Part shown: positions 1 to 32,000 of the stretch, piece by piece | Layout: each line of letters starts with the position of its first letter | Numbering within the stretch: the stretch's first letter is position 1 | Assembly (NCBI RefSeq): GCF_000012805.1 | Contig: NC_007484.1 | Span: forward strand, 1,320,001-1,352,000 | Source of the DNA: Nitrosococcus oceani ATCC 19707 | GTDB lineage: Bacteria > Pseudomonadota > Gammaproteobacteria > Nitrosococcales > Nitrosococcaceae | DNA length: 32,000 nucleotides | Direction: 5' to 3' | Position numbers and translations under genes: made by a program | The notes under the pieces: model-generated | Seen by the model: only the letters and a program-made list of their open reading frames with translations | Told to the model about the DNA's origin: nothing | Databases searched by the model: none

Positions 1-119
1 CTTTTGTTGCCTCAGTCAGTGGATACCGCCGTGAGATGTGGTTGTGCCAGGCAGATTGATTATAACAGAGTGTTCCTTTCCCCCAATTCATTGAAAAGTT
101 TCCGCGCCAGGAGAATTCC

Positions 120-1298
120 ATGAACACCATCGCTACGCCCATGCAGTACCTTGACAAAGCCATGAACCAGCTACATGACCTCGGGCTATTATCTGAGGGC
201 GAGCGCCAGGAGGCGCCTATTATCGCCTTGCTCAACCAGATCTCCGACCTTGATCAAGCACGGGTCACCGCTATCGCGCGCACGCTAAACCAGGCTTCCC
301 TTTTTAATGAAGTCGTACGGGAGCAGGTGCAGGCCATGGAAATCGGCGAGCGTTACGAGGAAATTACCCATGCTTTTAACAGCATTCGCGACGACGCTAA
401 ATCCATGGTTGAGCAAGCCGAGGATGGGAAGATCGATACCTTCGAGCGCTTGGGCAACATCTGGATGAAGGTCAGTCGCGGGGACATCGCCACTCGTTTT
501 GATAAAATCAAGGAGACCTATCTTGAGGTGACCGCCTCCACCCATGATCAGATCCAGCGGGAACAAAAGATTTTACAAGCTTATCAGGATTTCCGGGGAG
601 CCCTTAAGCAGTCCGAGGTGCTAGCACTTGAGGTGCTGAAGACGGCGGAGGGTAAGCTCGATGCCGCTAAGGCCGACGTCAAAGGGGCAATGAAGATGAT
701 CGAGACCTACCAGGGAGAGGAAGTGGCTGAACGGGCTAAATTGGAGCTAGCGCGTGACGAGAAGGTGCGCCTGTTGCAAAATGAGGAAAAACGCTATCAA
801 ATTGCCAAGGATCTGTCGGATAATTTAACGATCAGCTATAACACTTCCGAGGTGGTGATGGCGCGCCTGATACAGACTACCAATGCCAAGGAACGGGTCT
901 ATGCCCAGGCGGTGAGCTTCTTCAGCACCAATGAAGTAGTCTTGACCGCGCTGACCGCCTCTTTCACCGGCATGTTTGGCCTGCACGAGAGTACCCGGAC
1001 CGTGGAGGCCATGAAGGAGGGGGTGAGCCAGTCCCTTGAGGTTCTTGCCGATATCGGCGGCAAGGTCCAGGAGGCAGCGGTGAAAGCTGGCTACGGACCC
1101 ACGGTGCGTGCGGATGCGGTCAAAAAGCTGGTCGACTCGGTGGTGAACTGGCAGAGCCGCTCCCACGAGATCATCGAGGAAATGCGCCGACAGAGCACCG
1201 CCAATGCAAGAGAGATCCGCAATGCGGTGGAAGAGAGCAAGCGTAAACTTGCCCGTCTGGCGGAAGCGGGCAAGGGCGTGGCGGTCGCCGCGCAATGA
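120..1298 (+). CDS. TelA/YaaN-like all-helical protein (toxic anion resistance family; remote assignment)
   Basis: 392-aa ORF. SD AGGAGA at 109-114 lies 5 nt before the ATG. Highly helical, charged sequence with no TM segment. The C-terminal third (..ARLIQTTNAKERVY..GPTVRADAVKKLVDSVV..EEMRRQ..) resembles the TelA family layout from memory. Its stop overlaps the next start (ATGA at 1295-1298). Confidence 0.55.
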   Translation: MNTIATPMQYLDKAMNQLHDLGLLSEGERQEAPIIALLNQISDLDQARVTAIARTLNQASLFNEVVREQVQAMEIGERYEEITHAFNSIRDDAKSMVEQAEDGKIDTFERLGNIWMKVSRGDIATRFDKIKETYLEVTASTHDQIQREQKILQAYQDFRGALKQSEVLALEVLKTAEGKLDAAKADVKGAMKMIETYQGEEVAERAKLELARDEKVRLLQNEEKRYQIAKDLSDNLTISYNTSEVVMARLIQTTNAKERVYAQAVSFFSTNEVVLTALTASFTGMFGLHESTRTVEAMKEGVSQSLEVLADIGGKVQEAAVKAGYGPTVRADAVKKLVDSVVNWQSRSHEIIEEMRRQSTANAREIRNAVEESKRKLARLAEAGKGVAVAAQ

Positions 1299-2215
1299 AT
1301 ACGGAAGCGACCTCCGCGACCGCTGGAGCGTCCGCCAAGCAGCCCCTCGACGAGATCATGCTCGCCATGGACGTGGTGGATACCCTGCGCCGGCGCGAGC
1401 GTTTGGTAAAGCGGGAGATCGAGGTGGAAGGCCGGGAGCAGGATCTTAAGGAGCGCCTGCGCAAAATTTATCAAGCCCAGGGCATTGAAGTCTCGGATCG
1501 GATTTTGGCGGAGGGAGTGGCCGCGCTCAGGGAGGATCGCTTCGTTTATAAGCCGCCGGCGGAAAGCTTCCATGTCAAGCTAGCGCGTCTCTACGTTAGC
1601 CGCAACCGCTGGGGCAAGTGGCTGCTAGGGGGGATTGGCGTTCTGATTATTGCTTGGACCGTCAATTACTTTGTTTTTGTTGCTCCGAGTAAAGCCCTGC
1701 CGGAGGAGATTGCGACCGTCCATGCAGAAGTAACCGAGATCGCCAGATCCGATCGTGCCCGGGAGCGTGCGGAGCAACTGCTGAATGCCGGGCAAACCGC
1801 GCTGGACAATGAGAATAAGGATGCCGCCCGGCAGGCGCTGCGGTTGCTGGAGGACTTGCGCACCCGTTTGGAGCAGGAGTACACGCTCCGCATCGTTAAC
1901 CGGCCAAGGGAGCAGAGCGGCGTTTGGCGCGTGCCGGATATCAATACCCGTGCTCGCAATTACTACCTCATTGTCGAGGCGATCGATCCCAGCGGCAAGG
2001 TGCTCACGGTCCCCGTTACCAATGAGGAAACCGGCAAGATCGAGCGCGTTACCCAGTGGGGCTTGCGCGTGGACGAAGCGACCTTCCAGCGGGTTGCCCG
2101 CGACAAGCAAAACAACGGTATCATTGAGGAGGATCGCGTTGGCCACAAAAAGCGCGGTTACTTGAGACCGGATTACAAGATACGCACCACGGGTGGCGCT
2201 ATTACCCAGTGGTAA
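1295..2215 (+). CDS. Uncharacterized single-pass membrane protein (cytoplasmic coiled N-terminus, TM, C-terminal beta-rich domain)
   Basis: 306-aa ORF translationally coupled to the upstream gene (ATGA). One hydrophobic segment, WGKWLLGGIGVLIIAWTVNYFVFVA, at about nt 1610-1688. The C-terminal part (YTLRIVNRP..YYLIVEAIDPSGKVLTVPVTNEETGK) has no family I can name. Confidence 0.6.
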   Translation: MNTEATSATAGASAKQPLDEIMLAMDVVDTLRRRERLVKREIEVEGREQDLKERLRKIYQAQGIEVSDRILAEGVAALREDRFVYKPPAESFHVKLARLYVSRNRWGKWLLGGIGVLIIAWTVNYFVFVAPSKALPEEIATVHAEVTEIARSDRARERAEQLLNAGQTALDNENKDAARQALRLLEDLRTRLEQEYTLRIVNRPREQSGVWRVPDINTRARNYYLIVEAIDPSGKVLTVPVTNEETGKIERVTQWGLRVDEATFQRVARDKQNNGIIEEDRVGHKKRGYLRPDYKIRTTGGAITQW

Positions 2216-2225
2216 AGGAACAGAC

Positions 2226-3683
2226 ATGATTTCTGGGCGTCAGGCACTGGCCTCTATTGACCATATCCTTAATGAAGAACGCGCTAAAATGAACCAGGCT
2301 GGGCAGAGCATCGAAATGCTTAATGCTACCCAGGTGGAATACCAACGGGAAGATGCAAGGGACTACCGTGAACTGGCAAAGATACGAATAGATCTGCTGG
2401 CTGGTGGGCAATTGGTGGAGCATCTTGAGCGGACGGAACGGCATGTTCTGGCTCTGCTGAAAAACCGGGAGGCCGCGGCGCGGGAACTCAACGAACGCAT
2501 CCAGGCCGCTGAAGGCGCGCGCGTGACCCTGGAAGCAAAGCGCGCGGCCCAAGCCGATGAGGTGGACCAAGCCGCGGAGGCCGTGGACCAAGCCGAGGGA
2601 GATACCCAGAGGCGGCTGGACGCTGATCCAGACTACCAGGCTCAACGGGAACGAACGCGAGAGGCGGCGCGCACTGCCAAACATGCCGATGAGAAGGCCA
2701 CTCAAAGTGAACAGGAAAAGACGCAAAAGAGTGAATCCTACCGTCATGATGCCCTGTTCATGTATCTGTGGAAGCGTCAATACGGGTTGCCGGAATATAG
2801 CGCCAATTCCTTTATCCGCTGGCTCGATGGCAAGGTTGCACAGTTGATCGGTTTTGCTGACGCCCGGGTCAACTATGAACGGTTAAACGAAATCCCCGTG
2901 CGGCTGAGGGAACATGCCGAAAGGCTCAAGGTAGTGGCGGAAGAGGAGGTTCAAGCACTCAAAATACTCGATACCAAGGCACGGAAGGCGGACGGTATCC
3001 CGGCGCTGGAACAAGCCCTGGCCCAGCAACAAAGTAAGCTTGATCACATCGATGCGCGTCTTGAGATTGGGCAGATGGAGTATCAGGAGCTGCTGGCGCG
3101 GAAGACGGCCTTTGCTGCGGGTAACGATGAACACACGCGCAAGGCGGTAGCCTATCTCGCTGCGGAGTTTCAGCGGGACGATCTTACGGAACTGCGCCGT
3201 GAAGCCCTGGCAACCCCCTTTCCGGACGATGATCTTATCGTCAATCGCCTGCTCCAGCGTGACAATGAGCGCCGCCAGCTGGAATCATCCCTCCAGAGTC
3301 TCCAGGATACGCTGGAGCAGCACCGCAAACGCCTGGCGGAGCTTGAATCGGTGCAAGCCGAATTCAAGCGCCACCGCTATGACCGCGCGGGCTCATCTTT
3401 CCGTGACGGCGCCCTCATTACCCTGATGCTTGGCAACTTTCTCAATGGCATGCTCGACCGGCGGGCGTTGTGGAAGTTGTTCCAGGAGCAGCAACGTTAC
3501 CGACCCCAACATTCCGACCTGGCTTTCGGCTCCGGCGGCTTCGGCCACGGCAGCGTATGGAGTGGCGGCATTGGGGATGAGCTGGGGGGCGGCTTTAGCA
3601 GCCCTGGAGGCGGAAGATTTCGCACCGGCGGTGGCTTTGGCAGTCGCGGCGGTGGAGGCTTCCGTACCGGCGGGGGGTTTTGA
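2226..3683 (+). CDS. Long coiled-coil protein with a C-terminal Gly/Arg/Phe-rich low-complexity tail
   Basis: ATG at 2226 follows SD AAGGA (2215-2219), so I prefer it to the ORF-track start at 2193. About 430 aa of charged, heptad-like sequence (Q/E/R/A/L rich). A short hydrophobic patch GALITLMLGNFLNGML follows. The tail is GGGFSSPGGGRFRTGGGFGSRGGGGFRTGGGF. Confidence 0.6.
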   Translation: MISGRQALASIDHILNEERAKMNQAGQSIEMLNATQVEYQREDARDYRELAKIRIDLLAGGQLVEHLERTERHVLALLKNREAAARELNERIQAAEGARVTLEAKRAAQADEVDQAAEAVDQAEGDTQRRLDADPDYQAQRERTREAARTAKHADEKATQSEQEKTQKSESYRHDALFMYLWKRQYGLPEYSANSFIRWLDGKVAQLIGFADARVNYERLNEIPVRLREHAERLKVVAEEEVQALKILDTKARKADGIPALEQALAQQQSKLDHIDARLEIGQMEYQELLARKTAFAAGNDEHTRKAVAYLAAEFQRDDLTELRREALATPFPDDDLIVNRLLQRDNERRQLESSLQSLQDTLEQHRKRLAELESVQAEFKRHRYDRAGSSFRDGALITLMLGNFLNGMLDRRALWKLFQEQQRYRPQHSDLAFGSGGFGHGSVWSGGIGDELGGGFSSPGGGRFRTGGGFGSRGGGGFRTGGGF

Positions 3684-3686
3684 ACA

Positions 3687-5108
3687 GTGAGTAAAAAAAT
3701 TTCCGCTGACAAACGGCTCTTTGTCCTCGACACCAATGTGCTCATGCACGATCCCGCGGCTATCTTCCGCTTTCAGGAGCATGATATTTATCTGCCCATG
3801 ATTGTGCTGGAAGAACTGGATTCGGCCAAGAAAGGGCTCTCGGAAGTCGCCCGCAATGTACGCCAGGCAACCCGTTTTTTAGATGATTTGCTGGAGCAAA
3901 TTGAATCCCCCGAGGACATTAGCCAGGGGCTCCCCTTGCCGGCCACCCTCCGCTCTGGAAACGGGAAAGCAGCAAGCGCCAGCGGACGCCTTTTTTTCCA
4001 GACCCACGCCTTGAATATCCCCCTGCCGGAAGCCATGCCGGGCCAGAAGCCCGATAACAGTATTCTCGGTACTGCTATGGCCCTGCAGGAGGTACACCCG
4101 GACCATACGGTCACCTTGGTCTCCAAGGATATTAATCTCCGCATCAAAGCCACGGTGCTGGGTATCCACGCCGAGGATTATTATAACGATAAGGTTCTGG
4201 ACGATGCGGATCTGCTCTACACAGGCAGTTTTGAGCTTCCTAACGATTTTTGGGGAACCCACGGGCAGGCTATGGATTCTTGGAGTGAGGGGGGACGTAC
4301 TTTTTACCGGATTAAAGGTCCCCTGGTTGAGGAATGGCACCCCAATCAATGTCTTTACCCGGGAGGGGAACACGGTTTCGAAGCCCTGGTCCGCAGCCGG
4401 GAAAAGGACACCGCTGTCATTGAGCTGGCCCAGGATTATCGTTCTTCCCGCCATACGGTCTGGGGCATTTCCGCCCGGAACCGGGAGCAGAGTTTCGCCC
4501 TTAATCTGCTTCTTGATCCGGAAATAGATTTTGTGACTCTCCTGGGAATGGCCGGGACTGGCAAGACCTTGCTCACCCTCGCCGCCGGGCTTGCCCAAAC
4601 CTTGGAAACCAAGCACTATCGGGAAATTATCATGACCCGGGTAACCGTTCCTCTCGGTGAGGACATTGGTTTTCTGCCTGGTACGGAAGAAGAAAAAATG
4701 ACCCCCTGGATGGGGGCGCTCATGGATAACCTGGAAGTGCTCGCCAAACCGGATATGGGCGGGGAATGGGCCCGGGCCGCCACCAACGATTTGCTGCAAA
4801 ACCGGATCAAGATCCGTTCTCTCAATTTTATGCGCGGGCGCACCTTTCTTAACAAATTTATTATTCTCGATGAGGCGCAAAATCTCACTTCCAAGCAAAT
4901 GAAAACCTTGATCACCCGCGCTGGGCCTGGCACCAAAATCGTTTGTCTGGGTAACATCGCCCAGATCGATACGCCCTACCTAACGGAAACCACTTCCGGT
5001 TTGACCTATGTGGTCGATTACTTTAAAACCTGGGAGCACAGTGGTCATATTACTCTGCTACGGGGGGAGCGCTCCCGCCTCGCCGATTTTGCCTCCAGTG
5101 TGCTGTAG
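3687..5108 (+). CDS. PIN-domain plus PhoH-like ATPase (PhoH2/YlaK type, predicted RNA helicase/RNase)
   Basis: GTG start 3 nt after the upstream stop (stop codon 3681-3683, GTG at 3687). PIN acidic residues are present (VLDTNVL, VLEELD, PDNSIL, SKDINL). Walker A is GMAGTGKTLL and Walker B is FIILDEAQN. PhoH C-terminal motifs are present (GNIAQIDTPYL). Confidence 0.85.
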   Translation: MSKKISADKRLFVLDTNVLMHDPAAIFRFQEHDIYLPMIVLEELDSAKKGLSEVARNVRQATRFLDDLLEQIESPEDISQGLPLPATLRSGNGKAASASGRLFFQTHALNIPLPEAMPGQKPDNSILGTAMALQEVHPDHTVTLVSKDINLRIKATVLGIHAEDYYNDKVLDDADLLYTGSFELPNDFWGTHGQAMDSWSEGGRTFYRIKGPLVEEWHPNQCLYPGGEHGFEALVRSREKDTAVIELAQDYRSSRHTVWGISARNREQSFALNLLLDPEIDFVTLLGMAGTGKTLLTLAAGLAQTLETKHYREIIMTRVTVPLGEDIGFLPGTEEEKMTPWMGALMDNLEVLAKPDMGGEWARAATNDLLQNRIKIRSLNFMRGRTFLNKFIILDEAQNLTSKQMKTLITRAGPGTKIVCLGNIAQIDTPYLTETTSGLTYVVDYFKTWEHSGHITLLRGERSRLADFASSVL

Positions 5109-5234
5109 CGCGGATTTATAACAGCACCTTAACCGTAGTTGAGAAAACCAGAATCAGAATTCGACAATAGGGTAAAAAGTAGCTAGATGAGAAGATACGC
5201 CCCAGCGCCGATACCAGAATCCCAGTAAACTATT

Positions 5235-5714
5235 ATGGTGAACGATTCAGATATGCAGCACCTTCGACGCTGTGTAGAACTTGCAACTAAGGCACTGGAG
5301 TCGGGTGATGAGCCATTCGGCTCCGTGCTTGTGGCAGCGGACGGGGAGGTGCTTTTTGAAGACCGCAACCGGGTAGCCTCGGGAGATCGAACCCGCCATC
5401 CGGAGTTTGAGATTGCACGGTGGGCTGCCACAAACATGACCCCGGAGGCCAGAGTAGCAGCAACCGTCTATACCTCCGGTGAGCATTGTCCTATGTGCGC
5501 CGCAGCACACGGCTGGGTGGGCTTAGGTCGCATCGTGTATGTGAGTTCCTCCGAGCAATTGGCAACGTGGCTCACCGAACTCGGAGTTCCAGCACCTCCC
5601 GTACGAACTCTGCCAATCCGTAAAGTTGTTCCCAATGTGCCGGTAGAAGGTCCAGTTCCAAGTCTTGCCGAGCAGGTGCATGAATTGCATCGTCGTTTTC
5701 ATGGCTCATCATAA
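5235..5714 (+). CDS. CMP/dCMP-type zinc deaminase family protein (nucleoside or base deaminase)
   Basis: 159-aa ORF with the HxE zinc/catalytic motif (RTRHPEFEIA) and the PCxxC motif (GEHCPMCAAA), at the spacing typical of the cytidine-deaminase fold. No clear SD, so the exact start (5235 or 5253) is uncertain. Confidence 0.8.
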   Translation: MVNDSDMQHLRRCVELATKALESGDEPFGSVLVAADGEVLFEDRNRVASGDRTRHPEFEIARWAATNMTPEARVAATVYTSGEHCPMCAAAHGWVGLGRIVYVSSSEQLATWLTELGVPAPPVRTLPIRKVVPNVPVEGPVPSLAEQVHELHRRFHGSS

Positions 5715-5911
5715 TTGGCGCCATCCCTTATTGTTATGTTCCCCATGAAGACGATAGATGGAGAATTCCGGGGCTTTCCGTTAAAGTAAGTATGTTGGAT
5801 GTATAGAGGGCTTAGCGTTCATCTCCAATGTTCCGGGTTGGCCAGTTTGGCCGCTTAGTGGTTTTTATGAAGGCGCTCCTTGGGTATAAGGTTTTTCAAA
5901 AGTAGCGAATT

Positions 5912-6523
5912 ATGTCTGGCAGCCTATTTATCGTTGCAGCTCCCTCTGGCGCTGGGAAAACCAGTTTGGTCAAGGCACTGGCAGCCTCGATGGCCGATAT
6001 TCGCCTTTCAATTTCTCACACGACCCGCCCTCCACGGCCGGGAGAACAAGATGGAATGGATTATCATTTTGTTACCGAGGCCATCTTTGAAACCATGGAG
6101 GGGGGAGGTGGCTTCTTAGAGCATGCCCAGGTGTTTGGCCACCGCTACGGCACAGCCAAAGAAAGCGTACTCCCGCTTTTGGCGCAAGGCATGGATGTTA
6201 TTCTCGAGATTGATTGGCAGGGAAGACGCCAGGTGCAAGCACAATTCCCTCACTGTGTGAGTATCTTTATTTTGCCCCCTTCCCGGGAGACCCTAGAGCA
6301 CAGGCTACGCCTCCGGGGACAAGATACGGAAGCCGTGGTCGCCCGCCGGATGGGGGACGCGTGCGCCGAGATTTCTCACTATAATGAGTTTGATTATCTG
6401 GTGGTCAATGATGACTTTGAGGTAGCACACACGGATCTGAGGGCTATCGTTCAAAGCCGGCGTTTGCTGCGTTTACGGCAAGAGAAAAGGTTAAAATCCC
6501 TGTTAGGCGAGTTATTAGAGTGA
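5912..6523 (+). CDS. gmk: Guanylate kinase
   Basis: 203 aa. P-loop APSGAGKTSLVKAL, followed by SISHTTRPPRPGE.DG.DYHF, the canonical guanylate kinase signature. Located upstream of rpoZ as in the conserved spo operon. Confidence 0.95.
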   Translation: MSGSLFIVAAPSGAGKTSLVKALAASMADIRLSISHTTRPPRPGEQDGMDYHFVTEAIFETMEGGGGFLEHAQVFGHRYGTAKESVLPLLAQGMDVILEIDWQGRRQVQAQFPHCVSIFILPPSRETLEHRLRLRGQDTEAVVARRMGDACAEISHYNEFDYLVVNDDFEVAHTDLRAIVQSRRLLRLRQEKRLKSLLGELLE

Positions 6524-6640
6524 ATAATCTTCTCGGGAAAAGTGCCTGTTTGGGAGTCTTTAAGCATTATAATAAGATTGGGAGCAAAATATTTTTTGCT
6601 TAGTCTTATAGTTTAGAGCAGCAGAGGAGAACGGCCGACC

Positions 6641-6901
6641 ATGGCACGACTAACGGTTGAAGATTGCATTGATAATATTGATAATCGCTTTTTATTGGTT
6701 TTGGCGGCGGCTAAGCGGGCGCGGCAACTGGCTATGGGGGCCACGCCCACTGTGCCTTGGGATAAGGATAAGCCTACAGTTGTCGCCTTGCGCGAAATTG
6801 CAGAGGGTCACATTGATGTAGGCGTTATGGATACGGCCAGCGCCCGGGAGCATGCTAAAGAGTCACAGGTAAGCGAAGAAGAAGTTCGGGAGGAATCCTG
6901 A
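6641..6901 (+). CDS. rpoZ: DNA-directed RNA polymerase omega subunit
   Basis: 86 aa beginning [30 protein letters not shown], the canonical omega N-terminus. SD GAGGAGA lies upstream. Confidence 0.95.
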
Positions 6902-6966
6902 GTACTCAAACCCAAATTTTTGCCGATTCACCCCTTAAGGAGCCGCGGTTCTCCAAGGGTAGTATT

Positions 6967-9096
6967 TTGCCGGCGCCAGGGAGTATCGATAGTCTCTGCG
7001 CAAGCGTAGCGGACTATCTTGATCCGGGCCTGCAAAGCGAAATCCGGCGCGCTTATGATTTTGCCGTTGTCGCTCATGGAGAGCAGAAACGCCGCTCTGG
7101 CGAACCCTACATTACCCATCCTCTGGCAGTGGCGGGGATTATGGCGGAAATGCACATGGATCATCAGTGTGTTATGGCTGCCCTGCTGCACGATGTTTTA
7201 GAAGATACGGGCGCTACGAAAGCTGACCTGGCCCAATATTTTAGTGAGGAGGTTGCTGAGTTAGTGGATGGGGTCAGCAAGCTTGCCCAGATTAATGCCA
7301 CCTCCCGCGAGCATGCGCAAGCGGAGAATTTGCGCAAGATGCTATTGGCCATGACTCGGGATATCCGAGTCATTCTGCTGAAATTGGCCGATCGCCTTCA
7401 TAACATGCGCACATTAGGTTATGTAGCGCGGGAAAAACAGCGCCGTATTGCCCGCGAAACCTTGGAAATCTATGCACCTATTGCTAACCGCTTGGGGATG
7501 GACAGCATTCGCCGGGAGTTGCAAGATTTAGGCTTTCAAATGCTCTACCCGCTCCGTTATCGGATTTTGGAGGCGGCGGTTAGGCGGGTCCGGGGGAATC
7601 GCAAGGAAATCGTAAAGACTATTCAGGCTACGACTACCCAGCGGCTAGCCCAGGAGGGGCCGGCAGGCTTAGTGGAAGGGCGGGAAAAAAGCCTTTATAG
7701 CCTTTATGTGAAGATGCGAGATAAACGCCACTCCCTTTCCGAAATAATGGATATTTATGCCCTTCGCATTACCGTGGACTCGGCGGATAAGTGTTACCGT
7801 GCGTTAGGAGTTATTCATAATCTTTACAAACCTGTTCCTGGTAGATTCAAGGATTATATTGCTATCCCCAAGGCCAATGGCTACCAGTCCTTGCATACGG
7901 TTTTGTTTGGCCCCCATGGTGTGCCGATTGAAGCCCAGATCCGGACCCATGATATGGAGCGGGTAGCAGAGGCAGGAATTGCCGCCCATTGGTTATATAA
8001 GTCAGGTGGCGAGCGGACTCAGCACCGGGCCCGGGTGTGGCTTAAAGGTTTGCTGGAAATGCAGCAGGATGCGGGAGATTCCCTGGAATTTCTCGAGAAT
8101 GTCAAAGTCGATCTATTTCCCGATGAAGTCTACGTGTTTACTCCCCGCGGTAAGATTATGATTTTGGTCCGGGGCGCCACAGCAGTAGATTTTGCCTATG
8201 CGGTACACACGGATGTGGGTAATCGCTGCGTTGCTGCTAAGATTGACCGGCGGCTGGTGCCTTTATCCACTCCCCTGGAGAACGGGCAAAATGTAGAAAT
8301 CATCACGGCTCCCACGGCCCGGCCCAGTCCATACTGGCTTAACTTTGTGGTGACCGGTAAAGCACGGGCCAATATTCGGGGTTATCTTAAAAACTTAAAA
8401 CGGGAAGAGTCGATTGAGCTGGGCCTGCGGCTGCTGAATAGGCAGCTTTTGAGCTATTCCCTGACGCTGGATGATATCTTCCCGGAGCGTCTACAGTTTC
8501 TCCTTAAGGAATTCGGACTAGAAAATCTCGATCAGCTCCTAGAAGCTGTTGGGCTTGGCAACCGCCCCGCCTTGCTTGTTGCCCGGCGTTTGGTGCCGGA
8601 TCGGGAAGCAAAAGAGGAAGAAAAAAAGCTGGAGGCTGGTGATTCTGCTCGACAGCCCTTAAGAATTAAGGGAACCGAGGGAATGGTGCTCACTTTTGCT
8701 AAATGTTGCCGCCCTATTCCAGGTGATCCTATTCGTGGTTTCGTCACTGCGGGGCGGGGGATTGTGATTCATACGGAGCGGTGTAAAAATCTGGCTGAAT
8801 TCCGGGGCCGGCCTGAGTGCTGGACCGAAGTAGAATGGGCCGAGGAGGTACGGGCTGAGTTTCCGGTGGAAATCCGGGTGGATGTAGAAAACCGCCGTGG
8901 TGTGCTTGCCACCGTGGCCGCCACCATCTCTGATACCAACACCAACATTGATAATGTTAGCCTCGATGATCAGGATGGTACTATTTGTAGCATTTTGTTT
9001 ACCCTGGAAGTCCGGAGCCGCTACCAGCTAGCGCATATTATGCGGCGGCTCCGGACTCTCGATATGGTGTTGCGTATTGTTCGCGGCAAGCATTGA
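6967..9096 (+). CDS. spoT: Bifunctional (p)ppGpp synthetase/hydrolase
   Basis: 709 aa with a TTG start. Intact HD hydrolase motif (SGEPYITHPLAVA.., LLHDVLEDT). Synthetase core (YIAIPKANGYQSLHT). TGS and C-terminal ACT-like regions. Sits immediately after rpoZ. Confidence 0.93.
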   Translation: MPAPGSIDSLCASVADYLDPGLQSEIRRAYDFAVVAHGEQKRRSGEPYITHPLAVAGIMAEMHMDHQCVMAALLHDVLEDTGATKADLAQYFSEEVAELVDGVSKLAQINATSREHAQAENLRKMLLAMTRDIRVILLKLADRLHNMRTLGYVAREKQRRIARETLEIYAPIANRLGMDSIRRELQDLGFQMLYPLRYRILEAAVRRVRGNRKEIVKTIQATTTQRLAQEGPAGLVEGREKSLYSLYVKMRDKRHSLSEIMDIYALRITVDSADKCYRALGVIHNLYKPVPGRFKDYIAIPKANGYQSLHTVLFGPHGVPIEAQIRTHDMERVAEAGIAAHWLYKSGGERTQHRARVWLKGLLEMQQDAGDSLEFLENVKVDLFPDEVYVFTPRGKIMILVRGATAVDFAYAVHTDVGNRCVAAKIDRRLVPLSTPLENGQNVEIITAPTARPSPYWLNFVVTGKARANIRGYLKNLKREESIELGLRLLNRQLLSYSLTLDDIFPERLQFLLKEFGLENLDQLLEAVGLGNRPALLVARRLVPDREAKEEEKKLEAGDSARQPLRIKGTEGMVLTFAKCCRPIPGDPIRGFVTAGRGIVIHTERCKNLAEFRGRPECWTEVEWAEEVRAEFPVEIRVDVENRRGVLATVAATISDTNTNIDNVSLDDQDGTICSILFTLEVRSRYQLAHIMRRLRTLDMVLRIVRGKH

Positions 9097-9123
9097 ATAA
9101 TTATCCCTTTGAAGGAGTCTCCC

Positions 9124-9510
9124 ATGTCCCGCGAAGTGATCGAAACAGCTAATGCCCCCCGTGCTATTGGCACCTATTCTCAGGCAGTGAAGGCAGGTAA
9201 TGTGGTTTATCTTTCCGGCCAAATACCCCTGATACCTAAGACGATGGAGTTGGTGGAAGGGGATATGGAAGCCCAAATCCGGCAAGTTTTTGAGAATCTT
9301 AAAGTAGTCGCTGAAGCCGCGGGGGGTAGCTTAGCCCAGATAGCGAAGTTGAATATTTACCTCACCGATTTAGTCCACTTTCCTCTCGTGAACGCTACTA
9401 TGGAAGACTACTTCCAGCCTCCTTATCCTGCCCGTGCGGTTGTCGGGGTGGCTGCTCTTCCCAAGGGTGCCGCGGTGGAAATGGATGCCATTGTCCATCT
9501 TGACGAGTGA
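9124..9510 (+). CDS. ridA: RidA/YjgF-family reactive intermediate deaminase
   Basis: [36 protein letters not shown].. is the canonical RidA N-terminus. SD GAAGGAG at 9110-9116 favours the ATG at 9124 over the ORF-track TTG at 9109. Confidence 0.9.
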
Positions 9511-11623
9511 AAAACCCTGCTCTCTTGAGAGTCGGGGTAACCCCAACCCCCTAGCTTTAGATACTCCAGTCACCGCGCTCAAGGGCGTGGGCCCTAGCCT
9601 AGCTAATCGGTTAGCTAGGCTAGGGCTTTGTAAAGTCCAGGATTTGCTCTTTCATCTCCCTCAGCGTTACCAGGACCGTACCCGGGTAGCCCCCATTGGC
9701 ACTTTACAAAAAGGCAGGGAGGCATTGATCGAGGGGGAAATTCAGTTGTGTGAACTTCGTCCAGGACGCCGCCGGTCCTTGCTCTGTTCTTTAAGTGATG
9801 GAACAGGACAGATCTTTCTGCGTTTTTTCCATTTCTCGGCCTGGCAGCAAAACTCATTAACCCCGGGAGCGCGGGTATGCTGCTTTGGTGAACTACGCCA
9901 GGGCGCCGCGGGTCTAGAGATGGTTCATCCCGACTATCGCTGCCTCCCGGAGGATAGGCCAACCGTCACTGAGACCTATCTGACCCCTGTCTATCCTGCT
10001 ACAGAAGGGTTACGCCAATCCAGTTTGAGGGATCTTATCCAAGGAGTGTTTAAAGATCTGGGCGAGGAGGGAATCATTGATTATTTACCGTCAGGGCTTC
10101 TAGAAGGGGTTGGTTTGCCGACGCTGAACGAGGCGCTTATTTATCTCCATCAGCCGCCGCCCGATGCTCCCTTAAATTTGCTTGCCGAGGGGAAACACCC
10201 TGCACAACAGCGGCTGGCTTTTGAAGAATTGCTGGCGCACCATTTGAGTCTACGGCAATTGCATTTACGGGCCTCCCGCCTCCAGGCGCCCCTTCTCTCC
10301 AGCGAAGGGCAGTTGCAACAACGCTTTTTGGCTACACTTCCCTTTCCGTTGACGGCGGCCCAGAGCCAGGTCGTCCAGGAAATCCTGGCGGATATGGCCC
10401 AGGAATCGCCCATGCAGCGCCTACTTCAGGGCGATGTGGGTTCCGGTAAAACGGTAGTAGCCGCCCTGGCTATTTTGCAGGCGGTTGAGGCTGGATACCA
10501 AGCGGTGCTGATGGCCCCCACCGAATTACTGGCGGAGCAGCATCTACGCGTCTTACAAGGCTGGTTTTGTCCTTTTGAGATTAGGGTGGAATGGCTGACT
10601 GCGAAAAGGACTACAAAAGCCCGGCGGGAAAGTTTGGAACGGCTCGAAGGGGGAGAAACACCCGTTGCGGTGGGTACCCACGCGCTATTCCAGGAGGGTG
10701 TCAACTTTCATAAGTTAGGCTTAGTGGTGGTTGATGAACAACACCGTTTTGGCGTTGAGCAGCGTTTGGCGCTGCGGGAGAAGGGGCGCTATGGTAATTG
10801 CTGCCCTCATCAATTGATTATGACTGCCACGCCTATCCCCCGTACCTTGGCCATGACGGCCTATGCTGATCTGGACACTTCGGTGATTGACCAATTACCC
10901 CCTGGACGTATTCCCGTTGCTACCGCGGTAGCCTCAGATCGCCGCCGCGACGAGGTGGTGGCCAGGGTGCGCCGGGCCTGCAGGGAAGGGAGACAAGCTT
11001 ATTGGGTTTGTACCCTGATTGAGGAATCCGATAGTTTACAGGCGCAGGCTGCGGAGGAATCGGCGGCGGAGCTTGCTGAGGCACTGCCTGAATTATGCAT
11101 TGGACTTATTCATGGCAGGATGAAGACGCAGGAGAAAGAGCGCGCCATGGCTGCCTTTAAATCAGGCGATTTTCATCTTTTGGTAGCGACTACGGTAATT
11201 GAGGTGGGGGTGGATGTCCCGAACGCCAGTTTGATGATCATCGAGAATGCCGAGCGCCTGGGGCTTTCTCAACTGCACCAGCTGCGGGGGCGGGTTGGCC
11301 GCGGTGCGGCGGATAGCTATTGTGTACTGTTGTATCATGGGCCGTTATCCGAGCTGAGCCGGGCGCGGTTAGCTTGCTTGCGGGCCACTAACGATGGCTT
11401 TGAGATTGCACGCCGCGATCTTGAGCTTCGCGGTCCTGGCGAGGTACTAGGAACCCGCCAAACGGGTTTGCCCCAATATCGGGTGGCTAATCTTATGCGG
11501 GACCAGGAGCTATTGGTAAGTGTGGGGCAGGTAGCAGACCGATTTCAGCAGCGCTATCCTGCGCAAGTAGCTTCCTTAATCCGCCGTTGGCTGGGGGAAG
11601 AAAGCCGGTATGGGGAAGTGTAG
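9485..11623 (+). CDS. recG: ATP-dependent DNA helicase RecG
   Basis: Wedge region [30 protein letters not shown]. Helicase motif I GDVGSGKT and motif [14 protein letters not shown]-like C-terminus. The ORF-track start at 9434 is unlikely. The ATG at 9485 overlaps the ridA 3' end by 26 nt; 9491 and 9500 (TTG) are alternatives. Confidence 0.9.
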
Positions 11624-11660
11624 AAATCCTTAATTTTATTGTGTTCGATCATTTTCTATT

Positions 11661-12518
11661 ATGAAACAACGACTTATAATATATGCTCAATTAATGCGGT
11701 TGGATCGCCCTGTGGGTATCTTTTTATTGCTATGGCCCACCTTGTGGGCTTTGTGGATTGCCGGCGCAGGCCAACCCGATCCCAAAGTATTGCTGGTATT
11801 TGTGGCCGGCGTAGCGCTTATGCGTTCTGCGGGATGCGTTATCAACGATTTTGCCGATCGCGCTTTTGATCCCCATGTGAAGCGCACGATTAACCGCCCT
11901 TTGGCCACAGGTAAGGCAAGCTCCCAAGAGGCTTTGCTTCTATTCGCAGGACTATGCCTGGTAGCCTTTGGACTAGTTCTGCTGCTTAATCCGCTGACTA
12001 TAGGACTCTCTTTTGCTGGCGCTTTACTGGCCGCGACCTATCCTTTCATGAAGCGTTACACCCATTGGCCCCAGGCTTATCTGGGAGCTGCTTTTGGCTG
12101 GGCGGTGCCCATGGCTTTTGCGGCCCAGACAGGAACGGTGCCCATCGCGGCGTGGCTACTCTTTATTGCCACGGTATTGTGGGCGACGGTATATGACACT
12201 TTCTATGGCATGGTGGATCGAGAGGATGATCTACTCATCGGCGTTAAATCCACTGCTATCCTGTTTGGGGAGGGTGATCGGCTGGTGACTGCTCTTCTGC
12301 AAGGGGCGTTGCTGTTGCTCCTGTTCTGGATAGGATATCGGGAAGGATTAGGGTTTTATTATTATCTTGGCTTAGCGATTGCCGCAGGGTTTGCGGGCTA
12401 TCAGCAATATTTGCTTCGGAGTCGGGAACCGGCGCAATACTTCCGGGCATTTCTTAATAATAATGCTTTTGGAGCCGTTATATTCGGAGGAATCGCGCTT
12501 CATTATCTGACTGCGTAG
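11661..12518 (+). CDS. ubiA: 4-hydroxybenzoate polyprenyltransferase
   Basis: 285 aa, multi-TM. UbiA signatures [36 protein letters not shown] and [13 protein letters not shown]. Confidence 0.9.
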
Positions 12519-12552
12519 CCAGTACGTACCTCCTTTCTACACAGGAGAAAAC

Positions 12553-13407
12553 ATGAATGCTCCGGCCAGGATGGTGGCTGCCGGTAAACTTTTATTGTTG
12601 GGAGTACTCGCTTTATTGGCGCTTGCCCCCTCCGAGGCAGGGGTATTTCGCTGGATAGACTCAGCAGGCCACACCCACTATAGCGATCGCCCCCAGCCGG
12701 GCGCCCAGGAATTAAAGCTTAATAAACTTGCGGCGCCCTATTACTATGTTCAGCGGGTATATGATGGAGATACCCTCCTGCTCAAGGGGGATATCCGGGT
12801 CAGGTTATTAGGGATCGATACACCAGAGATTGAGGGCCGTTACCGGCTGGAGCAAGCAGGGGGCAGCTCGGCCCGGGATTGGTTGCGTCAACGTATTGAG
12901 GGTCAGAAGGTACGGCTTGAATTCGACCAAGAGCGGCATGATCATTATCAACGCTTGTTAGCCCACGTCTTTACTGTAGGGGGGGAACACCTTAACCTTC
13001 TCTTGGTAGAGGAAGGTTTGGCTGTAGTCAGTATTTTTCCTCCTAATTTCAAGTATGGTACTCAATTGGCACGGGCCCAGGATCGCGCCGAAGCGGACCG
13101 ACGGGGGCTTTGGAGCATGCCAGATTATGTGCCCCAGCCGATTCTAGCGATCCCCCGGGAGGGATACCAGCGAGGTTGGCGGCGTTATCAAGGAACCCCG
13201 GTGGCGATCCGTTCAAGCCGCAAGTATGCACGCTTGGTTTTTAGTAAGCAGGTGGAGGTGCGTATTCCCCAAGCGCAATTAGATCTTTTCGGGAAGCTTG
13301 AGCGCTACCTGGAAAAACAACTGGAGGTTCGAGGATGGGTTTCCCGCCGCAAAGAAAATTATTCTATCCTGGTGCGTCATCCAAGCGGACTCAAGCTGCT
13401 TTTTTAA
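12553..13407 (+). CDS. Secreted thermonuclease (SNase) family protein with an N-terminal DUF4124-like motif and a C-terminal extension
   Basis: SD AGGAGA lies upstream. Signal peptide ..LLALAPSEA|GV. FRWIDSAGHTHYSDRP resembles DUF4124. The SNase core is VYDGDTLLL..RVRLLGIDTPE.. and ..LLVEEGLA. About 110 aa of extra C-terminal sequence is of unknown fold. Confidence 0.8.
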   Translation: MNAPARMVAAGKLLLLGVLALLALAPSEAGVFRWIDSAGHTHYSDRPQPGAQELKLNKLAAPYYYVQRVYDGDTLLLKGDIRVRLLGIDTPEIEGRYRLEQAGGSSARDWLRQRIEGQKVRLEFDQERHDHYQRLLAHVFTVGGEHLNLLLVEEGLAVVSIFPPNFKYGTQLARAQDRAEADRRGLWSMPDYVPQPILAIPREGYQRGWRRYQGTPVAIRSSRKYARLVFSKQVEVRIPQAQLDLFGKLERYLEKQLEVRGWVSRRKENYSILVRHPSGLKLLF

Positions 13408-13700
13408 ACCGTGGATATTTCGCTCAGCCTGCAAACCTATTCTGCCGTGATTTTGCCTACCTTAAACCACACACTTAATCCATCCTCGCGCTCGCAGCAA
13501 AATTTCATTCGTATTCTCACTTGAATAAATTTTTAGTCTTTTGCCGTATTAAATGATGTGAAATCCCGCATTTTAAATTACCTACCAGGACAGGTTTTTT
13601 ACAACCCTTTGTTATTTCTATAAAAATTAATCTGGCATGGATTGTGAAAGGCTTTATAGCAGCCAATGGTGGGAAATAGGCTAAAGGAGGCACATTAGTA

Positions 13701-13916
13701 ATGAGGAAACAAACTCGTTTTCGCTGTGCGGCACAAAGGGGATGGTATTTTGTCACGGGGGAAGGTGAGGTGGGATTTTTTGATACACGGCGAGAAGCAG
13801 AACGGGTGTATCTGCGCTATGCATCTGAAAAAGCCATGACCTATAAGAGAGAGCAAAAACCAGAGTGCAAAGAAACGAAACCCATTACCAACTCTATTAA
13901 ATTACAGGCTATATAG
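13701..13916 (+). CDS. Small hypothetical protein (71 aa)
   Basis: Strong SD AAAGGAGG (13683-13690) about 10 nt before the ATG. Its own rho-independent terminator lies downstream. The motif RGWYFVTGEGEVGFFDTRREAERVYLRY resembles a small conserved gammaproteobacterial family, which I recall only vaguely. Confidence 0.5.
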   Translation: MRKQTRFRCAAQRGWYFVTGEGEVGFFDTRREAERVYLRYASEKAMTYKREQKPECKETKPITNSIKLQAI

Positions 13917-13986
13917 CAAAATTTTACTCTTTGATTGACCCTCCTCTCCCTTAATTTGTTAGGGATAACAATTTTAATTTATGACT

Positions 13987-14016
13987 GCGGCACAAGGAAG
14001 TGCCGTTTATTTTTTT
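13987..14016 (+). terminator. Rho-independent terminator of the small ORF
   Basis: Stem CGGCAC (13988-13993), loop aaggaa, stem GTGCCG (14000-14005), followed by TTTATTTTTTT. Confidence 0.6.
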
Positions 14017-14077
14017 ACGGGAATACTCAATTTGATTGGCGCGCAGGTAGCTTTAATTACAGAAATGCTAAAATCAA

Positions 14078-14122
14078 AAAGTCATAAAAAGAGGCCATGG
14101 GCATCTCCTGCCTCTGGCCTCT
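14078..14122 (-). terminator. Rho-independent terminator of the FKBP gene
   Basis: On the - strand: AGAGGCCA-ga-GGCA-ggaga-TGCC-ca-TGGCCTCT, followed by TTTTATGACTTT. It starts about 10 nt after the stop codon at 14133. It is convergent with the + strand terminator at 13987-14016. Confidence 0.7.
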
Positions 14123-14132
14123 TGCTGGAACA

Positions 14133-14810
14133 TTATTTAATTTCGAGCAGTTCAATATCAAAAATGAGCGTTTCATTGGGACCGATGAGACGGCCAGCGC
14201 CCCGCTCGCCATAGGCAAGGTCGGAAGGGATGAAGACTTTCCACTTAGAACCCACGGGCATTAACTGCAGCGCCTGTTGCCAACCTTCAATAACGCCATT
14301 GACCTTAAAGGTAACCGGTTCCCCTCGTTCATAGGAACTGTCGAATACCGTGCCATCCACCAGGGTGCCCCGGTAGTTGACTACGACGGTATCCTCGGCA
14401 GCGGGTTTTTCGCCTTCGCCTTGCTCAAGAATGCGATATTGCAGCCCGTTGGGAAGCTCGACCACTCCTTCCTTTTCTTTGTTGGTTTTTAGAAAATCTT
14501 TTCCTGTAGCTTTATTTTTCTCTCCACTTTCGGCTCTCTTTTGCTGCTCTTGTTGTTGTATGGCGTTCATTGCCGCCTTGGCTTGTTCCGGGGAAAGGCG
14601 CGAGGGGGCTTGTTGCAACGCATCTTCAAGGGCAAGCATAAATGCCTGCTTATCCAGTTCTATTCGTTGCTGCTGCATATTTTGGCCAAATTGATACCCG
14701 ATAAGGTAACTCAGTTTCTGGGCATCTGTTTCGAGCTCCTCCGCAGTGGTGGTTCCTCCAAGGAGGGCTAGGGTGAAGCTAGCAATTAGAAACATGGCTC
14801 CTTTAGGCAT
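14133..14810 (-). CDS. Periplasmic FKBP-type peptidyl-prolyl cis-trans isomerase (Mip/FkpA-like)
   Basis: 225 aa. Signal peptide MPKGAMFLIASFTLALLGGTTTA. N-terminal dimerisation helix region (KLSYLIGYQFGQNM). FKBP core GLQYRILEQGEGEKP..VVVNYRGTLVDGTVFDSS..VIEGWQQALQLMPVGSKW..IPSDLAYGERG. SD AAGGA lies 8 nt upstream. Confidence 0.9.
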   Translation of the reverse strand: MPKGAMFLIASFTLALLGGTTTAEELETDAQKLSYLIGYQFGQNMQQQRIELDKQAFMLALEDALQQAPSRLSPEQAKAAMNAIQQQEQQKRAESGEKNKATGKDFLKTNKEKEGVVELPNGLQYRILEQGEGEKPAAEDTVVVNYRGTLVDGTVFDSSYERGEPVTFKVNGVIEGWQQALQLMPVGSKWKVFIPSDLAYGERGAGRLIGPNETLIFDIELLEIK

Positions 14811-15162
14811 ATGTGTTTTCCTTAAATTTTAATGGGGATTGGTAAGATGGCCCTATAACTACATTTTAAAGGACCAGGATAGCCTTCGCCTGAAGGCAAA
14901 AAACTTATCATGATCCCATAAGGCTAAATTATAGTTCAAGATGGCGACGTTACTATCTCATGATAATAGACTTTGGTGATGCTCCCTTTCCACCCCAACG
15001 CCAGAAGTGGTGGCTACGATCCGTCCTTTTGCCATCTATGCCTCATTCTGGAGCCGCTGCGCAACTACTTCATATCATCTCTAGCGGGATGGTGAGAGAA
15101 GCCGGCGAAGGCAGTTTTCATTCTTATAAACAATAGCTAGAAAAATCAATTTTTTATTTATA

Positions 15163-15213
15163 AAAATACGGCAAATGCCGTATTTTAGGATAAGAGTTAT
15201 GGCATTTACCGTA
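15163..15213. promoter_or_regulatory. Pair of related palindromic sites (candidate operator or upstream activator sites)
   Basis: Site 1: AAAATACGGCA-aa-TGCCGTATTTT, perfect 11-bp arms (15163-15186). Site 2 (15199-15213), read on the bottom strand, is TACGGTAAATGCCAT, a 13/15 match to the site 1 core TACGGCAAATGCCGT. The centres are about 31-32 bp apart, roughly three helical turns. The sites lie in the AT-rich leader between the divergent FKBP gene and the YcnI-like gene. Confidence 0.35.
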
Positions 15214-15274
15214 ATTATCCTTATCTCCTGTGAGTCATTTTTATAAGCGATTGTATTTAAATTAAAAATTTTTG

Positions 15275-15289
15275 TGGAATAGTTTTTGC
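15275..15289 (+). promoter_or_regulatory. Candidate sigma54 (-24/-12) promoter element
   Basis: TGGAATAGTTTTTGC has the GG-N10-GC spacing and the TTGC -12 box of the consensus TGGCAC-N5-TTGC. The -24 box is degenerate (TGGAAT). It lies about 60-110 bp downstream of the palindromes and about 195 nt upstream of the GTG at 15485. Confidence 0.25.
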
Positions 15290-15484
15290 CTTACTTTAAT
15301 TAAGCGTGACCAAGGATAGCACCAGTTATGCGCTATTTAAATTTTATTTCCTCTTATTTCTTTATAGGAAAGGTAAATTAAGCTATCGTCATTCCCATGA
15401 ACGAAGAGATGCCTATAAGTGTCTAATTTTTTAGAAAATATAGATATTATTTATAGCGTCGAATATGACATAAGGAGATTATTT

Positions 15485-16219
15485 GTGACCCAAAAAACGC
15501 CTCTTTTTTCCCTGCTGTTTGCTTTATGGGGCGCGAGTTCCCTAGTGCTAGCCCATACCGTCATTACGGATCAGGCGACCGAAGGAACCAGCCTGTATAC
15601 GGGTTTTAATATTACCCATGGCTGTGGCTTTGAGGACAAACCTTCTCTTCCGGTCATTGCCCAGTCGGTAGTTTTTCCCAATGGGCCTAATGCTATTGTC
15701 ACCCGTCTGGATACCGAGGAAGCCATTGATTTAGGAGATGTACTCGTTGGCGGCGCCCACGCGGCTACCTTGATTAACCCGGCCATCATTCAAAACCGCG
15801 ATGTTTTTGATATAAATGAATCTATATCGGATGAAACGGGTGTGGTGAGGGGTGTTCATTATACCGAGGGTGGATTGCCCCCTGAGCTCGATGCCGTGCT
15901 GCCTTTCCGTGTTTCGGGGGTCACCTTTGTGGAAGAGTCCTGCGCCACCAAGGTAAGAGCGCGTATTGGGATAGCTAACTGGTGCCATCACCGGCCCGGT
16001 GCTCGTCGGGCTGACGTGTGGATAGGGCGGCTGACTCCGGTGTTTAATGACGAGCGAGTGGTTTCTATCGGCTTTTGGCCTGTTCTGACCTTTAATAGGG
16101 ACCTCGCTAGCAACCCCTTGCCAGCAGACTGTGGCGAAGGTTATGAGGTAGCCGTGGAACCTTCGGATGAGAGTATTGACCAATATTTACCGGTGCCCGA
16201 CTTTATTCCTGGCGTCTAG
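15485..16219 (+). CDS. Secreted YcnI/DUF1775-like protein with predicted N-terminal His (candidate copper-binding protein)
   Basis: GTG at 15485 is preceded by SD AAGGAG (15472-15477), so I prefer it to the ORF-track start at 15419. The signal peptide ..SLVLA|HTVITDQATEGTSLYTGFNITHGCG places His at mature position 1. An HGC motif follows about 21 residues later, as I recall for proteobacterial DUF1775 proteins. Four Cys in total. Confidence 0.6.
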   Translation: MTQKTPLFSLLFALWGASSLVLAHTVITDQATEGTSLYTGFNITHGCGFEDKPSLPVIAQSVVFPNGPNAIVTRLDTEEAIDLGDVLVGGAHAATLINPAIIQNRDVFDINESISDETGVVRGVHYTEGGLPPELDAVLPFRVSGVTFVEESCATKVRARIGIANWCHHRPGARRADVWIGRLTPVFNDERVVSIGFWPVLTFNRDLASNPLPADCGEGYEVAVEPSDESIDQYLPVPDFIPGV

Positions 16220-16253
16220 GCGAGGAAACGGTTTGTGATAAAATGCAAGCTAG

Positions 16254-16279
16254 CACGAGGCGCTGTTAAGCGCCTCGTG
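16254..16279 (+). promoter_or_regulatory. Perfect 10-bp GC-rich intercistronic stem-loop (no U tract)
   Basis: CACGAGGCGC-tgttaa-GCGCCTCGTG, located between the YcnI-like gene stop (16219) and the next start (16320). It is followed by AGCAACTTC, so it is not a canonical intrinsic terminator. Confidence 0.4.
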
Positions 16280-16319
16280 AGCAACTTCAGATGAGCTTGT
16301 CGGACAATCTGGAAACACC

Positions 16320-17207
16320 ATGAGGATGGCGGTGATTTTCCGTGGATTTCTTCTTTTAGCAGCGCTCCTTTCTGGCCATGCATGGGCCTATGGGGAAGAG
16401 TCTTTTTCTGGCTCTGACCGCAAAAAAATTGAAGAGAATCCCGCGAATAATGGCGCTCTCCATCTGGAGGTAAAGCAAGCGCCGCTGGCGCAAATTTTTA
16501 AGATCATTGAAGATCAATCTGGCGTTCAGCTCCATATTTCTTCTCTCTCTCAAAGAAGGGTAACAGCCACTTGCGCGGGCACCGCCCTAGAAGTGTTAAA
16601 ATGCATCCTGGGCAAAGAAGCTAATCTTGTTTATCGGTACGAAGATAAACCTTCTGACAAGAATTCAAAGCCTTTGCTTAGGGAAGTATGGGTGCTCAAT
16701 TCGGCTTCAGGCGAACCGCGCTCGTTGAGGCATAACCCTGATCAAGCTGTCTGCGAAGCCACGGAAAATTTTCCGGATGGACAACATGGACAACAGCCCC
16801 TAGTGGGAGAGGAACAACAGGCGTTTTTCCATTTGGAGCCGGAGGAGATGGAAAGGCTTATGGACCTTTCCCAGTCATCTGATCCAAAGTGGCGGAAAGA
16901 AGCCTTGTCCCGCCTTGCCTTGGTAGCAGAGGACGAGGACGATGGCGGTGTCAGAAAAGTTTTAACGGAGGCATTGCAAGACCCGAGTCCAGCTGTTAGG
17001 GCGCAGGCCATTTTCGGGCTAACCCGGCGGGATGATCCAGAGAGGGAATCGGTGCTACGAGAAGCCTTGCATGACAGCGAGGTGGAGGTGCGATTGATGG
17101 CGGTGAGCAATGCTGGAGAAGATAGGGCTTTACTTGAGATGGCGCTTCATGATGAGGACAGGGTCGTGCGCGATTTAGCTCGCATGAAGCTCGGGAAAAT
17201 AGAATAG
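16320..17207 (+). CDS. Exported protein with an STN-like N-domain and C-terminal HEAT (PBS-lyase type) repeats
   Basis: Signal peptide ..LLSGHAWA|YG. LHLEVKQAPLAQIFKIIEDQSGVQLHIS..ALEVLKCIL resembles the secretin/TonB short N-terminal (STN) domain. Repeats DPSPAVRAQAIFGL.., HDSEVEVRLMAV.., HDEDRVVRDLA are HEAT-like. Confidence 0.7.
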   Translation: MRMAVIFRGFLLLAALLSGHAWAYGEESFSGSDRKKIEENPANNGALHLEVKQAPLAQIFKIIEDQSGVQLHISSLSQRRVTATCAGTALEVLKCILGKEANLVYRYEDKPSDKNSKPLLREVWVLNSASGEPRSLRHNPDQAVCEATENFPDGQHGQQPLVGEEQQAFFHLEPEEMERLMDLSQSSDPKWRKEALSRLALVAEDEDDGGVRKVLTEALQDPSPAVRAQAIFGLTRRDDPERESVLREALHDSEVEVRLMAVSNAGEDRALLEMALHDEDRVVRDLARMKLGKIE

Positions 17208-17226
17208 CACGAGGAGAGGAAAGTCT

Positions 17227-17694
17227 ATGAAAATTGCAGCCTTAAAAAATCAATGGATTATGGTATTGATGATCGCTGGGTTGGGACTCAGCGTTAAAGC
17301 GACGGCCCATGATCAAATCGGCACCTTGGGTGTTGAAGGCAATGCTACCGATTATTATCAGATTATCTGCTCTACGGATGCGGGCGGGGTATCTGATTTT
17401 CTTGAGGTCCAAATATATGATGCCACCGTGGAGCAGGGTGGTGGTAAAATGAGCGCGGTAATACTAAGAGAACCGGTTGCCAGTACGGCCTCTGATCCCG
17501 TTAGGGCGGATGAGTTTTTTAACCACGATAAAAATCCTGGCCCCCCGGCTTTTGTTGGAGGAGGCGATGGAGTTTATAAGGTTATGGTACATAAACTCAA
17601 AAATGGTCCCAAAAATTATCTTCTGTCGTATCATTGCAAAAGCAGCGTTGGTCTTCATACGGGCACGTCCATTCTCCTTTTGCAAGATCAGTAA
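17227..17694 (+). CDS. Small secreted protein of unknown family; predicted mature N-terminus is His
   Basis: SD GGAGAGGAAAG lies upstream. Signal peptide ..GLGLSVKATA|HDQIGTLG. The mature protein is about 128 aa with two Cys (IICSTD, YHCKSS). I recognise no family. Confidence 0.65.
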   Translation: MKIAALKNQWIMVLMIAGLGLSVKATAHDQIGTLGVEGNATDYYQIICSTDAGGVSDFLEVQIYDATVEQGGGKMSAVILREPVASTASDPVRADEFFNHDKNPGPPAFVGGGDGVYKVMVHKLKNGPKNYLLSYHCKSSVGLHTGTSILLLQDQ

Positions 17695-17826
17695 TCGCGC
17701 CCGTTTTATTTTTTCGATAGTCTCCCTAAAAGTCTCCCAGGGTTTCTTCCGAGGAAAGTCCTGGGGGGCATCATGGGTATTTAATTCTGGTAGGATAACG
17801 CCCGCTTATTTAAAGTACACAAGGCC

Positions 17827-18345
17827 ATGAATAAACCGAGATTAGTGTTGTTTTATTTACTATTGGTAGCTATTCCCGCCGTACCAACGGCTATGGCTGC
17901 CGAGATTGGCCAACAGGCGCCTAACTGCTTATTGAAGCCCTTTGAGAAAGAAGATCAGGTGTTTCTTCAGCAATGGCAAGGAAAGGTGGTTTATGTGGAT
18001 TTTTGGGCTTCTTGGTGCCCGCCTTGCCTTAAATCTTTTCCCTTTTTAAATGATCTGCATCAGCGTTTTAGCGATCAAGGGCTACATATTGTGGGCATCA
18101 ATGTGGACGAGAAGTTAAGTGACGCCCAAGACTTTTTAGCGAGAGTGCCCGCTCACTTTGATGTTGTGGTTGATCCAGATCAGCAGTGTGCCCGGTCATT
18201 TGATATTCAAGCAATGCCTTCTTCTTTCTTGATTGACCAAAAGGGCGTGATTCGCCATACCCACTTAGGATTTCGCTCGGGGGATACGCAAGAGCTAGAG
18301 GCGTGGACGCAAAAACTTTTACAAGAAAAAACGGCTAATCCTTAA
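17827..18345 (+). CDS. Periplasmic TlpA/ResA-like thiol:disulfide oxidoreductase (thioredoxin fold)
   Basis: Signal or anchor sequence MNKPRLVLFYLLLVAIPAVPTAMA. Redoxin motif VVYVDFWASWCPPCLKSFPFL (CxxC). Typical redoxin-type (AhpC/TSA-like) thioredoxin-fold layout. Confidence 0.88.
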   Translation: MNKPRLVLFYLLLVAIPAVPTAMAAEIGQQAPNCLLKPFEKEDQVFLQQWQGKVVYVDFWASWCPPCLKSFPFLNDLHQRFSDQGLHIVGINVDEKLSDAQDFLARVPAHFDVVVDPDQQCARSFDIQAMPSSFLIDQKGVIRHTHLGFRSGDTQELEAWTQKLLQEKTANP

Positions 18346-18468
18346 TTTTACGCGTTGTTTACCGTTTAGTTTCCCCTCCCTTTTTTAGCATATGATTGCT
18401 TAATCAATACGCTTTGCGAAGCGCTACAACGCGCTTCGGCGTGTGTTAGATTTAAGGAGGATAGAGAT

Positions 18469-18726
18469 ATGATAAAAGATCGCCAACCTATAATAAGAAG
18501 ACGAAGAAAAACAATAAACACCTTGTTATTGCTACTATTCTTTGTGCTGCTAAACCTAGCAGGTTGCGCGCCGGTAGCGCCATGGGAACGGGGTAACCTG
18601 GCTAAACCCCAGATGGTGCCGGACCCCTATCCCATGCAGAGTGGCTTGCGTTCCCATAGTTACCGGGGCCGAGAAGCAGCTATCGGCGGCGATTCTGCGG
18701 AAGGGGGAGGATGTGGCTGCTATTAA
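18469..18726 (+). CDS. DUF4266 family lipoprotein
   Basis: SD AAGGAGG lies 8 nt upstream. Lipobox LNLAG|C. The conserved PWERGNLAKPQM segment and the C-terminal GGGCGCY tail are as I recall for DUF4266. The 3' end overlaps the following OMP gene. Confidence 0.85.
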   Translation: MIKDRQPIIRRRRKTINTLLLLLFFVLLNLAGCAPVAPWERGNLAKPQMVPDPYPMQSGLRSHSYRGREAAIGGDSAEGGGCGCY

Positions 18727-21262
18727 GCCAAAGCCTAACGCATCTTCTCCCAAGTGCCGGGCCAGCTCTTCATTATTGGCATTAACTTCTGCCGCGCTGG
18801 CCCTGCCCGGCTTGATGCCCTTACCGTCCCACGCCGCCTTCGAGGGGGGGGAATTCGATTTCCAATATGGCCGTTATCAAGAAGGTGGCGGCACTAAGAG
18901 TCAATTCCGAGATAAGGATAATGACATTCAGGTGGATAGTCTGCAGGCTTCTGGAGAAATCGACCTTTCTGATCGTTTGACTTTCCGCGCTAATTTTATT
19001 CAGGACACCTGGGTGGGGGCGACCCCCATTACCACGGCTCCCGCAGCAGCTATCAGATTTAACCCCAATGCCCAAACCGGGGCCTCAGCTTTTACTGATC
19101 TCAAAGGGGGTATTGTGGATTATGACACCCGTACCGGGGAAGGGCAGGCAACTATTCCGAATACCTTTGACACGGTAACCACCAATGAAACGGTGCATGT
19201 AATGGCTGAAGCCTCACCGGAAACCCGCAAGCAGGGAGATTTCCGGATGGGCTATGAATGGGATGAAGCGGCGCTGAATCTGGGGGGCGGTATTTCCTTG
19301 GAGGATGATTATGATTCCCGCTATGTTAGCCTAGGAGGCCGCTGGGATTTCAACCAGAAACTCACCACCCTGACAGGAGGCGTGAGCTATACGGATAGCA
19401 CTATCGATGTCCGCCGTTTCCGCTTCAGGGCCACTTCGGTTCCGGTTGATGCGGAAGGTGGGATAAACCCGGATTTTCCCGACTGGTCGGTGCGGCTCCA
19501 TGATGGGCGGACGGATATCGGAGCGAGTCTGGGCCTGACTCAAGTGCTGGATAAAAACTCGACCTTCCGAGCTAGTTTTGGTTATAACCACAATTCAGGT
19601 TTTCTCTCCAACCCGTATAAGGAAGTCACTTTTTTAACCCCCCTGGATACCCCAGGGAAAGCATGGCTATTCACCCGTTACGACAAACGCCCTGAAGAGC
19701 GGAATCAGTTCACCTGGAGCGCGGGCTATACTCGTTATCTTGCGAGGCTGGATGCTGGTTTGCATTTCAATTACAATTTTTTTCATGATGACTGGGGGAT
19801 CAACGCCCATACCTTTGACGCTTCCTGGGGGCAGCCTGTGGGAGGAGGGTGGATCATTACCCCCCGGGTCAGATATTACAGTCAAGGTGCCGCAGACTTC
19901 TATAGTCCCTTCTTTATTGCCAGCCAGGAGCCCCTTTCATTAGCGGAGATTTTACCTAATCAGAGCCAACTGCCTACCCCGGAGCATTTCTCCAGTGATC
20001 ATAGACTATCTGCTTTTGGGGCCCTGAGCGGTGGGGTGACAGTGAGCAAACAGTTTGCCAAAGGGGTCACTTTGGAGGCAGGATTTGAATATTATACCCA
20101 CGCTGGTTCTCTGAAGCTGGGAGGAGGAGGGACCGGTGATTTTGCCGATTTCAATTATTTTCTGGCTAACGCACTGCTGAAGGTGGATTTATCCGCTCTC
20201 ACTTATTCTGGGGGGGGGCATGATCATGCCGGTGGACATAACGGGCACAGCGATTTTGCCCCTGCCGGGGTAATGTTTAGCCATATGCTGGGGACAGCCG
20301 GCGAATTCATGGTGGGATACCGCTATCAGTATAGCCGCGAAGGCGGCGATATGCTCCATGGCACCCAGGCCATTGATGATCTTACTATTGTCAATAACGC
20401 CTGCCGCGATCGACCCTGTCAGCTAACCTCGGCGGTCATGAATATGCATATGCATATGCTTAATCTTATGTATGCGCCCACCGATTGGCTGAATCTGATG
20501 CTAATGCCCATGTTTATGGATATGAATATGGATTTGCGGAAGCTTGAAGGGGCGCCGCCTATTGATCCCGAGGCCGTGGGCGGACACTTCCATGCGGCGG
20601 ATAGCGGAGGACACGAGACCGGCGGTGTGGGCGATACCCAGCTATTCGCGCTGGTCAAATTGTTTGCGTCGCCTCAACATCATCTCCATTTGGGTTTAGG
20701 CGTCAGCGCGCCGACAGGGGATGTGGGTATTGAGGTTGAAGGTCAAGAGGTTAATGAGAGCAGCCCGGATTTTGGCAAACCCTTATTCATTCACTATGGG
20801 ATGCAGTTGGGAAGCGGTACCTGGGATTTCTTGCCTAACCTGACTTATACGGGTTCGATGGATCGCTGGTCTTGGGGTGGCCAACTGAGTGGTACCGTTC
20901 GCCTGGAAAGCGAAAACTCTTCCGGTTTTGCCTTTGGTGATATTTTTCAGGCCACTGCTTGGGGAGGCTATAGCCTATTCAAATGGCTGTCCGCCTCGGT
21001 TCGGGGCATTTATACTACCCAGGGAACGATTAGGAACCAATTCAACGGGCCGGACCCCCAGTCGGCGCCGGTGGACTTTCCAGAGAACTATGGTGGGCAT
21101 TTCTGGGATGTGGGTTTTGGCCTCAATGCTTCTACCTTAGGTGGCGGTCTGAAAGGCAATCGGCTAAGTATCGAATGGGTGCAGCCGGTCAGGAACGATG
21201 TCAATGGCTTTCAGCTGGAGCGGGAAGGGTCGCTTTTTGTCACTTGGGGTTTAGGATTTTAA
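18713..21262 (+). CDS. Outer-membrane protein: DUF3570 domain fused to a His/Met-rich MetA-pathway-like (annotated transporter) beta-barrel
   Basis: Likely GTG start at 18713 (the ORF track extends to 18641). Signal peptide ..LMPLPSHA|AFEGG. The N-terminal half has DUF3570-like features (..SSDHRLSAFGALSGG..). A linker GGGHDHAGGHNGH begins at about nt 20219. The C-terminal half has FAPAGVM.SHM, NMHMHMLNLMYAPTDWLNLMLMPMFMDMNM, GVGDTQ, APTGD, MQLGSGTWD, and ends ..TWGLGF, a terminal aromatic typical of an OMP beta-signal. Confidence 0.8.
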   Translation: MAAIKPKPNASSPKCRASSSLLALTSAALALPGLMPLPSHAAFEGGEFDFQYGRYQEGGGTKSQFRDKDNDIQVDSLQASGEIDLSDRLTFRANFIQDTWVGATPITTAPAAAIRFNPNAQTGASAFTDLKGGIVDYDTRTGEGQATIPNTFDTVTTNETVHVMAEASPETRKQGDFRMGYEWDEAALNLGGGISLEDDYDSRYVSLGGRWDFNQKLTTLTGGVSYTDSTIDVRRFRFRATSVPVDAEGGINPDFPDWSVRLHDGRTDIGASLGLTQVLDKNSTFRASFGYNHNSGFLSNPYKEVTFLTPLDTPGKAWLFTRYDKRPEERNQFTWSAGYTRYLARLDAGLHFNYNFFHDDWGINAHTFDASWGQPVGGGWIITPRVRYYSQGAADFYSPFFIASQEPLSLAEILPNQSQLPTPEHFSSDHRLSAFGALSGGVTVSKQFAKGVTLEAGFEYYTHAGSLKLGGGGTGDFADFNYFLANALLKVDLSALTYSGGGHDHAGGHNGHSDFAPAGVMFSHMLGTAGEFMVGYRYQYSREGGDMLHGTQAIDDLTIVNNACRDRPCQLTSAVMNMHMHMLNLMYAPTDWLNLMLMPMFMDMNMDLRKLEGAPPIDPEAVGGHFHAADSGGHETGGVGDTQLFALVKLFASPQHHLHLGLGVSAPTGDVGIEVEGQEVNESSPDFGKPLFIHYGMQLGSGTWDFLPNLTYTGSMDRWSWGGQLSGTVRLESENSSGFAFGDIFQATAWGGYSLFKWLSASVRGIYTTQGTIRNQFNGPDPQSAPVDFPENYGGHFWDVGFGLNASTLGGGLKGNRLSIEWVQPVRNDVNGFQLEREGSLFVTWGLGF

Positions 21263-21339
21263 TCGAGTATAGGGTATTTCTCTAGCCTAGGGTTTGGGTT
21301 TTCCGGTGGATAAGCTTTTTTTAGGGTTAAGAGAGTAGC

Positions 21340-22308
21340 ATGAAGCTTTACCGGGAAGCCTTCAAGGCGATGGGTACGCCCTGTGAAATTCAGCTCTATG
21401 CCAAGACTAAGGTTCAAGCTCAACGGGCCGCGGGACTTATTATCGCCGATGTGCGCCGGTTGGAAGCTCGCTATTCCCGCTACCGCACTGATAGTTTTCT
21501 CTCCGATATCAACCGGGTGGCCATGGCGGGTGGGCGTATTTCGGTAGACAAAGAAACAGAAGGATTGCTCAATTATGCAGCTACCTGTTATGGGCAAAGT
21601 AAAGGATTATTTGATATTACTTCCGGTATTTTACGGCGCGCTTGGGATTTTAAATCAGGCGAGCTGCCGAGCAGGGTGCAAGTACAGGAACTGCTGGACA
21701 AAATTGGCTGGGAAAAACTGCGCTGGGCGCCGCCGGTATTAGAATTTCCCATAGCTGGAATGGAGATTGACTTTGGAGGTATCGTCAAGGAATATGCCGC
21801 CGACCGGGCGGCTTCGCTGAGCTTACAGGCAGGAGTTCGGCGAGGCCTAGTAAACTTAGGCGGTGATATCAAAGTGATTGGTCCTCGCCCGGACGGTGAG
21901 CCTTGGCGGATTGGTATCCGCCATCCTGGACATAAAGAAGCCGCGATGGGAATGCTGCTGCTACATAAAGGCGCGATTGCTAGTAGTGGTGACTATGAGC
22001 GCTGCATTGTATTAGATGGCGTTCGTTACGGCCATGTCCTCAATCCTCAGACGGGTTGGCCGGTACGGCACTTGGCATCGGTGACCGTAATCAGTGATTT
22101 ATGTGTGGTAGCAGGAAGCGCTTCTACTATTGCCATGCTAAAAGAGGCTAATGGTTCAGCCTGGTTGCAGAATTTGGGATTACCTCATTTCTGGGTGAAC
22201 ATGGAAGGTGAAACCGGTGGTTCCCTAGAGGAAGGCTCCATTGAAGCTGTTGCTATGGTTCAAAACAGCGAGCGCCAGGCGGCAATCACGGTACTCAACG
22301 AATATTAA
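21340..22308 (+). CDS. apbE: ApbE-family FAD:protein FMN transferase (no signal peptide)
   Basis: 322 aa. Begins MKLYREAFKAMGTPCEIQLY (the ApbE xMGT motif sits at the very N-terminus). Later motifs GGIVKEYAADRA, NLGGDI, ASSGDYER. An in-frame TAA at 21328-21330 precludes any upstream extension. Confidence 0.88.
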   Translation: MKLYREAFKAMGTPCEIQLYAKTKVQAQRAAGLIIADVRRLEARYSRYRTDSFLSDINRVAMAGGRISVDKETEGLLNYAATCYGQSKGLFDITSGILRRAWDFKSGELPSRVQVQELLDKIGWEKLRWAPPVLEFPIAGMEIDFGGIVKEYAADRAASLSLQAGVRRGLVNLGGDIKVIGPRPDGEPWRIGIRHPGHKEAAMGMLLLHKGAIASSGDYERCIVLDGVRYGHVLNPQTGWPVRHLASVTVISDLCVVAGSASTIAMLKEANGSAWLQNLGLPHFWVNMEGETGGSLEEGSIEAVAMVQNSERQAAITVLNEY

Positions 22309-22310
22309 CA

Positions 22311-22325
22311 AAGGCGCCACGCCTT
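22311..22325 (+). terminator. Weak hairpin after apbE (possible partial terminator)
   Basis: AAGGCG-cca-CGCCTT lies 3 nt after the stop. The T tract is interrupted (GCTGTGATTTTC). The 3-nt loop is tight. Confidence 0.25.
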
Positions 22326-22402
22326 GCTGTGATTTTCATGAAAACCGAATGCCGCTGCTTGTCCACTCAAATCTATCCTGTACATGCAAGGATAAAGAAA
22401 AT

Positions 22403-23956
22403 ATGAATGACCTCTCCCTAAATTTCCCGGGACGAGCGGGACTCTACTTTATCGTCTTTTTGACTGGCGCCGCAGTCATGATCATAGAAATTTTGGGAAC
22501 TCGGATGATTGCCCCTTTCTATGGGGCGAGCCTTTACGTTTGGTCATCCCTGATCTCGGTCACTATGATAGCGCTGGCCTTGGGTTATTTTATCGGGGGC
22601 CGCTGGGCTGATCGGGCCGAACGGACCGGCCTGTCATTGATCATTGCACTCGCAGCCTTACTCACTCTTCTTATTCCCTGGTTAACTCGTCCAGTGTTGC
22701 TGGCGACCGATCCGTTGGGCCTGCGGGCAGGGGCTTTGGTGAGTGCGCTGGTGCTGTTTTCGCCAAGCTTGACCTTTCTGGGAATGGTGGGGCCTTTCGC
22801 TGTTAAGTTATCCACTGCAAATCTGGCGGGGGTTGGCGCCAGCGCCGGTTCGATTTATGGGATAAGCACCCTTGGCAGTGTCGTGGGAACGTTACTCCTG
22901 GGATTCTATTTATTTCCTATTGTAGGTTCCCGCGAGATTTTTATTGTGCTTGGCCTTGTCCTGTTCCTATTGGCCATAGCCGTAGCCTTTTATGAGAGAA
23001 AACGCCTGAGGTTTACCTCGGCCCTACTGCCCATTGACTTCTTGGCAGCGATAGGAATTGGGCTATTACCACAAATTGCCGGTGCAAATCGCACGGACTC
23101 CAATAAGGAGTCTTTTCAAGTCCAATTCGAGCGGGAAAGCTTATATGGTTGGGTACGGGTTATTGATCAACCGGCGCGGGATCTCCGCCTGCTCACCGCT
23201 GATGCTTCTACCATTGGAGCGGCCAGCATTACCCATGGTCAAAACCGGCTTGCCTACCAAAATATCGTACCGCTCATTCCGGCTTTAGCACCTCCTATGA
23301 AGCGCGCTTTGCTGATTGGCCAGGGTGCCGGCCATATGGCTATGGCTTTGGAAGATCGCTATGGGATTGTCATGGATACGCTGGAGATAGACCCGGCCGT
23401 TGCGGAGGCGGCAATCCGTTATTTTGGCTTTAGTCCCACTGGTAAGGCCATAATTGGAGATGCCCGTTATGAAATTCGGCGTTTAAAAGGTCCTTATGAT
23501 TTAATTATCCATGATTGTTTTACCGGGGGTGCGGAGCCTGTCCATTTACTGACTATTGAAACTTTGACACGGCTACGCTCCCTGCTTTCCGAGCAGGGCA
23601 TACTCGCCCTTAATTTCGTATCTTTCTCGGAGAACGGGAAAAATACTGCATTGGCCTCTATCGCCAAGACCCTGGCGCACGCTTTTCCCCATCAAATGGT
23701 TTTTGCTTCCGAGCCCGGCAAGGATTTTAACGATTTCATTTTCCTTGCCGCTAATCGCCCTATTGATTTGGATGTCAATACACTCACGCTTGAGAAAATT
23801 TCTTGGTTAAAACAACGCCTTATGATAGTGGATAAAACCCAAGGAATCCTGTTAACGGATAATTTTAATCCACTTGAGCATTTGCAGGTACGTAAAGCAA
23901 AACACTATAGAAATATTTTAGTCAATTGGTTAGGCACGGATATTTTAGTGCGGTGA
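22403..23956 (+). CDS. Membrane-fused spermidine-synthase-like protein (polytopic N-domain plus class I SAM-fold domain)
   Basis: I prefer the ATG at 22403 (MNDLSLNFPGRAGLYFIVFLTGAAVMIIEILGTRMIAPFYGAS..), since the ORF-track extension to 22241 overlaps apbE. About 7-8 hydrophobic helices. The C-terminal domain has LLIGQGAGHMA, LEIDPAV and DLIIHDCF. The stop overlaps the wzm start (GTGA). Confidence 0.8.
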   Translation: MNDLSLNFPGRAGLYFIVFLTGAAVMIIEILGTRMIAPFYGASLYVWSSLISVTMIALALGYFIGGRWADRAERTGLSLIIALAALLTLLIPWLTRPVLLATDPLGLRAGALVSALVLFSPSLTFLGMVGPFAVKLSTANLAGVGASAGSIYGISTLGSVVGTLLLGFYLFPIVGSREIFIVLGLVLFLLAIAVAFYERKRLRFTSALLPIDFLAAIGIGLLPQIAGANRTDSNKESFQVQFERESLYGWVRVIDQPARDLRLLTADASTIGAASITHGQNRLAYQNIVPLIPALAPPMKRALLIGQGAGHMAMALEDRYGIVMDTLEIDPAVAEAAIRYFGFSPTGKAIIGDARYEIRRLKGPYDLIIHDCFTGGAEPVHLLTIETLTRLRSLLSEQGILALNFVSFSENGKNTALASIAKTLAHAFPHQMVFASEPGKDFNDFIFLAANRPIDLDVNTLTLEKISWLKQRLMIVDKTQGILLTDNFNPLEHLQVRKAKHYRNILVNWLGTDILVR

Positions 23957-24780
23957 AGTCATCGTCTGGATTCTCCATTTCTCCCATCGCGGCACTCAAG
24001 GAATTCATCAAAACCCGTGAATTGATTGCCCAGCTTGTTTGGAGCGAAGTGGTAGGGCGTTACCGGGGTTCCTTTGCGGGATTCTTGTGGTCTTTTCTTA
24101 ATCCTTTATTCTCCCTGGCAATGTATACTTTTGTCTTTGGGGTGGTTTTTAAGGCACGCTGGGGATTGTCGGCAGAAAATACTTTTGATTTTTCCATGGT
24201 GTTATTTACGGGTTTAATTGTTCATGGGTTAGTGTCTGAAACTATCAATCGAGCGCCCTATTTAATTCTTAGTAATCCCAGTTATGTTAAGCAAGTTGTG
24301 TTTCCCCTGGAGGTATTGCCGGTCGTCGCTTTGGGGTCGAGTTTATTTCATGCCGCGATTAGTTTTTTATTGTTAATTGTTATTTGGAGCATCGCCCATG
24401 GGAGCATAGCATTAGCCGTTGCTTTTATTCCCTTGCTAATATTGCCCTTGAGTTTAATTACTGTTGGAGTGAGTTGGTTTATGGCAGCGGCTACTGTGTA
24501 TTTTCGGGATCTGGGTCAACTGGTGACTTTTATCAGCAGTGGGCTGCTCTTTTTCTCGCCAATTTTTTACCCTGTAAGCTCAGTTCCAGAATCTTTTCGG
24601 ATCTTTTTAGAACTTAATCCGCTTACTTATATCATTGAACAGGTACGTGCCACGCTTATTAGTGGAGAAATTCCAGAGCTAAAGGGTTATGTAGTCTATT
24701 TTTTAGTTTCTGCTATCGTTGCCTGGGCGGGTTATGCCTGGTTCCAGAAAACACGCGCCGGTTTTGCCGATGTAATATAA
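23953..24780 (+). CDS. wzm: ABC-2 type polysaccharide export permease (Wzm/TagG-like)
   Basis: GTG at 23953 overlaps the upstream TGA. N-terminal signature RELIAQLVWSEVVGRYRGSFAGFLWSFLNPL, followed by six hydrophobic helices. The start could instead be the TTG at 23926. Confidence 0.85.
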   Translation: MKSSSGFSISPIAALKEFIKTRELIAQLVWSEVVGRYRGSFAGFLWSFLNPLFSLAMYTFVFGVVFKARWGLSAENTFDFSMVLFTGLIVHGLVSETINRAPYLILSNPSYVKQVVFPLEVLPVVALGSSLFHAAISFLLLIVIWSIAHGSIALAVAFIPLLILPLSLITVGVSWFMAAATVYFRDLGQLVTFISSGLLFFSPIFYPVSSVPESFRIFLELNPLTYIIEQVRATLISGEIPELKGYVVYFLVSAIVAWAGYAWFQKTRAGFADVI

Positions 24781-26030
24781 TGTTAACTTCCATGGGAGAA
24801 ACCGATCCGGAAATTTTGATTAATGTGGATAATGTTAGCAAGTGCTATCATTTATACCACCGCCCTCAGGATCGACTGTGGCAGTCTTTTTTTCGAGGGC
24901 GTAAAAAATTTCACCGTGAATTTTGGGCATTACTCAATATTTCCTTGCAGGTCCGGCGGCATGAGGCTGTAGCTATCATCGGGCGCAATGGCGCGGGAAA
25001 AAGCACCTTGCTACAGATCATTGCCGGCACTTTAGCGCCTACCTCAGGAAAAATCGCTGTTCAAGGCAGAGTTGCGGCCTTGCTCCAATTGGGAAGCGGT
25101 TTTAACCCTGAATTCACGGGGCGGGAAAATGTGTTTCTAAACGGCGCTATCCTTGGGTTTAGCCGCGCTGAAATTAGCTGCCGCTTTGAAGCAATAACAG
25201 CCTTTGCGGAGATCGGTAATTTTATTGATCAACCGGTTAAAACCTATTCTTCCGGGATGATCATGCGGCTTGCTTTCGCTGTTTCTACTTGTCTTGAACC
25301 GGAAGTGCTGATCATCGATGAGGCTTTAGCGGTAGGGGACGCAGCATTCCAATTTAAATGCAGGGATCGGCTTCAGGGTCTGATTACTCAAGGAACTACA
25401 TTATTACTGGTTTCCCATGATATGAGCGCTGTTAAATCGTTTTGTCATCGTGCAGTCTATATTGAAGATGGCCAAAAAAAGGCGGAGGGTGAACCGGAAC
25501 ACATCTCTGAGCGTTATTTTATGGATGTGCGTGCCCGGCAGATGAGTCGCGTACAACAAGAAAAAAAAGGCAGGGATACCATCGTCTGTGAAAAGTCCCA
25601 TGGTTATGGCACTAGTGAAGGAGAAATTGAGTCCGCTGTTTTTGTAGCAACAAGAGGAAGTGCCGCTCTTTTTAATTATGGTGATACTATTGAATTAAAG
25701 GTTACCTGCCAGTTTGCGTCTCACATAGAGTTTCCATGCCTATCGGTAGTACTCCAGGCAACTAATCTAGTGGGTATAGGTGGGCGCTGGTTCCGTATTA
25801 ACCCGCTTTCTTCGGAATTCGATGCTGCTGCTATTACTTTAAAAATAAAGTTTCCCGCAAAATTTAATGATGGAAAATATTTTATTACCCTAAGATTGGA
25901 AGATCGTAAAGATCAGAAACAATATTTTATTTTACATAAAATTCCAGGCGCATTAACATTTGATATTTTGCCGCGTACTAATAACGATTTATTAGGGTTT
26001 AATGATATAAAACTTACCTGTGAGCAGTAA
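24780..26030 (+). CDS. wzt: Polysaccharide export ABC ATPase with a C-terminal substrate-binding domain (Wzt/TagH-like)
   Basis: The ATG overlaps the wzm stop by 1 nt. Walker A GRNGAGKSTL, signature YSSGMIMRLAFA, Walker B VLIIDEAL. About 150 extra C-terminal residues (from about nt 25572) are beta-rich, as in the Wzt_C jelly-roll domain. Confidence 0.9.
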   Translation: MLTSMGETDPEILINVDNVSKCYHLYHRPQDRLWQSFFRGRKKFHREFWALLNISLQVRRHEAVAIIGRNGAGKSTLLQIIAGTLAPTSGKIAVQGRVAALLQLGSGFNPEFTGRENVFLNGAILGFSRAEISCRFEAITAFAEIGNFIDQPVKTYSSGMIMRLAFAVSTCLEPEVLIIDEALAVGDAAFQFKCRDRLQGLITQGTTLLLVSHDMSAVKSFCHRAVYIEDGQKKAEGEPEHISERYFMDVRARQMSRVQQEKKGRDTIVCEKSHGYGTSEGEIESAVFVATRGSAALFNYGDTIELKVTCQFASHIEFPCLSVVLQATNLVGIGGRWFRINPLSSEFDAAAITLKIKFPAKFNDGKYFITLRLEDRKDQKQYFILHKIPGALTFDILPRTNNDLLGFNDIKLTCEQ

Positions 26031-26033
26031 GAA

Positions 26034-26663
26034 ATGATTATTTCTCACAAATATCAATTTATTTTTATAAAGAACGGAAAAACAGCAGGAACAAGTATTG
26101 AAGTATTCCTTTCCAAGTTTTGCGGTTCTTTTGATATCGTTACCCCCATTTATCCCGCGGTGGAATCCCATTTTCCTCGTAATTACGCGGGTTTTTATAA
26201 CCGCATGACGAGCGCGGAGATTCGGGAGAAAATAGGTAAGAAAACCTGGAAAAATTATTTTAAATTTTGTGTAGAGCGTAACCCTTGGGATAAAGCTATC
26301 TCCTATTATTATATGGCTAAATGCAGAACTGGTGGGAATCTCTCTCTTGACAAATTTCTCGATGGCTGTGAATTTCCCATCAATTTTCCCCGCTATACAG
26401 AACCAGGAAATAGTTCAAAAATTATTGTAGATAAAATTATTGACTTTAATAACCTTATTGAAGGCTTAGGAGAAGTTTTCGGAAGGTTAGGATTACCTTT
26501 TGATGGTTCGCTTGGGGTTTATGCTAAATCAGAATATCGGACTGATCGACGGCCTTATCAAGAAGTTTTGACGGCTTCCCAGGCACGTAAAATTCAAGAG
26601 ATCTTTGCGGTGGAGATTGATTTGCATGGTTATCATTTTCAGAAAGTAAAATTAATCGCATGA
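26034..26663 (+). CDS. Family-2 type sulfotransferase (paralog 1)
   Basis: 5'-PSB-like loop FIKNGKTAGTSIEVFL and 3'-PB-like motif VERNPWDKAISYYY. 209 aa. Separated from wzt by a 3-nt gap. Confidence 0.8.
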   Translation: MIISHKYQFIFIKNGKTAGTSIEVFLSKFCGSFDIVTPIYPAVESHFPRNYAGFYNRMTSAEIREKIGKKTWKNYFKFCVERNPWDKAISYYYMAKCRTGGNLSLDKFLDGCEFPINFPRYTEPGNSSKIIVDKIIDFNNLIEGLGEVFGRLGLPFDGSLGVYAKSEYRTDRRPYQEVLTASQARKIQEIFAVEIDLHGYHFQKVKLIA

Positions 26664-27280
26664 TAGGAATACGTCACCAATTCATTTTTGTGCATATTCC
26701 AAAGACCGCTGGCAATGCCATGCAGAATATTCTAAGCACCTACTCGGAAGATACTATCGTTGTCAGCGGCAATAAGGATGGTGTTCATCGATTTGGATTA
26801 TATAGTCTCTACGGCACCACTAAGCACTCGACTTTGACTGATTATTTTTTTGCACTAGGGCCAGAATCATTTTGGCCAAAACGAAAATTTACCTGTGTCC
26901 GTAATCCTTGGGATCGTGCTATCTCTTTTTATTTTTCACCACATAATAAAAATTATTCCTGGAATAGAAATAAATTTATCCGCATGTTGGATAAAATTTA
27001 TCCAATGACTACTTTTTTGCGCCTACCTGCCCATGTGGCGAGTACAAAACCTGATCAAAACATTGATCTTATTATCCGCTACGAAGATTTACACAAAGGT
27101 TTTTCTAAGTTATGCGATATCCTAGGGATTTCAAGGAGAAGTCTTCCTGTTCTCAATAAGGGGAATCGGAAGTCCTATTTTGAATATTACGATTCCGATC
27201 TTATCCAAATAGTAGCGGAGCGTTTCCGGGAAGATATTGAGAATTTTGGCTATGAATTCGATTCCCCTAAGCGCTATTAA
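26660..27280 (+). CDS. Family-2 type sulfotransferase (paralog 2)
   Basis: FVHIPKTAGNAMQNIL and VRNPWDRAISFYF. ATGA overlap with paralog 1. Confidence 0.8.
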   Translation: MIGIRHQFIFVHIPKTAGNAMQNILSTYSEDTIVVSGNKDGVHRFGLYSLYGTTKHSTLTDYFFALGPESFWPKRKFTCVRNPWDRAISFYFSPHNKNYSWNRNKFIRMLDKIYPMTTFLRLPAHVASTKPDQNIDLIIRYEDLHKGFSKLCDILGISRRSLPVLNKGNRKSYFEYYDSDLIQIVAERFREDIENFGYEFDSPKRY

Positions 27281-27282
27281 GA

Positions 27283-27990
27283 ATGAAGATCGTCATCGTG
27301 CATATTCCTAAGGCGGCGGGTACTTCACTCAAGGAAGCTATTTCCGCTAAAGTAGGTATCGATAATATTCATTTTGATTATGATCGCCCCCTCGCCAGGG
27401 GTGATTTATCAAGGAATGCTCGTTGCTTGGCCTCAAGTATTACCGTTAAGCCGAGAGAAGAATCAATTATTTTCGGTCATTTCCTAGTGGGAAAATATGC
27501 TAGATTTAACGGCTGTTATTTTAGGCGCCGTAAAAAAATATTTTACGTGACTTTTCTCAGAGAACCTTTACAAAGAGCAATATCGCATTTTTTTTTCTGG
27601 AAAAGAACGGCTGTTCAAGGACATCGGGTTTGGGAGCGTTTTACTCAAGAGAATTGGAGCTTAGAAAGATTCCTGCTATCTAGGGAACATACTAATTTCC
27701 AGGCCAAATTCCTTTGGCGATTTCCGTTGAATCAGTTTGACTTTATCGGTTTAACAGAATATTTCCATGATAGCGTAGAAATGCTGGGACGCGTTTCTCC
27801 ACTGCTAAGCGGCTTGCCAATAAAAACAGAAAACGGTAATCCAAAAAATTCTATTGGAGCGAGTTATAGCATTGATTCCTGTCTGGCATCCGAGTTTATG
27901 CGCCGCAATGAATTGGATTACGATTTATATAATCAAGGAGTTAAACGTTTTCTTATACAAAAACACAAACTTTTAAAGGCAAAGGGATGA
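27283..27990 (+). CDS. Family-2 type sulfotransferase (paralog 3, more divergent)
   Basis: IVHIPKAAGTSLKEAI and LREPLQRAISHFFF. 2-nt gap upstream and ATGA overlap downstream. Confidence 0.75.
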   Translation: MKIVIVHIPKAAGTSLKEAISAKVGIDNIHFDYDRPLARGDLSRNARCLASSITVKPREESIIFGHFLVGKYARFNGCYFRRRKKIFYVTFLREPLQRAISHFFFWKRTAVQGHRVWERFTQENWSLERFLLSREHTNFQAKFLWRFPLNQFDFIGLTEYFHDSVEMLGRVSPLLSGLPIKTENGNPKNSIGASYSIDSCLASEFMRRNELDYDLYNQGVKRFLIQKHKLLKAKG

Positions 27991-30900
27991 CTATGACGGA
28001 CAGCTCATCGGTCGTATTTTTGCTAGGAGTGCCCCGTTCAGGTACAACTTTACTTTCTTGGTTGCTTAATCAGCACCGGAGTATTTACTGCCCGCCGGAG
28101 CCGTGGCTGCTGCTGGGACTAGAATCGCTTGGACAGGTTCCTGCTGATCACGTTGCCGATCCGCCTCTTTTGTCTAGCGCGGTTGCTGAGTTTTTAGGAG
28201 CTAGACGATTACAGAGTCTCAAGCGGGCAGCCTTATCTATTTATCAGCACGCCTTGGAGGAAGCGGGAAAATCTGTTTTTATTGATAAAACCCCTCGTAA
28301 CTATCATGCCCTTGATTTTGTGCAGGAGTTTCTGCCGGAAGGAAAAATTATTTTTCTCGTACGCAATCCCCTTGATGTGGCGGCTTCTTTTAAAACTTCT
28401 TGGTCGGTGGAACTTCCAAAAATTATCTCTAATCAGGAAGATACTCCTTTTATTTTTGACTATATTCTAGGTTTTAATAGACTGCTGGATTTTGAAGAAA
28501 ATTATCCCGTGCTTAGAGTTCGTTATGAGGACTTGGTTGTTGATCCTGATGAACAAATGGTGCGTATCTTTAAGTATCTAAAACTCCCACCGCAAGCAAT
28601 TAATAAGGATTTGGACATTCAAAAAACCTCCTATGCCAGGAGTTCTCTCGGCGATAAGAGAATTCTTGCGACGCCCTCTATTCATACGCGATCTATTGAT
28701 GCTTATAAGGGTGTTTTCAAAAAAGGGGAAATTCAAACTCTTTTGAATTCCTTGGGAGAAAAATCTTTTTTTAAATTAGGTTATGCCCAACAATATGCTG
28801 ATGCCTGTGCAGAATTCGAAATAATGCCTTGTCACGAGATCTCTTCACGGCTGCTAAAAACAGCGGAAGGATACGTGCAACGACGCCAGAGGCGTTGTTC
28901 TGACCTCCAGTCACGAGGTATTTTCGAGCAAAAAATAGAATATTTAAGTCAACAAATTGAATGCTTGAAGCAACAAAATGAAATTGCCCAGAAGCGCAAT
29001 CAGGATATTAGTAATGAATTAAAATCCGCTCAGAGGCAAAATAGCACGCTTAATAAGCAGTTAATTCTATCGAGAACAGAAAAGGAAGAATTTAAGAAGC
29101 AATTCCATTCGTTGCAAAATATGGGTTTGAAAGCGCGTTTACATGGGGATCTTGGATATATTAAAAAACGCTTAAAACAGAAAATCAAAGATGGCCTTTG
29201 GCACGTAGTACAAGGGCCGCCCGCACCGCCATTACCAAGAATAACGATAGTTACGCCGGTGCTTAATGGCGCTCAATTTATTGAAGCGACGCTGCGCTCG
29301 GTGCTGGTACAAGAATATCCCGCACTGGAATTTATCATCGTTGATGGTGGTTCCACTGATGATACCTTGTCTATTATAGATAGCGTTCAAAATAGTTCTG
29401 ATTTTAAGGATAGAATTAGTTGTGTCATATCAGAGCCTGATGGCGGCATGTATGATGCTATCGCTAAGGGCTTCTCGCGGGCAACGGGTGAAATACTGGG
29501 ATACCTAAATGCTGATGATTTACTTGAAGGCGGGGCCTTAGCTGCTGTTGGCAGTTATTTCTCCCGCCATCCGAAAGTAGCCGTAATCTACCATGAGGAC
29601 ACTGTTTTGGTGAACGGGTGGAAATATCCCAACGTTCGGCAGCCAAAGGGGATAAATACGGTTGATCTGCTTAATAAGCATATTTTATTTCAGGACGGTG
29701 TTTTTTTTAGGCGGGAAGCTTACCAAACCATTGGTGGTTTACGGCGTGATTTAAAATTAGCGGGAGATTATGATCTCTGGTTGCGTTTATCGGCTCGTTT
29801 TAAATTTATCCGTAGGTCAGGGCATGTTAGTTGTTTCCGTATTCGCCGGGGGCAATTTAGCGAAAATATGGAAGCTTATAATGAAGAAATGGAACGTGCG
29901 CGCCATGATTTTTTATCCCAAGCTTCCCGCTTGCAAATACTTCGCTGGGAAATTCAAAAGAAATATCTTTTTTTCAGTAAATCTATAGAAAAAATTTCGA
30001 GGCGCCACCGCTTATTTTTCCCCCTCGATTTTAGCAATTTGCCGCCACCGCCTGTTAGTTTGTCTGGAACGGAGTATGGACAGGCATTAAGCCCCATTGA
30101 TGGCAAGTTGGCAGAGCGGTTCTTGTTTAGTACTCCAGATACTCGCTTTGGCGATAAGATGATCAATTATATCTACCTGGATACCCGTCATCTCATTGCG
30201 ATTACTTATCCGCCTATCCAGCCTGCTGAACTTGACAGATTGTATAAGCGCCATTATTCTGCGCCGCCCTCATCGATCAATAACCCAGAGAGTCCTTCGC
30301 CCTATCGTCAGTTCGAGGGTAAACGCCCCTGGGAGAAATTGCTTCTGAGGCTACCCGTGGAGCGGTGGCTTTCGTATTTTTTTTCCAAAGATCTCTGGCT
30401 AGATAATACCCTGAATGAGTTGAGTAATACGCTTCAATCTTCACAAATTAATATTCACAGCCCACTTCGAGTACTTGATACTGGTTGTTTTGAGGGCCAT
30501 TTACTCGATGGCATTGCCGCCCGGAAATCCTGGCGAGGTTATGGCCTGGAACCCAATATCCAAGCGGTGGAAATTGCTCGTGGTAAGGGGCATTGTGTTT
30601 GGCAAGGACGTGCTGAAGATGCTGTTGAGATTATTCCATATTCCTATCAGTTCGATGTCATTTTCATGGGGCAAAGTATTGAGCATACAGATGATCCGGT
30701 GCGGGTCCTGCGCCGTCTTCGTCTGCTACTTGCCCCTGGTGGCGTTCTGGTCGTGAGTACGCCTAATTTGGATTCCCGGCAAATTACCTGGTTTGGCCCA
30801 ACTTGGGCTCATTGGCATGCACCCTATCATCGCTATATTTTTTCGAGGAAGGGTTTATTCGCCCTAGCCAGACAAACAGGTTTGCATCCTGTTTGTTTCA

Positions 30901-31106
30901 AAACCTTCTCCCATTGTTACTGGACTGCCATGTCACTAATGCAGAATTTTATCGGGCTTGGAGGTAGCGTATCCCATACAGTCGATTTTGATCATCCCCT
31001 GCGTTTACGGGCGCAAAGAATTAATTTTTGGCAGCAGTTTTTTTGGAATCGTATAGGCAAAGGGGATTATTGCTTCTTTGTGATGAGGGATGAGGAAAGT
31101 GGCTAA
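27987..31106 (+). CDS. Multidomain glycan biosynthesis protein: sulfotransferase, coiled coil, GT2 glycosyltransferase, class I SAM methyltransferase
   Basis: 1039 aa. Residues about 7-270: LLGVPRSGTTLLS (PAPS 5'-PSB) and IIFLVRNPLDVAASF (3'-PB). Residues about 300-400: heptad-rich segment (EQKIEYLSQQIECLKQQNEIAQKRNQDISNELKSAQRQNSTLNKQL..). Residues about 417-640: GT2 (ITIVTPVLNGAQFIEATLRSVL..IIVDGGSTDDT..LNADD). Residues about 825-1035: methyltransferase (VLDTGCFEGHLL..LLAPGGVLVVSTPN). Confidence 0.85.
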   Translation: MTMTDSSSVVFLLGVPRSGTTLLSWLLNQHRSIYCPPEPWLLLGLESLGQVPADHVADPPLLSSAVAEFLGARRLQSLKRAALSIYQHALEEAGKSVFIDKTPRNYHALDFVQEFLPEGKIIFLVRNPLDVAASFKTSWSVELPKIISNQEDTPFIFDYILGFNRLLDFEENYPVLRVRYEDLVVDPDEQMVRIFKYLKLPPQAINKDLDIQKTSYARSSLGDKRILATPSIHTRSIDAYKGVFKKGEIQTLLNSLGEKSFFKLGYAQQYADACAEFEIMPCHEISSRLLKTAEGYVQRRQRRCSDLQSRGIFEQKIEYLSQQIECLKQQNEIAQKRNQDISNELKSAQRQNSTLNKQLILSRTEKEEFKKQFHSLQNMGLKARLHGDLGYIKKRLKQKIKDGLWHVVQGPPAPPLPRITIVTPVLNGAQFIEATLRSVLVQEYPALEFIIVDGGSTDDTLSIIDSVQNSSDFKDRISCVISEPDGGMYDAIAKGFSRATGEILGYLNADDLLEGGALAAVGSYFSRHPKVAVIYHEDTVLVNGWKYPNVRQPKGINTVDLLNKHILFQDGVFFRREAYQTIGGLRRDLKLAGDYDLWLRLSARFKFIRRSGHVSCFRIRRGQFSENMEAYNEEMERARHDFLSQASRLQILRWEIQKKYLFFSKSIEKISRRHRLFFPLDFSNLPPPPVSLSGTEYGQALSPIDGKLAERFLFSTPDTRFGDKMINYIYLDTRHLIAITYPPIQPAELDRLYKRHYSAPPSSINNPESPSPYRQFEGKRPWEKLLLRLPVERWLSYFFSKDLWLDNTLNELSNTLQSSQINIHSPLRVLDTGCFEGHLLDGIAARKSWRGYGLEPNIQAVEIARGKGHCVWQGRAEDAVEIIPYSYQFDVIFMGQSIEHTDDPVRVLRRLRLLLAPGGVLVVSTPNLDSRQITWFGPTWAHWHAPYHRYIFSRKGLFALARQTGLHPVCFKTFSHCYWTAMSLMQNFIGLGGSVSHTVDFDHPLRLRAQRINFWQQFFWNRIGKGDYCFFVMRDEESG

Positions 31107-31926
31107 TTTGAAACTTCCAACTATTAGTATTGTAACGCCGTCCCTCAATCAGGGAGAGTATGTGGAGTGGACGGTGCGATCGGTGTTTGAGCAACGTTAT
31201 CCAAACCTGGAGTATATCTTTATGGATGGTGGCTCTACTGATCAGACGCTAGATCGTATTGCCTCCTACCGTAATCGTTTTTTACATTTTGAGTCGGGGC
31301 CTGATGGAGGGCAGAGTGCAGCTATTGCTAAGGGATTTAGCATTGCCACTGGGGAGATTATGGCCTATTTAAATAGCGATGATGTGCTACTGCCCGGTAC
31401 GCTTAATTTTGTGGCCGATTATTTCCATCGTCATCCTGAAGTAGATTTTCTTTATGGCCATCGTTGCATTGTTAACGAAATAAATCAAGTTATAGGACAC
31501 TGGATTCTGCCTCGGCATAGCAGTTTTTTAATGCGGCGTTGGGATCTTATCCCGCAGGAATCTTGTTTCTGGCGTCGTCGCCTGTTTGAACAAAAAGGGA
31601 ATATCGATGCCAGTTTCCAATTTGCTATGGATTATGATTTGTTCGTACGCTATATGGACGTTGGTAATTTCAAGCGGGTAAACCGATTTCTTTCGGCCTT
31701 TCGAGTGCATAAAGATGCTAAAACCACAACCCAGCTGACGACTACCGGTTGGGCGGAAATAGAACGTGTACAACGGTCCAATCAGATGCGGTTTCCACCT
31801 TTGCTAGGTAAGCTTTTCCCTCTTTCGGTACAATTACGTTCCCTCCTTTTTATTCGAAGAGGAGAGTGCTTTCCGGGGCTTCCTCCAGGGTCGAATTTTA
31901 ACTTAAACATCCTATGGGGAGATTAA
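31090..31926 (+). CDS. GT2 family glycosyltransferase (paralog of the GT2 domain in the 1039-aa protein)
   Basis: ISIVTPSLNQGEYVEWTVRSVFEQRYPNLEYIFMDGGSTDQTLDRI and AIAKGFSIATGEIMAYLNSDD align colinearly with residues about 419-515 of the upstream protein. The start overlaps the upstream gene; 31099 (GTG) and 31108 (TTG) are alternatives. Confidence 0.85.
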   Translation: MRKVANLKLPTISIVTPSLNQGEYVEWTVRSVFEQRYPNLEYIFMDGGSTDQTLDRIASYRNRFLHFESGPDGGQSAAIAKGFSIATGEIMAYLNSDDVLLPGTLNFVADYFHRHPEVDFLYGHRCIVNEINQVIGHWILPRHSSFLMRRWDLIPQESCFWRRRLFEQKGNIDASFQFAMDYDLFVRYMDVGNFKRVNRFLSAFRVHKDAKTTTQLTTTGWAEIERVQRSNQMRFPPLLGKLFPLSVQLRSLLFIRRGECFPGLPPGSNFNLNILWGD

Positions 31927-32000
31927 GTAGATTTTGAGATAAGCTTTTCGGTAAAAAAATGAACCCATTCTTGGGAAATTTATACCGGCTTTACAGTTTG

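Follow-up and report, generated by a model that had tools for sequence, protein, structure and literature searches.

The 32,000-nt window of Nitrosococcus oceani ATCC 19707 analysed here contains a conserved, previously undescribed variant of a known extracytosolic electron-transfer system, in which a published core is extended by a Met/His-lined channel fusion and two secreted proteins with an N-terminal histidine. We lean towards reading the cluster as a copper-specialised form of the thioredoxin-like/DUF4266/DUF3570/ApbE system. The module is probably related to copper, and we infer, tentatively, that it may serve reductive copper uptake in particular. A literature search found no mention of the module's locus tags.

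Organization and conservation of the seven-gene module

All seven ORFs were recovered as co-oriented plus-strand genes between 15485 and 22308, at the coordinates given by the original prediction: g1 (15485-16219, with a GTG start and a longer ORF from 15419), g2 (16320-17207), g3 (17227-17694), g4 (17827-18345), g5 (18469-18726), g6 (18713-21262, 849 aa, in an ORF that opens at 18641 and encodes 873 aa) and g7 (21340-22308). Recomputing the gaps from the coordinates returned the predicted 100, 19, 132, 123, -14 and 77 nt, including the 14-nt overlap of g5 with g6. Export features had been predicted for every product from 15485 to 21262, and assignment by eye agreed, giving likely cleavage sites in g1 (VLA|HT), g2 (AWA|YG), g3 (ATA|HD), g4 (AMA|AE) and g6 (SHA|AF) and a lipobox in g5. 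The region upstream of g1 (15163-15484) showed no distinctive feature.

A genome scan found 593 relatives of the g6 protein, and the best 80 were retained, yielding 78 loci for synteny analysis. In these 78 loci, tblastn detected DUF4266 in 76, and tblastn and unbiased clustering, respectively, detected TlpA in 66 and 60, g3 in 59 and 68, ApbE in 59 and 61, g1 in 44 and 50, and the HEAT protein g2 in 43 and 42, the last in Gammaproteobacteria only. The most recurrent family outside the module reached only 11 of the 78 loci by clustering. Both barrel domains of g6 were present at all 78 and contiguous at 73, which, together with the 593 relatives, contradicts the suggestion that the upstream genes and the barrel fusion are particular to this genome. 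Searching from the other end of the module, six of seven g1-seeded contexts adjoin a long DUF3570 gene (827-927 aa). Dozens of species of Gammaproteobacteria and Betaproteobacteria share this gene order, so the clustering is far beyond chance. Co-occurrence of the three upstream genes with the DUF3570 core had been proposed as a test; because g1, g2 and g3 do travel with that core, the test does not refute the prediction. These patterns support the view that the seven genes would act as a conserved functional unit.

The 78 loci, drawn from the best 80 of 593 relatives, belong to 51 Methylococcales methanotrophs and 13 Nitrosomonas/Nitrosomonadaceae, among others, with Nitrosococcus, Nitrosoglobus and Nitrosacidococcus as further carriers. 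In this sample the module is concentrated in organisms with copper monooxygenases; keeping only the best 80 skews the list of hosts towards the query's relatives. Acidovorax, Rubrivivax and Ideonella, none of them nitrifiers or methanotrophs, carry divergent copies.

Downstream lies g8 (22403-23956, plus strand; start at 22349 or 22403 uncertain), a fused MFS/spermidine-synthase-like inner-membrane protein (NF037959, 4.4e-60) with about seven hydrophobic segments. Its homologue directly follows ApbE in one related locus (L005) and, in another (L011), is separated from it by a YHS gene, and it lies within 10 kb in 35 of the 78 loci (best 80 of 593) and no more than 5.5 kb downstream in 21 of 65, making g8 a possible eighth member. 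Membership is doubtful for the divergent FkpA-type peptidyl-prolyl isomerase (14133-14810, minus strand; FKBP_N and FKBP_C; NF053689 BamJ at 122.7 bits, cut-off 100), which holds the same position in L005 and L006 and otherwise occurs at 6 of the 78 loci (best 80 of 593).

The flavin and thiol core and its two-barrel protein

The four core families match the system described by Meheust et al. (eLife 2021, PMC8238504), in which they are likewise adjacent, and in which DUF3570 was experimentally shown to be an ApbE flavinylation substrate and a relay from DsbD through a thioredoxin-like protein and DUF4266 to DUF3570 was proposed. The predicted four-gene core thus stands, but not the statement that it has no assigned function, since flavinylation and the relay were already published. 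Shared with that system are the two [S/T]GA[S/T]-type acceptor sites of DUF3570, the CXC at the C-terminus of DUF4266 and the CxxC of the thioredoxin-like protein; the absence of DsbD from the N. oceani locus has a parallel in 316 published DsbD-less clusters (PMC8238504). The locus differs in having a Met/His-rich COG4313-type barrel joined to its DUF3570, a leaderless ApbE, and g1, g2 and g3 as extra conserved secreted partners; copper, an outer-membrane location and the barrel fusion are not mentioned in that report.

The periplasmic TlpA/ResA-like thiol-disulfide oxidoreductase g4 matches Redoxin (1.6e-26), AhpC-TSA and Thioredoxin_8 in Pfam, carries the active site W-C64-P-P-C67 (18016-18027), and has NCBIfam ResA/DsbE/TlpA matches that all fall below the cut-off. 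The DUF4266 lipoprotein g5 (PF14086, 4.2e-19) has an LAGC lipobox and ends in the CXC motif GGGCGCY, and the CXC of this family is conserved and possibly redox-cycling (PMC8238504). The last gene of the core, g7, encodes an ApbE FAD:protein FMN transferase (PF02424, 7.8e-72) that has no signal peptide and allows no upstream ORF extension. In 50 of 58 related loci, 18 residues at most could be added ahead of the conserved AMG[ST]. Because a signal peptide is absent, g7 is predicted to be cytoplasmic, and a leaderless ApbE with an exported substrate complicates a purely periplasmic relay.

The N-terminal part of g6 (18713-20161) comprises a signal peptide and a beta-barrel of the DUF3570 type with about 18 strands; PF12094 (3.8e-137) covers only residues 46-507 of the 873-aa ORF. 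Two FMN-acceptor motifs, V-G-A-T (19013-19024) and T-G-A-S (19076-19087), lie in a long loop after strand 3, and their G-A-T and G-A-[ST] do not vary among 36 homologues; flavinylation at such motifs was demonstrated for the C. luteolum DUF3570 (PMC8238504). The AF2 model of g6 is of moderate confidence (pLDDT 72, pTM 0.56), and both motifs fall within a low-confidence segment (residues 102-128), leaving the flavin loop unmodelled.

The C-terminal part (20162-21262) consists of a His-rich segment (about 20189-20305) followed by a COG4313/PF13557-type 12-stranded barrel with alternating Met ladders on two adjacent strands (about 20438-20530). It has no Pfam match of its own; PF13557 is matched (E <= 1e-3) by 21 of 44 homologues at 47-73% identity, the best at 2.4e-13. 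Fold searches returned the COG4313 channel 4RL8 (TMt 0.68-0.69) and FapF, both also weakly matched by profile search. A protein of roughly 850 aa with His and Met clusters had been predicted; the 849-aa product bears this out, with the clusters confined to its C-terminal third, where 15 Met occur in 318 residues against 2 in the 447 residues of the DUF3570 part. At least 80% of 36 homologues keep thirteen Met, nine His and two Cys of the C-domain; its Cys pair C564/C569 is invariant, and stand-alone homologues of this barrel retain the same motifs. We conclude that g6 is a conserved fusion of a DUF3570 barrel with a COG4313-type channel. In common with COG4313/PF13557 channels (Pput2725 4RL8, SphA, TcpY) and FapF, a 12-stranded barrel stands behind an N-terminal segment, with target-normalised TM-scores of 0.64-0.70 and a weak alignment of the shared GDT...PTG...GxGxW motifs. 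In the solved COG4313 channel the lumen is occluded by the N-terminal segment (PMC4493636), and the His-rich segment of g6 occupies the position of that plug. However, Met ladders, His clusters and the Cys pair are not described in the COG4313 family, the barrel of g6 is fused behind another one, and the characterised COG4313/FapF members serve the uptake of hydrophobic organics or the secretion of amyloid subunits.

Secreted partners and copper-linked neighbours

The secreted protein g1 (Noc_1219-type) belongs to a small unnamed family and, in its mature form of 221 aa, begins with His (codon 15554-15556). It has zero Pfam, NCBIfam or PDB sequence matches, and we found 71 homologues. A23-H24-T25, H45, C47, Q103, C153, C167, W179, R205 and C216 are invariant in 43 of 43 aligned sequences, a set that includes mature His1, His22 and a Trp, and E33 is kept in 42. 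The AF2 model (pLDDT 88) has as its top PDB fold match 3ESM (E 7e-4, TMt 0.57, TMq 0.35, rmsd 10), a YcnI relative that served to phase YcnI. The predicted YcnI likeness therefore holds at the level of fold but not of sequence: a YcnI/DUF1775-like fold is suggested by the model with modest TM-scores, and g1 has neither a PF07987 match nor detectable sequence homology. YcnI binds Cu(II) via its N-terminal His with a conserved Trp close by (PMC8424229). With YcnI/DUF1775 and PcuD (B. subtilis ycnKJI; Bradyrhizobium pcuABCDE), g1 shares a His exposed by signal-peptide cleavage, the Trp, a near-invariant Glu and a beta-sandwich fold. In contrast to these proteins, g1 has about 90 additional residues, lacks the C-terminal membrane anchor and is partnered by an outer-membrane barrel instead of CopCD. 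Four of its Cys are invariant, as is a second His, which could allow a bis-His in place of a mono-His brace.

A His at mature position 1, a feature listed in the original prediction, is found not only in g1 but also in g3, a secreted protein whose mature form has the predicted 128 aa. Its unnamed family numbers about 250 cluster representatives and has no match in Pfam or PDB. H28 (mature His1) is conserved in 41 of 48 sequences, C48 and C137 in all 48, H136 in 43 and H144-T-G in 42-45; homology to g1 is confined to the signal peptide and the Ala-His junction where it is cleaved. Secreted g2 combines a conserved N-terminal domain of about 75 aa, with two invariant Cys (C...C) and a conserved E-x-W-x-L motif, and C-terminal HEAT repeats (about 16959-17192; HEAT_2, 2.8e-11). 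The N-terminal domain had been called STN-like; Pfam and PDB profile searches gave no match and do not support this.

Further hints of copper come from gene neighbourhoods. DUF2946 leader ORFs with an export signal lie directly upstream of four of four stand-alone barrels and, in Rubrivivax, directly upstream of g1 of a whole module; three of the leaders (L007, L093, L094) show CXXC and R(A/G)PP motifs at the 45-residue spacing that is a hallmark of CruR/CutF leaders. Such leaders are missing from the N. oceani locus, where a copper regulator is absent as well, and a search with two DUF2946 query sequences found none at the 78 gamma- and beta-proteobacterial loci. They give no direction of transport, because CruR controls uptake and CutF detoxification genes. 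PCuAC genes, found also in YcnI/PcuD systems, are near two loci, Csp genes near two and YHS genes near four; beyond sporadic PCuAC, Csp, YHS and DUF2946, clustering of the 78 loci (best 80 of 593) revealed no conserved copper-gene neighbour.

Proposed copper handling and competing explanations

The predicted copper link is favoured by His1 in g1 and g3, the YcnI-like fold, the Met ladders, the hosts and the DUF2946 leaders, whereas reduction and uptake are still what we infer. In such a scheme, reducing equivalents would reach the periplasm via a DsbD/CcdA-type protein encoded elsewhere, and electrons would pass from the TlpA-like CxxC protein through the CXC lipoprotein DUF4266 to the FMNs of DUF3570. 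Reduction of Cu(II) to Cu(I) by the flavins would take place at the outer membrane or within it, and Cu(I) would travel through the fused channel by way of its thioether ladder. The His1 proteins g1 and g3 may act in periplasmic copper pick-up or hand-over, and the HEAT protein may be a scaffold; N-terminal-His sites favour Cu(II) and fit awkwardly downstream of a Cu(I) channel. Yeast Fre1/Ctr1 follows the same logic, in which a flavin-dependent reductase works together with a Cu(I) pathway lined by methionines, and OprC and PcoB/CopB are likewise Met/His-rich outer-membrane copper proteins. None of these is homologous, and unlike them both activities would share one outer-membrane polypeptide, powered by periplasmic thiols and not TonB-dependent.

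Copper resistance typically features Met/His-rich outer-membrane proteins such as PcoB/CopB, and the barrel might similarly export or sequester periplasmic Cu(I) while the relay keeps ligands and thiols reduced under stress. A multicopper oxidase near one locus (L013) and CutF-type DUF2946 leaders, which turn on the detoxifying oxidase CutO at high copper, fit such detoxification, but we consider it unlikely: the conserved module has no CopA/CusCBA, PcoA or CopRS partner (78 loci, best 80 of 593), its hosts have a very high copper demand, PCuAC and YcnI-like partners go with copper delivery, and the relay supplies reductant, while detoxification normally works by oxidising Cu(I). Quite unlikely is a flavin-based reductase for iron or another non-copper acceptor, with the Met/His features incidental or meant for another metal. 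Reduction of iron and other acceptors has been suggested for DUF3570 systems generally, many flavinylated systems being linked to iron reduction and 25 DUF3570 clusters containing a VIT1 ferrous transporter (PMC8238504), and TonB receptors, PepSY_TM, DUF4198 and NikR are found near the Acidovorax locus. However, thioether ladders and N-terminal-His sites belong to copper and not iron chemistry, the PCuAC, Csp and YHS neighbours, like the copper-sensing leaders, indicate copper, and clustering of the 78 loci (best 80 of 593) showed no conserved iron transporter nearby.

We regard as improbable that g6 is a channel for a hydrophobic substrate which the thiol/flavin relay repairs or gates, for instance through reduction of a disulfide or of oxidised methionines. 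The invariant pair C564/C569 would suit this role, and TlpA-type reductants can feed periplasmic methionine sulfoxide reductases, yet no Msr domain was found in the module (Pfam, NCBIfam), and the two His1 proteins and the copper-sensing leaders before stand-alone barrels are left unexplained. COG4313 channels are indeed implicated in hydrophobic-molecule uptake (PMC4493636), but DUF3570 systems that are unfused and channel-less (PMC8238504) are not accounted for either. That the genes are mere neighbours is extremely improbable; four gaps of about 80-130 nt and the absence of a promoter/terminator pattern marking a single transcript would allow it, and the recurring order and rarity of other families at the 78 loci (best 80 of 593) effectively refute it. 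The likely purpose of the module would be to acquire copper for copper-dependent enzymes, such as ammonia and particulate methane monooxygenase. With its Met/His channel fusion and N-terminal-His proteins, the module is therefore a good candidate for outer-membrane copper handling in ammonia and methane oxidisers.

The seven-gene locus and its published core

Seven co-oriented open reading frames (ORFs) lie within positions 15485-22308 of the plus strand, and the recomputed ORF coordinates agree exactly with the intergenic gaps of the original prediction, confirming its observation of a seven-gene cluster. The products are a secreted protein (g1, 100% identical to NOC27_1185), a HEAT-repeat protein (g2), a second secreted protein (g3), a TlpA-like protein (g4), a DUF4266 protein (g5), a DUF3570 fusion protein (g6, Noc_1224) and an ApbE protein (g7). 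Pfam analysis placed all four core families, represented by g4 to g7, next to one another in the window. g5 matches PF14086 (DUF4266) at 69.7 bits against a cut-off of 27, and carries an LAGC lipobox and a C-terminal CXC in a tail ending GGGCGCY. g4 scores 93 bits for Redoxin and has a WCPPC active site and, by eye, a signal peptide; because the ResA, DsbE and TlpA equivalog models all fall below cut-off, its sequence assigns it as a TlpA/ResA-type thiol-disulfide oxidoreductase at the family level only. Neither Pfam nor NCBIfam provided a model for g1, g3, the first ~190 residues of g2 or the last ~365 residues of g6.

Gene clusters that combine ApbE and DUF3570 with DUF4266 and a thioredoxin-like protein are on record from earlier work (Meheust et al., eLife 2021, PMC8238504); 227 of them include DsbD and 316 lack it. 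That study showed the cognate ApbE of Chlorobium luteolum to attach flavin to DUF3570 at two [S/T]GA[S/T] motifs, and it proposed a hybrid thiol/flavin relay fed by DsbD, with an uncertain, possibly iron-related end function (PMC8238504). The original prediction had regarded this core as having no assigned function, which does not hold, as DUF3570 is an ApbE flavinylation substrate for which a relay has been proposed (PMC8238504). The same paper is silent on copper, on a fusion and on an outer-membrane location of DUF3570. DUF3570 is absent from a 2025 ApbE review, Noc_1219-1225 were mentioned nowhere in our literature search, and searches on ApbE, copper and methanotrophs, on flavinylated outer-membrane copper proteins and on PF13557/COG4313 returned no description of the present variant. 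JDVT-CTERM proteins are known to adjoin DUF4266/DUF3570/TlpA clusters (Haft 2023); we dropped this link for the present locus, whose module proteins have neither an NCBIfam match nor a C-terminal Cys-TM-Arg tail.

The association of g1, g2 and g3 with the DUF3570 core, put forward in the original prediction, was tested in other genomes. In g1-seeded contexts, which include Acidovorax, Rubrivivax and several metagenomic Gammaproteobacteria, g1 adjoins a long DUF3570 protein (827-927 aa) and ApbE in six of seven independent cases, usually with a g3 homologue as well; the exception is Methylocalor. A scan with the fused protein g6, using one genome per species, yielded 593 relatives, and the best-scoring 80, a selection that favours relatives of the query, gave 78 loci. 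Among these 78 loci from the best 80 of 593, tblastn detected DUF4266 (g5) in 76, the TlpA-like gene (g4) in 66, g3 and ApbE (g7) in 59 each, g1 in 44 and the HEAT gene (g2) in 43. Clustering of all ORFs in the same loci gave 60 for the TlpA-like gene, 68 for g3, 61 for ApbE, 50 for g1 and 42 for HEAT; DUF4266, being under 90 aa, was not scored. All of these counts are minimum values, since the cluster is cut off by a contig end in many cases. The next most recurrent family after the module genes was found by clustering in only 11 of the 78 loci, and among these best 80 of 593 relatives no other conserved partner of the DsbD/CcdA, CopCD, Sco or TonB-receptor kind emerged. Of the 78 loci, 52 have 5 kb or more of upstream sequence, and in these the two commonest arrangements are g1-g3-g4-g5, the Nitrosomonas type, in 12 loci, and g1-g2-g3-g4-g5, as in N. 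oceani, in 11. These data make g1, g2 and g3 genuine partners of the fused barrel. The hosts of the 78 loci (best 80 of 593) comprise 51 Methylococcales methanotrophs and 13 Nitrosomonas or Nitrosomonadaceae; Nitrosococcus, Nitrosoglobus and Nitrosacidococcus also carry the fused protein, and divergent copies occur in Acidovorax, Rubrivivax and Ideonella. Methylomicrobium, Methylomonas and Methylobacter are among the methanotroph genera in which the scan located copies.

According to Pfam and NCBIfam, both flanks are of housekeeping type, with gmk, spoT, recG, ubiA, a nuclease and a divergent FkpA-type isomerase upstream, and a fused MFS/spermidine-synthase-like protein (g8) and an ABC-2 exporter downstream. 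A scan of the locus returned fewer promoter-like sites than shuffled sequence, and its terminator-like matches defined no transcript boundary. g8 (about 22403-23956, NF037959) follows ApbE in the window and in the gammaproteobacterial locus L005, and in locus L011 it comes after ApbE and a YHS gene. By tblastn, no more than 10 kb separate it from the fused barrel in 35 of the 78 loci (best 80 of 593), its clustering result having merged into the ApbE cluster, and it may be an eighth, inner-membrane member of the module. The FkpA-type prolyl isomerase (14133-14810, minus strand) also passes the NCBIfam cut-off for BamJ, a barrel-assembly family, and occupies the same position in loci L005 and L006; FKBP genes also lie next to g1- and ApbE-less paralogous loci in Methyloglobulus and related genomes. 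Farther away, positions 120-5108 may form an uncharacterised operon, in which a DUF6384 protein (1295-2215) lies between two Pfam-less ORFs (120-1298 and 2193-3683) and a PIN-PhoH protein (3687-5108) comes last. Downstream of the ABC-2/ABC-ATPase genes, GC content drops from ~0.52 to 0.37-0.43 across 26000-32000, consistent with a glycan-export or biosynthesis region gained by lateral transfer.

The two-barrel protein and its flavin transferase

The DUF3570 match of g6 is nearly complete (PF12094, 458 bits against a cut-off of 25, E 3.8e-137, model positions 2-426 of 427) and is limited to residues 46-507 of the 873-codon ORF, whose start is probably the GTG at 18713, giving a product of 849 aa with numbering shifted by 24. 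Searching with full-length g6 returned at least 120 relatives that span the whole protein, about 800-960 aa in length and no less than 48% identical. When the C-terminal 366 residues were used as query, 546 relatives were found, some fused behind DUF3570 and others stand-alone proteins of ~350-400 aa, several of which are called 'transporter' or carry PF13557. This Pfam family was matched by 21 of 44 C-domain homologues (47-73% identity, best 2.4e-13), with no match for the window protein itself. The C-domain resembles in fold the COG4313 channel Pput2725 (4RL8; TMt 0.68-0.69 over 327-348 columns) and also FapF, and its sequence profile gave weak PDB matches only, to FapF and 4RL8. The AlphaFold model (pLDDT 72, pTM 0.56) has ~18 strands in the DUF3570 part and ~12-14 in the second barrel, although the mutual arrangement of the two is not reliably predicted. 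We conclude that g6 is a conserved fusion of two barrels. Some methanotroph genomes hold two or three fused-barrel copies (L043, L053 and L063 in one Methyloglobulus genome; L047, L051, L062 and L076), and one class among these copies has HEAT and FKBP neighbours, without g1 and ApbE and mostly without g3 and TlpA, which suggests sub-functionalised paralogues.

The two barrels differ in composition, with 2 Met in 447 residues of the DUF3570 part versus 15 in 318 of the second barrel. The linker and the second barrel contain 13 Met, 9 His and 2 Cys that are each conserved in 80% or more of 36 sequences. Eight invariant Met alternate on two neighbouring predicted strands, at 576/578/580/582 and 596/598/604/606 (849-residue numbering), and alternating positions on a strand point to one side. 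A His-rich stretch, HDH..H..H followed by H-x-P-A-G-V-M-F-x-H-M, precedes the first C-domain strand and sits where the N-terminal segment of the solved COG4313 channel occludes the barrel lumen (PMC4493636). The Met/His pattern is retained in the stand-alone relatives of the C-domain.

The DUF3570 part contains two acceptor motifs, Q-D-T-W-x-G-A-T and x-G-A-[S/T], in which the Gly, the Ala and the acceptor residue are invariant in 36 full-length homologues. The N. oceani motifs read VGAT and TGAS, respectively, with T128 and S149 of the 873-residue ORF as the predicted acceptors; the first position of the first motif is Ser in 29 of the 36 homologues. Covalent attachment of FMN by a cognate ApbE has been demonstrated only for the C. 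luteolum DUF3570 protein (PMC8238504). Both g6 motifs fall in a long low-confidence segment of the model right after the third strand. As a rule, the periplasmic turns of outer-membrane barrels are short and their external loops are long, and on this basis we place the modelled segment as a putative external or lumen-filling loop.

The ApbE of the module, g7, starts with MKLYREAFKAMGT, about ten residues ahead of the conserved core, cannot be extended upstream, and has no N-terminal signal peptide or lipobox. The module ApbE has neither feature in almost every species (the window, L001, L005, L007, L008, L010, L011, L013 and 58 further loci), and an upstream extension could add 18 hydrophilic residues at most in 50 of 58 related loci. 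According to the 2025 review, the substrates known for cytosolic ApbEs are all soluble and cytoplasmic. We rejected another, cytoplasmic substrate for g7, as the conserved acceptor motifs occur in g6 only and the GA[ST] strings of g8 lie within hydrophobic segments. With a leaderless ApbE and a Sec-exported barrel as its only plausible substrate, either flavin is attached to the g6 precursor ahead of its passage through Sec, or ApbE gets to the periplasm along an unrecognised path. The leaderless enzyme poses a separate question, namely the cellular site at which exported proteins are flavinylated.

Secreted partners and copper-linked neighbours

g1 belongs to a small family of 71 relatives. 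All 43 aligned members carry Ala-His-Thr at the predicted signal-peptidase site (His24 in 43 of 43), and mature g1 is therefore predicted to begin with His. H45, W179, Q103, R205 and four Cys are likewise invariant, and E33 is kept in 42 of 43. The confident g1 model (pLDDT 88) has as its best Foldseek match in the PDB 3ESM (probability 1.00, E 7e-4, TMt 0.57, TMq 0.35, rmsd 10), a Nocardia protein that served as a 'closely related' search model for solving YcnI. YcnI binds Cu(II) via its N-terminal His and a Glu, with a conserved Trp nearby (PMC8424229); W179 and E33 of g1 are candidate counterparts of Trp137 and Glu50 of YcnI. However, g1 showed no Pfam match, PF07987 included, even at E <= 10, and neither a single-sequence nor a 43-sequence profile search matched any PDB sequence. 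The earlier label 'YcnI-like' thus stands for the fold and the N-terminal His chemistry, but g1 is not a DUF1775 protein by sequence.

g3 has about 250 cluster representatives. The first mature residue is His in 41 of 48 sequences, two Cys are invariant, and H136 and H144-T-G are kept in 42-45 of 48; PDB searches by single sequence and by profile found nothing. Paralogy of g1 and g3 was rejected, as their profile-profile alignment did not reach beyond the signal peptide and the Ala-His junction. Both g1 and g3 occur as tandem duplicates in L005, within 10001-11717 and 12776-13825, and single polypeptides of 295-440 aa with two g3 domains exist; the tandem or double cases include P0313, P0314 and P0318. 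The C-terminus of g2 matches HEAT_2/HEAT (44 bits against a cut-off of 27.7), and its N-domain is conserved across homologues with two invariant Cys. An STN-like N-terminus had been suggested for g2, yet neither Pfam at E <= 10 (the window protein and 10 homologues) nor single-sequence and profile searches of the PDB returned anything relevant, leaving that label unsupported.

Further investigation of related loci revealed a small exported ORF directly upstream of all four stand-alone barrels examined (L012, L092, L093 and L094, the L092 ORF not having been called) and, in the whole module of Rubrivivax (L007), upstream of g1. These DUF2946/CruR-like leader ORFs lie at 7459-7836 in L012, 5455-5877 in L093, 5411-5815 in L094, 5369-5797 in L092 and 9489-9860 in L007. 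Precomputed PF11162/DUF2946 matches exist for L007, L093 and, weakly, L012. The L007, L093 and L094 leaders contain CALC, CPIC or CPVC followed by a terminal RGPP or RAPP with exactly 45 residues between, a spacing that is a hallmark of the DUF2946 family; the L012 leader has RGPP and no clean CXXC. DUF2946 proteins are cis-acting copper sensors, of which CruR turns off a TonB-dependent copper-uptake operon in the presence of copper and CutF turns on the multicopper oxidase CutO. As far as we found, Met/His-rich COG4313-type barrels are undescribed as a target class of such leaders. In the N. oceani window, neither the 674-nt region upstream of g1 nor tblastn over the whole window revealed a DUF2946-type ORF. 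Other copper-linked neighbours include PCuAC genes near the module in Acidovorax and Rubrivivax, genes for the copper storage protein Csp (L012 and L031) and YHS-domain genes (L011, L045, L067 and L068). All these neighbours, DUF2946 included, are sporadic across loci, with none at the N. oceani locus.

A proposed role in copper supply

AMO and pMMO need large amounts of copper, and copper passage across the outer membrane is poorly understood in ammonia oxidisers and most gammaproteobacterial methanotrophs. The routes described, methanobactin with MbnT, MopE/CorA and CopCD, cover some lineages or the inner membrane only. Based on the thioether ladders and His clusters in the channel, the two N-terminal-His proteins, the hosts, the leader ORFs and the neighbours, we consider the module likely to be copper-related. 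A role specifically in reductive copper uptake is a more tentative proposal, which we rate somewhat below an even chance. The direction of transport is uncertain, because N-terminal-His sites prefer Cu(II) and because DUF2946 leaders control uptake and detoxification genes alike.

Under reductive uptake, electrons from the periplasmic thiol pool would pass to g4, then to the CXC lipoprotein g5 and on to the flavins of g6; DsbD-type proteins feed thioredoxin-like proteins according to the literature. The g6 flavins would reduce Cu(II), and Cu(I) would move along the methionine ladder of the fused channel, with g1 and g3 as putative copper carriers, periplasmic or possibly at the surface, and g2 as a putative scaffold. 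A bolder version, which we regard as rather unlikely, makes g6 a self-contained, flavin-based trans-outer-membrane copper reductase-importer and the main copper route, with ApbE acting before export. Two FMNs on the loop threading the DUF3570 barrel would then carry electrons from periplasmic thiols to surface Cu(II), and the fused methionine-ladder channel would conduct Cu(I) inward to the N-terminal-histidine proteins. As a corollary, the leaderless ApbE would flavinylate the precursor in the cytoplasm, and the flavinylated polypeptide would pass through Sec. Such a protein would be a flavin-based bacterial counterpart of the eukaryotic Fre1/Ctr1 and, if the reading is true, the principal way for copper to cross the outer membrane in ammonia oxidisers and in gammaproteobacterial methanotrophs without methanobactin.

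The interpretation in the original prediction is partly supported. The module and its copper-type features are real and conserved, the core had already been published and some domain labels were wrong or weak; the function is predicted from sequence. The analysis adds two secreted families with N-terminal histidines, g1 and g3, and a copper-type subfamily of COG4313 channels. For those studying extracytosolic flavinylation, the proposed role would give the DUF3570 branch of ApbE-dependent flavinylation its first physiological function and would mean that an outer-membrane barrel holds covalently bound flavins. For those studying copper supply to AMO and pMMO, the module is a concrete, genetically tractable candidate for the copper route, concentrated in ammonia oxidisers and gammaproteobacterial methanotrophs.

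Follow-up and report, generated by a model that had tools for sequence, protein, structure and literature searches.

Noc_1224 of Nitrosococcus oceani, a conserved fusion of a DUF3570 domain with a methionine-rich barrel and a possible role in copper uptake

The Noc_1224 gene of Nitrosococcus oceani combines a DUF3570 domain and a methionine-rich C-terminal barrel in one reading frame. This fusion gene is real and widely conserved in nitrifying and methane-oxidising bacteria, and we found no published description of it. The analysis shows the domain identities, the conserved motifs, the wide conservation of both the fusion and its operon, and the copper-linked genomic context of relatives. Our proposal, to which we give about even chances, goes further: Noc_1224 may be a redox-coupled outer-membrane copper-uptake device, in which the flavin barrel would reduce Cu(II) and the Met-lined barrel would pass Cu(I).

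The window (the whole stretch of 32,000 nt that was analysed) contains an unbroken ORF of 873 aa (18641..21262, + strand). Its likely start is the GTG codon at 18713, directly after GGGGGAGGA and with a 14-nt overlap with the stop of the DUF4266 gene; homologues in alignment A1 support this choice by their N-termini. Read from this codon, the ORF encodes a single uninterrupted protein of 849 aa, close to the roughly 850 aa of the preliminary description. The gene belongs to the following operon, where frequencies refer to loci with a fused gene:

15419..16219, + strand: YcnI-like secreted protein of 266 aa, the first operon gene (true start probably ~15485); 25/59 loci
16320..17207, + strand: secreted HEAT-repeat protein (Pfam HEAT_2); 24/59 loci
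17227..17694, + strand: secreted protein of 155 aa with conserved N-terminal His28, H136, H144 and a Cys48-Cys137 pair (alignment A4); 40/59 loci
17827..18345, + strand: secreted TlpA/ResA-like thioredoxin with WCPPC (Pfam Redoxin, E 1.6e-26); 46/59 loci
18469..18726, + strand: DUF4266 lipoprotein (PF14086, E 4e-19) with lipobox LAGC and the C-terminal CXC motif GGCGCY; 51/59 loci
18713..21262, + strand: the whole fusion gene, 849 aa plus stop, 100% identical to Noc_1224
21340..22308, + strand: ApbE FAD:protein FMN transferase (PF02424, E 7.8e-72); 36/59 loci, with contig ends cutting many of the others
22241..23956, + strand: polytopic membrane protein 3' of ApbE with a weak, sub-threshold spermidine-synthase-like domain (PF01564, E 0.04); 19/59 loci

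The 155-aa protein has no Pfam or PDB sequence match. For the YcnI-like protein, the AlphaFold model (pLDDT 91.9) gives 3ESM, a close YcnI relative, as the sole Foldseek match with E <1e-3; an N-terminal His that follows the signal peptide (H4) is invariant, as is W159, while E13 is nearly so.

The fusion protein itself has the following features:

18713..18838, + strand: putative Sec signal peptide by sequence reading, residues 1-~42, ending in LALPGLMPLPSHA before Ala
18776..20161, + strand: DUF3570 domain (PF12094), residues 22-483, Pfam E 3.6e-137
19001..19024, + strand: flavinylation motif 1, QDTWVGAT, residues 97-104, target Thr104 (motif as in PMC8238504)
19076..19087, + strand: flavinylation motif 2, TGAS, residues 122-125, target Ser125
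20210..20248, + strand: His-rich inter-barrel linker GGGHDHAGGHNGH, residues 500-512, predicted to be periplasmic and disordered
20249..21259, + strand: C-terminal 12-stranded barrel, residues 513-849, a divergent member of the COG4313/PF13557/FapF superfamily
20255..20305, + strand: residues 515-531, a conserved segment without strand structure ahead of strand 1; family consensus HAPAGVMxDHMHKAGE
20438..20530, + strand: methionine ladder of strands 2 and 3, residues 576-606, with M576, 578, 580, 582, 586, 596, 598, 604 and 606
20579..20626, + strand: His cluster GGHFHAADSGGHETGG, residues 623-638, in predicted extracellular loop L2 (topology parse)
20630..20638, + strand: GDT motif, residues 640-642, counterpart of the COG4313 loop residues Asp92/Thr94
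20711..20719, + strand: PTG motif, residues 667-669, counterpart of COG4313 Pro119-Thr120-Gly121
21248..21259, + strand: C-terminal GLGF with terminal Phe; F849 invariant

The assignment of the first half to DUF3570, made earlier from the letters, is borne out by a PF12094 match of 458 bits (cut-off 25) that covers model positions 2-426 of 427. Whether the protein folds as one barrel or two had been left to modelling. The AlphaFold model (pLDDT 79.9, pTM 0.70) has a beta-rich block on either side of a disordered linker (residues 498-512, pLDDT <50), and we read it as two barrels. It also places a helix at residues 21-30 of the low-pLDDT region 1-44. Strands of the DUF3570 half extend over residues 47-492, and our parse of the DSSP string suggests about 18 transmembrane strands for this barrel; 12 transmembrane strands were counted in residues 532-848. 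Foldseek matched the DUF3570 half to large outer-membrane barrels, namely TonB-dependent transporters, MtrB and FadL. The linker, whose consensus among homologues is HxxHxxHxxH, is present as described, with its start at 20210 instead of 20219. Identity as a TonB-dependent copper transporter of the OprC/NosA type was rejected: the window protein has no Plug or TonB_dep_Rec Pfam match, and OprC and other TonB-dependent transporters reach Foldseek TM values of just 0.2-0.3.

The fused frame is unbroken in 59/85 related loci, and by a count from the table, the top 150 cluster representatives at 50% identity include ~66 full-length fusions. Fusions of 820-960 aa occur in many independent assemblies, including the complete genomes of N. 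halophilus, Ca. Nitrosoglobus terrae, Ca. Nitrosacidococcus, Methylobacter sp. sgz302048, Ca. Methylocalor cossyra and Methylomicrobium sp. wino1, and the orthologues have no stop codon at the junction between DUF3570 and the barrel. The sole locus in which the two domains are called as separate genes (L002) might speak for an assembly or frameshift artefact that joined two genes; this locus is from a long-read MAG and contains two frame changes that compensate each other, and the barrel called there as 'stand-alone' has no signal peptide. The independent assemblies rule the artefact out, and we give it practically no probability. Fused orthologues cluster taxonomically in Methylococcales, Crenothrix, Nitrosomonas, Nitrosococcus, Nitrosoglobus and Nitrosacidococcus, and this enrichment is biased because the locus set comprises the 80 loci with the highest similarity to a query from Nitrosococcus. 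The architecture had been called unusual; this stands in comparison with the described DUF3570 proteins, which have a single domain and ~420 aa where Noc_1224 carries an additional 337-aa Met-lined C-terminal barrel, but the fusion is common in Methylococcales, in Nitrosomonas and in the Nitrosococcus lineage.

Two conserved copies of the ApbE flavinylation motif [S/T]GA[S/T] characterize DUF3570, and flavinylation by ApbE at two such motifs was demonstrated experimentally (Meheust et al. 2021, eLife; PMC8238504); the same study does not mention copper or place DUF3570 in the outer membrane, and it left the function open. Among 44 fused homologues, Q97, D98, T99, W100, G102, A103 and T104 are invariant. 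Motif 1 (VGAT, 101-104) begins with Val in Noc_1224 and with Ser in 36/44 homologues, the second site has the form xGA[S/T] in 43/44, and the GA[S/T] core is kept at both sites in 43/44. We infer from sequence that the neighbouring ApbE attaches FMN to Thr104 and Ser125. The topology parse, based on sequence periodicity and general topology rules of outer-membrane proteins, would place these sites at the outer end of strand 3 and in long loop L2. If the sites are extracellular, flavinylation must come before membrane insertion, which we count against the copper-uptake proposal. Noc_1224 resembles the DUF3570 proteins encoded in clusters with ApbE, DUF4266 and a thioredoxin-like protein, with or without DsbD, in its full-length domain match, its two GA[S/T] motifs and its gene neighbours, which are ApbE, the DUF4266 CXC lipoprotein and the TlpA-like thioredoxin (PMC8238504, where DUF4266 is described alongside DUF3570/ApbE clusters). 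The window has no DsbD gene, unlike some of these clusters.

Placement of the second half in the 'MetA-pathway/transporter' barrel superfamily, also proposed earlier, agrees with several comparisons. The C-terminal domain matches 4RL8 (COG4313; TMt 0.68) and FapF (TM 0.64-0.68) with Foldseek probability 1.00, and the family profile matches FapF among PDB sequences (E 3.7e-4). PF13557 matches 32/54 aligned relatives (best E 2.4e-13) and gives no match to the C-terminal half in the window even at E up to 10; the domain is thus a divergent subfamily of the superfamily and not a member by the curated threshold. All motifs listed earlier (FAPAGVM.SHM, GVGDTQL, APTGD, MQLGSGTWD and the terminal GLGF) are present. 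The GLGF end with its terminal Phe is presumably a typical outer-membrane beta-signal. The GDT and PTG motifs are invariant or nearly so across fused and stand-alone relatives (D641 invariant; P667 and G669 invariant in alignment A1, P and T in alignment A2), and both GD and PTG align with FapF. Asp92, Thr94 and Pro119-Thr120-Gly121 form the conserved loop cluster of Pput2725 in COG4313 (PMC4493636), and we equated the two motifs with these residues by motif, not by direct alignment. Within the non-strand segment, H524 is invariant and M521 and G530 are conserved in 83% and 96%, respectively; by analogy with the lumen-occluding N-terminal segment of COG4313 (PMC4493636), it may be inserted in the barrel lumen.

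Noc_1224 shares with the COG4313/PF13557 channels (Pput2725, PDB 4RL8; TcpY; SphA; and FapF of the same structural class) the 12-stranded barrel, a conserved N-terminal segment outside the strands, the GD(T)/PTG loop motifs and a mature size of ~300-340 aa. What sets the Met-lined subfamily apart is its invariant Met ladder, an invariant His ahead of strand 1 in the N-terminal segment, and loops or extensions rich in His; its context is related to copper, not to aromatic or sphingosine catabolism. The window barrel moreover lies below the Pfam threshold and is fused behind another barrel, without a signal peptide of its own.

The Met-rich stretch MNMHMHMLNLMYAPTDWLNLMLMPMFMDMNM contains 11 Met in 31 residues, as had been counted; the residue numbers 600-630 given to it follow the 873-aa ORF and correspond to 576-606 of the 849-aa protein. 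In the other 25 ORFs of the window, Met makes up 1.9% of residues with a maximum of 4 per 31 aa, and the binomial probability of at least 11 Met in 31 by chance is 6e-12. Nine Met and H524 are conserved at 94-100% in 54 relatives, down to 32% identity; M604 is invariant in alignment A1 and conserved at 67% in A2, the remaining ladder Met at 94-100%. Overall, about ten Met and one His are invariant or nearly so in fused and stand-alone relatives alike. Ladder Met alternate with positions 583, 585, 587, 593, 595, 597 and 601, which are at least 93% aliphatic or aromatic, and this alternation suggests that the Met face the lumen. On this periodicity and general topology rules, we infer that ~10 invariant Met line the lumen on the three adjacent strands 1-3. 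The second His cluster is present too, from 20579 rather than ~20582, with H625 conserved at 54% and H634 at 69%. His-rich stretches are thus predicted at either mouth of the barrel, with loop L2 on the outer side and the linker on the periplasmic side. Stand-alone relatives have Met/His-rich N-terminal extensions, e.g. DHSQMDHFQMDHSQMGHSSMEHDH, which we take as a further pointer to copper.

The link to copper comes from genomic context. In twelve distinct stand-alone relatives, the ORF directly upstream ends in R[AG]PP, and 9/12 of these ORFs have a CxxC (CxxxC in two) 44-45 aa ahead of this end; the intergenic regions between leader and barrel span 123-185 nt in loci L001, L004 and L006. Among 16,340 ORFs examined, 28 end in R[AG]PP, and 15 of the 28 are located directly upstream of stand-alone relatives. 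The copper-sensing leader CruR combines a CxxC, ~45 aa, RAPP and a long intergenic region, and in Bordetella it represses a copper-uptake operon when copper is present (PMC9426467). By these sequence features, the leaders are of the CruR/DUF2946 type. Stand-alone relatives hold the slot that a TonB-dependent copper transporter occupies in CruR-controlled operons (Bordetella bp2923-bfrG-bp2921; OprC type; PMC9426467), whereas their barrel is 12-stranded and has neither plug domain nor TonB box, so that any transport would be passive or redox-driven and not TonB-energised. Fused operons, including that of the window, differ in having no CruR leader upstream, a point that speaks against the copper-uptake proposal. 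Genes for Csp copper-storage proteins (PF03860) are found within a few kb in loci L001, L002, L010 and L053. In the fused operon, the product of the first gene adds to the link, as it has the YcnI fold (3ESM) and has kept a His at its N-terminus, a Glu and a Trp. We also count the concentration of fused orthologues in the groups named above towards copper. This context independently supports the earlier suggestion, made from sequence, that the barrel may form a Cu(I)-type pore.

The proposed mechanism presupposes flavinylation, a lumenal position of the Met, copper as the substrate, inward transport and a periplasmic electron path. A periplasmic thiol relay, from the TlpA-like thioredoxin to the CXC lipoprotein DUF4266, would supply electrons to the flavins, and at the outer membrane the flavins would convert Cu(II) to Cu(I). 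The attached channel would then lead Cu(I) along its thioether ladder to the periplasm, where the operon proteins with N-terminal His (the YcnI-like 266-aa and the 155-aa proteins) would take it up. The fusion would secure 1:1 stoichiometry and closeness of reductase and Cu(I) channel. In eukaryotes, flavin-dependent Fre metalloreductases make Cu(I) and the Met-lined pore of Ctr1 conducts it, with His/Met-rich motifs at the mouth collecting the metal. The likeness of Noc_1224 to Fre and Ctr1, to the Met rings of Ctr1 and to the Met pairs of CusA lies in the logic proposed here and would be a functional analogy: there is no homology, the membrane and the fold (beta-barrels) differ, and the electron donor would be a thiol relay instead of NADPH.

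Other functions were weighed against this proposal. PcoB/CopB, CopA and CusF, which act in copper resistance, typically have Met/His-rich motifs, and the Met barrel could accordingly be a PcoB/CopB-like Cu(I) exit or sequestration site in copper or silver detoxification, with the flavin barrel serving another redox step or fixing the oxidation state of the metal for export. The Csp proteins encoded nearby fit buffering as well as supply, and the CutF-type DUF2946 proteins, which are related to CruR, turn on genes for copper detoxification (PMC9973294), so that a copper-sensing leader shows a link to copper and not the direction of transport. We nevertheless consider detoxification quite unlikely. 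The leaders found are of the CruR type, which in Bordetella controls uptake; no CusCBA, CopA ATPase or multicopper oxidase gene adjoins the fused genes; and the distribution among copper-demanding AMO/pMMO organisms fits supply better. PcoB/CopB identity (PF05275) was rejected, there being no Pfam match, no PcoB among PDB sequences matched by the family profile at E up to 10, and none among the top 50 Foldseek matches. PcoB/CopB resembles Noc_1224 as a small outer-membrane barrel with a Met/His-rich N-terminal extension, which is probably periplasmic; its motifs lie in this flexible region, whereas those of Noc_1224 would form a barrel-wall ladder, and we know of no such ladder in PcoB.

A substrate other than copper is unlikely. 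The barrel could then be an ordinary COG4313-type channel, and its substrate a small molecule that is hydrophobic or contains sulfur, or another metal, e.g. Fe(II), while the DUF3570 flavins perform an unrelated extracytoplasmic redox task such as iron reduction. Characterised COG4313 members (TcpY, SphA, Pput2725) are implicated in the uptake of hydrophobic molecules and not of metals (PMC4493636), which we count against copper; iron was suggested for some DUF3570 clusters, 25 of which contain the VIT1 iron transporter (PMC8238504), and on a Methylosinus plasmid, the gene for a distant relative of 738 aa lies directly upstream of feoB. An invariant Met ladder with His would be unexpected for hydrophobic substrates or Fe(II), however, and the CruR leaders, Csp genes and YcnI-like gene point specifically to copper; the conserved neighbours of the fused genes include no catabolic or Fe-uptake genes. 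It is very improbable that the Met act as a redox buffer, i.e., as a sacrificial antioxidant surface or a repaired protein kept reduced by the thioredoxin/flavin module. Met-rich proteins of the periplasm are known to be oxidised, and a TlpA-like thioredoxin and a flavoprotein are indeed encoded beside the Met-rich protein, but the operon has no MsrA, MsrB or MsrP domain, and there are stand-alone Met-lined barrels that have copper-sensing leaders and no redox partner. The invariance of Met at specific positions along one face of the strands also suggests a structured site rather than bulk scavenging.

The passage of copper over the outer membrane is poorly understood in copper-hungry nitrifiers and methane oxidisers. 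If the copper-uptake proposal for Noc_1224 is true, the fusion would provide TonB-independent, reductive copper acquisition for organisms whose AMO or pMMO imposes a very high copper demand.

The fusion gene lies within an uninterrupted ORF on the + strand (18641..21262 in the ORF listing of the window) that contains Noc_1224, and its product is 100% identical to Noc_1224 of N. oceani ATCC 19707. The most plausible start is GTG 18713, which gives a protein of 849 aa; it has the Shine-Dalgarno-like run GGGGGAGGA just 5' of it and precedes the stop of the upstream DUF4266 gene by 14 nt. The database version of Noc_1224 has 873 aa, begins at GTG 18641 and overlaps the DUF4266 gene by 86 nt; this start is probably 24 codons too long, because the N-termini of homologues align from GTG 18713 (homologue alignment A1). 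All strings quoted in the preliminary description were found in the protein, essentially where it had placed them, including the linker GGGHDHAGGHNGH (residues 500-512, nt 20210-20248), the 31-residue stretch with 11 Met (residues 576-606, nt 20438-20530) and the second His cluster (residues 623-638, nt 20579-20626).

The operon encodes, in this order, a 266-aa protein, a HEAT-repeat protein, a 155-aa protein, a TlpA-like protein, DUF4266 (a small CXC lipoprotein), the fusion protein, ApbE (FAD:protein FMN transferase) and a 571-aa membrane protein. The features of this region are as follows:

15419-16219: 266-aa secreted protein, encoded first in the operon, with its true start probably near 15485
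17227-17694: 155-aa secreted protein not assigned to any family; the TlpA-like gene follows directly
17827-18345: TlpA/ResA-like redoxin with WCPPC (Pfam)
18469-18726: DUF4266 protein with lipobox LAGC and C-terminal GGCGCY (Pfam)
18713-21262, + strand: fusion gene, DUF3570 half and C-terminal barrel half
21340-22308: ApbE (Pfam)
22241-23956: 571-aa polytopic membrane protein with a sub-threshold spermidine-synthase-like domain (PF01564, E 0.04)

The annotated TTG start of the 571-aa membrane protein may be too far upstream. A scan for promoters and terminators gave no signal above the shuffled expectation. The operon has gmk, spoT, recG and ubiA as neighbors, and therefore belongs to the ordinary chromosome. 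Elsewhere in the window, G+C content falls to 0.37-0.42 at 26000-29000, vs about 0.50-0.55 in the remainder; this stretch overlies co-directional ORFs at 26034-31926, downstream of an ABC-2/ABC-ATPase pair (23926-26030) that may be a polysaccharide-export pair, and the low-G+C run may have been acquired horizontally, as a surface-polysaccharide cluster. Upstream of housekeeping genes, 1295-2215 and 3687-5108 encode a DUF6384 protein (E 4.5e-129) and a PIN-PhoH fusion protein, both unrelated to the DUF3570::barrel fusion.

In the whole-protein search, the best 120 matches are full-length fusions of ~820-960 aa. Complete or near-complete genomes with the fusion include those of Nitrosococcus halophilus (81% identity to the window protein), Ca. 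Nitrosoglobus terrae, two Ca. Nitrosacidococcus, Methylobacter sp. sgz302048 and Ca. Methylocalor cossyra, and the same search found full-length fusions in many MAGs of Methylobacter, Methylovulum and Methyloglobulus. Among the best 150 cluster representatives (50% identity) matching the C-terminal half, ~66 are full-length fusions, as counted by hand. Scanning one genome per GTDB species yielded 79 loci, which together with six others were translated in six frames and searched with the proteins of the window. An uninterrupted fused ORF is present in 59 of these loci, 2-4 tandem fused copies in 5, and a stand-alone barrel in about 21, with a few loci cut by contig ends. The preliminary description had allowed for a fusion confined to one assembly, or for orthologs with a stop codon at the junction; neither was found, given the full-length fusions in many genomes, complete ones included, and the 59 intact fused ORFs. 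An assembly artefact that joins two genes is excluded.

The search for split versions in related genomes, which had also been proposed, revealed intact separate DUF3570 and barrel genes side by side in none of the translated loci (79 plus six). The sole apparent split, locus L002 (6297-9002), was rejected: its DUF3570 part is spread over two frames, with the barrel in a third reading segment, the locus stems from a long-read MAG, and the 'stand-alone' barrel lacks a signal peptide; two frame changes have thus interrupted a fusion. Tandem arrays of two to four complete fusions were observed in L021 (Crenothrix polyspora), L034, L050, L056 and L057, all of them methanotroph genomes; L056 (Methyloglobulus) has four copies at 11712-20049 plus fragments, and in some arrays DUF4266 genes are interspersed.

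The N-terminal half is DUF3570, as initially assigned: the Pfam match covers the whole model over residues 22-483 (E 3.6e-137). Experiments have demonstrated that the cognate ApbE flavinylates DUF3570 at two [S/T]GA[S/T] motifs. Typical neighbors of DUF3570 are a thioredoxin-like protein, ApbE and the small secreted protein DUF4266, which has CXC at its C-terminus; the study that described this set assigned no function to DUF3570 (PMC8238504). The window holds exactly this set, namely the TlpA/ResA-like redoxin, DUF4266, the fusion and ApbE. The flavinylation motifs of the window protein are QDTWVGAT (97-104) and TGAS (122-125), and 43 of 44 fused homologs keep the GA[S/T] core at both positions. 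Given both cores and the accompanying gene set, the fused protein is very probably still a flavoprotein.

The AlphaFold2 model of the full fusion protein (pLDDT 79.9, pTM 0.70) suggests two barrels rather than one: it contains a beta-rich N-domain (strands from 47 to 492) and a second beta domain (532-848), parted by a disordered linker (498-512). Its DSSP string was parsed assuming a periplasmic N-terminus, short periplasmic turns and long external loops. In this parse the DUF3570 barrel has about 18 strands, and the flavinylation sites would lie where strand 3 ends on the outer side and within the long loop L2 (about residues 100-159). Surface exposure of this loop, which holds motif 2, is also suggested by the large inserts that it tolerates in giant fusion variants of 1,062-2,800 aa (proteins P0123, P0125, P0127, P0129, P0130 and P0132; loci L059, 7160-10996, and L068, 4904-10942). 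In most of them an insert of 400-1,700 aa without a Pfam domain, Ser/Asn/Thr-rich in P0125, the one that was read, sits right behind motif 1, within the loop holding motif 2; in P0132 the extra sequence is N-terminal to the entire DUF3570 domain. No specific kinship of the DUF3570 domain to TonB-dependent transporters, MtrB or FadL was drawn, the Foldseek matches being generic (TM 0.2-0.3).

The C-terminal half is recognized only through its homologs, family profile and fold, because residues 513-849 as a single sequence gave no match in Pfam, NCBIfam or PDB sequences. An indexed search returned 533 relatives of this half, and 1,757 were found among 1.84 billion cluster representatives. Many of them stand alone, have 310-400 aa and a signal peptide of their own and carry PF13557 (Phenol_MetA_deg), some being named 'transporter' by NCBI; in alignment A2 (54 relatives, at least 32% identity), PF13557 is matched by 32 of 54 (best E 2.4e-13). 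The family profile matches FapF in PDB (E 3.7e-4), and Foldseek against PDB matches the C-terminal domain, with 12 transmembrane strands counted in the model, to Pput2725 (4RL8, TM 0.68) and FapF (TM 0.64-0.68). The earlier assignment of both halves is thus borne out, including the expected homology of the second to a barrel family. Membership of the latter in the 'MetA-pathway/transporter' superfamily stands by fold, profile and relatives, but the window sequence itself falls below the curated Pfam threshold; it is a divergent subfamily of the COG4313/PF13557 superfamily rather than a member by that threshold.

In the published structure of a COG4313 protein, an N-terminal segment blocks the lumen of a 12-stranded barrel from the periplasmic side, and the residues conserved family-wide, Asp92, Thr94 and Pro119-Thr120-Gly121, lie in extracellular loops (PMC4493636). 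Similarly, the C-terminal barrel family keeps GDT (640-642) and PTG (667-669), invariant or nearly so, and has a conserved non-strand segment ahead of strand 1. Plasmid matches from Ruegeria and Methylosinus are more distant (60-64% domain coverage) and were left out of the argument. Locus L087 (5411-7627, Methylosinus sp. C49 plasmid pMSC49c) encodes a 738-aa 'outer membrane beta-barrel protein' whose C-terminal part is a distant relative of the Met-lined barrel (35% identity, 64% of the domain covered); the gene is directly upstream of feoB/feoC, hinting that such barrels may serve ferrous iron.

The other 25 ORFs of the window have 1.9% Met and at most 4 Met per 31 residues, and the probability of at least 11 Met in 31 residues is ~6e-12. 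In A2, which contains fused and stand-alone proteins, H524, M533, M580, M582, M586, M606 and M697 are invariant (54 of 54), M576, M578, M596 and M598 are 94-98% conserved, and M604 is kept in 67% (invariant in A1); the C564/C569 pair is nearly invariant in A1. In strands 2 and 3, an aliphatic or aromatic residue occupies each of positions 583, 585, 587, 593, 595, 597 and 601 in at least 93%, with Met in between, and strand 1 alternates F532, V534, Y536 and Y538 with M533, G535, R537 and M539. From this alternation we infer that the methionines occupy the non-lipid (lumen) face of three adjacent strands, in a ladder that would have M576 and M606 at its outer end and M586 and M596 at its periplasmic end. 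Invariant His524 belongs to the stretch ahead of strand 1 (family consensus HAPAGVMxDHMHKAGE), which, by analogy with Pput2725, should lie in the lumen. The topology parse would place the His cluster 623-638 in external loop L2; a periplasmic position is predicted for the His-rich linker and for the N-terminal extensions, rich in Met and His, that stand-alone relatives carry. Such a thioether ladder with His-rich mouths accords with the chemistry expected for Cu(I) or Ag(I), as in Ctr1, CusA/CusF and PcoB/CopB.

Fused loci with a named genome come overwhelmingly from Methylococcales/Crenothrix (about 30), Nitrosomonas (13) and the Nitrosococcus lineage, in a sample of the 80 best hits that is biased towards relatives of the query, and a few from Spirochaetales, Myxococcota and Burkholderiales. 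Methylococcales/Crenothrix, Nitrosomonas and the Nitrosococcus lineage depend on copper monooxygenases. Csp copper-storage genes (PF03860) occur within a few kb in loci L001, L002, L010 and L053; in L002 the gene is ~3 kb downstream of the frameshifted fusion.

A further copper link was found in twelve distinct stand-alone loci, where a small ORF ending in R[AG]PP lies directly upstream on the same strand. Such endings occur in 28 of the 16,340 ORFs examined, 15 of them immediately upstream of a barrel (a duplicated locus counted). In 9 of the 12 leaders CxxC (CxxxC in two) precedes RAPP by exactly 44-45 residues, DUF2946 was flagged independently in two of the leader ORFs, and the leader-to-barrel intergenic distances are 123-185 nt. 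This pattern is that of CruR, a copper-sensing leader peptide which, when copper is available, stops transcription of the TonB-dependent copper-uptake operon behind it; in CruR a distance of 45 residues from CxxC to RAPP is conserved, and the intergenic region measures 162 nt (PMC9426467). By this likeness in motifs and spacing, the leaders show the copper link of the stand-alone barrels; they only suggest the direction of transport, uptake, because the related CutF type (CxxxC, short intergenic region) turns on a copper oxidase instead (PMC9973294).

The neighbors conserved across the 59 fused loci, many of which are cut by contig ends, are the 266-aa protein (25), HEAT-repeat protein (24), 155-aa protein (40), TlpA-like protein (46), DUF4266 (51), ApbE (36) and the 571-aa membrane protein (19), the last directly after ApbE in many loci. 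Profile searches of PDB sequences with the 266-aa and 155-aa proteins gave no match, and the 266-aa protein has no Pfam match. The confident model of the 266-aa protein (pLDDT 91.9) has a sole Foldseek PDB match with E <1e-3, to 3ESM, a Nocardia protein closely related to the Cu(II)-binding YcnI and used as molecular-replacement model for it (PMC8424229). Its first residue past the signal peptide is an invariant His, which with a nearly invariant Glu and an invariant Trp parallels the His/Glu/Trp triad of YcnI; four Cys are also invariant. It is probably a divergent mono-histidine-brace copper protein. The 155-aa protein, often in 2-3 tandem copies, conserves His28 (the first residue past the signal peptide), H136, H144 and a Cys48-Cys137 pair, and may bind copper too.

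The domain identities, the motif conservation, the conserved fusion and operon and the context linked to copper are best read as a device of the outer membrane for redox-coupled acquisition of copper, in which flavinylation of the fusion protein, the lumen position of Met, the substrate, the transport direction and the electron path are predicted. A thiol relay from the TlpA-like protein to DUF4266 would pass electrons to FMN on the DUF3570 barrel, which would reduce Cu(II) to Cu(I); Cu(I) would then travel along the Met ladder of the fused channel and be taken up by the periplasmic N-terminal-His proteins. The fusion would hold reductase and channel together, 1:1.

Three rival explanations were weighed against this reading. 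Met/His-rich motifs would also suit PcoB-style copper or silver detoxification; the CruR-like leaders suggest uptake. A substrate other than copper, for instance iron or a hydrophobic molecule, would accord with the superfamily of the barrel, and the leaders and Csp genes with copper. The methionines might also act as a redox buffer, in a protein with a probable flavin domain; their position-specific invariance suggests a structured site. A more far-reaching reading, proposed with rather less than even confidence, is a flavin-dependent cupric reductase embedded in the outer membrane and joined to a Met-ladder channel selective for Cu(I), a TonB-independent bacterial counterpart of the eukaryotic reductive copper uptake by Fre/Ctr1, powered by a periplasmic thiol relay. 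It would be a main copper entry for ammonia oxidizers and gammaproteobacterial methanotrophs without methanobactin, and the CruR-controlled stand-alone Met-lined barrels would be unrecognized passive outer-membrane copper channels.

Both domain families, DUF3570 and the PF13557/COG4313 superfamily, are already known. In the paper on DUF3570 the domain has about 420 aa, and there is no mention of copper, of PF13557 or of DUF3570 being in the outer membrane (PMC8238504). The CruR operon partners listed are TonB-dependent transporters, PepSY, ScoC, PCuAC, YcnI, CopC, MbnPH and AhpC, and the text of that paper does not mention the Met-lined barrel family (PMC9426467). Our literature search found no description of the DUF3570::barrel fusion and no copper role for PF13557/COG4313 barrels, and databases name the fusion protein only 'DUF3570 domain-containing protein', 'lipoprotein' or 'hypothetical'.

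Ammonia oxidizers and methanotrophs drive the nitrogen and methane cycles worldwide with copper enzymes, AMO and pMMO. How copper passes through the outer membrane in those of their lineages that lack methanobactin is a long-standing and largely unanswered question, and the fusion gene is a conserved, genetically testable candidate for this step. A first function is thereby suggested for DUF3570, a flavinylated family without a known role, and the copper reading would make copper handling, instead of the uptake of hydrophobic compounds, the role of a large subfamily of 'MetA-pathway/transporter' barrels. Should the redox coupling prove true, this would be, as far as known, the first flavin-based reductase that is integral to the outer membrane of a bacterium and coupled to a metal channel.

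Follow-up and report, generated by a model that had tools for sequence, protein, structure and literature searches.

The window, a 32,000-nt stretch of the genome of the marine nitrifier Nitrosococcus oceani ATCC 19707, was analysed by ORF listing and HMM searches, with an extended contig (L001) used for the part beyond position 32000; over 10.9 kb it differs by one base from scaffold DS995300.1 of Nitrosococcus oceani AFC27. Towards its right end begins a low-GC island of about 11 kb, the first 8 kb of which lie inside the window, comprising in order wzm, wzt, three small sulfotransferase genes (ST1, ST2 and ST3), a gene for a 1039-aa fusion protein, GT2a, fcl, GT2b and GT4 (Table 1). The left edge is wzm, with a GC content of 43.1%, and the last gene, GT4, lies approximately 3.1 kb past the window end and is followed on its 3' side by a terminator-like hairpin (L001 14293-14324).

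Table 1. Features of the locus; positions beyond 32000 are window-equivalents taken from the extended contig L001.
Feature	Position	Strand	Evidence or remark
Fused MFS/spermidine-synthase-like membrane protein	22403..23956	+	NCBIfam NF037959, 3e-60
wzm, ABC-2 permease of glycan exporter	23953..24780	+	ABC2_membrane 4.1e-27
wzt, ATPase subunit	24780..26030	+	ABC_tran 3.4e-23; Wzt_C 2.7e-17
ST1, 209 aa PAPS-type sulfotransferase, cytoplasmic, Noc_1229 orthologue	26034..26663	+	Sulfotransfer_2 22.6 bits
ST2, 206 aa sulfotransferase	26660..27280	+	Sulfotransfer_2 4.5e-12, 47.1 bits
ST3, 235 aa sulfotransferase	27283..27990	+	Sulfotransfer_2 22.5 bits
Fusion residues 1-280, NoeE-like sulfotransferase head, proposed chain-end modifier	27987..28826	+	Sulfotransfer_3 4.8e-28
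Fusion residues 283-409, helical spacer, candidate coiled-coil molecular ruler	28833..29213	+	AF2 helices
Fusion residues 417-670, GT2 (GT-A fold), then amphipathic helix	29235..29996	+	Glycos_transf_2 1.3e-23
Fusion residues 675-1039, beta-rich middle and methyltransferase	30009..31106 (stop codon included)	+	Methyltransf_23 6.9e-20
GT2a, stand-alone GT2 paralogue of fusion GT2	31090..31926	+	Glycos_transf_2 1.3e-21
Start of intergenic spacer	31927..32000	+	First part of 177-nt gap upstream of fcl
fcl	32104-33036		NF047922
GT2b	33037-33786	
GT4	33958-35097	

Organisation and limits of the island

All ORFs in 22403-31926 are on the + strand, and the ORF listing contained no long competing ORFs on the - strand of this interval. 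An earlier note on this DNA had counted nine ORFs here; there are eight, the next gene starting outside the window, at window-equivalent 32104. The close junctions that it described are present: a GTGA at 23953-23956, in which the stop codon of the first ORF overlaps the GTG start of wzm, a 1-nt overlap at 24780 (TAATG), gaps of 3 nt (26030 to 26034) and 2 nt (27280 to 27283), ATGA at 26660 and at 27987, and a 17-nt overlap at 31090-31106. The GTG at 23953 is the gene caller's choice of start for wzm, and a TTG at 23926 is an alternative.

The first ORF overlaps wzm by 4 nt, and a Pfam search of its product gave no match. Its composition is backbone-like (GC 49.5%, GC3 50.6%), and its orthologues share 67-72% identity across the Methylococcales. 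In Methylomicrobium and Methylomonas the orthologue occurs with a Trx-DUF4266-DUF3570-ApbE cluster and is not followed by wzm and wzt, and the gene is found at none of 65 related loci. This ORF, which keeps company with DUF3570/ApbE where no glycan island is present, is, judged by its sequence and distribution, a conserved backbone gene outside the island. The membrane-fused SAM-fold protein that had been assigned to the glycan locus is the product of this backbone gene.

The locus does continue past the window end, as anticipated, with fcl, a GT2 gene and GT4 on the extended contig. Extension was meant to reveal the remaining glycosyltransferases and any PAPS supply genes; the former were found (GT2b and GT4), but cysDN/cysC are absent from the N. 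oceani island, as are gmd, an initiating phosphoglycosyltransferase and a ligase. The reported absence of Wzx and Wzy extends to the complete island, which holds no such gene.

Both subunits of the exporter are confirmed by HMMs (ABC2_membrane for Wzm, ABC_tran and Wzt_C for Wzt). Wzt consists of a nucleotide-binding domain followed by a C-terminal Wzt_C carbohydrate-binding module at residues 273-409 (approximately nt 25596-26006), and its best PDB match is to full-length WzmWzt (8dku/7k2t, residues 14-396, E 6e-72), the carbohydrate-binding domain included.

Sulfotransferases, the fusion protein and the sugar

Each of the domain calls put to HMMs was supported, including the four sulfotransferase domains with PAPS motifs, the two GT2 domains and the single methyltransferase. 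ST2 covers the Sulfotransfer_2 model in full and also matches Sulfotransfer_1 at 3.3e-5 (motifs PKTAGN and RNPWDRAIS). ST1 (KTAGTS and RNPWDK..S, invariant among 27 homologues) and ST3 (PKAAGTS and REPLQRAIS) exceed the Sulfotransfer_2 cutoff of 22 bits by only about 0.5 bit; the Nitrosoglobus orthologue of ST3 has a recorded PF03567 match. ST1, the weakest profile call, is predicted to fold as a sulfotransferase: its AF2 model has a pLDDT of 88.9, and each of the top 50 PDB matches in a fold search is to a sulfotransferase or an enzyme of that fold (best E 1.5e-3). With at least 7,121 clusters matched, small Sulfotransfer_2 proteins are no rarity in bacteria. ST1-ST3 are missing from most homologous loci, and relatives of ST1 with 58-62% identity also occur as orphan genes in unrelated contexts, away from any wzt, so that the substrate of ST1 need not be the glycan of this locus. 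These observations, with the narrow profile margins of ST1 and ST3, would fit a reading in which certain sulfotransferase-like ORFs lack activity or serve unrelated substrates (small molecules, or a different component of the envelope) and only happen to lie at this locus. We regard this as quite improbable, given that the PAPS-binding motifs (5'-PSB and 3'-PB) are kept in all four domains and invariant across homologues, that the ST1 model has the sulfotransferase fold, and that the translationally coupled placement of ST1-ST3 between wzt and the fusion gene is conserved in N. watsonii, Nitrosoglobus and one Methylococcales MAG.

The 1039-aa fusion protein joins a NoeE-like sulfotransferase, a helical spacer of about 125 residues, a WrtF-like GT2 domain and a methyltransferase. 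Residues 4-358 match the NCBIfam NoeE model at 1e-54 (185.7 bits, model positions 5-369 of 387), a score so far under the equivalog cutoff of 500 bits that the head is a homologue of NoeE and not an orthologue. The head residues PRSGTT, K101, R126 and S134 are invariant or nearly so in 44 homologues, and its PDB profile matches are CurM/OLS sulfotransferases and TPST. Nod factors can be decorated with fucose that bears methyl and sulfate groups (PMC5080398), and the NoeE-like head, together with a match of Wzt to NodI models at 1e-28, raises the question of whether the product is a small decorated oligosaccharide or glycolipid signal, exported as Nod factors are by NodIJ, rather than a polymer. 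Such a product is very improbable: Wzt is matched much more strongly by TagH/Wzt models (2e-66) and by WzmWzt, and carries Wzt_C, nodABC-like genes are lacking, and four to five glycosyltransferases and a putative coiled-coil protein fit polymer assembly.

In the AF2 model the spacer forms helices at residues 283-305, 312-377 and 381-409, with a lower pLDDT, as is usual when a coiled coil is modelled as a single chain, and on this model it is a candidate coiled coil. In 44 homologues the distance that it spans, from sulfotransferase to GT2, takes values between 94 and 203 residues; the remaining two linkers are much more constant, at 53-62 and 62-88 residues (nearly all values 65-77). A simple heptad score is only moderate, and length differences in multiples of a heptad are marginally enriched among homologues (p ~0.04). 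The N-terminal head itself is swappable, homologues carrying a sulfotransferase, a GT9-like domain or no head.

By both sequence and fold, the best PDB match of the fusion GT2 domain is WrtF, a GDP-Fuc fucosyltransferase (profile 3e-26, phmmer 5e-18, Foldseek 1e-17, TMt 0.70). The donor-site motif is kept, as SEPDGGMYDAI; two residues of the WrtF fucose C6 pocket differ (V87 to Tyr, G89 to Asn), so that the domain is a probable L-fucosyltransferase for which GDP-Fuc is a putative donor. The strongest amphipathic 18-mer of the fusion follows at residues 656-673. Beyond it lie a conserved, beta-rich middle region (approximately 675-815) and a class I SAM methyltransferase (824-1039), which are modelled confidently by AF2 and in fold and profile searches resemble the sugar methyltransferases KijD1/TcaB9; many residues between 830 and 950 are invariant among homologues. 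GT2a is 40% identical to the fusion GT2 domain (E 1e-44) and in the approximately 30 related loci always lies directly 3' of the fusion gene. The Fcl (GDP-L-fucose synthase) model NF047922 gives 497.5 bits, 2.5 bits short of its cutoff of 500, and NoeE sulfates C3 of 2-O-methylfucose (PMC5080398). The downstream fcl, the NoeE-like head and the WrtF-like GT2 domain together indicate that a sugar of the glycan is very probably L-fucose.

Homologous loci and a proposed pathway

Methylococcales, Rhizobiales and Planctomycetota all retain the core wzm-wzt-fusion-GT2a. N. watsonii and Ca. Nitrosoglobus terrae show synteny over the entire island, the right flank being a different one in Ca. Nitrosoglobus terrae. 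In Rhizobium sp. AAP43 and Rhizobiales AFS018714 the same cluster adds gmd, fcl, GT2b, cysD and cysNC. Betaproteobacterial loci with a headless fusion have an APS kinase gene before wzm and a stand-alone sulfotransferase gene after wzt, as well as gmd/fcl or a GT10 fucosyltransferase-like gene. This recurrence of cysD/cysNC or APS kinase, gmd/fcl and sulfotransferase genes beside wzm-wzt in the Rhizobiales, Betaproteobacteria and Planctomycetota lends strong support to a sulfated, methylated, fucose-containing glycan made via the ABC-transporter route. Such a glycan, presumably displayed at the cell surface, is the likely general function of the locus, and the island was probably acquired horizontally. 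The original reading, in which a sulfated and methylated glycan is exported by way of an ABC transporter, has in this respect survived HMM, motif, fold and homologous-locus checks. A literature search for the genes of this locus family found no paper that mentions them.

The glycan would be built on a carrier lipid, on the cytoplasmic side of the inner membrane. As no TM segments are predicted in the enzymes of the locus, sulfation from PAPS and methylation from SAM would take place in the cytoplasm, where both donors occur, before the finished chain leaves through the Wzm/Wzt transporter. The exported chain may end up on lipid A-core or on a protein, or be released as a capsule. GT4 may make the adaptor on the primer, and the fusion GT2 domain and GT2a, possibly with GT2b, may extend the chain from GDP-L-fucose. 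We propose for the fusion the role that terminator-polymerase proteins play in capped O-antigen systems. A coiled-coil spacer would keep the NoeE-like head at a distance from the membrane-proximal GT modules, and the head would place sulfate on the (methyl-)fucose at the non-reducing end only when the chain is long enough. The C-terminal module of Wzt would recognise the sulfate cap and license export, and ST1-ST3, which are specific to the Nitrosococcaceae/Methylococcales lineage, could add further sulfates to chain or cap.

In every characterised capped system the terminator and the GT modules lie at opposite ends of a coiled coil, and the Wzt carbohydrate-binding module binds the cap (PMC11231755). 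Since the modifier, candidate coiled coil and GT modules of the fusion match this layout, sulfate may be the export cap or part of it, and, the Wzt module being of the cap-reading kind, the end of the chain rather than its length may carry part or even all of the sulfate and methyl. A terminating, export-licensing sulfate is nevertheless a tentative proposal, to which we give somewhat less than even weight, and the terminating role could fall to the methyltransferase instead of the sulfotransferase. On a literal reading of the earlier note, sulfate and methyl groups would be spread over the entire polysaccharide (for instance a fucan-like O-antigen, capsule or EPS), with all four sulfotransferases and the methyltransferase acting on each repeat unit, the helical region serving as a structural linker or oligomerisation element and Wzt_C binding an internal or unrelated epitope. 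Four sulfotransferase domains do exceed the need of a single cap, the several methyltransferases and one stand-alone sulfotransferase of the headless-fusion loci suggest extensive decoration, and marine bacteria sulfate each repeat via ABC-type routes, as in the Cobetia marina CPS with PAPS genes in the cluster (PMC11766843). We consider whole-length decoration unlikely, if still a serious contender, as the Wzt_C modules of characterised systems read non-reducing-end caps (PMC11231755), the head occupies the exact position of a terminator and the spacer is hypervariable in length. The two arrangements are not exclusive, in that ST1-ST3 could decorate the chain and the head cap it.

The same export route could also serve a glycan that ends up on a protein, perhaps a glycoprotein of an S-layer or outer layer, or on a lipid anchor other than that of LPS O-antigen. 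In Geobacillus, S-layer glycans are made with Wzm/Wzt and WsaE, a fusion of methyltransferase and GT2, and the outer wall of N. oceani includes extra ordered layers. The island holds neither waaL nor another ligase gene, and several glycan classes use ABC-transporter-dependent capped-chain assembly (PMC11231755). Attachment outside LPS seems improbable all the same: O-antigen ligases are usually encoded elsewhere, so that little can be read from their absence here, the GT2 domain has its nearest characterised relative in O-antigen synthesis, and no oligosaccharyltransferase gene lies near the locus.

Comparison with known systems

The cyanobacterial EPS synechan (xss) is sulfated by dedicated sulfotransferases encoded inside the glycan cluster, as would be the case at the N. 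oceani locus, but it is Wzx/Wzy-dependent and lacks the terminator and carbohydrate-binding logic. Cobetia marina KMM 1449, also a marine gammaproteobacterium, makes a sulfated CPS by cytoplasmic sulfation followed by ABC-transporter export, the order predicted for N. oceani, and its PAPS genes are linked to those for the glycan, a linkage also seen among the Rhizobiales relatives of the N. oceani locus; in contrast, it uses KpsMT/KpsSC group III machinery and a Kdo-lipid primer rather than Wzm/Wzt with a carbohydrate-binding module, is without the coiled-coil fusion, and its sugars are rhamnose, mannose and glucose, not fucose (PMC11766843). The wb(salmo) locus of Aeromonas salmonicida places an ORF for a 216 aa protein with a sulfotransferase domain directly between wzt and a WbbB-type coiled-coil polymerase-terminator, much as here, although its sulfotransferase is the only one and its WbbB terminator is of the Kdo type; that no sulfate has been reported in the Aeromonas salmonicida O-antigen, despite this ORF beside wzt, counts against our main reading (PMC4483657).

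The O-antigen locus of Rhizobium tropici CIAT 899 is likewise ABC-transporter-dependent, with a CBM-bearing Wzt and fucose genes, there gmd/fcl, and its enzyme WrtF (PDB 9omh-9omn) shares with the fusion GT2 domain the donor-site motif S-E-P-D-x-G-x-Y-D-A-I, although the two are only 25-28% identical, WrtF stands alone and the fucose C6 pocket differs at two positions; in the paper describing that locus we found nothing on sulfation of the O-antigen (PMC12595478). NoeE, the 3-O-sulfotransferase for Nod-factor 2-O-methylfucose in Rhizobium sp. NGR234, shares the context of fucose synthesis and methyltransferase, whereas the N. oceani domain is fused to GT2 and methyltransferase modules in a Wzm/Wzt polymer locus and not a nod cluster (PMC5080398).

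Capped systems with coiled-coil terminators include WbdD of E. coli O9a and K. pneumoniae O3, WbbB of K. pneumoniae O12 and ORF6 of K. pneumoniae O7, the last a methyltransferase-kinase, coiled coil and two GT2 modules in one protein (PMC11231755). The pathway type proposed here is a known one, while for a sulfotransferase in the terminator position we found no tested precedent. The N. oceani head is a PAPS-type sulfotransferase and not a methyltransferase, kinase or Kdo transferase, the methyltransferase is found with the polymerase, at the C-terminal end, instead of at the distal end, three more sulfotransferases follow wzt, and the coiled coil of the fusion is a predicted one. Shared with the capped O-antigen systems are a Wzm with a Wzt bearing a C-terminal carbohydrate-binding module, the absence of Wzx/Wzy, a large cytoplasmic protein composed of an N-terminal modifier, a long helical spacer and one or more C-terminal GT2 modules, and an extra stand-alone glycosyltransferase that would complete the polymerase.

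Gene run, exporter and extent of the island

The same-strand run of open reading frames from 22403 to 31926 described in an earlier note is borne out by the ORF list for 20000-32000 and by direct reading of the junctions, and no competing long ORFs lie on the minus strand across it. Nine ORFs had been claimed; eight are counted, and after 31926 there is a spacer, with the next gene starting beyond the window. The close packing proved exact at every junction: GTGA at 23953, TAATG at 24780 (a 1-nt overlap of wzm and wzt), a 3-nt gap before 26034, ATGA at 26660, a 2-nt gap before 27283, ATGA at 27987 and a 17-nt overlap at 31090-31106. Domain calls with Pfam and NCBIfam HMMs confirm the Wzm, Wzt, GT2 and methyltransferase assignments, and the sulfotransferase motifs are backed by four domains that pass Pfam cutoffs.

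Genes of the run and predicted domains of the 1039-aa fusion protein
Feature	Position	Strand	Basis
fused MFS/spermidine synthase (first ORF)	22403-23956	+	NF037959 3e-60; no Pfam match
wzm	23953-24780	+	ABC2_membrane 4.1e-27
wzt	24780-26030	+	ABC_tran 3.4e-23; Wzt_C 2.7e-17, residues 273-409
ST1	26034-26663	+	Sulfotransfer_2 22.6 bits, cutoff 22
ST2	26660-27280	+	Sulfotransfer_2 47.1 bits
ST3	27283-27990	+	Sulfotransfer_2 22.5 bits, cutoff 22
fusion, 1039 aa	27987-31106	+	Sulfotransfer_3 4.8e-28 (residues 10-201); Glycos_transf_2 1.3e-23 (residues 420-582); Methyltransf_23 6.9e-20 (residues 824-968)
GT2a	31090-31926	+	Glycos_transf_2 1.3e-21
fusion sulfotransferase domain	residues ~1-280		AF2
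fusion long helices, three	residues 283-305, 312-377, 381-409		AF2
fusion GT-A domain	residues 417-670		AF2
fusion beta-rich middle region	between GT-A domain and methyltransferase		AF2
fusion Rossmann methyltransferase	residues 824-1039		AF2

Beyond position 32000 the extended contig (L001) adds three genes, a predicted GDP-L-fucose synthase (fcl), a third GT2 (GT2b) and a GT4, so that the further glycosyltransferases expected there are present, whereas the N. oceani island lacks the PAPS supply genes expected with them (ATP sulfurylase and APS kinase); nor is gmd located there, and a literature search did not establish PAPS supply in this organism. HMM assignments place each of the complete island's 11 genes in families other than Wzx flippase, Wzy polymerase and Wzz, in keeping with the route first proposed, and neither an initiating WecA/WbaP-type glycosyl-1-phosphate transferase nor a ligase is encoded in it. 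Wzt matches WzmWzt structures at 6e-72, with an alignment to full-length Wzt (8dku/7k2t) that reaches residue 396, and its nucleotide-binding domain carries a C-terminal carbohydrate-binding module (CBM). No transmembrane segments are predicted in any island enzyme.

By per-gene composition, wzm through GT4 have 37-45% GC, against 49.5% for the first ORF and 51-53% in the flanks; their GC3 is 31-42%, with GT2b exceptional at 49%. Terminator-like hairpins lie at the island edges, directly after ApbE and ~285 nt after GT4, and these two sites are the only informative ones, a promoter scan having returned 24 promoter-like matches vs 27.4 expected from shuffled sequence. GT4 is followed by ~0.8 kb of non-coding DNA and then by the Alternative Complex III operon; this AT-rich stretch (L001 14009-14790, window-equivalent 35098-35879) holds overlapping G+C-rich terminator-like hairpins at L001 14293-14324 and a called 38-aa ORF. 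The GT2a ORF is also found on scaffold DS995300.1 of GCA_000155655.1, which differs from the window by one base over 10.9 kb, at 23037 within the MFS/spermidine-synthase gene (A in the window, C in the AFC27 scaffold), so another N. oceani strain or assembly version may be its source. Database names for the identical proteins come from Nitrosococcus oceani AFC27 and ATCC 19707, ST1 being Noc_1229.

The first ORF, the membrane-fused SAM-fold protein that the earlier note had counted in the locus, is excluded from it: its GC is that of the backbone, it is absent from 65 of 65 related loci, and it is conserved without wzm/wzt. Orthologues 67-72% identical occur throughout Methylococcales, and in Methylomicrobium and Methylomonas the gene stands beside thioredoxin-DUF4266-DUF3570-ApbE with no wzm/wzt downstream; the glycan island was thus inserted behind a backbone cluster that is itself conserved. 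The arrangement from thioredoxin to GT4 is fully syntenic in N. watsonii and Ca. Nitrosoglobus terrae, in both of which the MFS-wzm junction is a gap of 19-20 nt whereas the genes overlap in N. oceani; the right flank differs in Nitrosoglobus. Because of the 4-nt overlap, and because a terminator-like hairpin is present only upstream of the first ORF, that gene and wzm may share a transcript in N. oceani. Over its final ~350 nt (23603-23956) the GC content drops to 35-43%, vs ~52% elsewhere in the gene, so that the compositional edge of the island may fall within the gene's 3' end.

The backbone cluster itself (17227-23956) comprises a thioredoxin/AhpC-like gene, DUF4266, DUF3570 (873 aa), ApbE and the fused MFS/spermidine synthase, and is syntenic between Nitrosococcaceae and Methylococcales (also L067, L068, L071 and L072, loci from other genomes); the presence of ApbE, a flavin transferase, alongside a periplasmic thioredoxin points to a role in redox or maturation. 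Elsewhere in the window, a second low-GC stretch (13001-16300, 43-47% GC) holds an FKBP-type isomerase (14133-14810, minus strand) and a 266-aa ORF (15419-16219) that has no Pfam match. At 120-5108 lie two ORFs without a Pfam match (120-1298 and 2193-3683), a DUF6384 gene (1295-2215, 4.5e-129) and a PIN-PhoH fusion ATPase (3687-5108); gmk, spoT/relA, a RidA-like gene, recG and ubiA come next.

Sulfotransferases and the fusion protein

The PAPS motifs, taken as P-K/R-x-G-T-T/S for 5'-phosphosulfate binding and R-x-P-x-x-x-x-x-S for 3'-phosphate binding, read KTAGTS and RNPWDKAIS in ST1, PKTAGN and RNPWDRAIS in ST2, PKAAGTS and REPLQRAIS in ST3, and PRSGTT and RNPLDVAAS in the head of the fusion protein; among homologues the motifs are invariant. 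ST1 and ST3 clear the Pfam cutoff by only ~0.5 bit. In an alignment of the three small proteins K-x-A-G and R-x-P-x-x-x-A-I-S are invariant, as are KTAGTS and ERNPWDK..S in 27 ST1 homologues, and a profile of ST1-ST3 matches at least 7,121 clusters of ~200-aa proteins, many of whose members bear recorded PF03567 calls and sulfotransferase names from their sources. Since phmmer with ST2 against PDB sequences returned nothing meaningful, a fold comparison was needed for the small sulfotransferases; the AF2 model of ST1 (pLDDT 88.9) has only sulfotransferases or sulfotransferase-fold enzymes among its top 50 PDB matches, at modest scores (best E 1.5e-3, TM 0.4-0.56).

Among the 65 related loci the small sulfotransferases are restricted to a Methylococcales relative. 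The family is not generally wzt-linked, two distant members being orphan or near other sugar genes. ST1-like proteins 58-62% identical are encoded by isolated genes (L073 7001-7609, L074 3642-4250, L075 7001-7693, all in other genomes), whose neighbours are for example polA with a LOG-family gene, or genes for DegT-type aminotransferases, and because no wzm/wzt is nearby the substrate of the ST1 subfamily may not be specific to the island.

The AF2 model of the fusion protein, built with 44 homologues, is confident (pLDDT 87.9). Against the NoeE model (NF052394) its head scores 185.7 bits (E 1e-54, model positions 5-369 of 387), below the 500-bit equivalog cutoff, so that it is best described as a NoeE homologue and not as an equivalog. 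NoeE sulfates C3 of Nod-factor 2-O-methylfucose (PMC5080398); Nod-factor-like export, placed beside this homology on the one hand and the full-length match of the exporter's Wzt to WzmWzt on the other, is given low weight, and export of a polymer is preferred.

The spacer between head and GT2 varies from 94 to 203 residues among homologues and is the sole hypervariable segment, the other two inter-domain stretches measuring 53-62 and 62-88 residues. As the monomer model shows long helices at 283-409, the spacer is predicted to be a coiled coil; its heptad signal is moderate, and length differences fall at heptad multiples with a marginal excess (0.166 vs 0.143 expected, p ~0.04). A WbdD-like C-terminal amphipathic anchor was considered and rejected, because many segments are more amphipathic than the last helix (1003-1020), above all 656-673, directly after the GT2 domain.

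The methyltransferase domain is matched by five further methyltransferase models besides Methyltransf_23. Its motif I is LDTGCFEG (residues 830-837, window ~30474-30497), in which Phe replaces the usual central Gly, and because G833, C834, F835 and G837 are nearly invariant across the 44 homologues the substitution is a family trait and not decay. In AFC27 the 1039-aa protein (P0001) is named 'methionine biosynthesis protein MetW, putative', a misannotation carried over from the weak MetW similarity of this C-terminal domain, and one that can be corrected.

Fucose, PAPS supply and export across phyla

Among PDB entries the fusion GT2 domain is matched best by WrtF (profile 3e-26, single sequence 5e-18, fold E 1e-17 with TMt 0.70), a GDP-L-fucose-dependent GT2 that Rhizobium tropici encodes in an ABC-transporter-dependent O-antigen locus; WrtF residues P11, D66, G68, Y70 and I73 are kept, with V87 replaced by Tyr and G89 by Asn. 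GT2a is paralogous to this domain, with 40% identity. Fcl matches NF047922 over its full length (497.5 bits vs a cutoff of 500, E 1.6e-149), and is 68% identical to the fcl of Rhizobium sp. AAP43, which adjoins gmd.

The full sulfotransferase-GT2-methyltransferase architecture is common to ~60 protein clusters, with identities of 87% in N. watsonii, 64% in Nitrosoglobus, ~60% in Nitrosacidococcus and 44% in Rhizobium sp. AAP43, and extends to Tepidisphaerales and Phycisphaerales. Other homologues (P0064, P0070-P0078; locus L070) have a GT9 head (heptosyltransferase-like, PF01075) before the same GT2-methyltransferase body, or are headless, and the head thus looks modular and swappable.

The 65 related loci come from a collection of genomes at species level, and in nearly all of them the full-length fusion is directly preceded by wzm and wzt and directly followed by GT2a. 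The order in AAP43 is gmd-fcl-GT2b-cysD-cysNC-wzm-wzt(Wzt_C)-fusion-GT2a, and a second Rhizobiales genome bears the same set. Homologous loci carry PAPS supply in cis, either as cysD/cysNC (L069 and L007) or as APS kinase (L004 and L008). Betaproteobacterial loci with a headless fusion have an APS kinase upstream of wzm (3e-68, 2e-68), a stand-alone Sulfotransfer_1 protein after wzt (5e-40, 1.6e-10), gmd/fcl or a GT10 fucosyltransferase-like gene, and several methyltransferases. Because PAPS-supply and fucose genes are linked in both the Rhizobiales and the betaproteobacterial loci, sulfation, methylation, fucose and Wzm/Wzt export go together in different phyla, with a fused or an unfused sulfotransferase alike. 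As judged from gene content, this linkage is the decisive point for reading the product as a sulfated fucose glycan, and the island probably makes a sulfated, methylated, fucose-containing glycan exported via Wzm/Wzt.

The genetics of bacterial glycan sulfation is poorly mapped, and this locus family, phylogenetically widespread and readily recognised, unites sulfotransferases and a Wzm/Wzt exporter with PAPS supply and GDP-fucose synthesis in a single module, a concrete handle for locating sulfated fucose glycans in bacteria. Nitrosococcus is a globally distributed marine ammonia oxidiser, in which a surface glycan carrying sulfate and methyl groups would influence the charge of the cell surface, recognition by phages and grazers, and aggregation.

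Sulfate as a possible cap, and known systems

In ABC-transporter-dependent assembly the chain is finished on undecaprenyl diphosphate in the cytoplasm, and a subset of systems caps the non-reducing end, in which a coiled-coil ruler separates the GT modules from the capping enzyme at its distal end and a Wzt CBM admits capped chains only (PMC11231755). The experimentally known termination chemistries form a short list of methyl, methyl-phosphate and Kdo. Because the N. oceani Wzt has a CBM, the spacer is hypervariable, and the head-spacer-GT topology of the fusion is that of K. pneumoniae O7 ORF6 and O12 WbbB, a comparable sequence of events can be proposed. The fusion GT2 and GT2a, possibly with GT2b, would build a fucose-containing polymer on the adaptor that GT4 supplies; the fusion methyltransferase would O-methylate fucose; the NoeE-like head would sulfate the terminal residue, whereupon growth would stop and export be licensed; and the Wzt CBM would read the sulfated (methyl-)fucose cap. 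ST1-ST3 would add lineage-specific sulfates, and the main rival, sulfate decoration along the whole chain instead of a cap, is compatible with a sulfate cap. That sulfation is a chain-terminating, export-licensing signal, set by a head on a coiled-coil ruler on a terminal fucose added and methylated by the same polypeptide, is a tentative proposal by analogy, held with somewhat more doubt than belief.

If the head is a terminator, sulfate would join the known termination chemistries, ABC-transporter-dependent assembly would control chain length and proof-read export by a wider chemistry, and a new CBM-ligand pair would be added; the family would then span Proteobacteria and Planctomycetota with an interchangeable head (sulfotransferase, GT9-like or none). 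A literature search found no paper that pairs a sulfotransferase with chain termination in ABC systems, although the 2019 census of Mann, Kimber and Whitfield may already predict it in silico; none mentioning Noc_1228-1233 was found either, and the one Nitrosococcus paper found to name a sulfotransferase deals with another cluster, specific to AFC132.

In an O-antigen cluster of Aeromonas, wzt is followed by an ORF with a sulfotransferase domain, but its O-antigen has no reported sulfate; a terminal sulfate may have been missed, or the ORF may serve another purpose. The pathway class is well known, and ABC-exported sulfated bacterial glycans are already documented, as in Cobetia. What is new is the conserved sulfotransferase/coiled-coil/GT2/methyltransferase protein, its coiled coil being predicted, the linkage of this fusion both to a Wzt with a CBM and to genes for fucose and PAPS, and the stack of three extra sulfotransferases in Nitrosococcaceae.

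What the first reader, a model, noticed from the sequence alone, without database searches (positions are those of the whole stretch)
27987..31106. 1039-aa sulfotransferase/coiled-coil/GT2/methyltransferase protein: possible chain-terminator and molecular-ruler enzyme
The domain order seen is a PAPS-type sulfotransferase (nt about 28005-28800), about 70-100 residues of heptad-rich sequence (nt about 28884-29186), GT2 (about 29235-29906), a linker, and a class I methyltransferase (about 30459-31091). In ABC-transporter-dependent O-antigen systems, chain length is set by a terminator enzyme. Its coiled coil acts as a ruler between terminating and polymerising activities (E. coli O9a WbdD kinase/methyltransferase; Raoultella/Klebsiella WbbB); this is established. 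This protein has the same logic, but with sulfation and/or methylation as the candidate cap. I am not aware that this has been described. A coiled coil of about 70-100 residues would span roughly 10-15 nm at about 0.15 nm per residue.
Basis: partly seen in the sequence, partly recalled or inferred. Interest (0 to 1): 0.75.

Follow-up and report, generated by a model that had tools for sequence, protein, structure and literature searches.

The report
Sulfotransferase-on-a-stalk glycan polymerase–terminator candidate
This Nitrosococcus oceani gene encodes one 1039-residue protein with a sulfotransferase joined by a coiled-coil stalk to a sugar-polymerising and a methylating module, next to an exporter that reads chain ends, so it most likely builds a surface polysaccharide and stops it with a sulfate cap, a capping chemistry I found described in none of the papers I could search.

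Summary
ORF 27987-31106 (+) encodes 1039 aa in this order:
- a PAPS-type sulfotransferase (aa 8-268);
- a 67-residue unbroken heptad coiled coil (aa 312-378);
- GT2 (aa 417-623);
- a cationic amphipathic helix (aa 656-673);
- a class I methyltransferase (aa about 700-1034).

The source is Nitrosococcus oceani AFC27. The gene lies in one translationally coupled operon with wzm, a wzt that carries a cap-reading C-terminal domain, three small sulfotransferases and a second GT2.

New evidence for the terminator/ruler reading:
- All 18 distinct genomic loci with this fusion have a Wzt with a 163-224 aa C-terminal extension within 2 kb.
- Among 14 closer homologs, every stalk indel is a whole number of heptads (7, 14, 35, 42 or 63 residues).
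- Asn is enriched at heptad a positions, which suggests a parallel zipper.
- The module at the N-terminal, presumably membrane-distal, end is swapped in relatives (sulfotransferase, FkbM methyltransferase, GT9 or none), while the GT2-methyltransferase core and its GT2 partner stay constant.

The format matches Klebsiella O12 WbbB and O7 ORF6. The protein is not an ortholog of WbdD, WbbB or NoeE.

Cap identity, oligomer state and ruler function are not tested. A 2019 census of terminators could not be read and may already list such proteins.

Verdict: new variant of a known kind. Interest 0.55.

The parts
23926..24780 (+). wzm: ABC-2 permease of the glycan exporter
   Evidence: PF01061 ABC2_membrane, E 4.1e-27. 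Weak match to the galactan Wzm/RfbD model. Its end abuts the wzt start.
24780..26030 (+). wzt: ABC ATPase with a C-terminal carbohydrate-binding (cap-reading) domain, aa 273-409
   Evidence: PF00005 plus PF14524 Wzt_C, 63.5 bits against a cut-off of 30.4. Matches full-length Aquifex aeolicus Wzt (8dku) over aa 14-396, E 6e-72.
26034..26663 (+). small stand-alone sulfotransferase 1 (209 aa)
   Evidence: PF03567 Sulfotransfer_2, 22.6 bits. The translation shows K-N-G-K-T-A-G-T-S and R-N-P-W-D-K-A-I-S, which resemble PAPS-binding motifs.
26660..27280 (+). small stand-alone sulfotransferase 2 (206 aa)
   Evidence: PF03567, E 4.5e-12.
27283..27990 (+). small stand-alone sulfotransferase 3 (235 aa)
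   Evidence: PF03567, 22.5 bits. Orthologs occur only in the Nitrosococcaceae and Methylococcales loci.
27987..31106 (+). the 1039-aa ST / coiled-coil / GT2 / MT protein (whole ORF)
28008..28790 (+). NoeE-like PAPS sulfotransferase domain (aa 8-268); candidate distal terminator
   Evidence: PF13469, E 4.8e-28. NoeE model NF052394 scores 185.7 bits, below its cut-off of 500. P16, R17, S18, G19 and T21 are nearly invariant; R126 and S134 are invariant; D130 is nearly invariant in 49 homologs. Nearest solved structures are the CurM sulfotransferase and tyrosylprotein sulfotransferases.
28920..29120 (+). coiled-coil stalk: 67 residues in one heptad register (aa 312-378). a positions: I317 I324 N331 N338 L345 N352 L359 K366 F373. 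d positions: F313 L320 L327 A334 I341 A348 L355 S362 F369 L376
   Evidence: Heptad score z = 6.3, 0 of 20000 shuffles; the strongest period of column hydrophobicity is 3.5 residues. AF2 models a single helix 312-374. All indels among close homologs are multiples of 7. Asn is enriched at a positions.
29127..29213 (+). conserved 'neck' helix (aa 381-409) leading into GT2
   Evidence: AF2 helix 381-409 with pLDDT rising to 76-88. The motif GL+ARLR.DL.Y.KKRLK..LWR..GP is conserved. It has no heptad signal.
29235..29855 (+). GT2 (GT-A fold) glycosyltransferase domain (aa 417-623); candidate polymerase module
   Evidence: PF00535, E 1.3e-23. D453, D485 and D511 are invariant; D510, D594 and D596 are nearly invariant. 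The best sequence and fold match is the WrtF fucosyltransferase 9OMH-9OMN.
29952..30005 (+). cationic amphipathic helix IQKKYLFFSKSIEKISRR (aa 656-673); candidate membrane-interface anchor
   Evidence: Highest hydrophobic moment in the protein (0.57) with net charge +5; no transmembrane segment. It lies within AF2 helix 648-671. WrtF is described as membrane-associated through a C-terminal amphipathic helix (PMC12595478).
30084..31088 (+). class I SAM methyltransferase with an N-terminal beta subdomain (aa about 700-1034)
   Evidence: PF13489, E 6.9e-20. The motif L-D-x-G-C-F-E-G is family-wide (G833, C834, F835), and E855, E899 and H900 are nearly invariant. Fold matches to KijD1 and TcaB9 span about 359 columns.
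31090..31926 (+). GT2b: stand-alone GT2 paralog, the constant partner of the fusion protein
   Evidence: PF00535, E 1.3e-21. An ortholog of at least 300 bits is present in all 18 ST-type loci and in most GT2-MT loci.

Best explanation
The protein is a combined polymerase and terminator for a polysaccharide made by the ABC-transporter-dependent pathway. The product is probably an O-polysaccharide or a related surface glycan of Nitrosococcus oceani.

Proposed mechanism, all of it inferred:
1. The GT2 domain, together with the constant stand-alone GT2 encoded next to it, elongates a lipid-linked chain at the inner face of the cytoplasmic membrane. The protein is held there by the cationic amphipathic helix that follows GT2.
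2. The C-terminal methyltransferase sits beside this polymerase and adds methyl groups. Its exact target is unknown.
3. The N-terminal NoeE-like sulfotransferase is held about 10 nm away on a homo-oligomeric coiled coil, probably parallel.
4. Once the growing non-reducing end can reach that site, it is sulfated from PAPS. This blocks further elongation and creates the terminal mark that the Wzt C-terminal domain needs to start export.
5. Stalk length would then help set chain length.

Shown here: domain composition, intact catalytic motifs, a real and conserved coiled coil, whole-heptad length variation, strict linkage to a Wzt with the extra domain, and exchange of the N-terminal module.
For: - Domains and motifs are intact.
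- The operon has wzm, wzt with Wzt_C, three further sulfotransferases and GT2b.
- Wzt matches the Aquifex Wzt, whose C-terminal domain binds the O-antigen cap; PMC9445017.
- In 18 of 18 distinct ST-CC-GT2-MT loci a Wzt with a 163-224 aa extension lies within 2 kb, mostly directly upstream. Wzt_C passes the Pfam threshold in 6 of 10 further loci tested and is subthreshold in 3.
- The coiled coil is real: z = 6.3, 3.5-residue period over 49 homologs, one 63-residue AF2 helix.
- Among 14 closer homologs all stalk indels are multiples of 7, and six distinct linker lengths fall in one class mod 7.
- Asn makes up 44 of 421 a positions and is rare at d positions.
- Module exchange at the N-terminal end on a constant GT2-MT23 core: FkbM methyltransferase (L030, L041) and GT9 (L007, P0074). 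A stand-alone ST-plus-coiled-coil protein lies directly after a Wzt_C-bearing wzt.
- In Rhizobium sp. AAP43 no other gene in the 10-kb flanks has a sulfotransferase Pfam hit, and cysD and cysNC (PAPS synthesis) lie in the same cluster.
Against: - No chemistry of the N. oceani glycan is known, so a terminal sulfate is unproven.
- Three extra sulfotransferases in the same operon show that at least some sulfation is probably internal.
- The GT2-MT core also occurs with a Wzt_C-bearing Wzt in loci without any fused sulfotransferase (L006, L040). The methyl group could therefore be the cap that is read.
- One homolog (P0019) has lost 9 heptads of the stalk yet keeps all three catalytic domains.
- The oligomeric state and helix orientation could not be modelled. 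AF2 confidence in the stalk is only 58-73, and below 50 at aa 364-384.
- Comparing the Wzt C-terminal domains between loci with different N-terminal modules was uninformative: 7-23 % identity everywhere.
Confidence: 0.5

Rival explanations
1. The C-terminal methyltransferase is the true terminator. It would make a methyl cap, as in E. coli O8 or Aquifex aeolicus, and Wzt would read that cap. The sulfotransferase would only decorate the chain, and the coiled coil would serve for oligomerisation or scaffolding.
For: - The GT2-MT23 core is the constant unit and is found near a Wzt_C-bearing Wzt without any fused sulfotransferase (L006, L010, L014, L015, L017, L036, L040).
- Methyl caps are the best-documented kind (PMC9445017).
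- A fused glycosyltransferase-methyltransferase terminator without a ruler is known from Geobacillus WsaE (my own knowledge, not checked here).
Against: - In L030 and L041 a second, FkbM-type methyltransferase occupies the N-terminal position while the MT23 domain is retained. That is hard to explain if MT23 already caps the chain.
- Only 9 of 24 GT2-MT loci without a sulfotransferase have a Wzt with the extension nearby, against 18 of 18 for the ST-fused form.
- All characterised coiled-coil systems place the terminator at the distal end (PMC11231755).
Confidence: 0.17
2. Neither group is a cap. Sulfate and methyl are substituents of every repeat unit of a heavily sulfated polysaccharide, and the coiled coil merely assembles a multi-enzyme complex. 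Chain length would be set by transporter-polymerase competition or by another protein.
For: - There are four sulfotransferase domains in the N. oceani operon.
- Stalk length ranges from 90 to 318 residues between the domains, and the stalk can be nearly lost (P0019).
- Dedicated PAPS-synthesis genes in the Rhizobium cluster would suit bulk sulfation.
Against: - According to the literature read, a Wzt with a C-terminal binding domain marks cap-dependent export (PMC9445017; PMC11231755), and it is present in 18 of 18 loci.
- Whole-heptad indels indicate selection on the phase and continuity of the stalk, not a passive linker.
- The three small sulfotransferases are absent from the other 15 of the 18 ST-type loci, so they are accessory.
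Confidence: 0.15
3. The stalk forms an antiparallel dimer. The sulfotransferase of one chain would then sit beside the GT2-MT of the other, giving a compact three-enzyme reaction centre with no ruler function.
For: - A single long helix without an intramolecular partner is compatible with either orientation.
- Whole-heptad indels would also be required in an antiparallel coil.
Against: - Asn recurs at a positions (N331, N338, N352; N in 17 of 31 and 17 of 46 non-gap residues in two columns).
- From coiled-coil design work, buried Asn pairs need a-a' contacts, which only a parallel in-register arrangement offers (my own knowledge).
- WbdD is described in the literature read as carrying an extended ruler.
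Confidence: 0.08

Closest known systems
Klebsiella pneumoniae O7 ORF6 (methyltransferase-kinase / coiled coil / two GT2 modules; PMC11231755)
   Same: [quoted passage not shown] It is encoded next to wzm/wzt, and a further stand-alone GT completes the polymerase.
   Different: - The N-terminal module here is a PAPS sulfotransferase, not a methyltransferase-kinase.
- There is one fused GT2, not two.
- An extra class I methyltransferase follows the GT2.
- The carbohydrate-binding fold modelled before the coil in ORF6 was not looked for in the model here.
Klebsiella/Raoultella O12 WbbB (GT99 Kdo transferase / coiled coil / GT1 + GT25)
   Same: Terminator, ruler and polymerase are integrated in a single protein, and Wzt reads the terminal residue.
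   Different: - The terminator in WbbB adds a sugar (Kdo), not a sulfate.
- The GT families differ.
- No WbbB structure appears among the top sequence or fold hits.
E. coli O9a / K. pneumoniae O3 WbdD (methyltransferase + kinase, coiled-coil ruler, C-terminal membrane helix that recruits WbdA)
   Same: A cap-adding enzyme sits at the far end of a coiled coil whose length sets chain length, and a peripheral amphipathic helix anchors it to the membrane.
   Different: - WbdD has no GT module, and its polymerase is a separate protein.
- Its cap is methyl-phosphate.
- There is no kinase domain here.
- WbdD is absent from the PDB sequence hits of the methyltransferase region even at E <= 1.
NoeE of Sinorhizobium (Rhizobium) sp. 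NGR234, the Nod-factor sulfotransferase
   Same: It is the best curated match of the N-terminal 358 residues (NF052394, 185.7 bits, covering profile positions 5-369 of 387). NoeE sulfates C3 of 2-O-methylfucose, a sugar that is both methylated and sulfated (PMC5080398). Fucose synthesis genes accompany the proteobacterial versions of this cluster.
   Different: - The score is far below the equivalog cut-off of 500.
- NoeE is a stand-alone enzyme acting on a lipo-chitooligosaccharide, not on a polymer end.
- Fcl is present in only 4 of 18 loci.
WrtF of Rhizobium tropici (GT2 alpha-1,4-L-fucosyltransferase of an ABC-dependent O-polysaccharide; PDB 9OMH-9OMN)
   Same: It is the closest solved structure to the GT2 domain (E 4e-17 by sequence, Foldseek E 2e-17, TM 0.65-0.70 on the target). 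They share the motif ISEPD-G-YDAI-KG and an xADD motif. Both have an amphipathic helix after the GT-A fold.
   Different: The His142-Asn143 pair conserved in GT2 fucosyltransferases is Gln569-Asp570 here, and Gly89 is Asn508. The donor sugar therefore cannot be assigned.
HNK-1 sulfotransferase acting on matriglycan made by LARGE1 (animal)
   Same: Sulfation of the non-reducing terminal sugar stops a two-GT polymerase. This rests on my own knowledge plus the title of Sheikh et al. 2020, cited in PMC12514197. It is a precedent for sulfate as a chain terminator.
   Different: It is a eukaryotic Golgi system with separate proteins, no coiled-coil ruler and no export checkpoint.

Membership tests
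Coiled-coil polymerase/terminator proteins of ABC-transporter-dependent glycan assembly (functional class of WbdD, WbbB, K. pneumoniae O4 ORF7 and O7 ORF6) | Encoded in a cluster with wzm and wzt | tested here: met
   wzm is at 23926-24780 and wzt at 24780-26030, in the same coupled operon. The arrangement is conserved in L003, L004 and L005.
Coiled-coil polymerase/terminator proteins of ABC-transporter-dependent glycan assembly (functional class of WbdD, WbbB, K. pneumoniae O4 ORF7 and O7 ORF6) | Wzt carries a C-terminal carbohydrate-binding domain that reads the cap | tested here: met
   Wzt_C PF14524 scores 63.5 bits against a cut-off of 30.4. In 18 of 18 loci Wzt has a 163-224 aa extension. 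Of 10 further loci, 6 pass the Pfam threshold, 3 are subthreshold and 1 gives no hit. Binding specificity was not tested.
Coiled-coil polymerase/terminator proteins of ABC-transporter-dependent glycan assembly (functional class of WbdD, WbbB, K. pneumoniae O4 ORF7 and O7 ORF6) | Extended coiled coil in the terminator protein | tested here: met
   67 residues lie in one register with z = 6.3. AF2 models a 63-residue helix. The heptad period is conserved in 49 homologs. Indels come in whole heptads. The oligomeric state was not tested.
Coiled-coil polymerase/terminator proteins of ABC-transporter-dependent glycan assembly (functional class of WbdD, WbbB, K. pneumoniae O4 ORF7 and O7 ORF6) | A chain-modifying (terminating) catalytic module at the end of the coil away from the polymerase and membrane | tested here: inconclusive
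   The architecture fits: the sulfotransferase is N-terminal, and GT2 plus the amphipathic helix are C-terminal. The N-terminal module is exchangeable. That it terminates chains is inferred, not shown.
Coiled-coil polymerase/terminator proteins of ABC-transporter-dependent glycan assembly (functional class of WbdD, WbbB, K. pneumoniae O4 ORF7 and O7 ORF6) | The glycan bears a non-reducing terminal cap, and chain length follows coil length | not testable with these tools
   This needs glycan chemistry and stalk-length mutants. The natural heptad-quantised variants supply material for such a test.
WbdD orthologs (E. coli O9a type) | N-terminal methyltransferase plus kinase domains, and no GT module | tested here: not met
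   There is no kinase family hit. A GT2 module is present. The methyltransferase is C-terminal. WbdD is absent from the PDB hits of the methyltransferase region at E <= 1.
WbbB orthologs (K. pneumoniae O12 type) | N-terminal GT99 beta-Kdo transferase with C-terminal GT1 and GT25 modules | tested here: not met
   Only sulfotransferase, GT2 and methyltransferase families are found. No WbbB chain appears among the listed sequence or fold hits.
NoeE (NCBIfam NF052394 equivalog) | Whole-protein score at or above the curated cut-off of 500 bits | tested here: not met
   The score is 185.7 bits over aa 4-358. It is a relative, not an equivalog.
PAPS-dependent sulfotransferase superfamily | 5'-phosphosulfate-binding loop (P-x-x-G-T-T type) and 3'-phosphate-binding R-x(3)-D-x(3)-S motif | tested here: met
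   The sequence has P16-R-S-G-T-T21 and R126-N-P-L-D130-V-A-A-S134. R126 and S134 are invariant; P16, R17, S18, G19, T21 and D130 are nearly invariant in 49 homologs. PF13469 and PF00685 both score above threshold. The motif definitions come from my own knowledge.
GT2 fucosyltransferases of the WrtF type | Conserved Asp66, His142-Asn143, Asp167 and Phe191 (per PMC12595478) | tested here: not met
   Asp66 corresponds to Asp485, which is conserved, but His142-Asn143 correspond to Gln569-Asp570. The other positions fall outside the reliable alignment.
Class I SAM-dependent methyltransferases | Rossmann-type SAM-binding motif I and an acidic residue after strand 2 | tested here: met
   PF13489 scores 71.8 bits against a cut-off of 27. 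The motif is L-D-T-G-C-F-E-G, with G833, C834 and F835 nearly invariant and E855 nearly invariant. The third Gly of the usual G-x-G-x-G is Phe throughout the family.

The most novel reading that the evidence does not exclude
Sulfate is a true additional class of non-reducing-end cap in ABC-transporter-dependent glycan assembly. A NoeE-like sulfotransferase, held on a parallel coiled coil, would both stop polymerisation and license export through the Wzt C-terminal domain. The whole-heptad length differences seen between species (linkers of 90 to 153 residues among close relatives, up to 318 in the wider family) would be natural settings of a molecular ruler that fixes the length of a sulfated surface glycan in marine nitrifiers, Rhizobiales and many Planctomycetota.
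Probability: 0.4. Interest if true: 0.7.

Novelty: new variant of a known kind. Interest (0 to 1): 0.55.

Why it matters
The caps named in the papers I could read are methyl, methyl-phosphate and Kdo (PMC9445017; PMC11231755).

- **New chemistry.** A sulfate cap would be a new chemistry for the checkpoint that couples chain completion to export. It would also show that the coiled-coil stalk is a general platform onto which different terminators are plugged: sulfotransferase, FkbM methyltransferase or GT9 on one constant GT2-methyltransferase core.
- **A natural test of the ruler.** The heptad-quantised natural variants offer a ready-made series for testing the ruler model without engineering.
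- **Ecology.** The product would be a sulfated, methylated and, in Nitrosococcus, fucose-containing surface polymer. The organism is a widespread marine ammonia oxidiser, and the system also occurs in many planctomycetes. This bears on phage and grazer recognition, and on the pool of sulfated glycans in the sea.
- **Annotation.** The current annotation of this protein as 'methionine biosynthesis protein MetW, putative' is misleading.

Tried and rejected
1. **Wzt domain as a clue to the cap.** I asked whether the Wzt C-terminal domain sequence tracks the type of N-terminal module, which would identify what it reads. The domains are only 7-23 % identical between all loci, whatever the type. The isolated domain has no PDB sequence hit. 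The comparison was uninformative.
2. **Fucose as the core sugar.** Fcl (497.5 bits), the NoeE likeness and WrtF as best structural hit suggested a sulfated fucan. However, Fcl and GT2c occur in only 4 of 18 loci, and the fucosyltransferase His-Asn pair is not conserved. Fucose is therefore an accessory feature of the proteobacterial clusters.
3. **Trimer signature.** I first labelled the Asn residues as d positions, which would suggest a trimer motif. Recounting the 3-4 spacing puts them at a positions, which suggests a dimeric zipper. The notes were corrected.
4. **Mod-7 test over the whole family.** Over all 35 distinct linker lengths, the excess of one residue class is not convincing by my own rough hand chi-square (p about 0.1) on the lengths listed. 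The signal is clear only among closer homologs.
5. **The 2019 census.** Mann, Kimber and Whitfield 2019 is not held in the library. Searches pairing sulfotransferase with Wzt, coiled coil, molecular ruler or chain-terminating found no description of such a terminator. The one N. oceani comparative paper does not discuss this gene.
6. **Oligomer modelling.** Only single chains can be predicted with the tool available.

Full report
**1. What is there**

The window holds a single ORF of 1039 codons at 27987-31106 on the + strand. It starts with an ATG that overlaps the stop of the preceding ORF by 4 nt. The next ORF starts 17 nt before its stop, so the genes are translationally coupled.

- Sulfotransfer_3, aa 10-201, E 4.8e-28;
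- Glycos_transf_2, aa 420-582, E 1.3e-23;
- Methyltransf_23, aa 824-968, E 6.9e-20.

The identical protein is encoded in two assemblies of Nitrosococcus oceani (GCA_000155655.1 and GCA_007990675.1). One source names it 'methionine biosynthesis protein MetW, putative [Nitrosococcus oceani AFC27]', which describes only the methyltransferase fold.

About 60 protein clusters share the complete four-part architecture. They include N. watsonii (87 % identity), Candidatus Nitrosoglobus terrae (64 %), Candidatus Nitrosacidococcus, Rhizobium sp. AAP43 (44 %) and a Tepidisphaeraceae planctomycete. The fusion is therefore real and old.

**2. The three catalytic modules look active**

In an alignment of 49 full-length homologs:
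- The sulfotransferase keeps P16-R-S-G-T-T21 and R126-x3-D130-x3-S134. By my own knowledge of the superfamily these are the two PAPS-binding motifs.
- The GT2 domain keeps D453, D485, the N-A-D-D511 motif and G593-D594-x-D596.
- The methyltransferase keeps an unusual but family-wide motif I (L-D-x-G-C-F-E-G), together with E855 and E899-H900.

The N-terminal 358 residues are most like the Nod-factor sulfotransferase NoeE (185.7 bits). This is far below that model's cut-off of 500, so the domain is a relative, not an equivalog.

The GT2 domain is closest, by both sequence and fold, to WrtF. WrtF is a GT2 fucosyltransferase from an ABC-transporter-dependent O-polysaccharide of Rhizobium tropici (PMC12595478). 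However, the His-Asn pair conserved in such fucosyltransferases is Gln569-Asp570 here. I do not assign a donor sugar.

**3. The coiled coil**

- One heptad register runs unbroken from aa 312 to 378. Its score is 6.3 standard deviations above shuffles of the same residues (0 of 20000 reach it), and it is higher than any other window of the protein.
- Across the 49 homologs the sequence is poorly conserved, but the hydrophobicity of alignment columns has its strongest period at exactly 3.5 residues. Core columns are 80-98 % hydrophobic.
- AlphaFold2 (mean pLDDT 88) models aa 312-374 as one 63-residue helix. Confidence there is modest (58-73), as expected for a coil modelled without its partners. 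A break follows at 375-380, then a conserved helix 381-409 that leads into GT2.
- At about 0.15 nm per residue the canonical coil spans roughly 10 nm.
- The a positions carry Asn unusually often: N331, N338 and N352 in this protein, and 44 of 421 a positions in the family against few at d positions. From coiled-coil design work, buried Asn at a positions favours parallel, in-register pairing. This is an inference, not a result.

**4. Length varies in whole heptads**

I anchored the linker on profile HMMs of the flanking domains. The sulfotransferase-to-GT2 linker then ranges from 90 to 318 residues in the family.

Among 14 closer homologs the flanks align cleanly. Every gap lies inside the heptad segment and is a multiple of seven: 7, 14, 35, 35+7 or 63 residues. 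This gives six distinct lengths (90, 111, 118, 139, 146, 153), all in one class mod 7. If the five differences were independent events, the chance would be about (1/7)^5.

Over the whole family the mod-7 excess is weaker (23 of 60 proteins; 10 of 35 distinct lengths). By itself it is not convincing.

The pattern shows that the stalk is a continuous coiled coil whose phase with both flanking domains is under selection while its length is free to change. A ruler would be expected to evolve this way. An oligomerisation stalk whose two ends must keep a fixed rotation would show the same pattern.

**5. Genomic context**

Immediately upstream are:
- wzm (23926-24780);
- a wzt (24780-26030) that carries the Wzt_C domain (63.5 bits) and matches the full-length Aquifex aeolicus Wzt over aa 14-396 (E 6e-72).

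In that transporter, and in the E. coli and Klebsiella prototypes, this domain binds the chemical cap at the non-reducing end and is needed for export of capped chains (PMC9445017).

Between wzt and the target lie three small sulfotransferase genes. After the target come a paralogous GT2 (31090-31926) and, beyond the window, GDP-L-fucose synthase, another GT2 and a GT4.

A scan of one genome per species gave 18 distinct loci with the ST-coil-GT2-MT fusion.
- They come from Nitrosococcaceae, Methylococcales, Rhizobiales and many Planctomycetota.
- All 18 have a Wzt-type ATPase with a 163-224 residue C-terminal extension within 2 kb, mostly directly upstream.
- All 18 have the GT2 paralog.
- Of ten further Wzt proteins scanned, six pass the Pfam Wzt_C threshold, three are just below it and one is not recognised.

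In Rhizobium sp. AAP43 no other gene in the 10-kb flanks has a sulfotransferase Pfam hit. The cluster also carries gmd, fcl, cysD and cysNC, that is, its own PAPS supply.

The three small sulfotransferases, fcl and the third GT2 are lineage-specific additions.

**6. The N-terminal module is exchangeable**

The same GT2-Methyltransf_23 core, with the same GT2 partner, occurs with four kinds of N-terminus:
- no N-terminal module (for example P0080, L040);
- a GT9 domain and a heptad segment in front (P0074/L007, P0081);
- an FkbM-type methyltransferase and a heptad segment in front (L030 Ancylobacter; L041);
- the sulfotransferase, as here.

There is also a stand-alone sulfotransferase-plus-coiled-coil protein directly after a Wzt_C-bearing wzt (P0096). 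That is the WbdD format.

[quoted passage not shown] It also states that the coiled-coil protein is the hallmark of the strategy (PMC11231755).

By that rule the sulfotransferase, not the C-terminal methyltransferase, is the candidate terminator here. The FkbM variants, which retain the core methyltransferase, argue the same way.

**7. Membrane end**

The protein has no transmembrane segment. Its strongest amphipathic helix is IQKKYLFFSKSIEKISRR (aa 656-673; moment 0.57; net charge +5), and it follows the GT2 domain directly. WrtF is described as membrane-associated through a C-terminal amphipathic helix. I infer that GT2 and the methyltransferase sit at the membrane and the sulfotransferase projects into the cytoplasm.

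**8. Most likely mechanism, and its rivals**

Best explanation (confidence about 0.5): this is a WbbB- or O7-ORF6-type polymerase-terminator in which sulfation of the terminal sugar stops elongation and creates the export mark, with the stalk contributing to chain-length control.

Rivals:
- The core methyltransferase makes a methyl cap and sulfate is decoration (about 0.17). This is supported by GT2-MT loci that have a Wzt_C-bearing Wzt but no sulfotransferase.
- Neither group is a cap (about 0.15). This is supported by the four sulfotransferases in N. oceani and by a homolog that has lost nine heptads.
- The coil is antiparallel and gives a compact enzyme centre without a ruler (about 0.08).

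The role of the methyltransferase is unresolved. Its fold aligns over about 359 columns with the nucleotide-sugar C-methyltransferases TcaB9 and KijD1 at low identity, so action on a donor sugar cannot be excluded.

**9. Comparison with what is known, and novelty**

The protein works like WbbB and K. pneumoniae O7 ORF6, but it is not an ortholog of WbdD, WbbB or NoeE (see the membership table).

- The caps named in the papers I could read are methyl, methyl-phosphate and Kdo.
- No paper in the searchable library links a sulfotransferase to a coiled-coil terminator or to Wzt in this sense.
- The N. oceani comparative genomics paper does not discuss the gene.
- The 2019 census by Mann, Kimber and Whitfield, which by my recollection predicts 'new chemistries', could not be read. 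It may already list such proteins.

I therefore rate this a new variant of a known kind, with interest 0.55. A specialist would see it as a plausible and testable extension rather than a surprise. The heptad-quantised natural series and the plug-in N-terminal modules add real value.

Noticed in passing
window 26034-27990: Three tandem, translationally coupled small ORFs (209, 206 and 235 aa) have Sulfotransfer_2-type PAPS motifs. Orthologs occur only in the Nitrosococcaceae and Methylococcales versions of the cluster. The N. oceani glycan is therefore probably sulfated at several positions besides any cap.
   Followed up: partly
window 24000-31000: G+C falls to 37-48 % across the glycan cluster, against 51-61 % in the first 13 kb and 50.3 % for the genome (PMC7285500). 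The composition looks island-like. Even so, the cluster and its upstream neighbours are syntenic in Candidatus Nitrosoglobus terrae.
   Followed up: partly
window 22241-23956: A fused MFS/spermidine-synthase-like membrane protein (NF037959, 203.8 bits) ends just inside the start of wzm. It is conserved at this position only in Nitrosococcus and Nitrosoglobus. Any link to the glycan pathway is unknown.
   Followed up: no
L002 14118-17111 (downstream of the window end): The cluster continues with GDP-L-fucose synthase (497.5 bits against a cut-off of 500), a third GT2 and a GT4, then stops at cytochrome and alternative-complex-III genes. Fcl and the third GT2 co-occur in only 4 of 18 loci. This suggests an add-on fucose branch or adaptor.
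   Followed up: partly
L030 9245-12226 and L041 9275-12097: Relatives in which an FkbM-type methyltransferase (PF05050) replaces the sulfotransferase in front of the heptad segment, while the GT2-Methyltransf_23 core is retained. Each protein therefore has two different methyltransferases.
   Followed up: partly
P0019 (metagenomic homolog, 980 aa): This homolog has lost 63 residues (nine heptads) of the stalk but keeps all three catalytic domains. It is a natural 'no-ruler' variant. Its contig is too short to show the neighbouring genes.
   Followed up: no
window 17827-22308: A block of a thioredoxin-like protein, DUF4266, DUF3570 (an 873-aa ORF, function not examined) and ApbE lies directly upstream of the glycan cluster. 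It is conserved in the same order in Ca. Nitrosoglobus terrae.
   Followed up: no
window 120-13407: Housekeeping or unrelated genes: DUF6384 (1295-2215) flanked by two ORFs with no Pfam hit, PIN-PhoH (3687-5108), guanylate kinase, SpoT/RelA (6967-9096), RecG (9434-11623), a UbiA prenyltransferase and a secreted SNase-like nuclease.
   Followed up: no
window 30459-30500 (aa 829-837): The methyltransferase motif I reads G-C-F-E-G instead of the usual G-x-G-x-G. The Phe is nearly invariant in the 49 homologs. The consequence for SAM binding is unknown.
   Followed up: no
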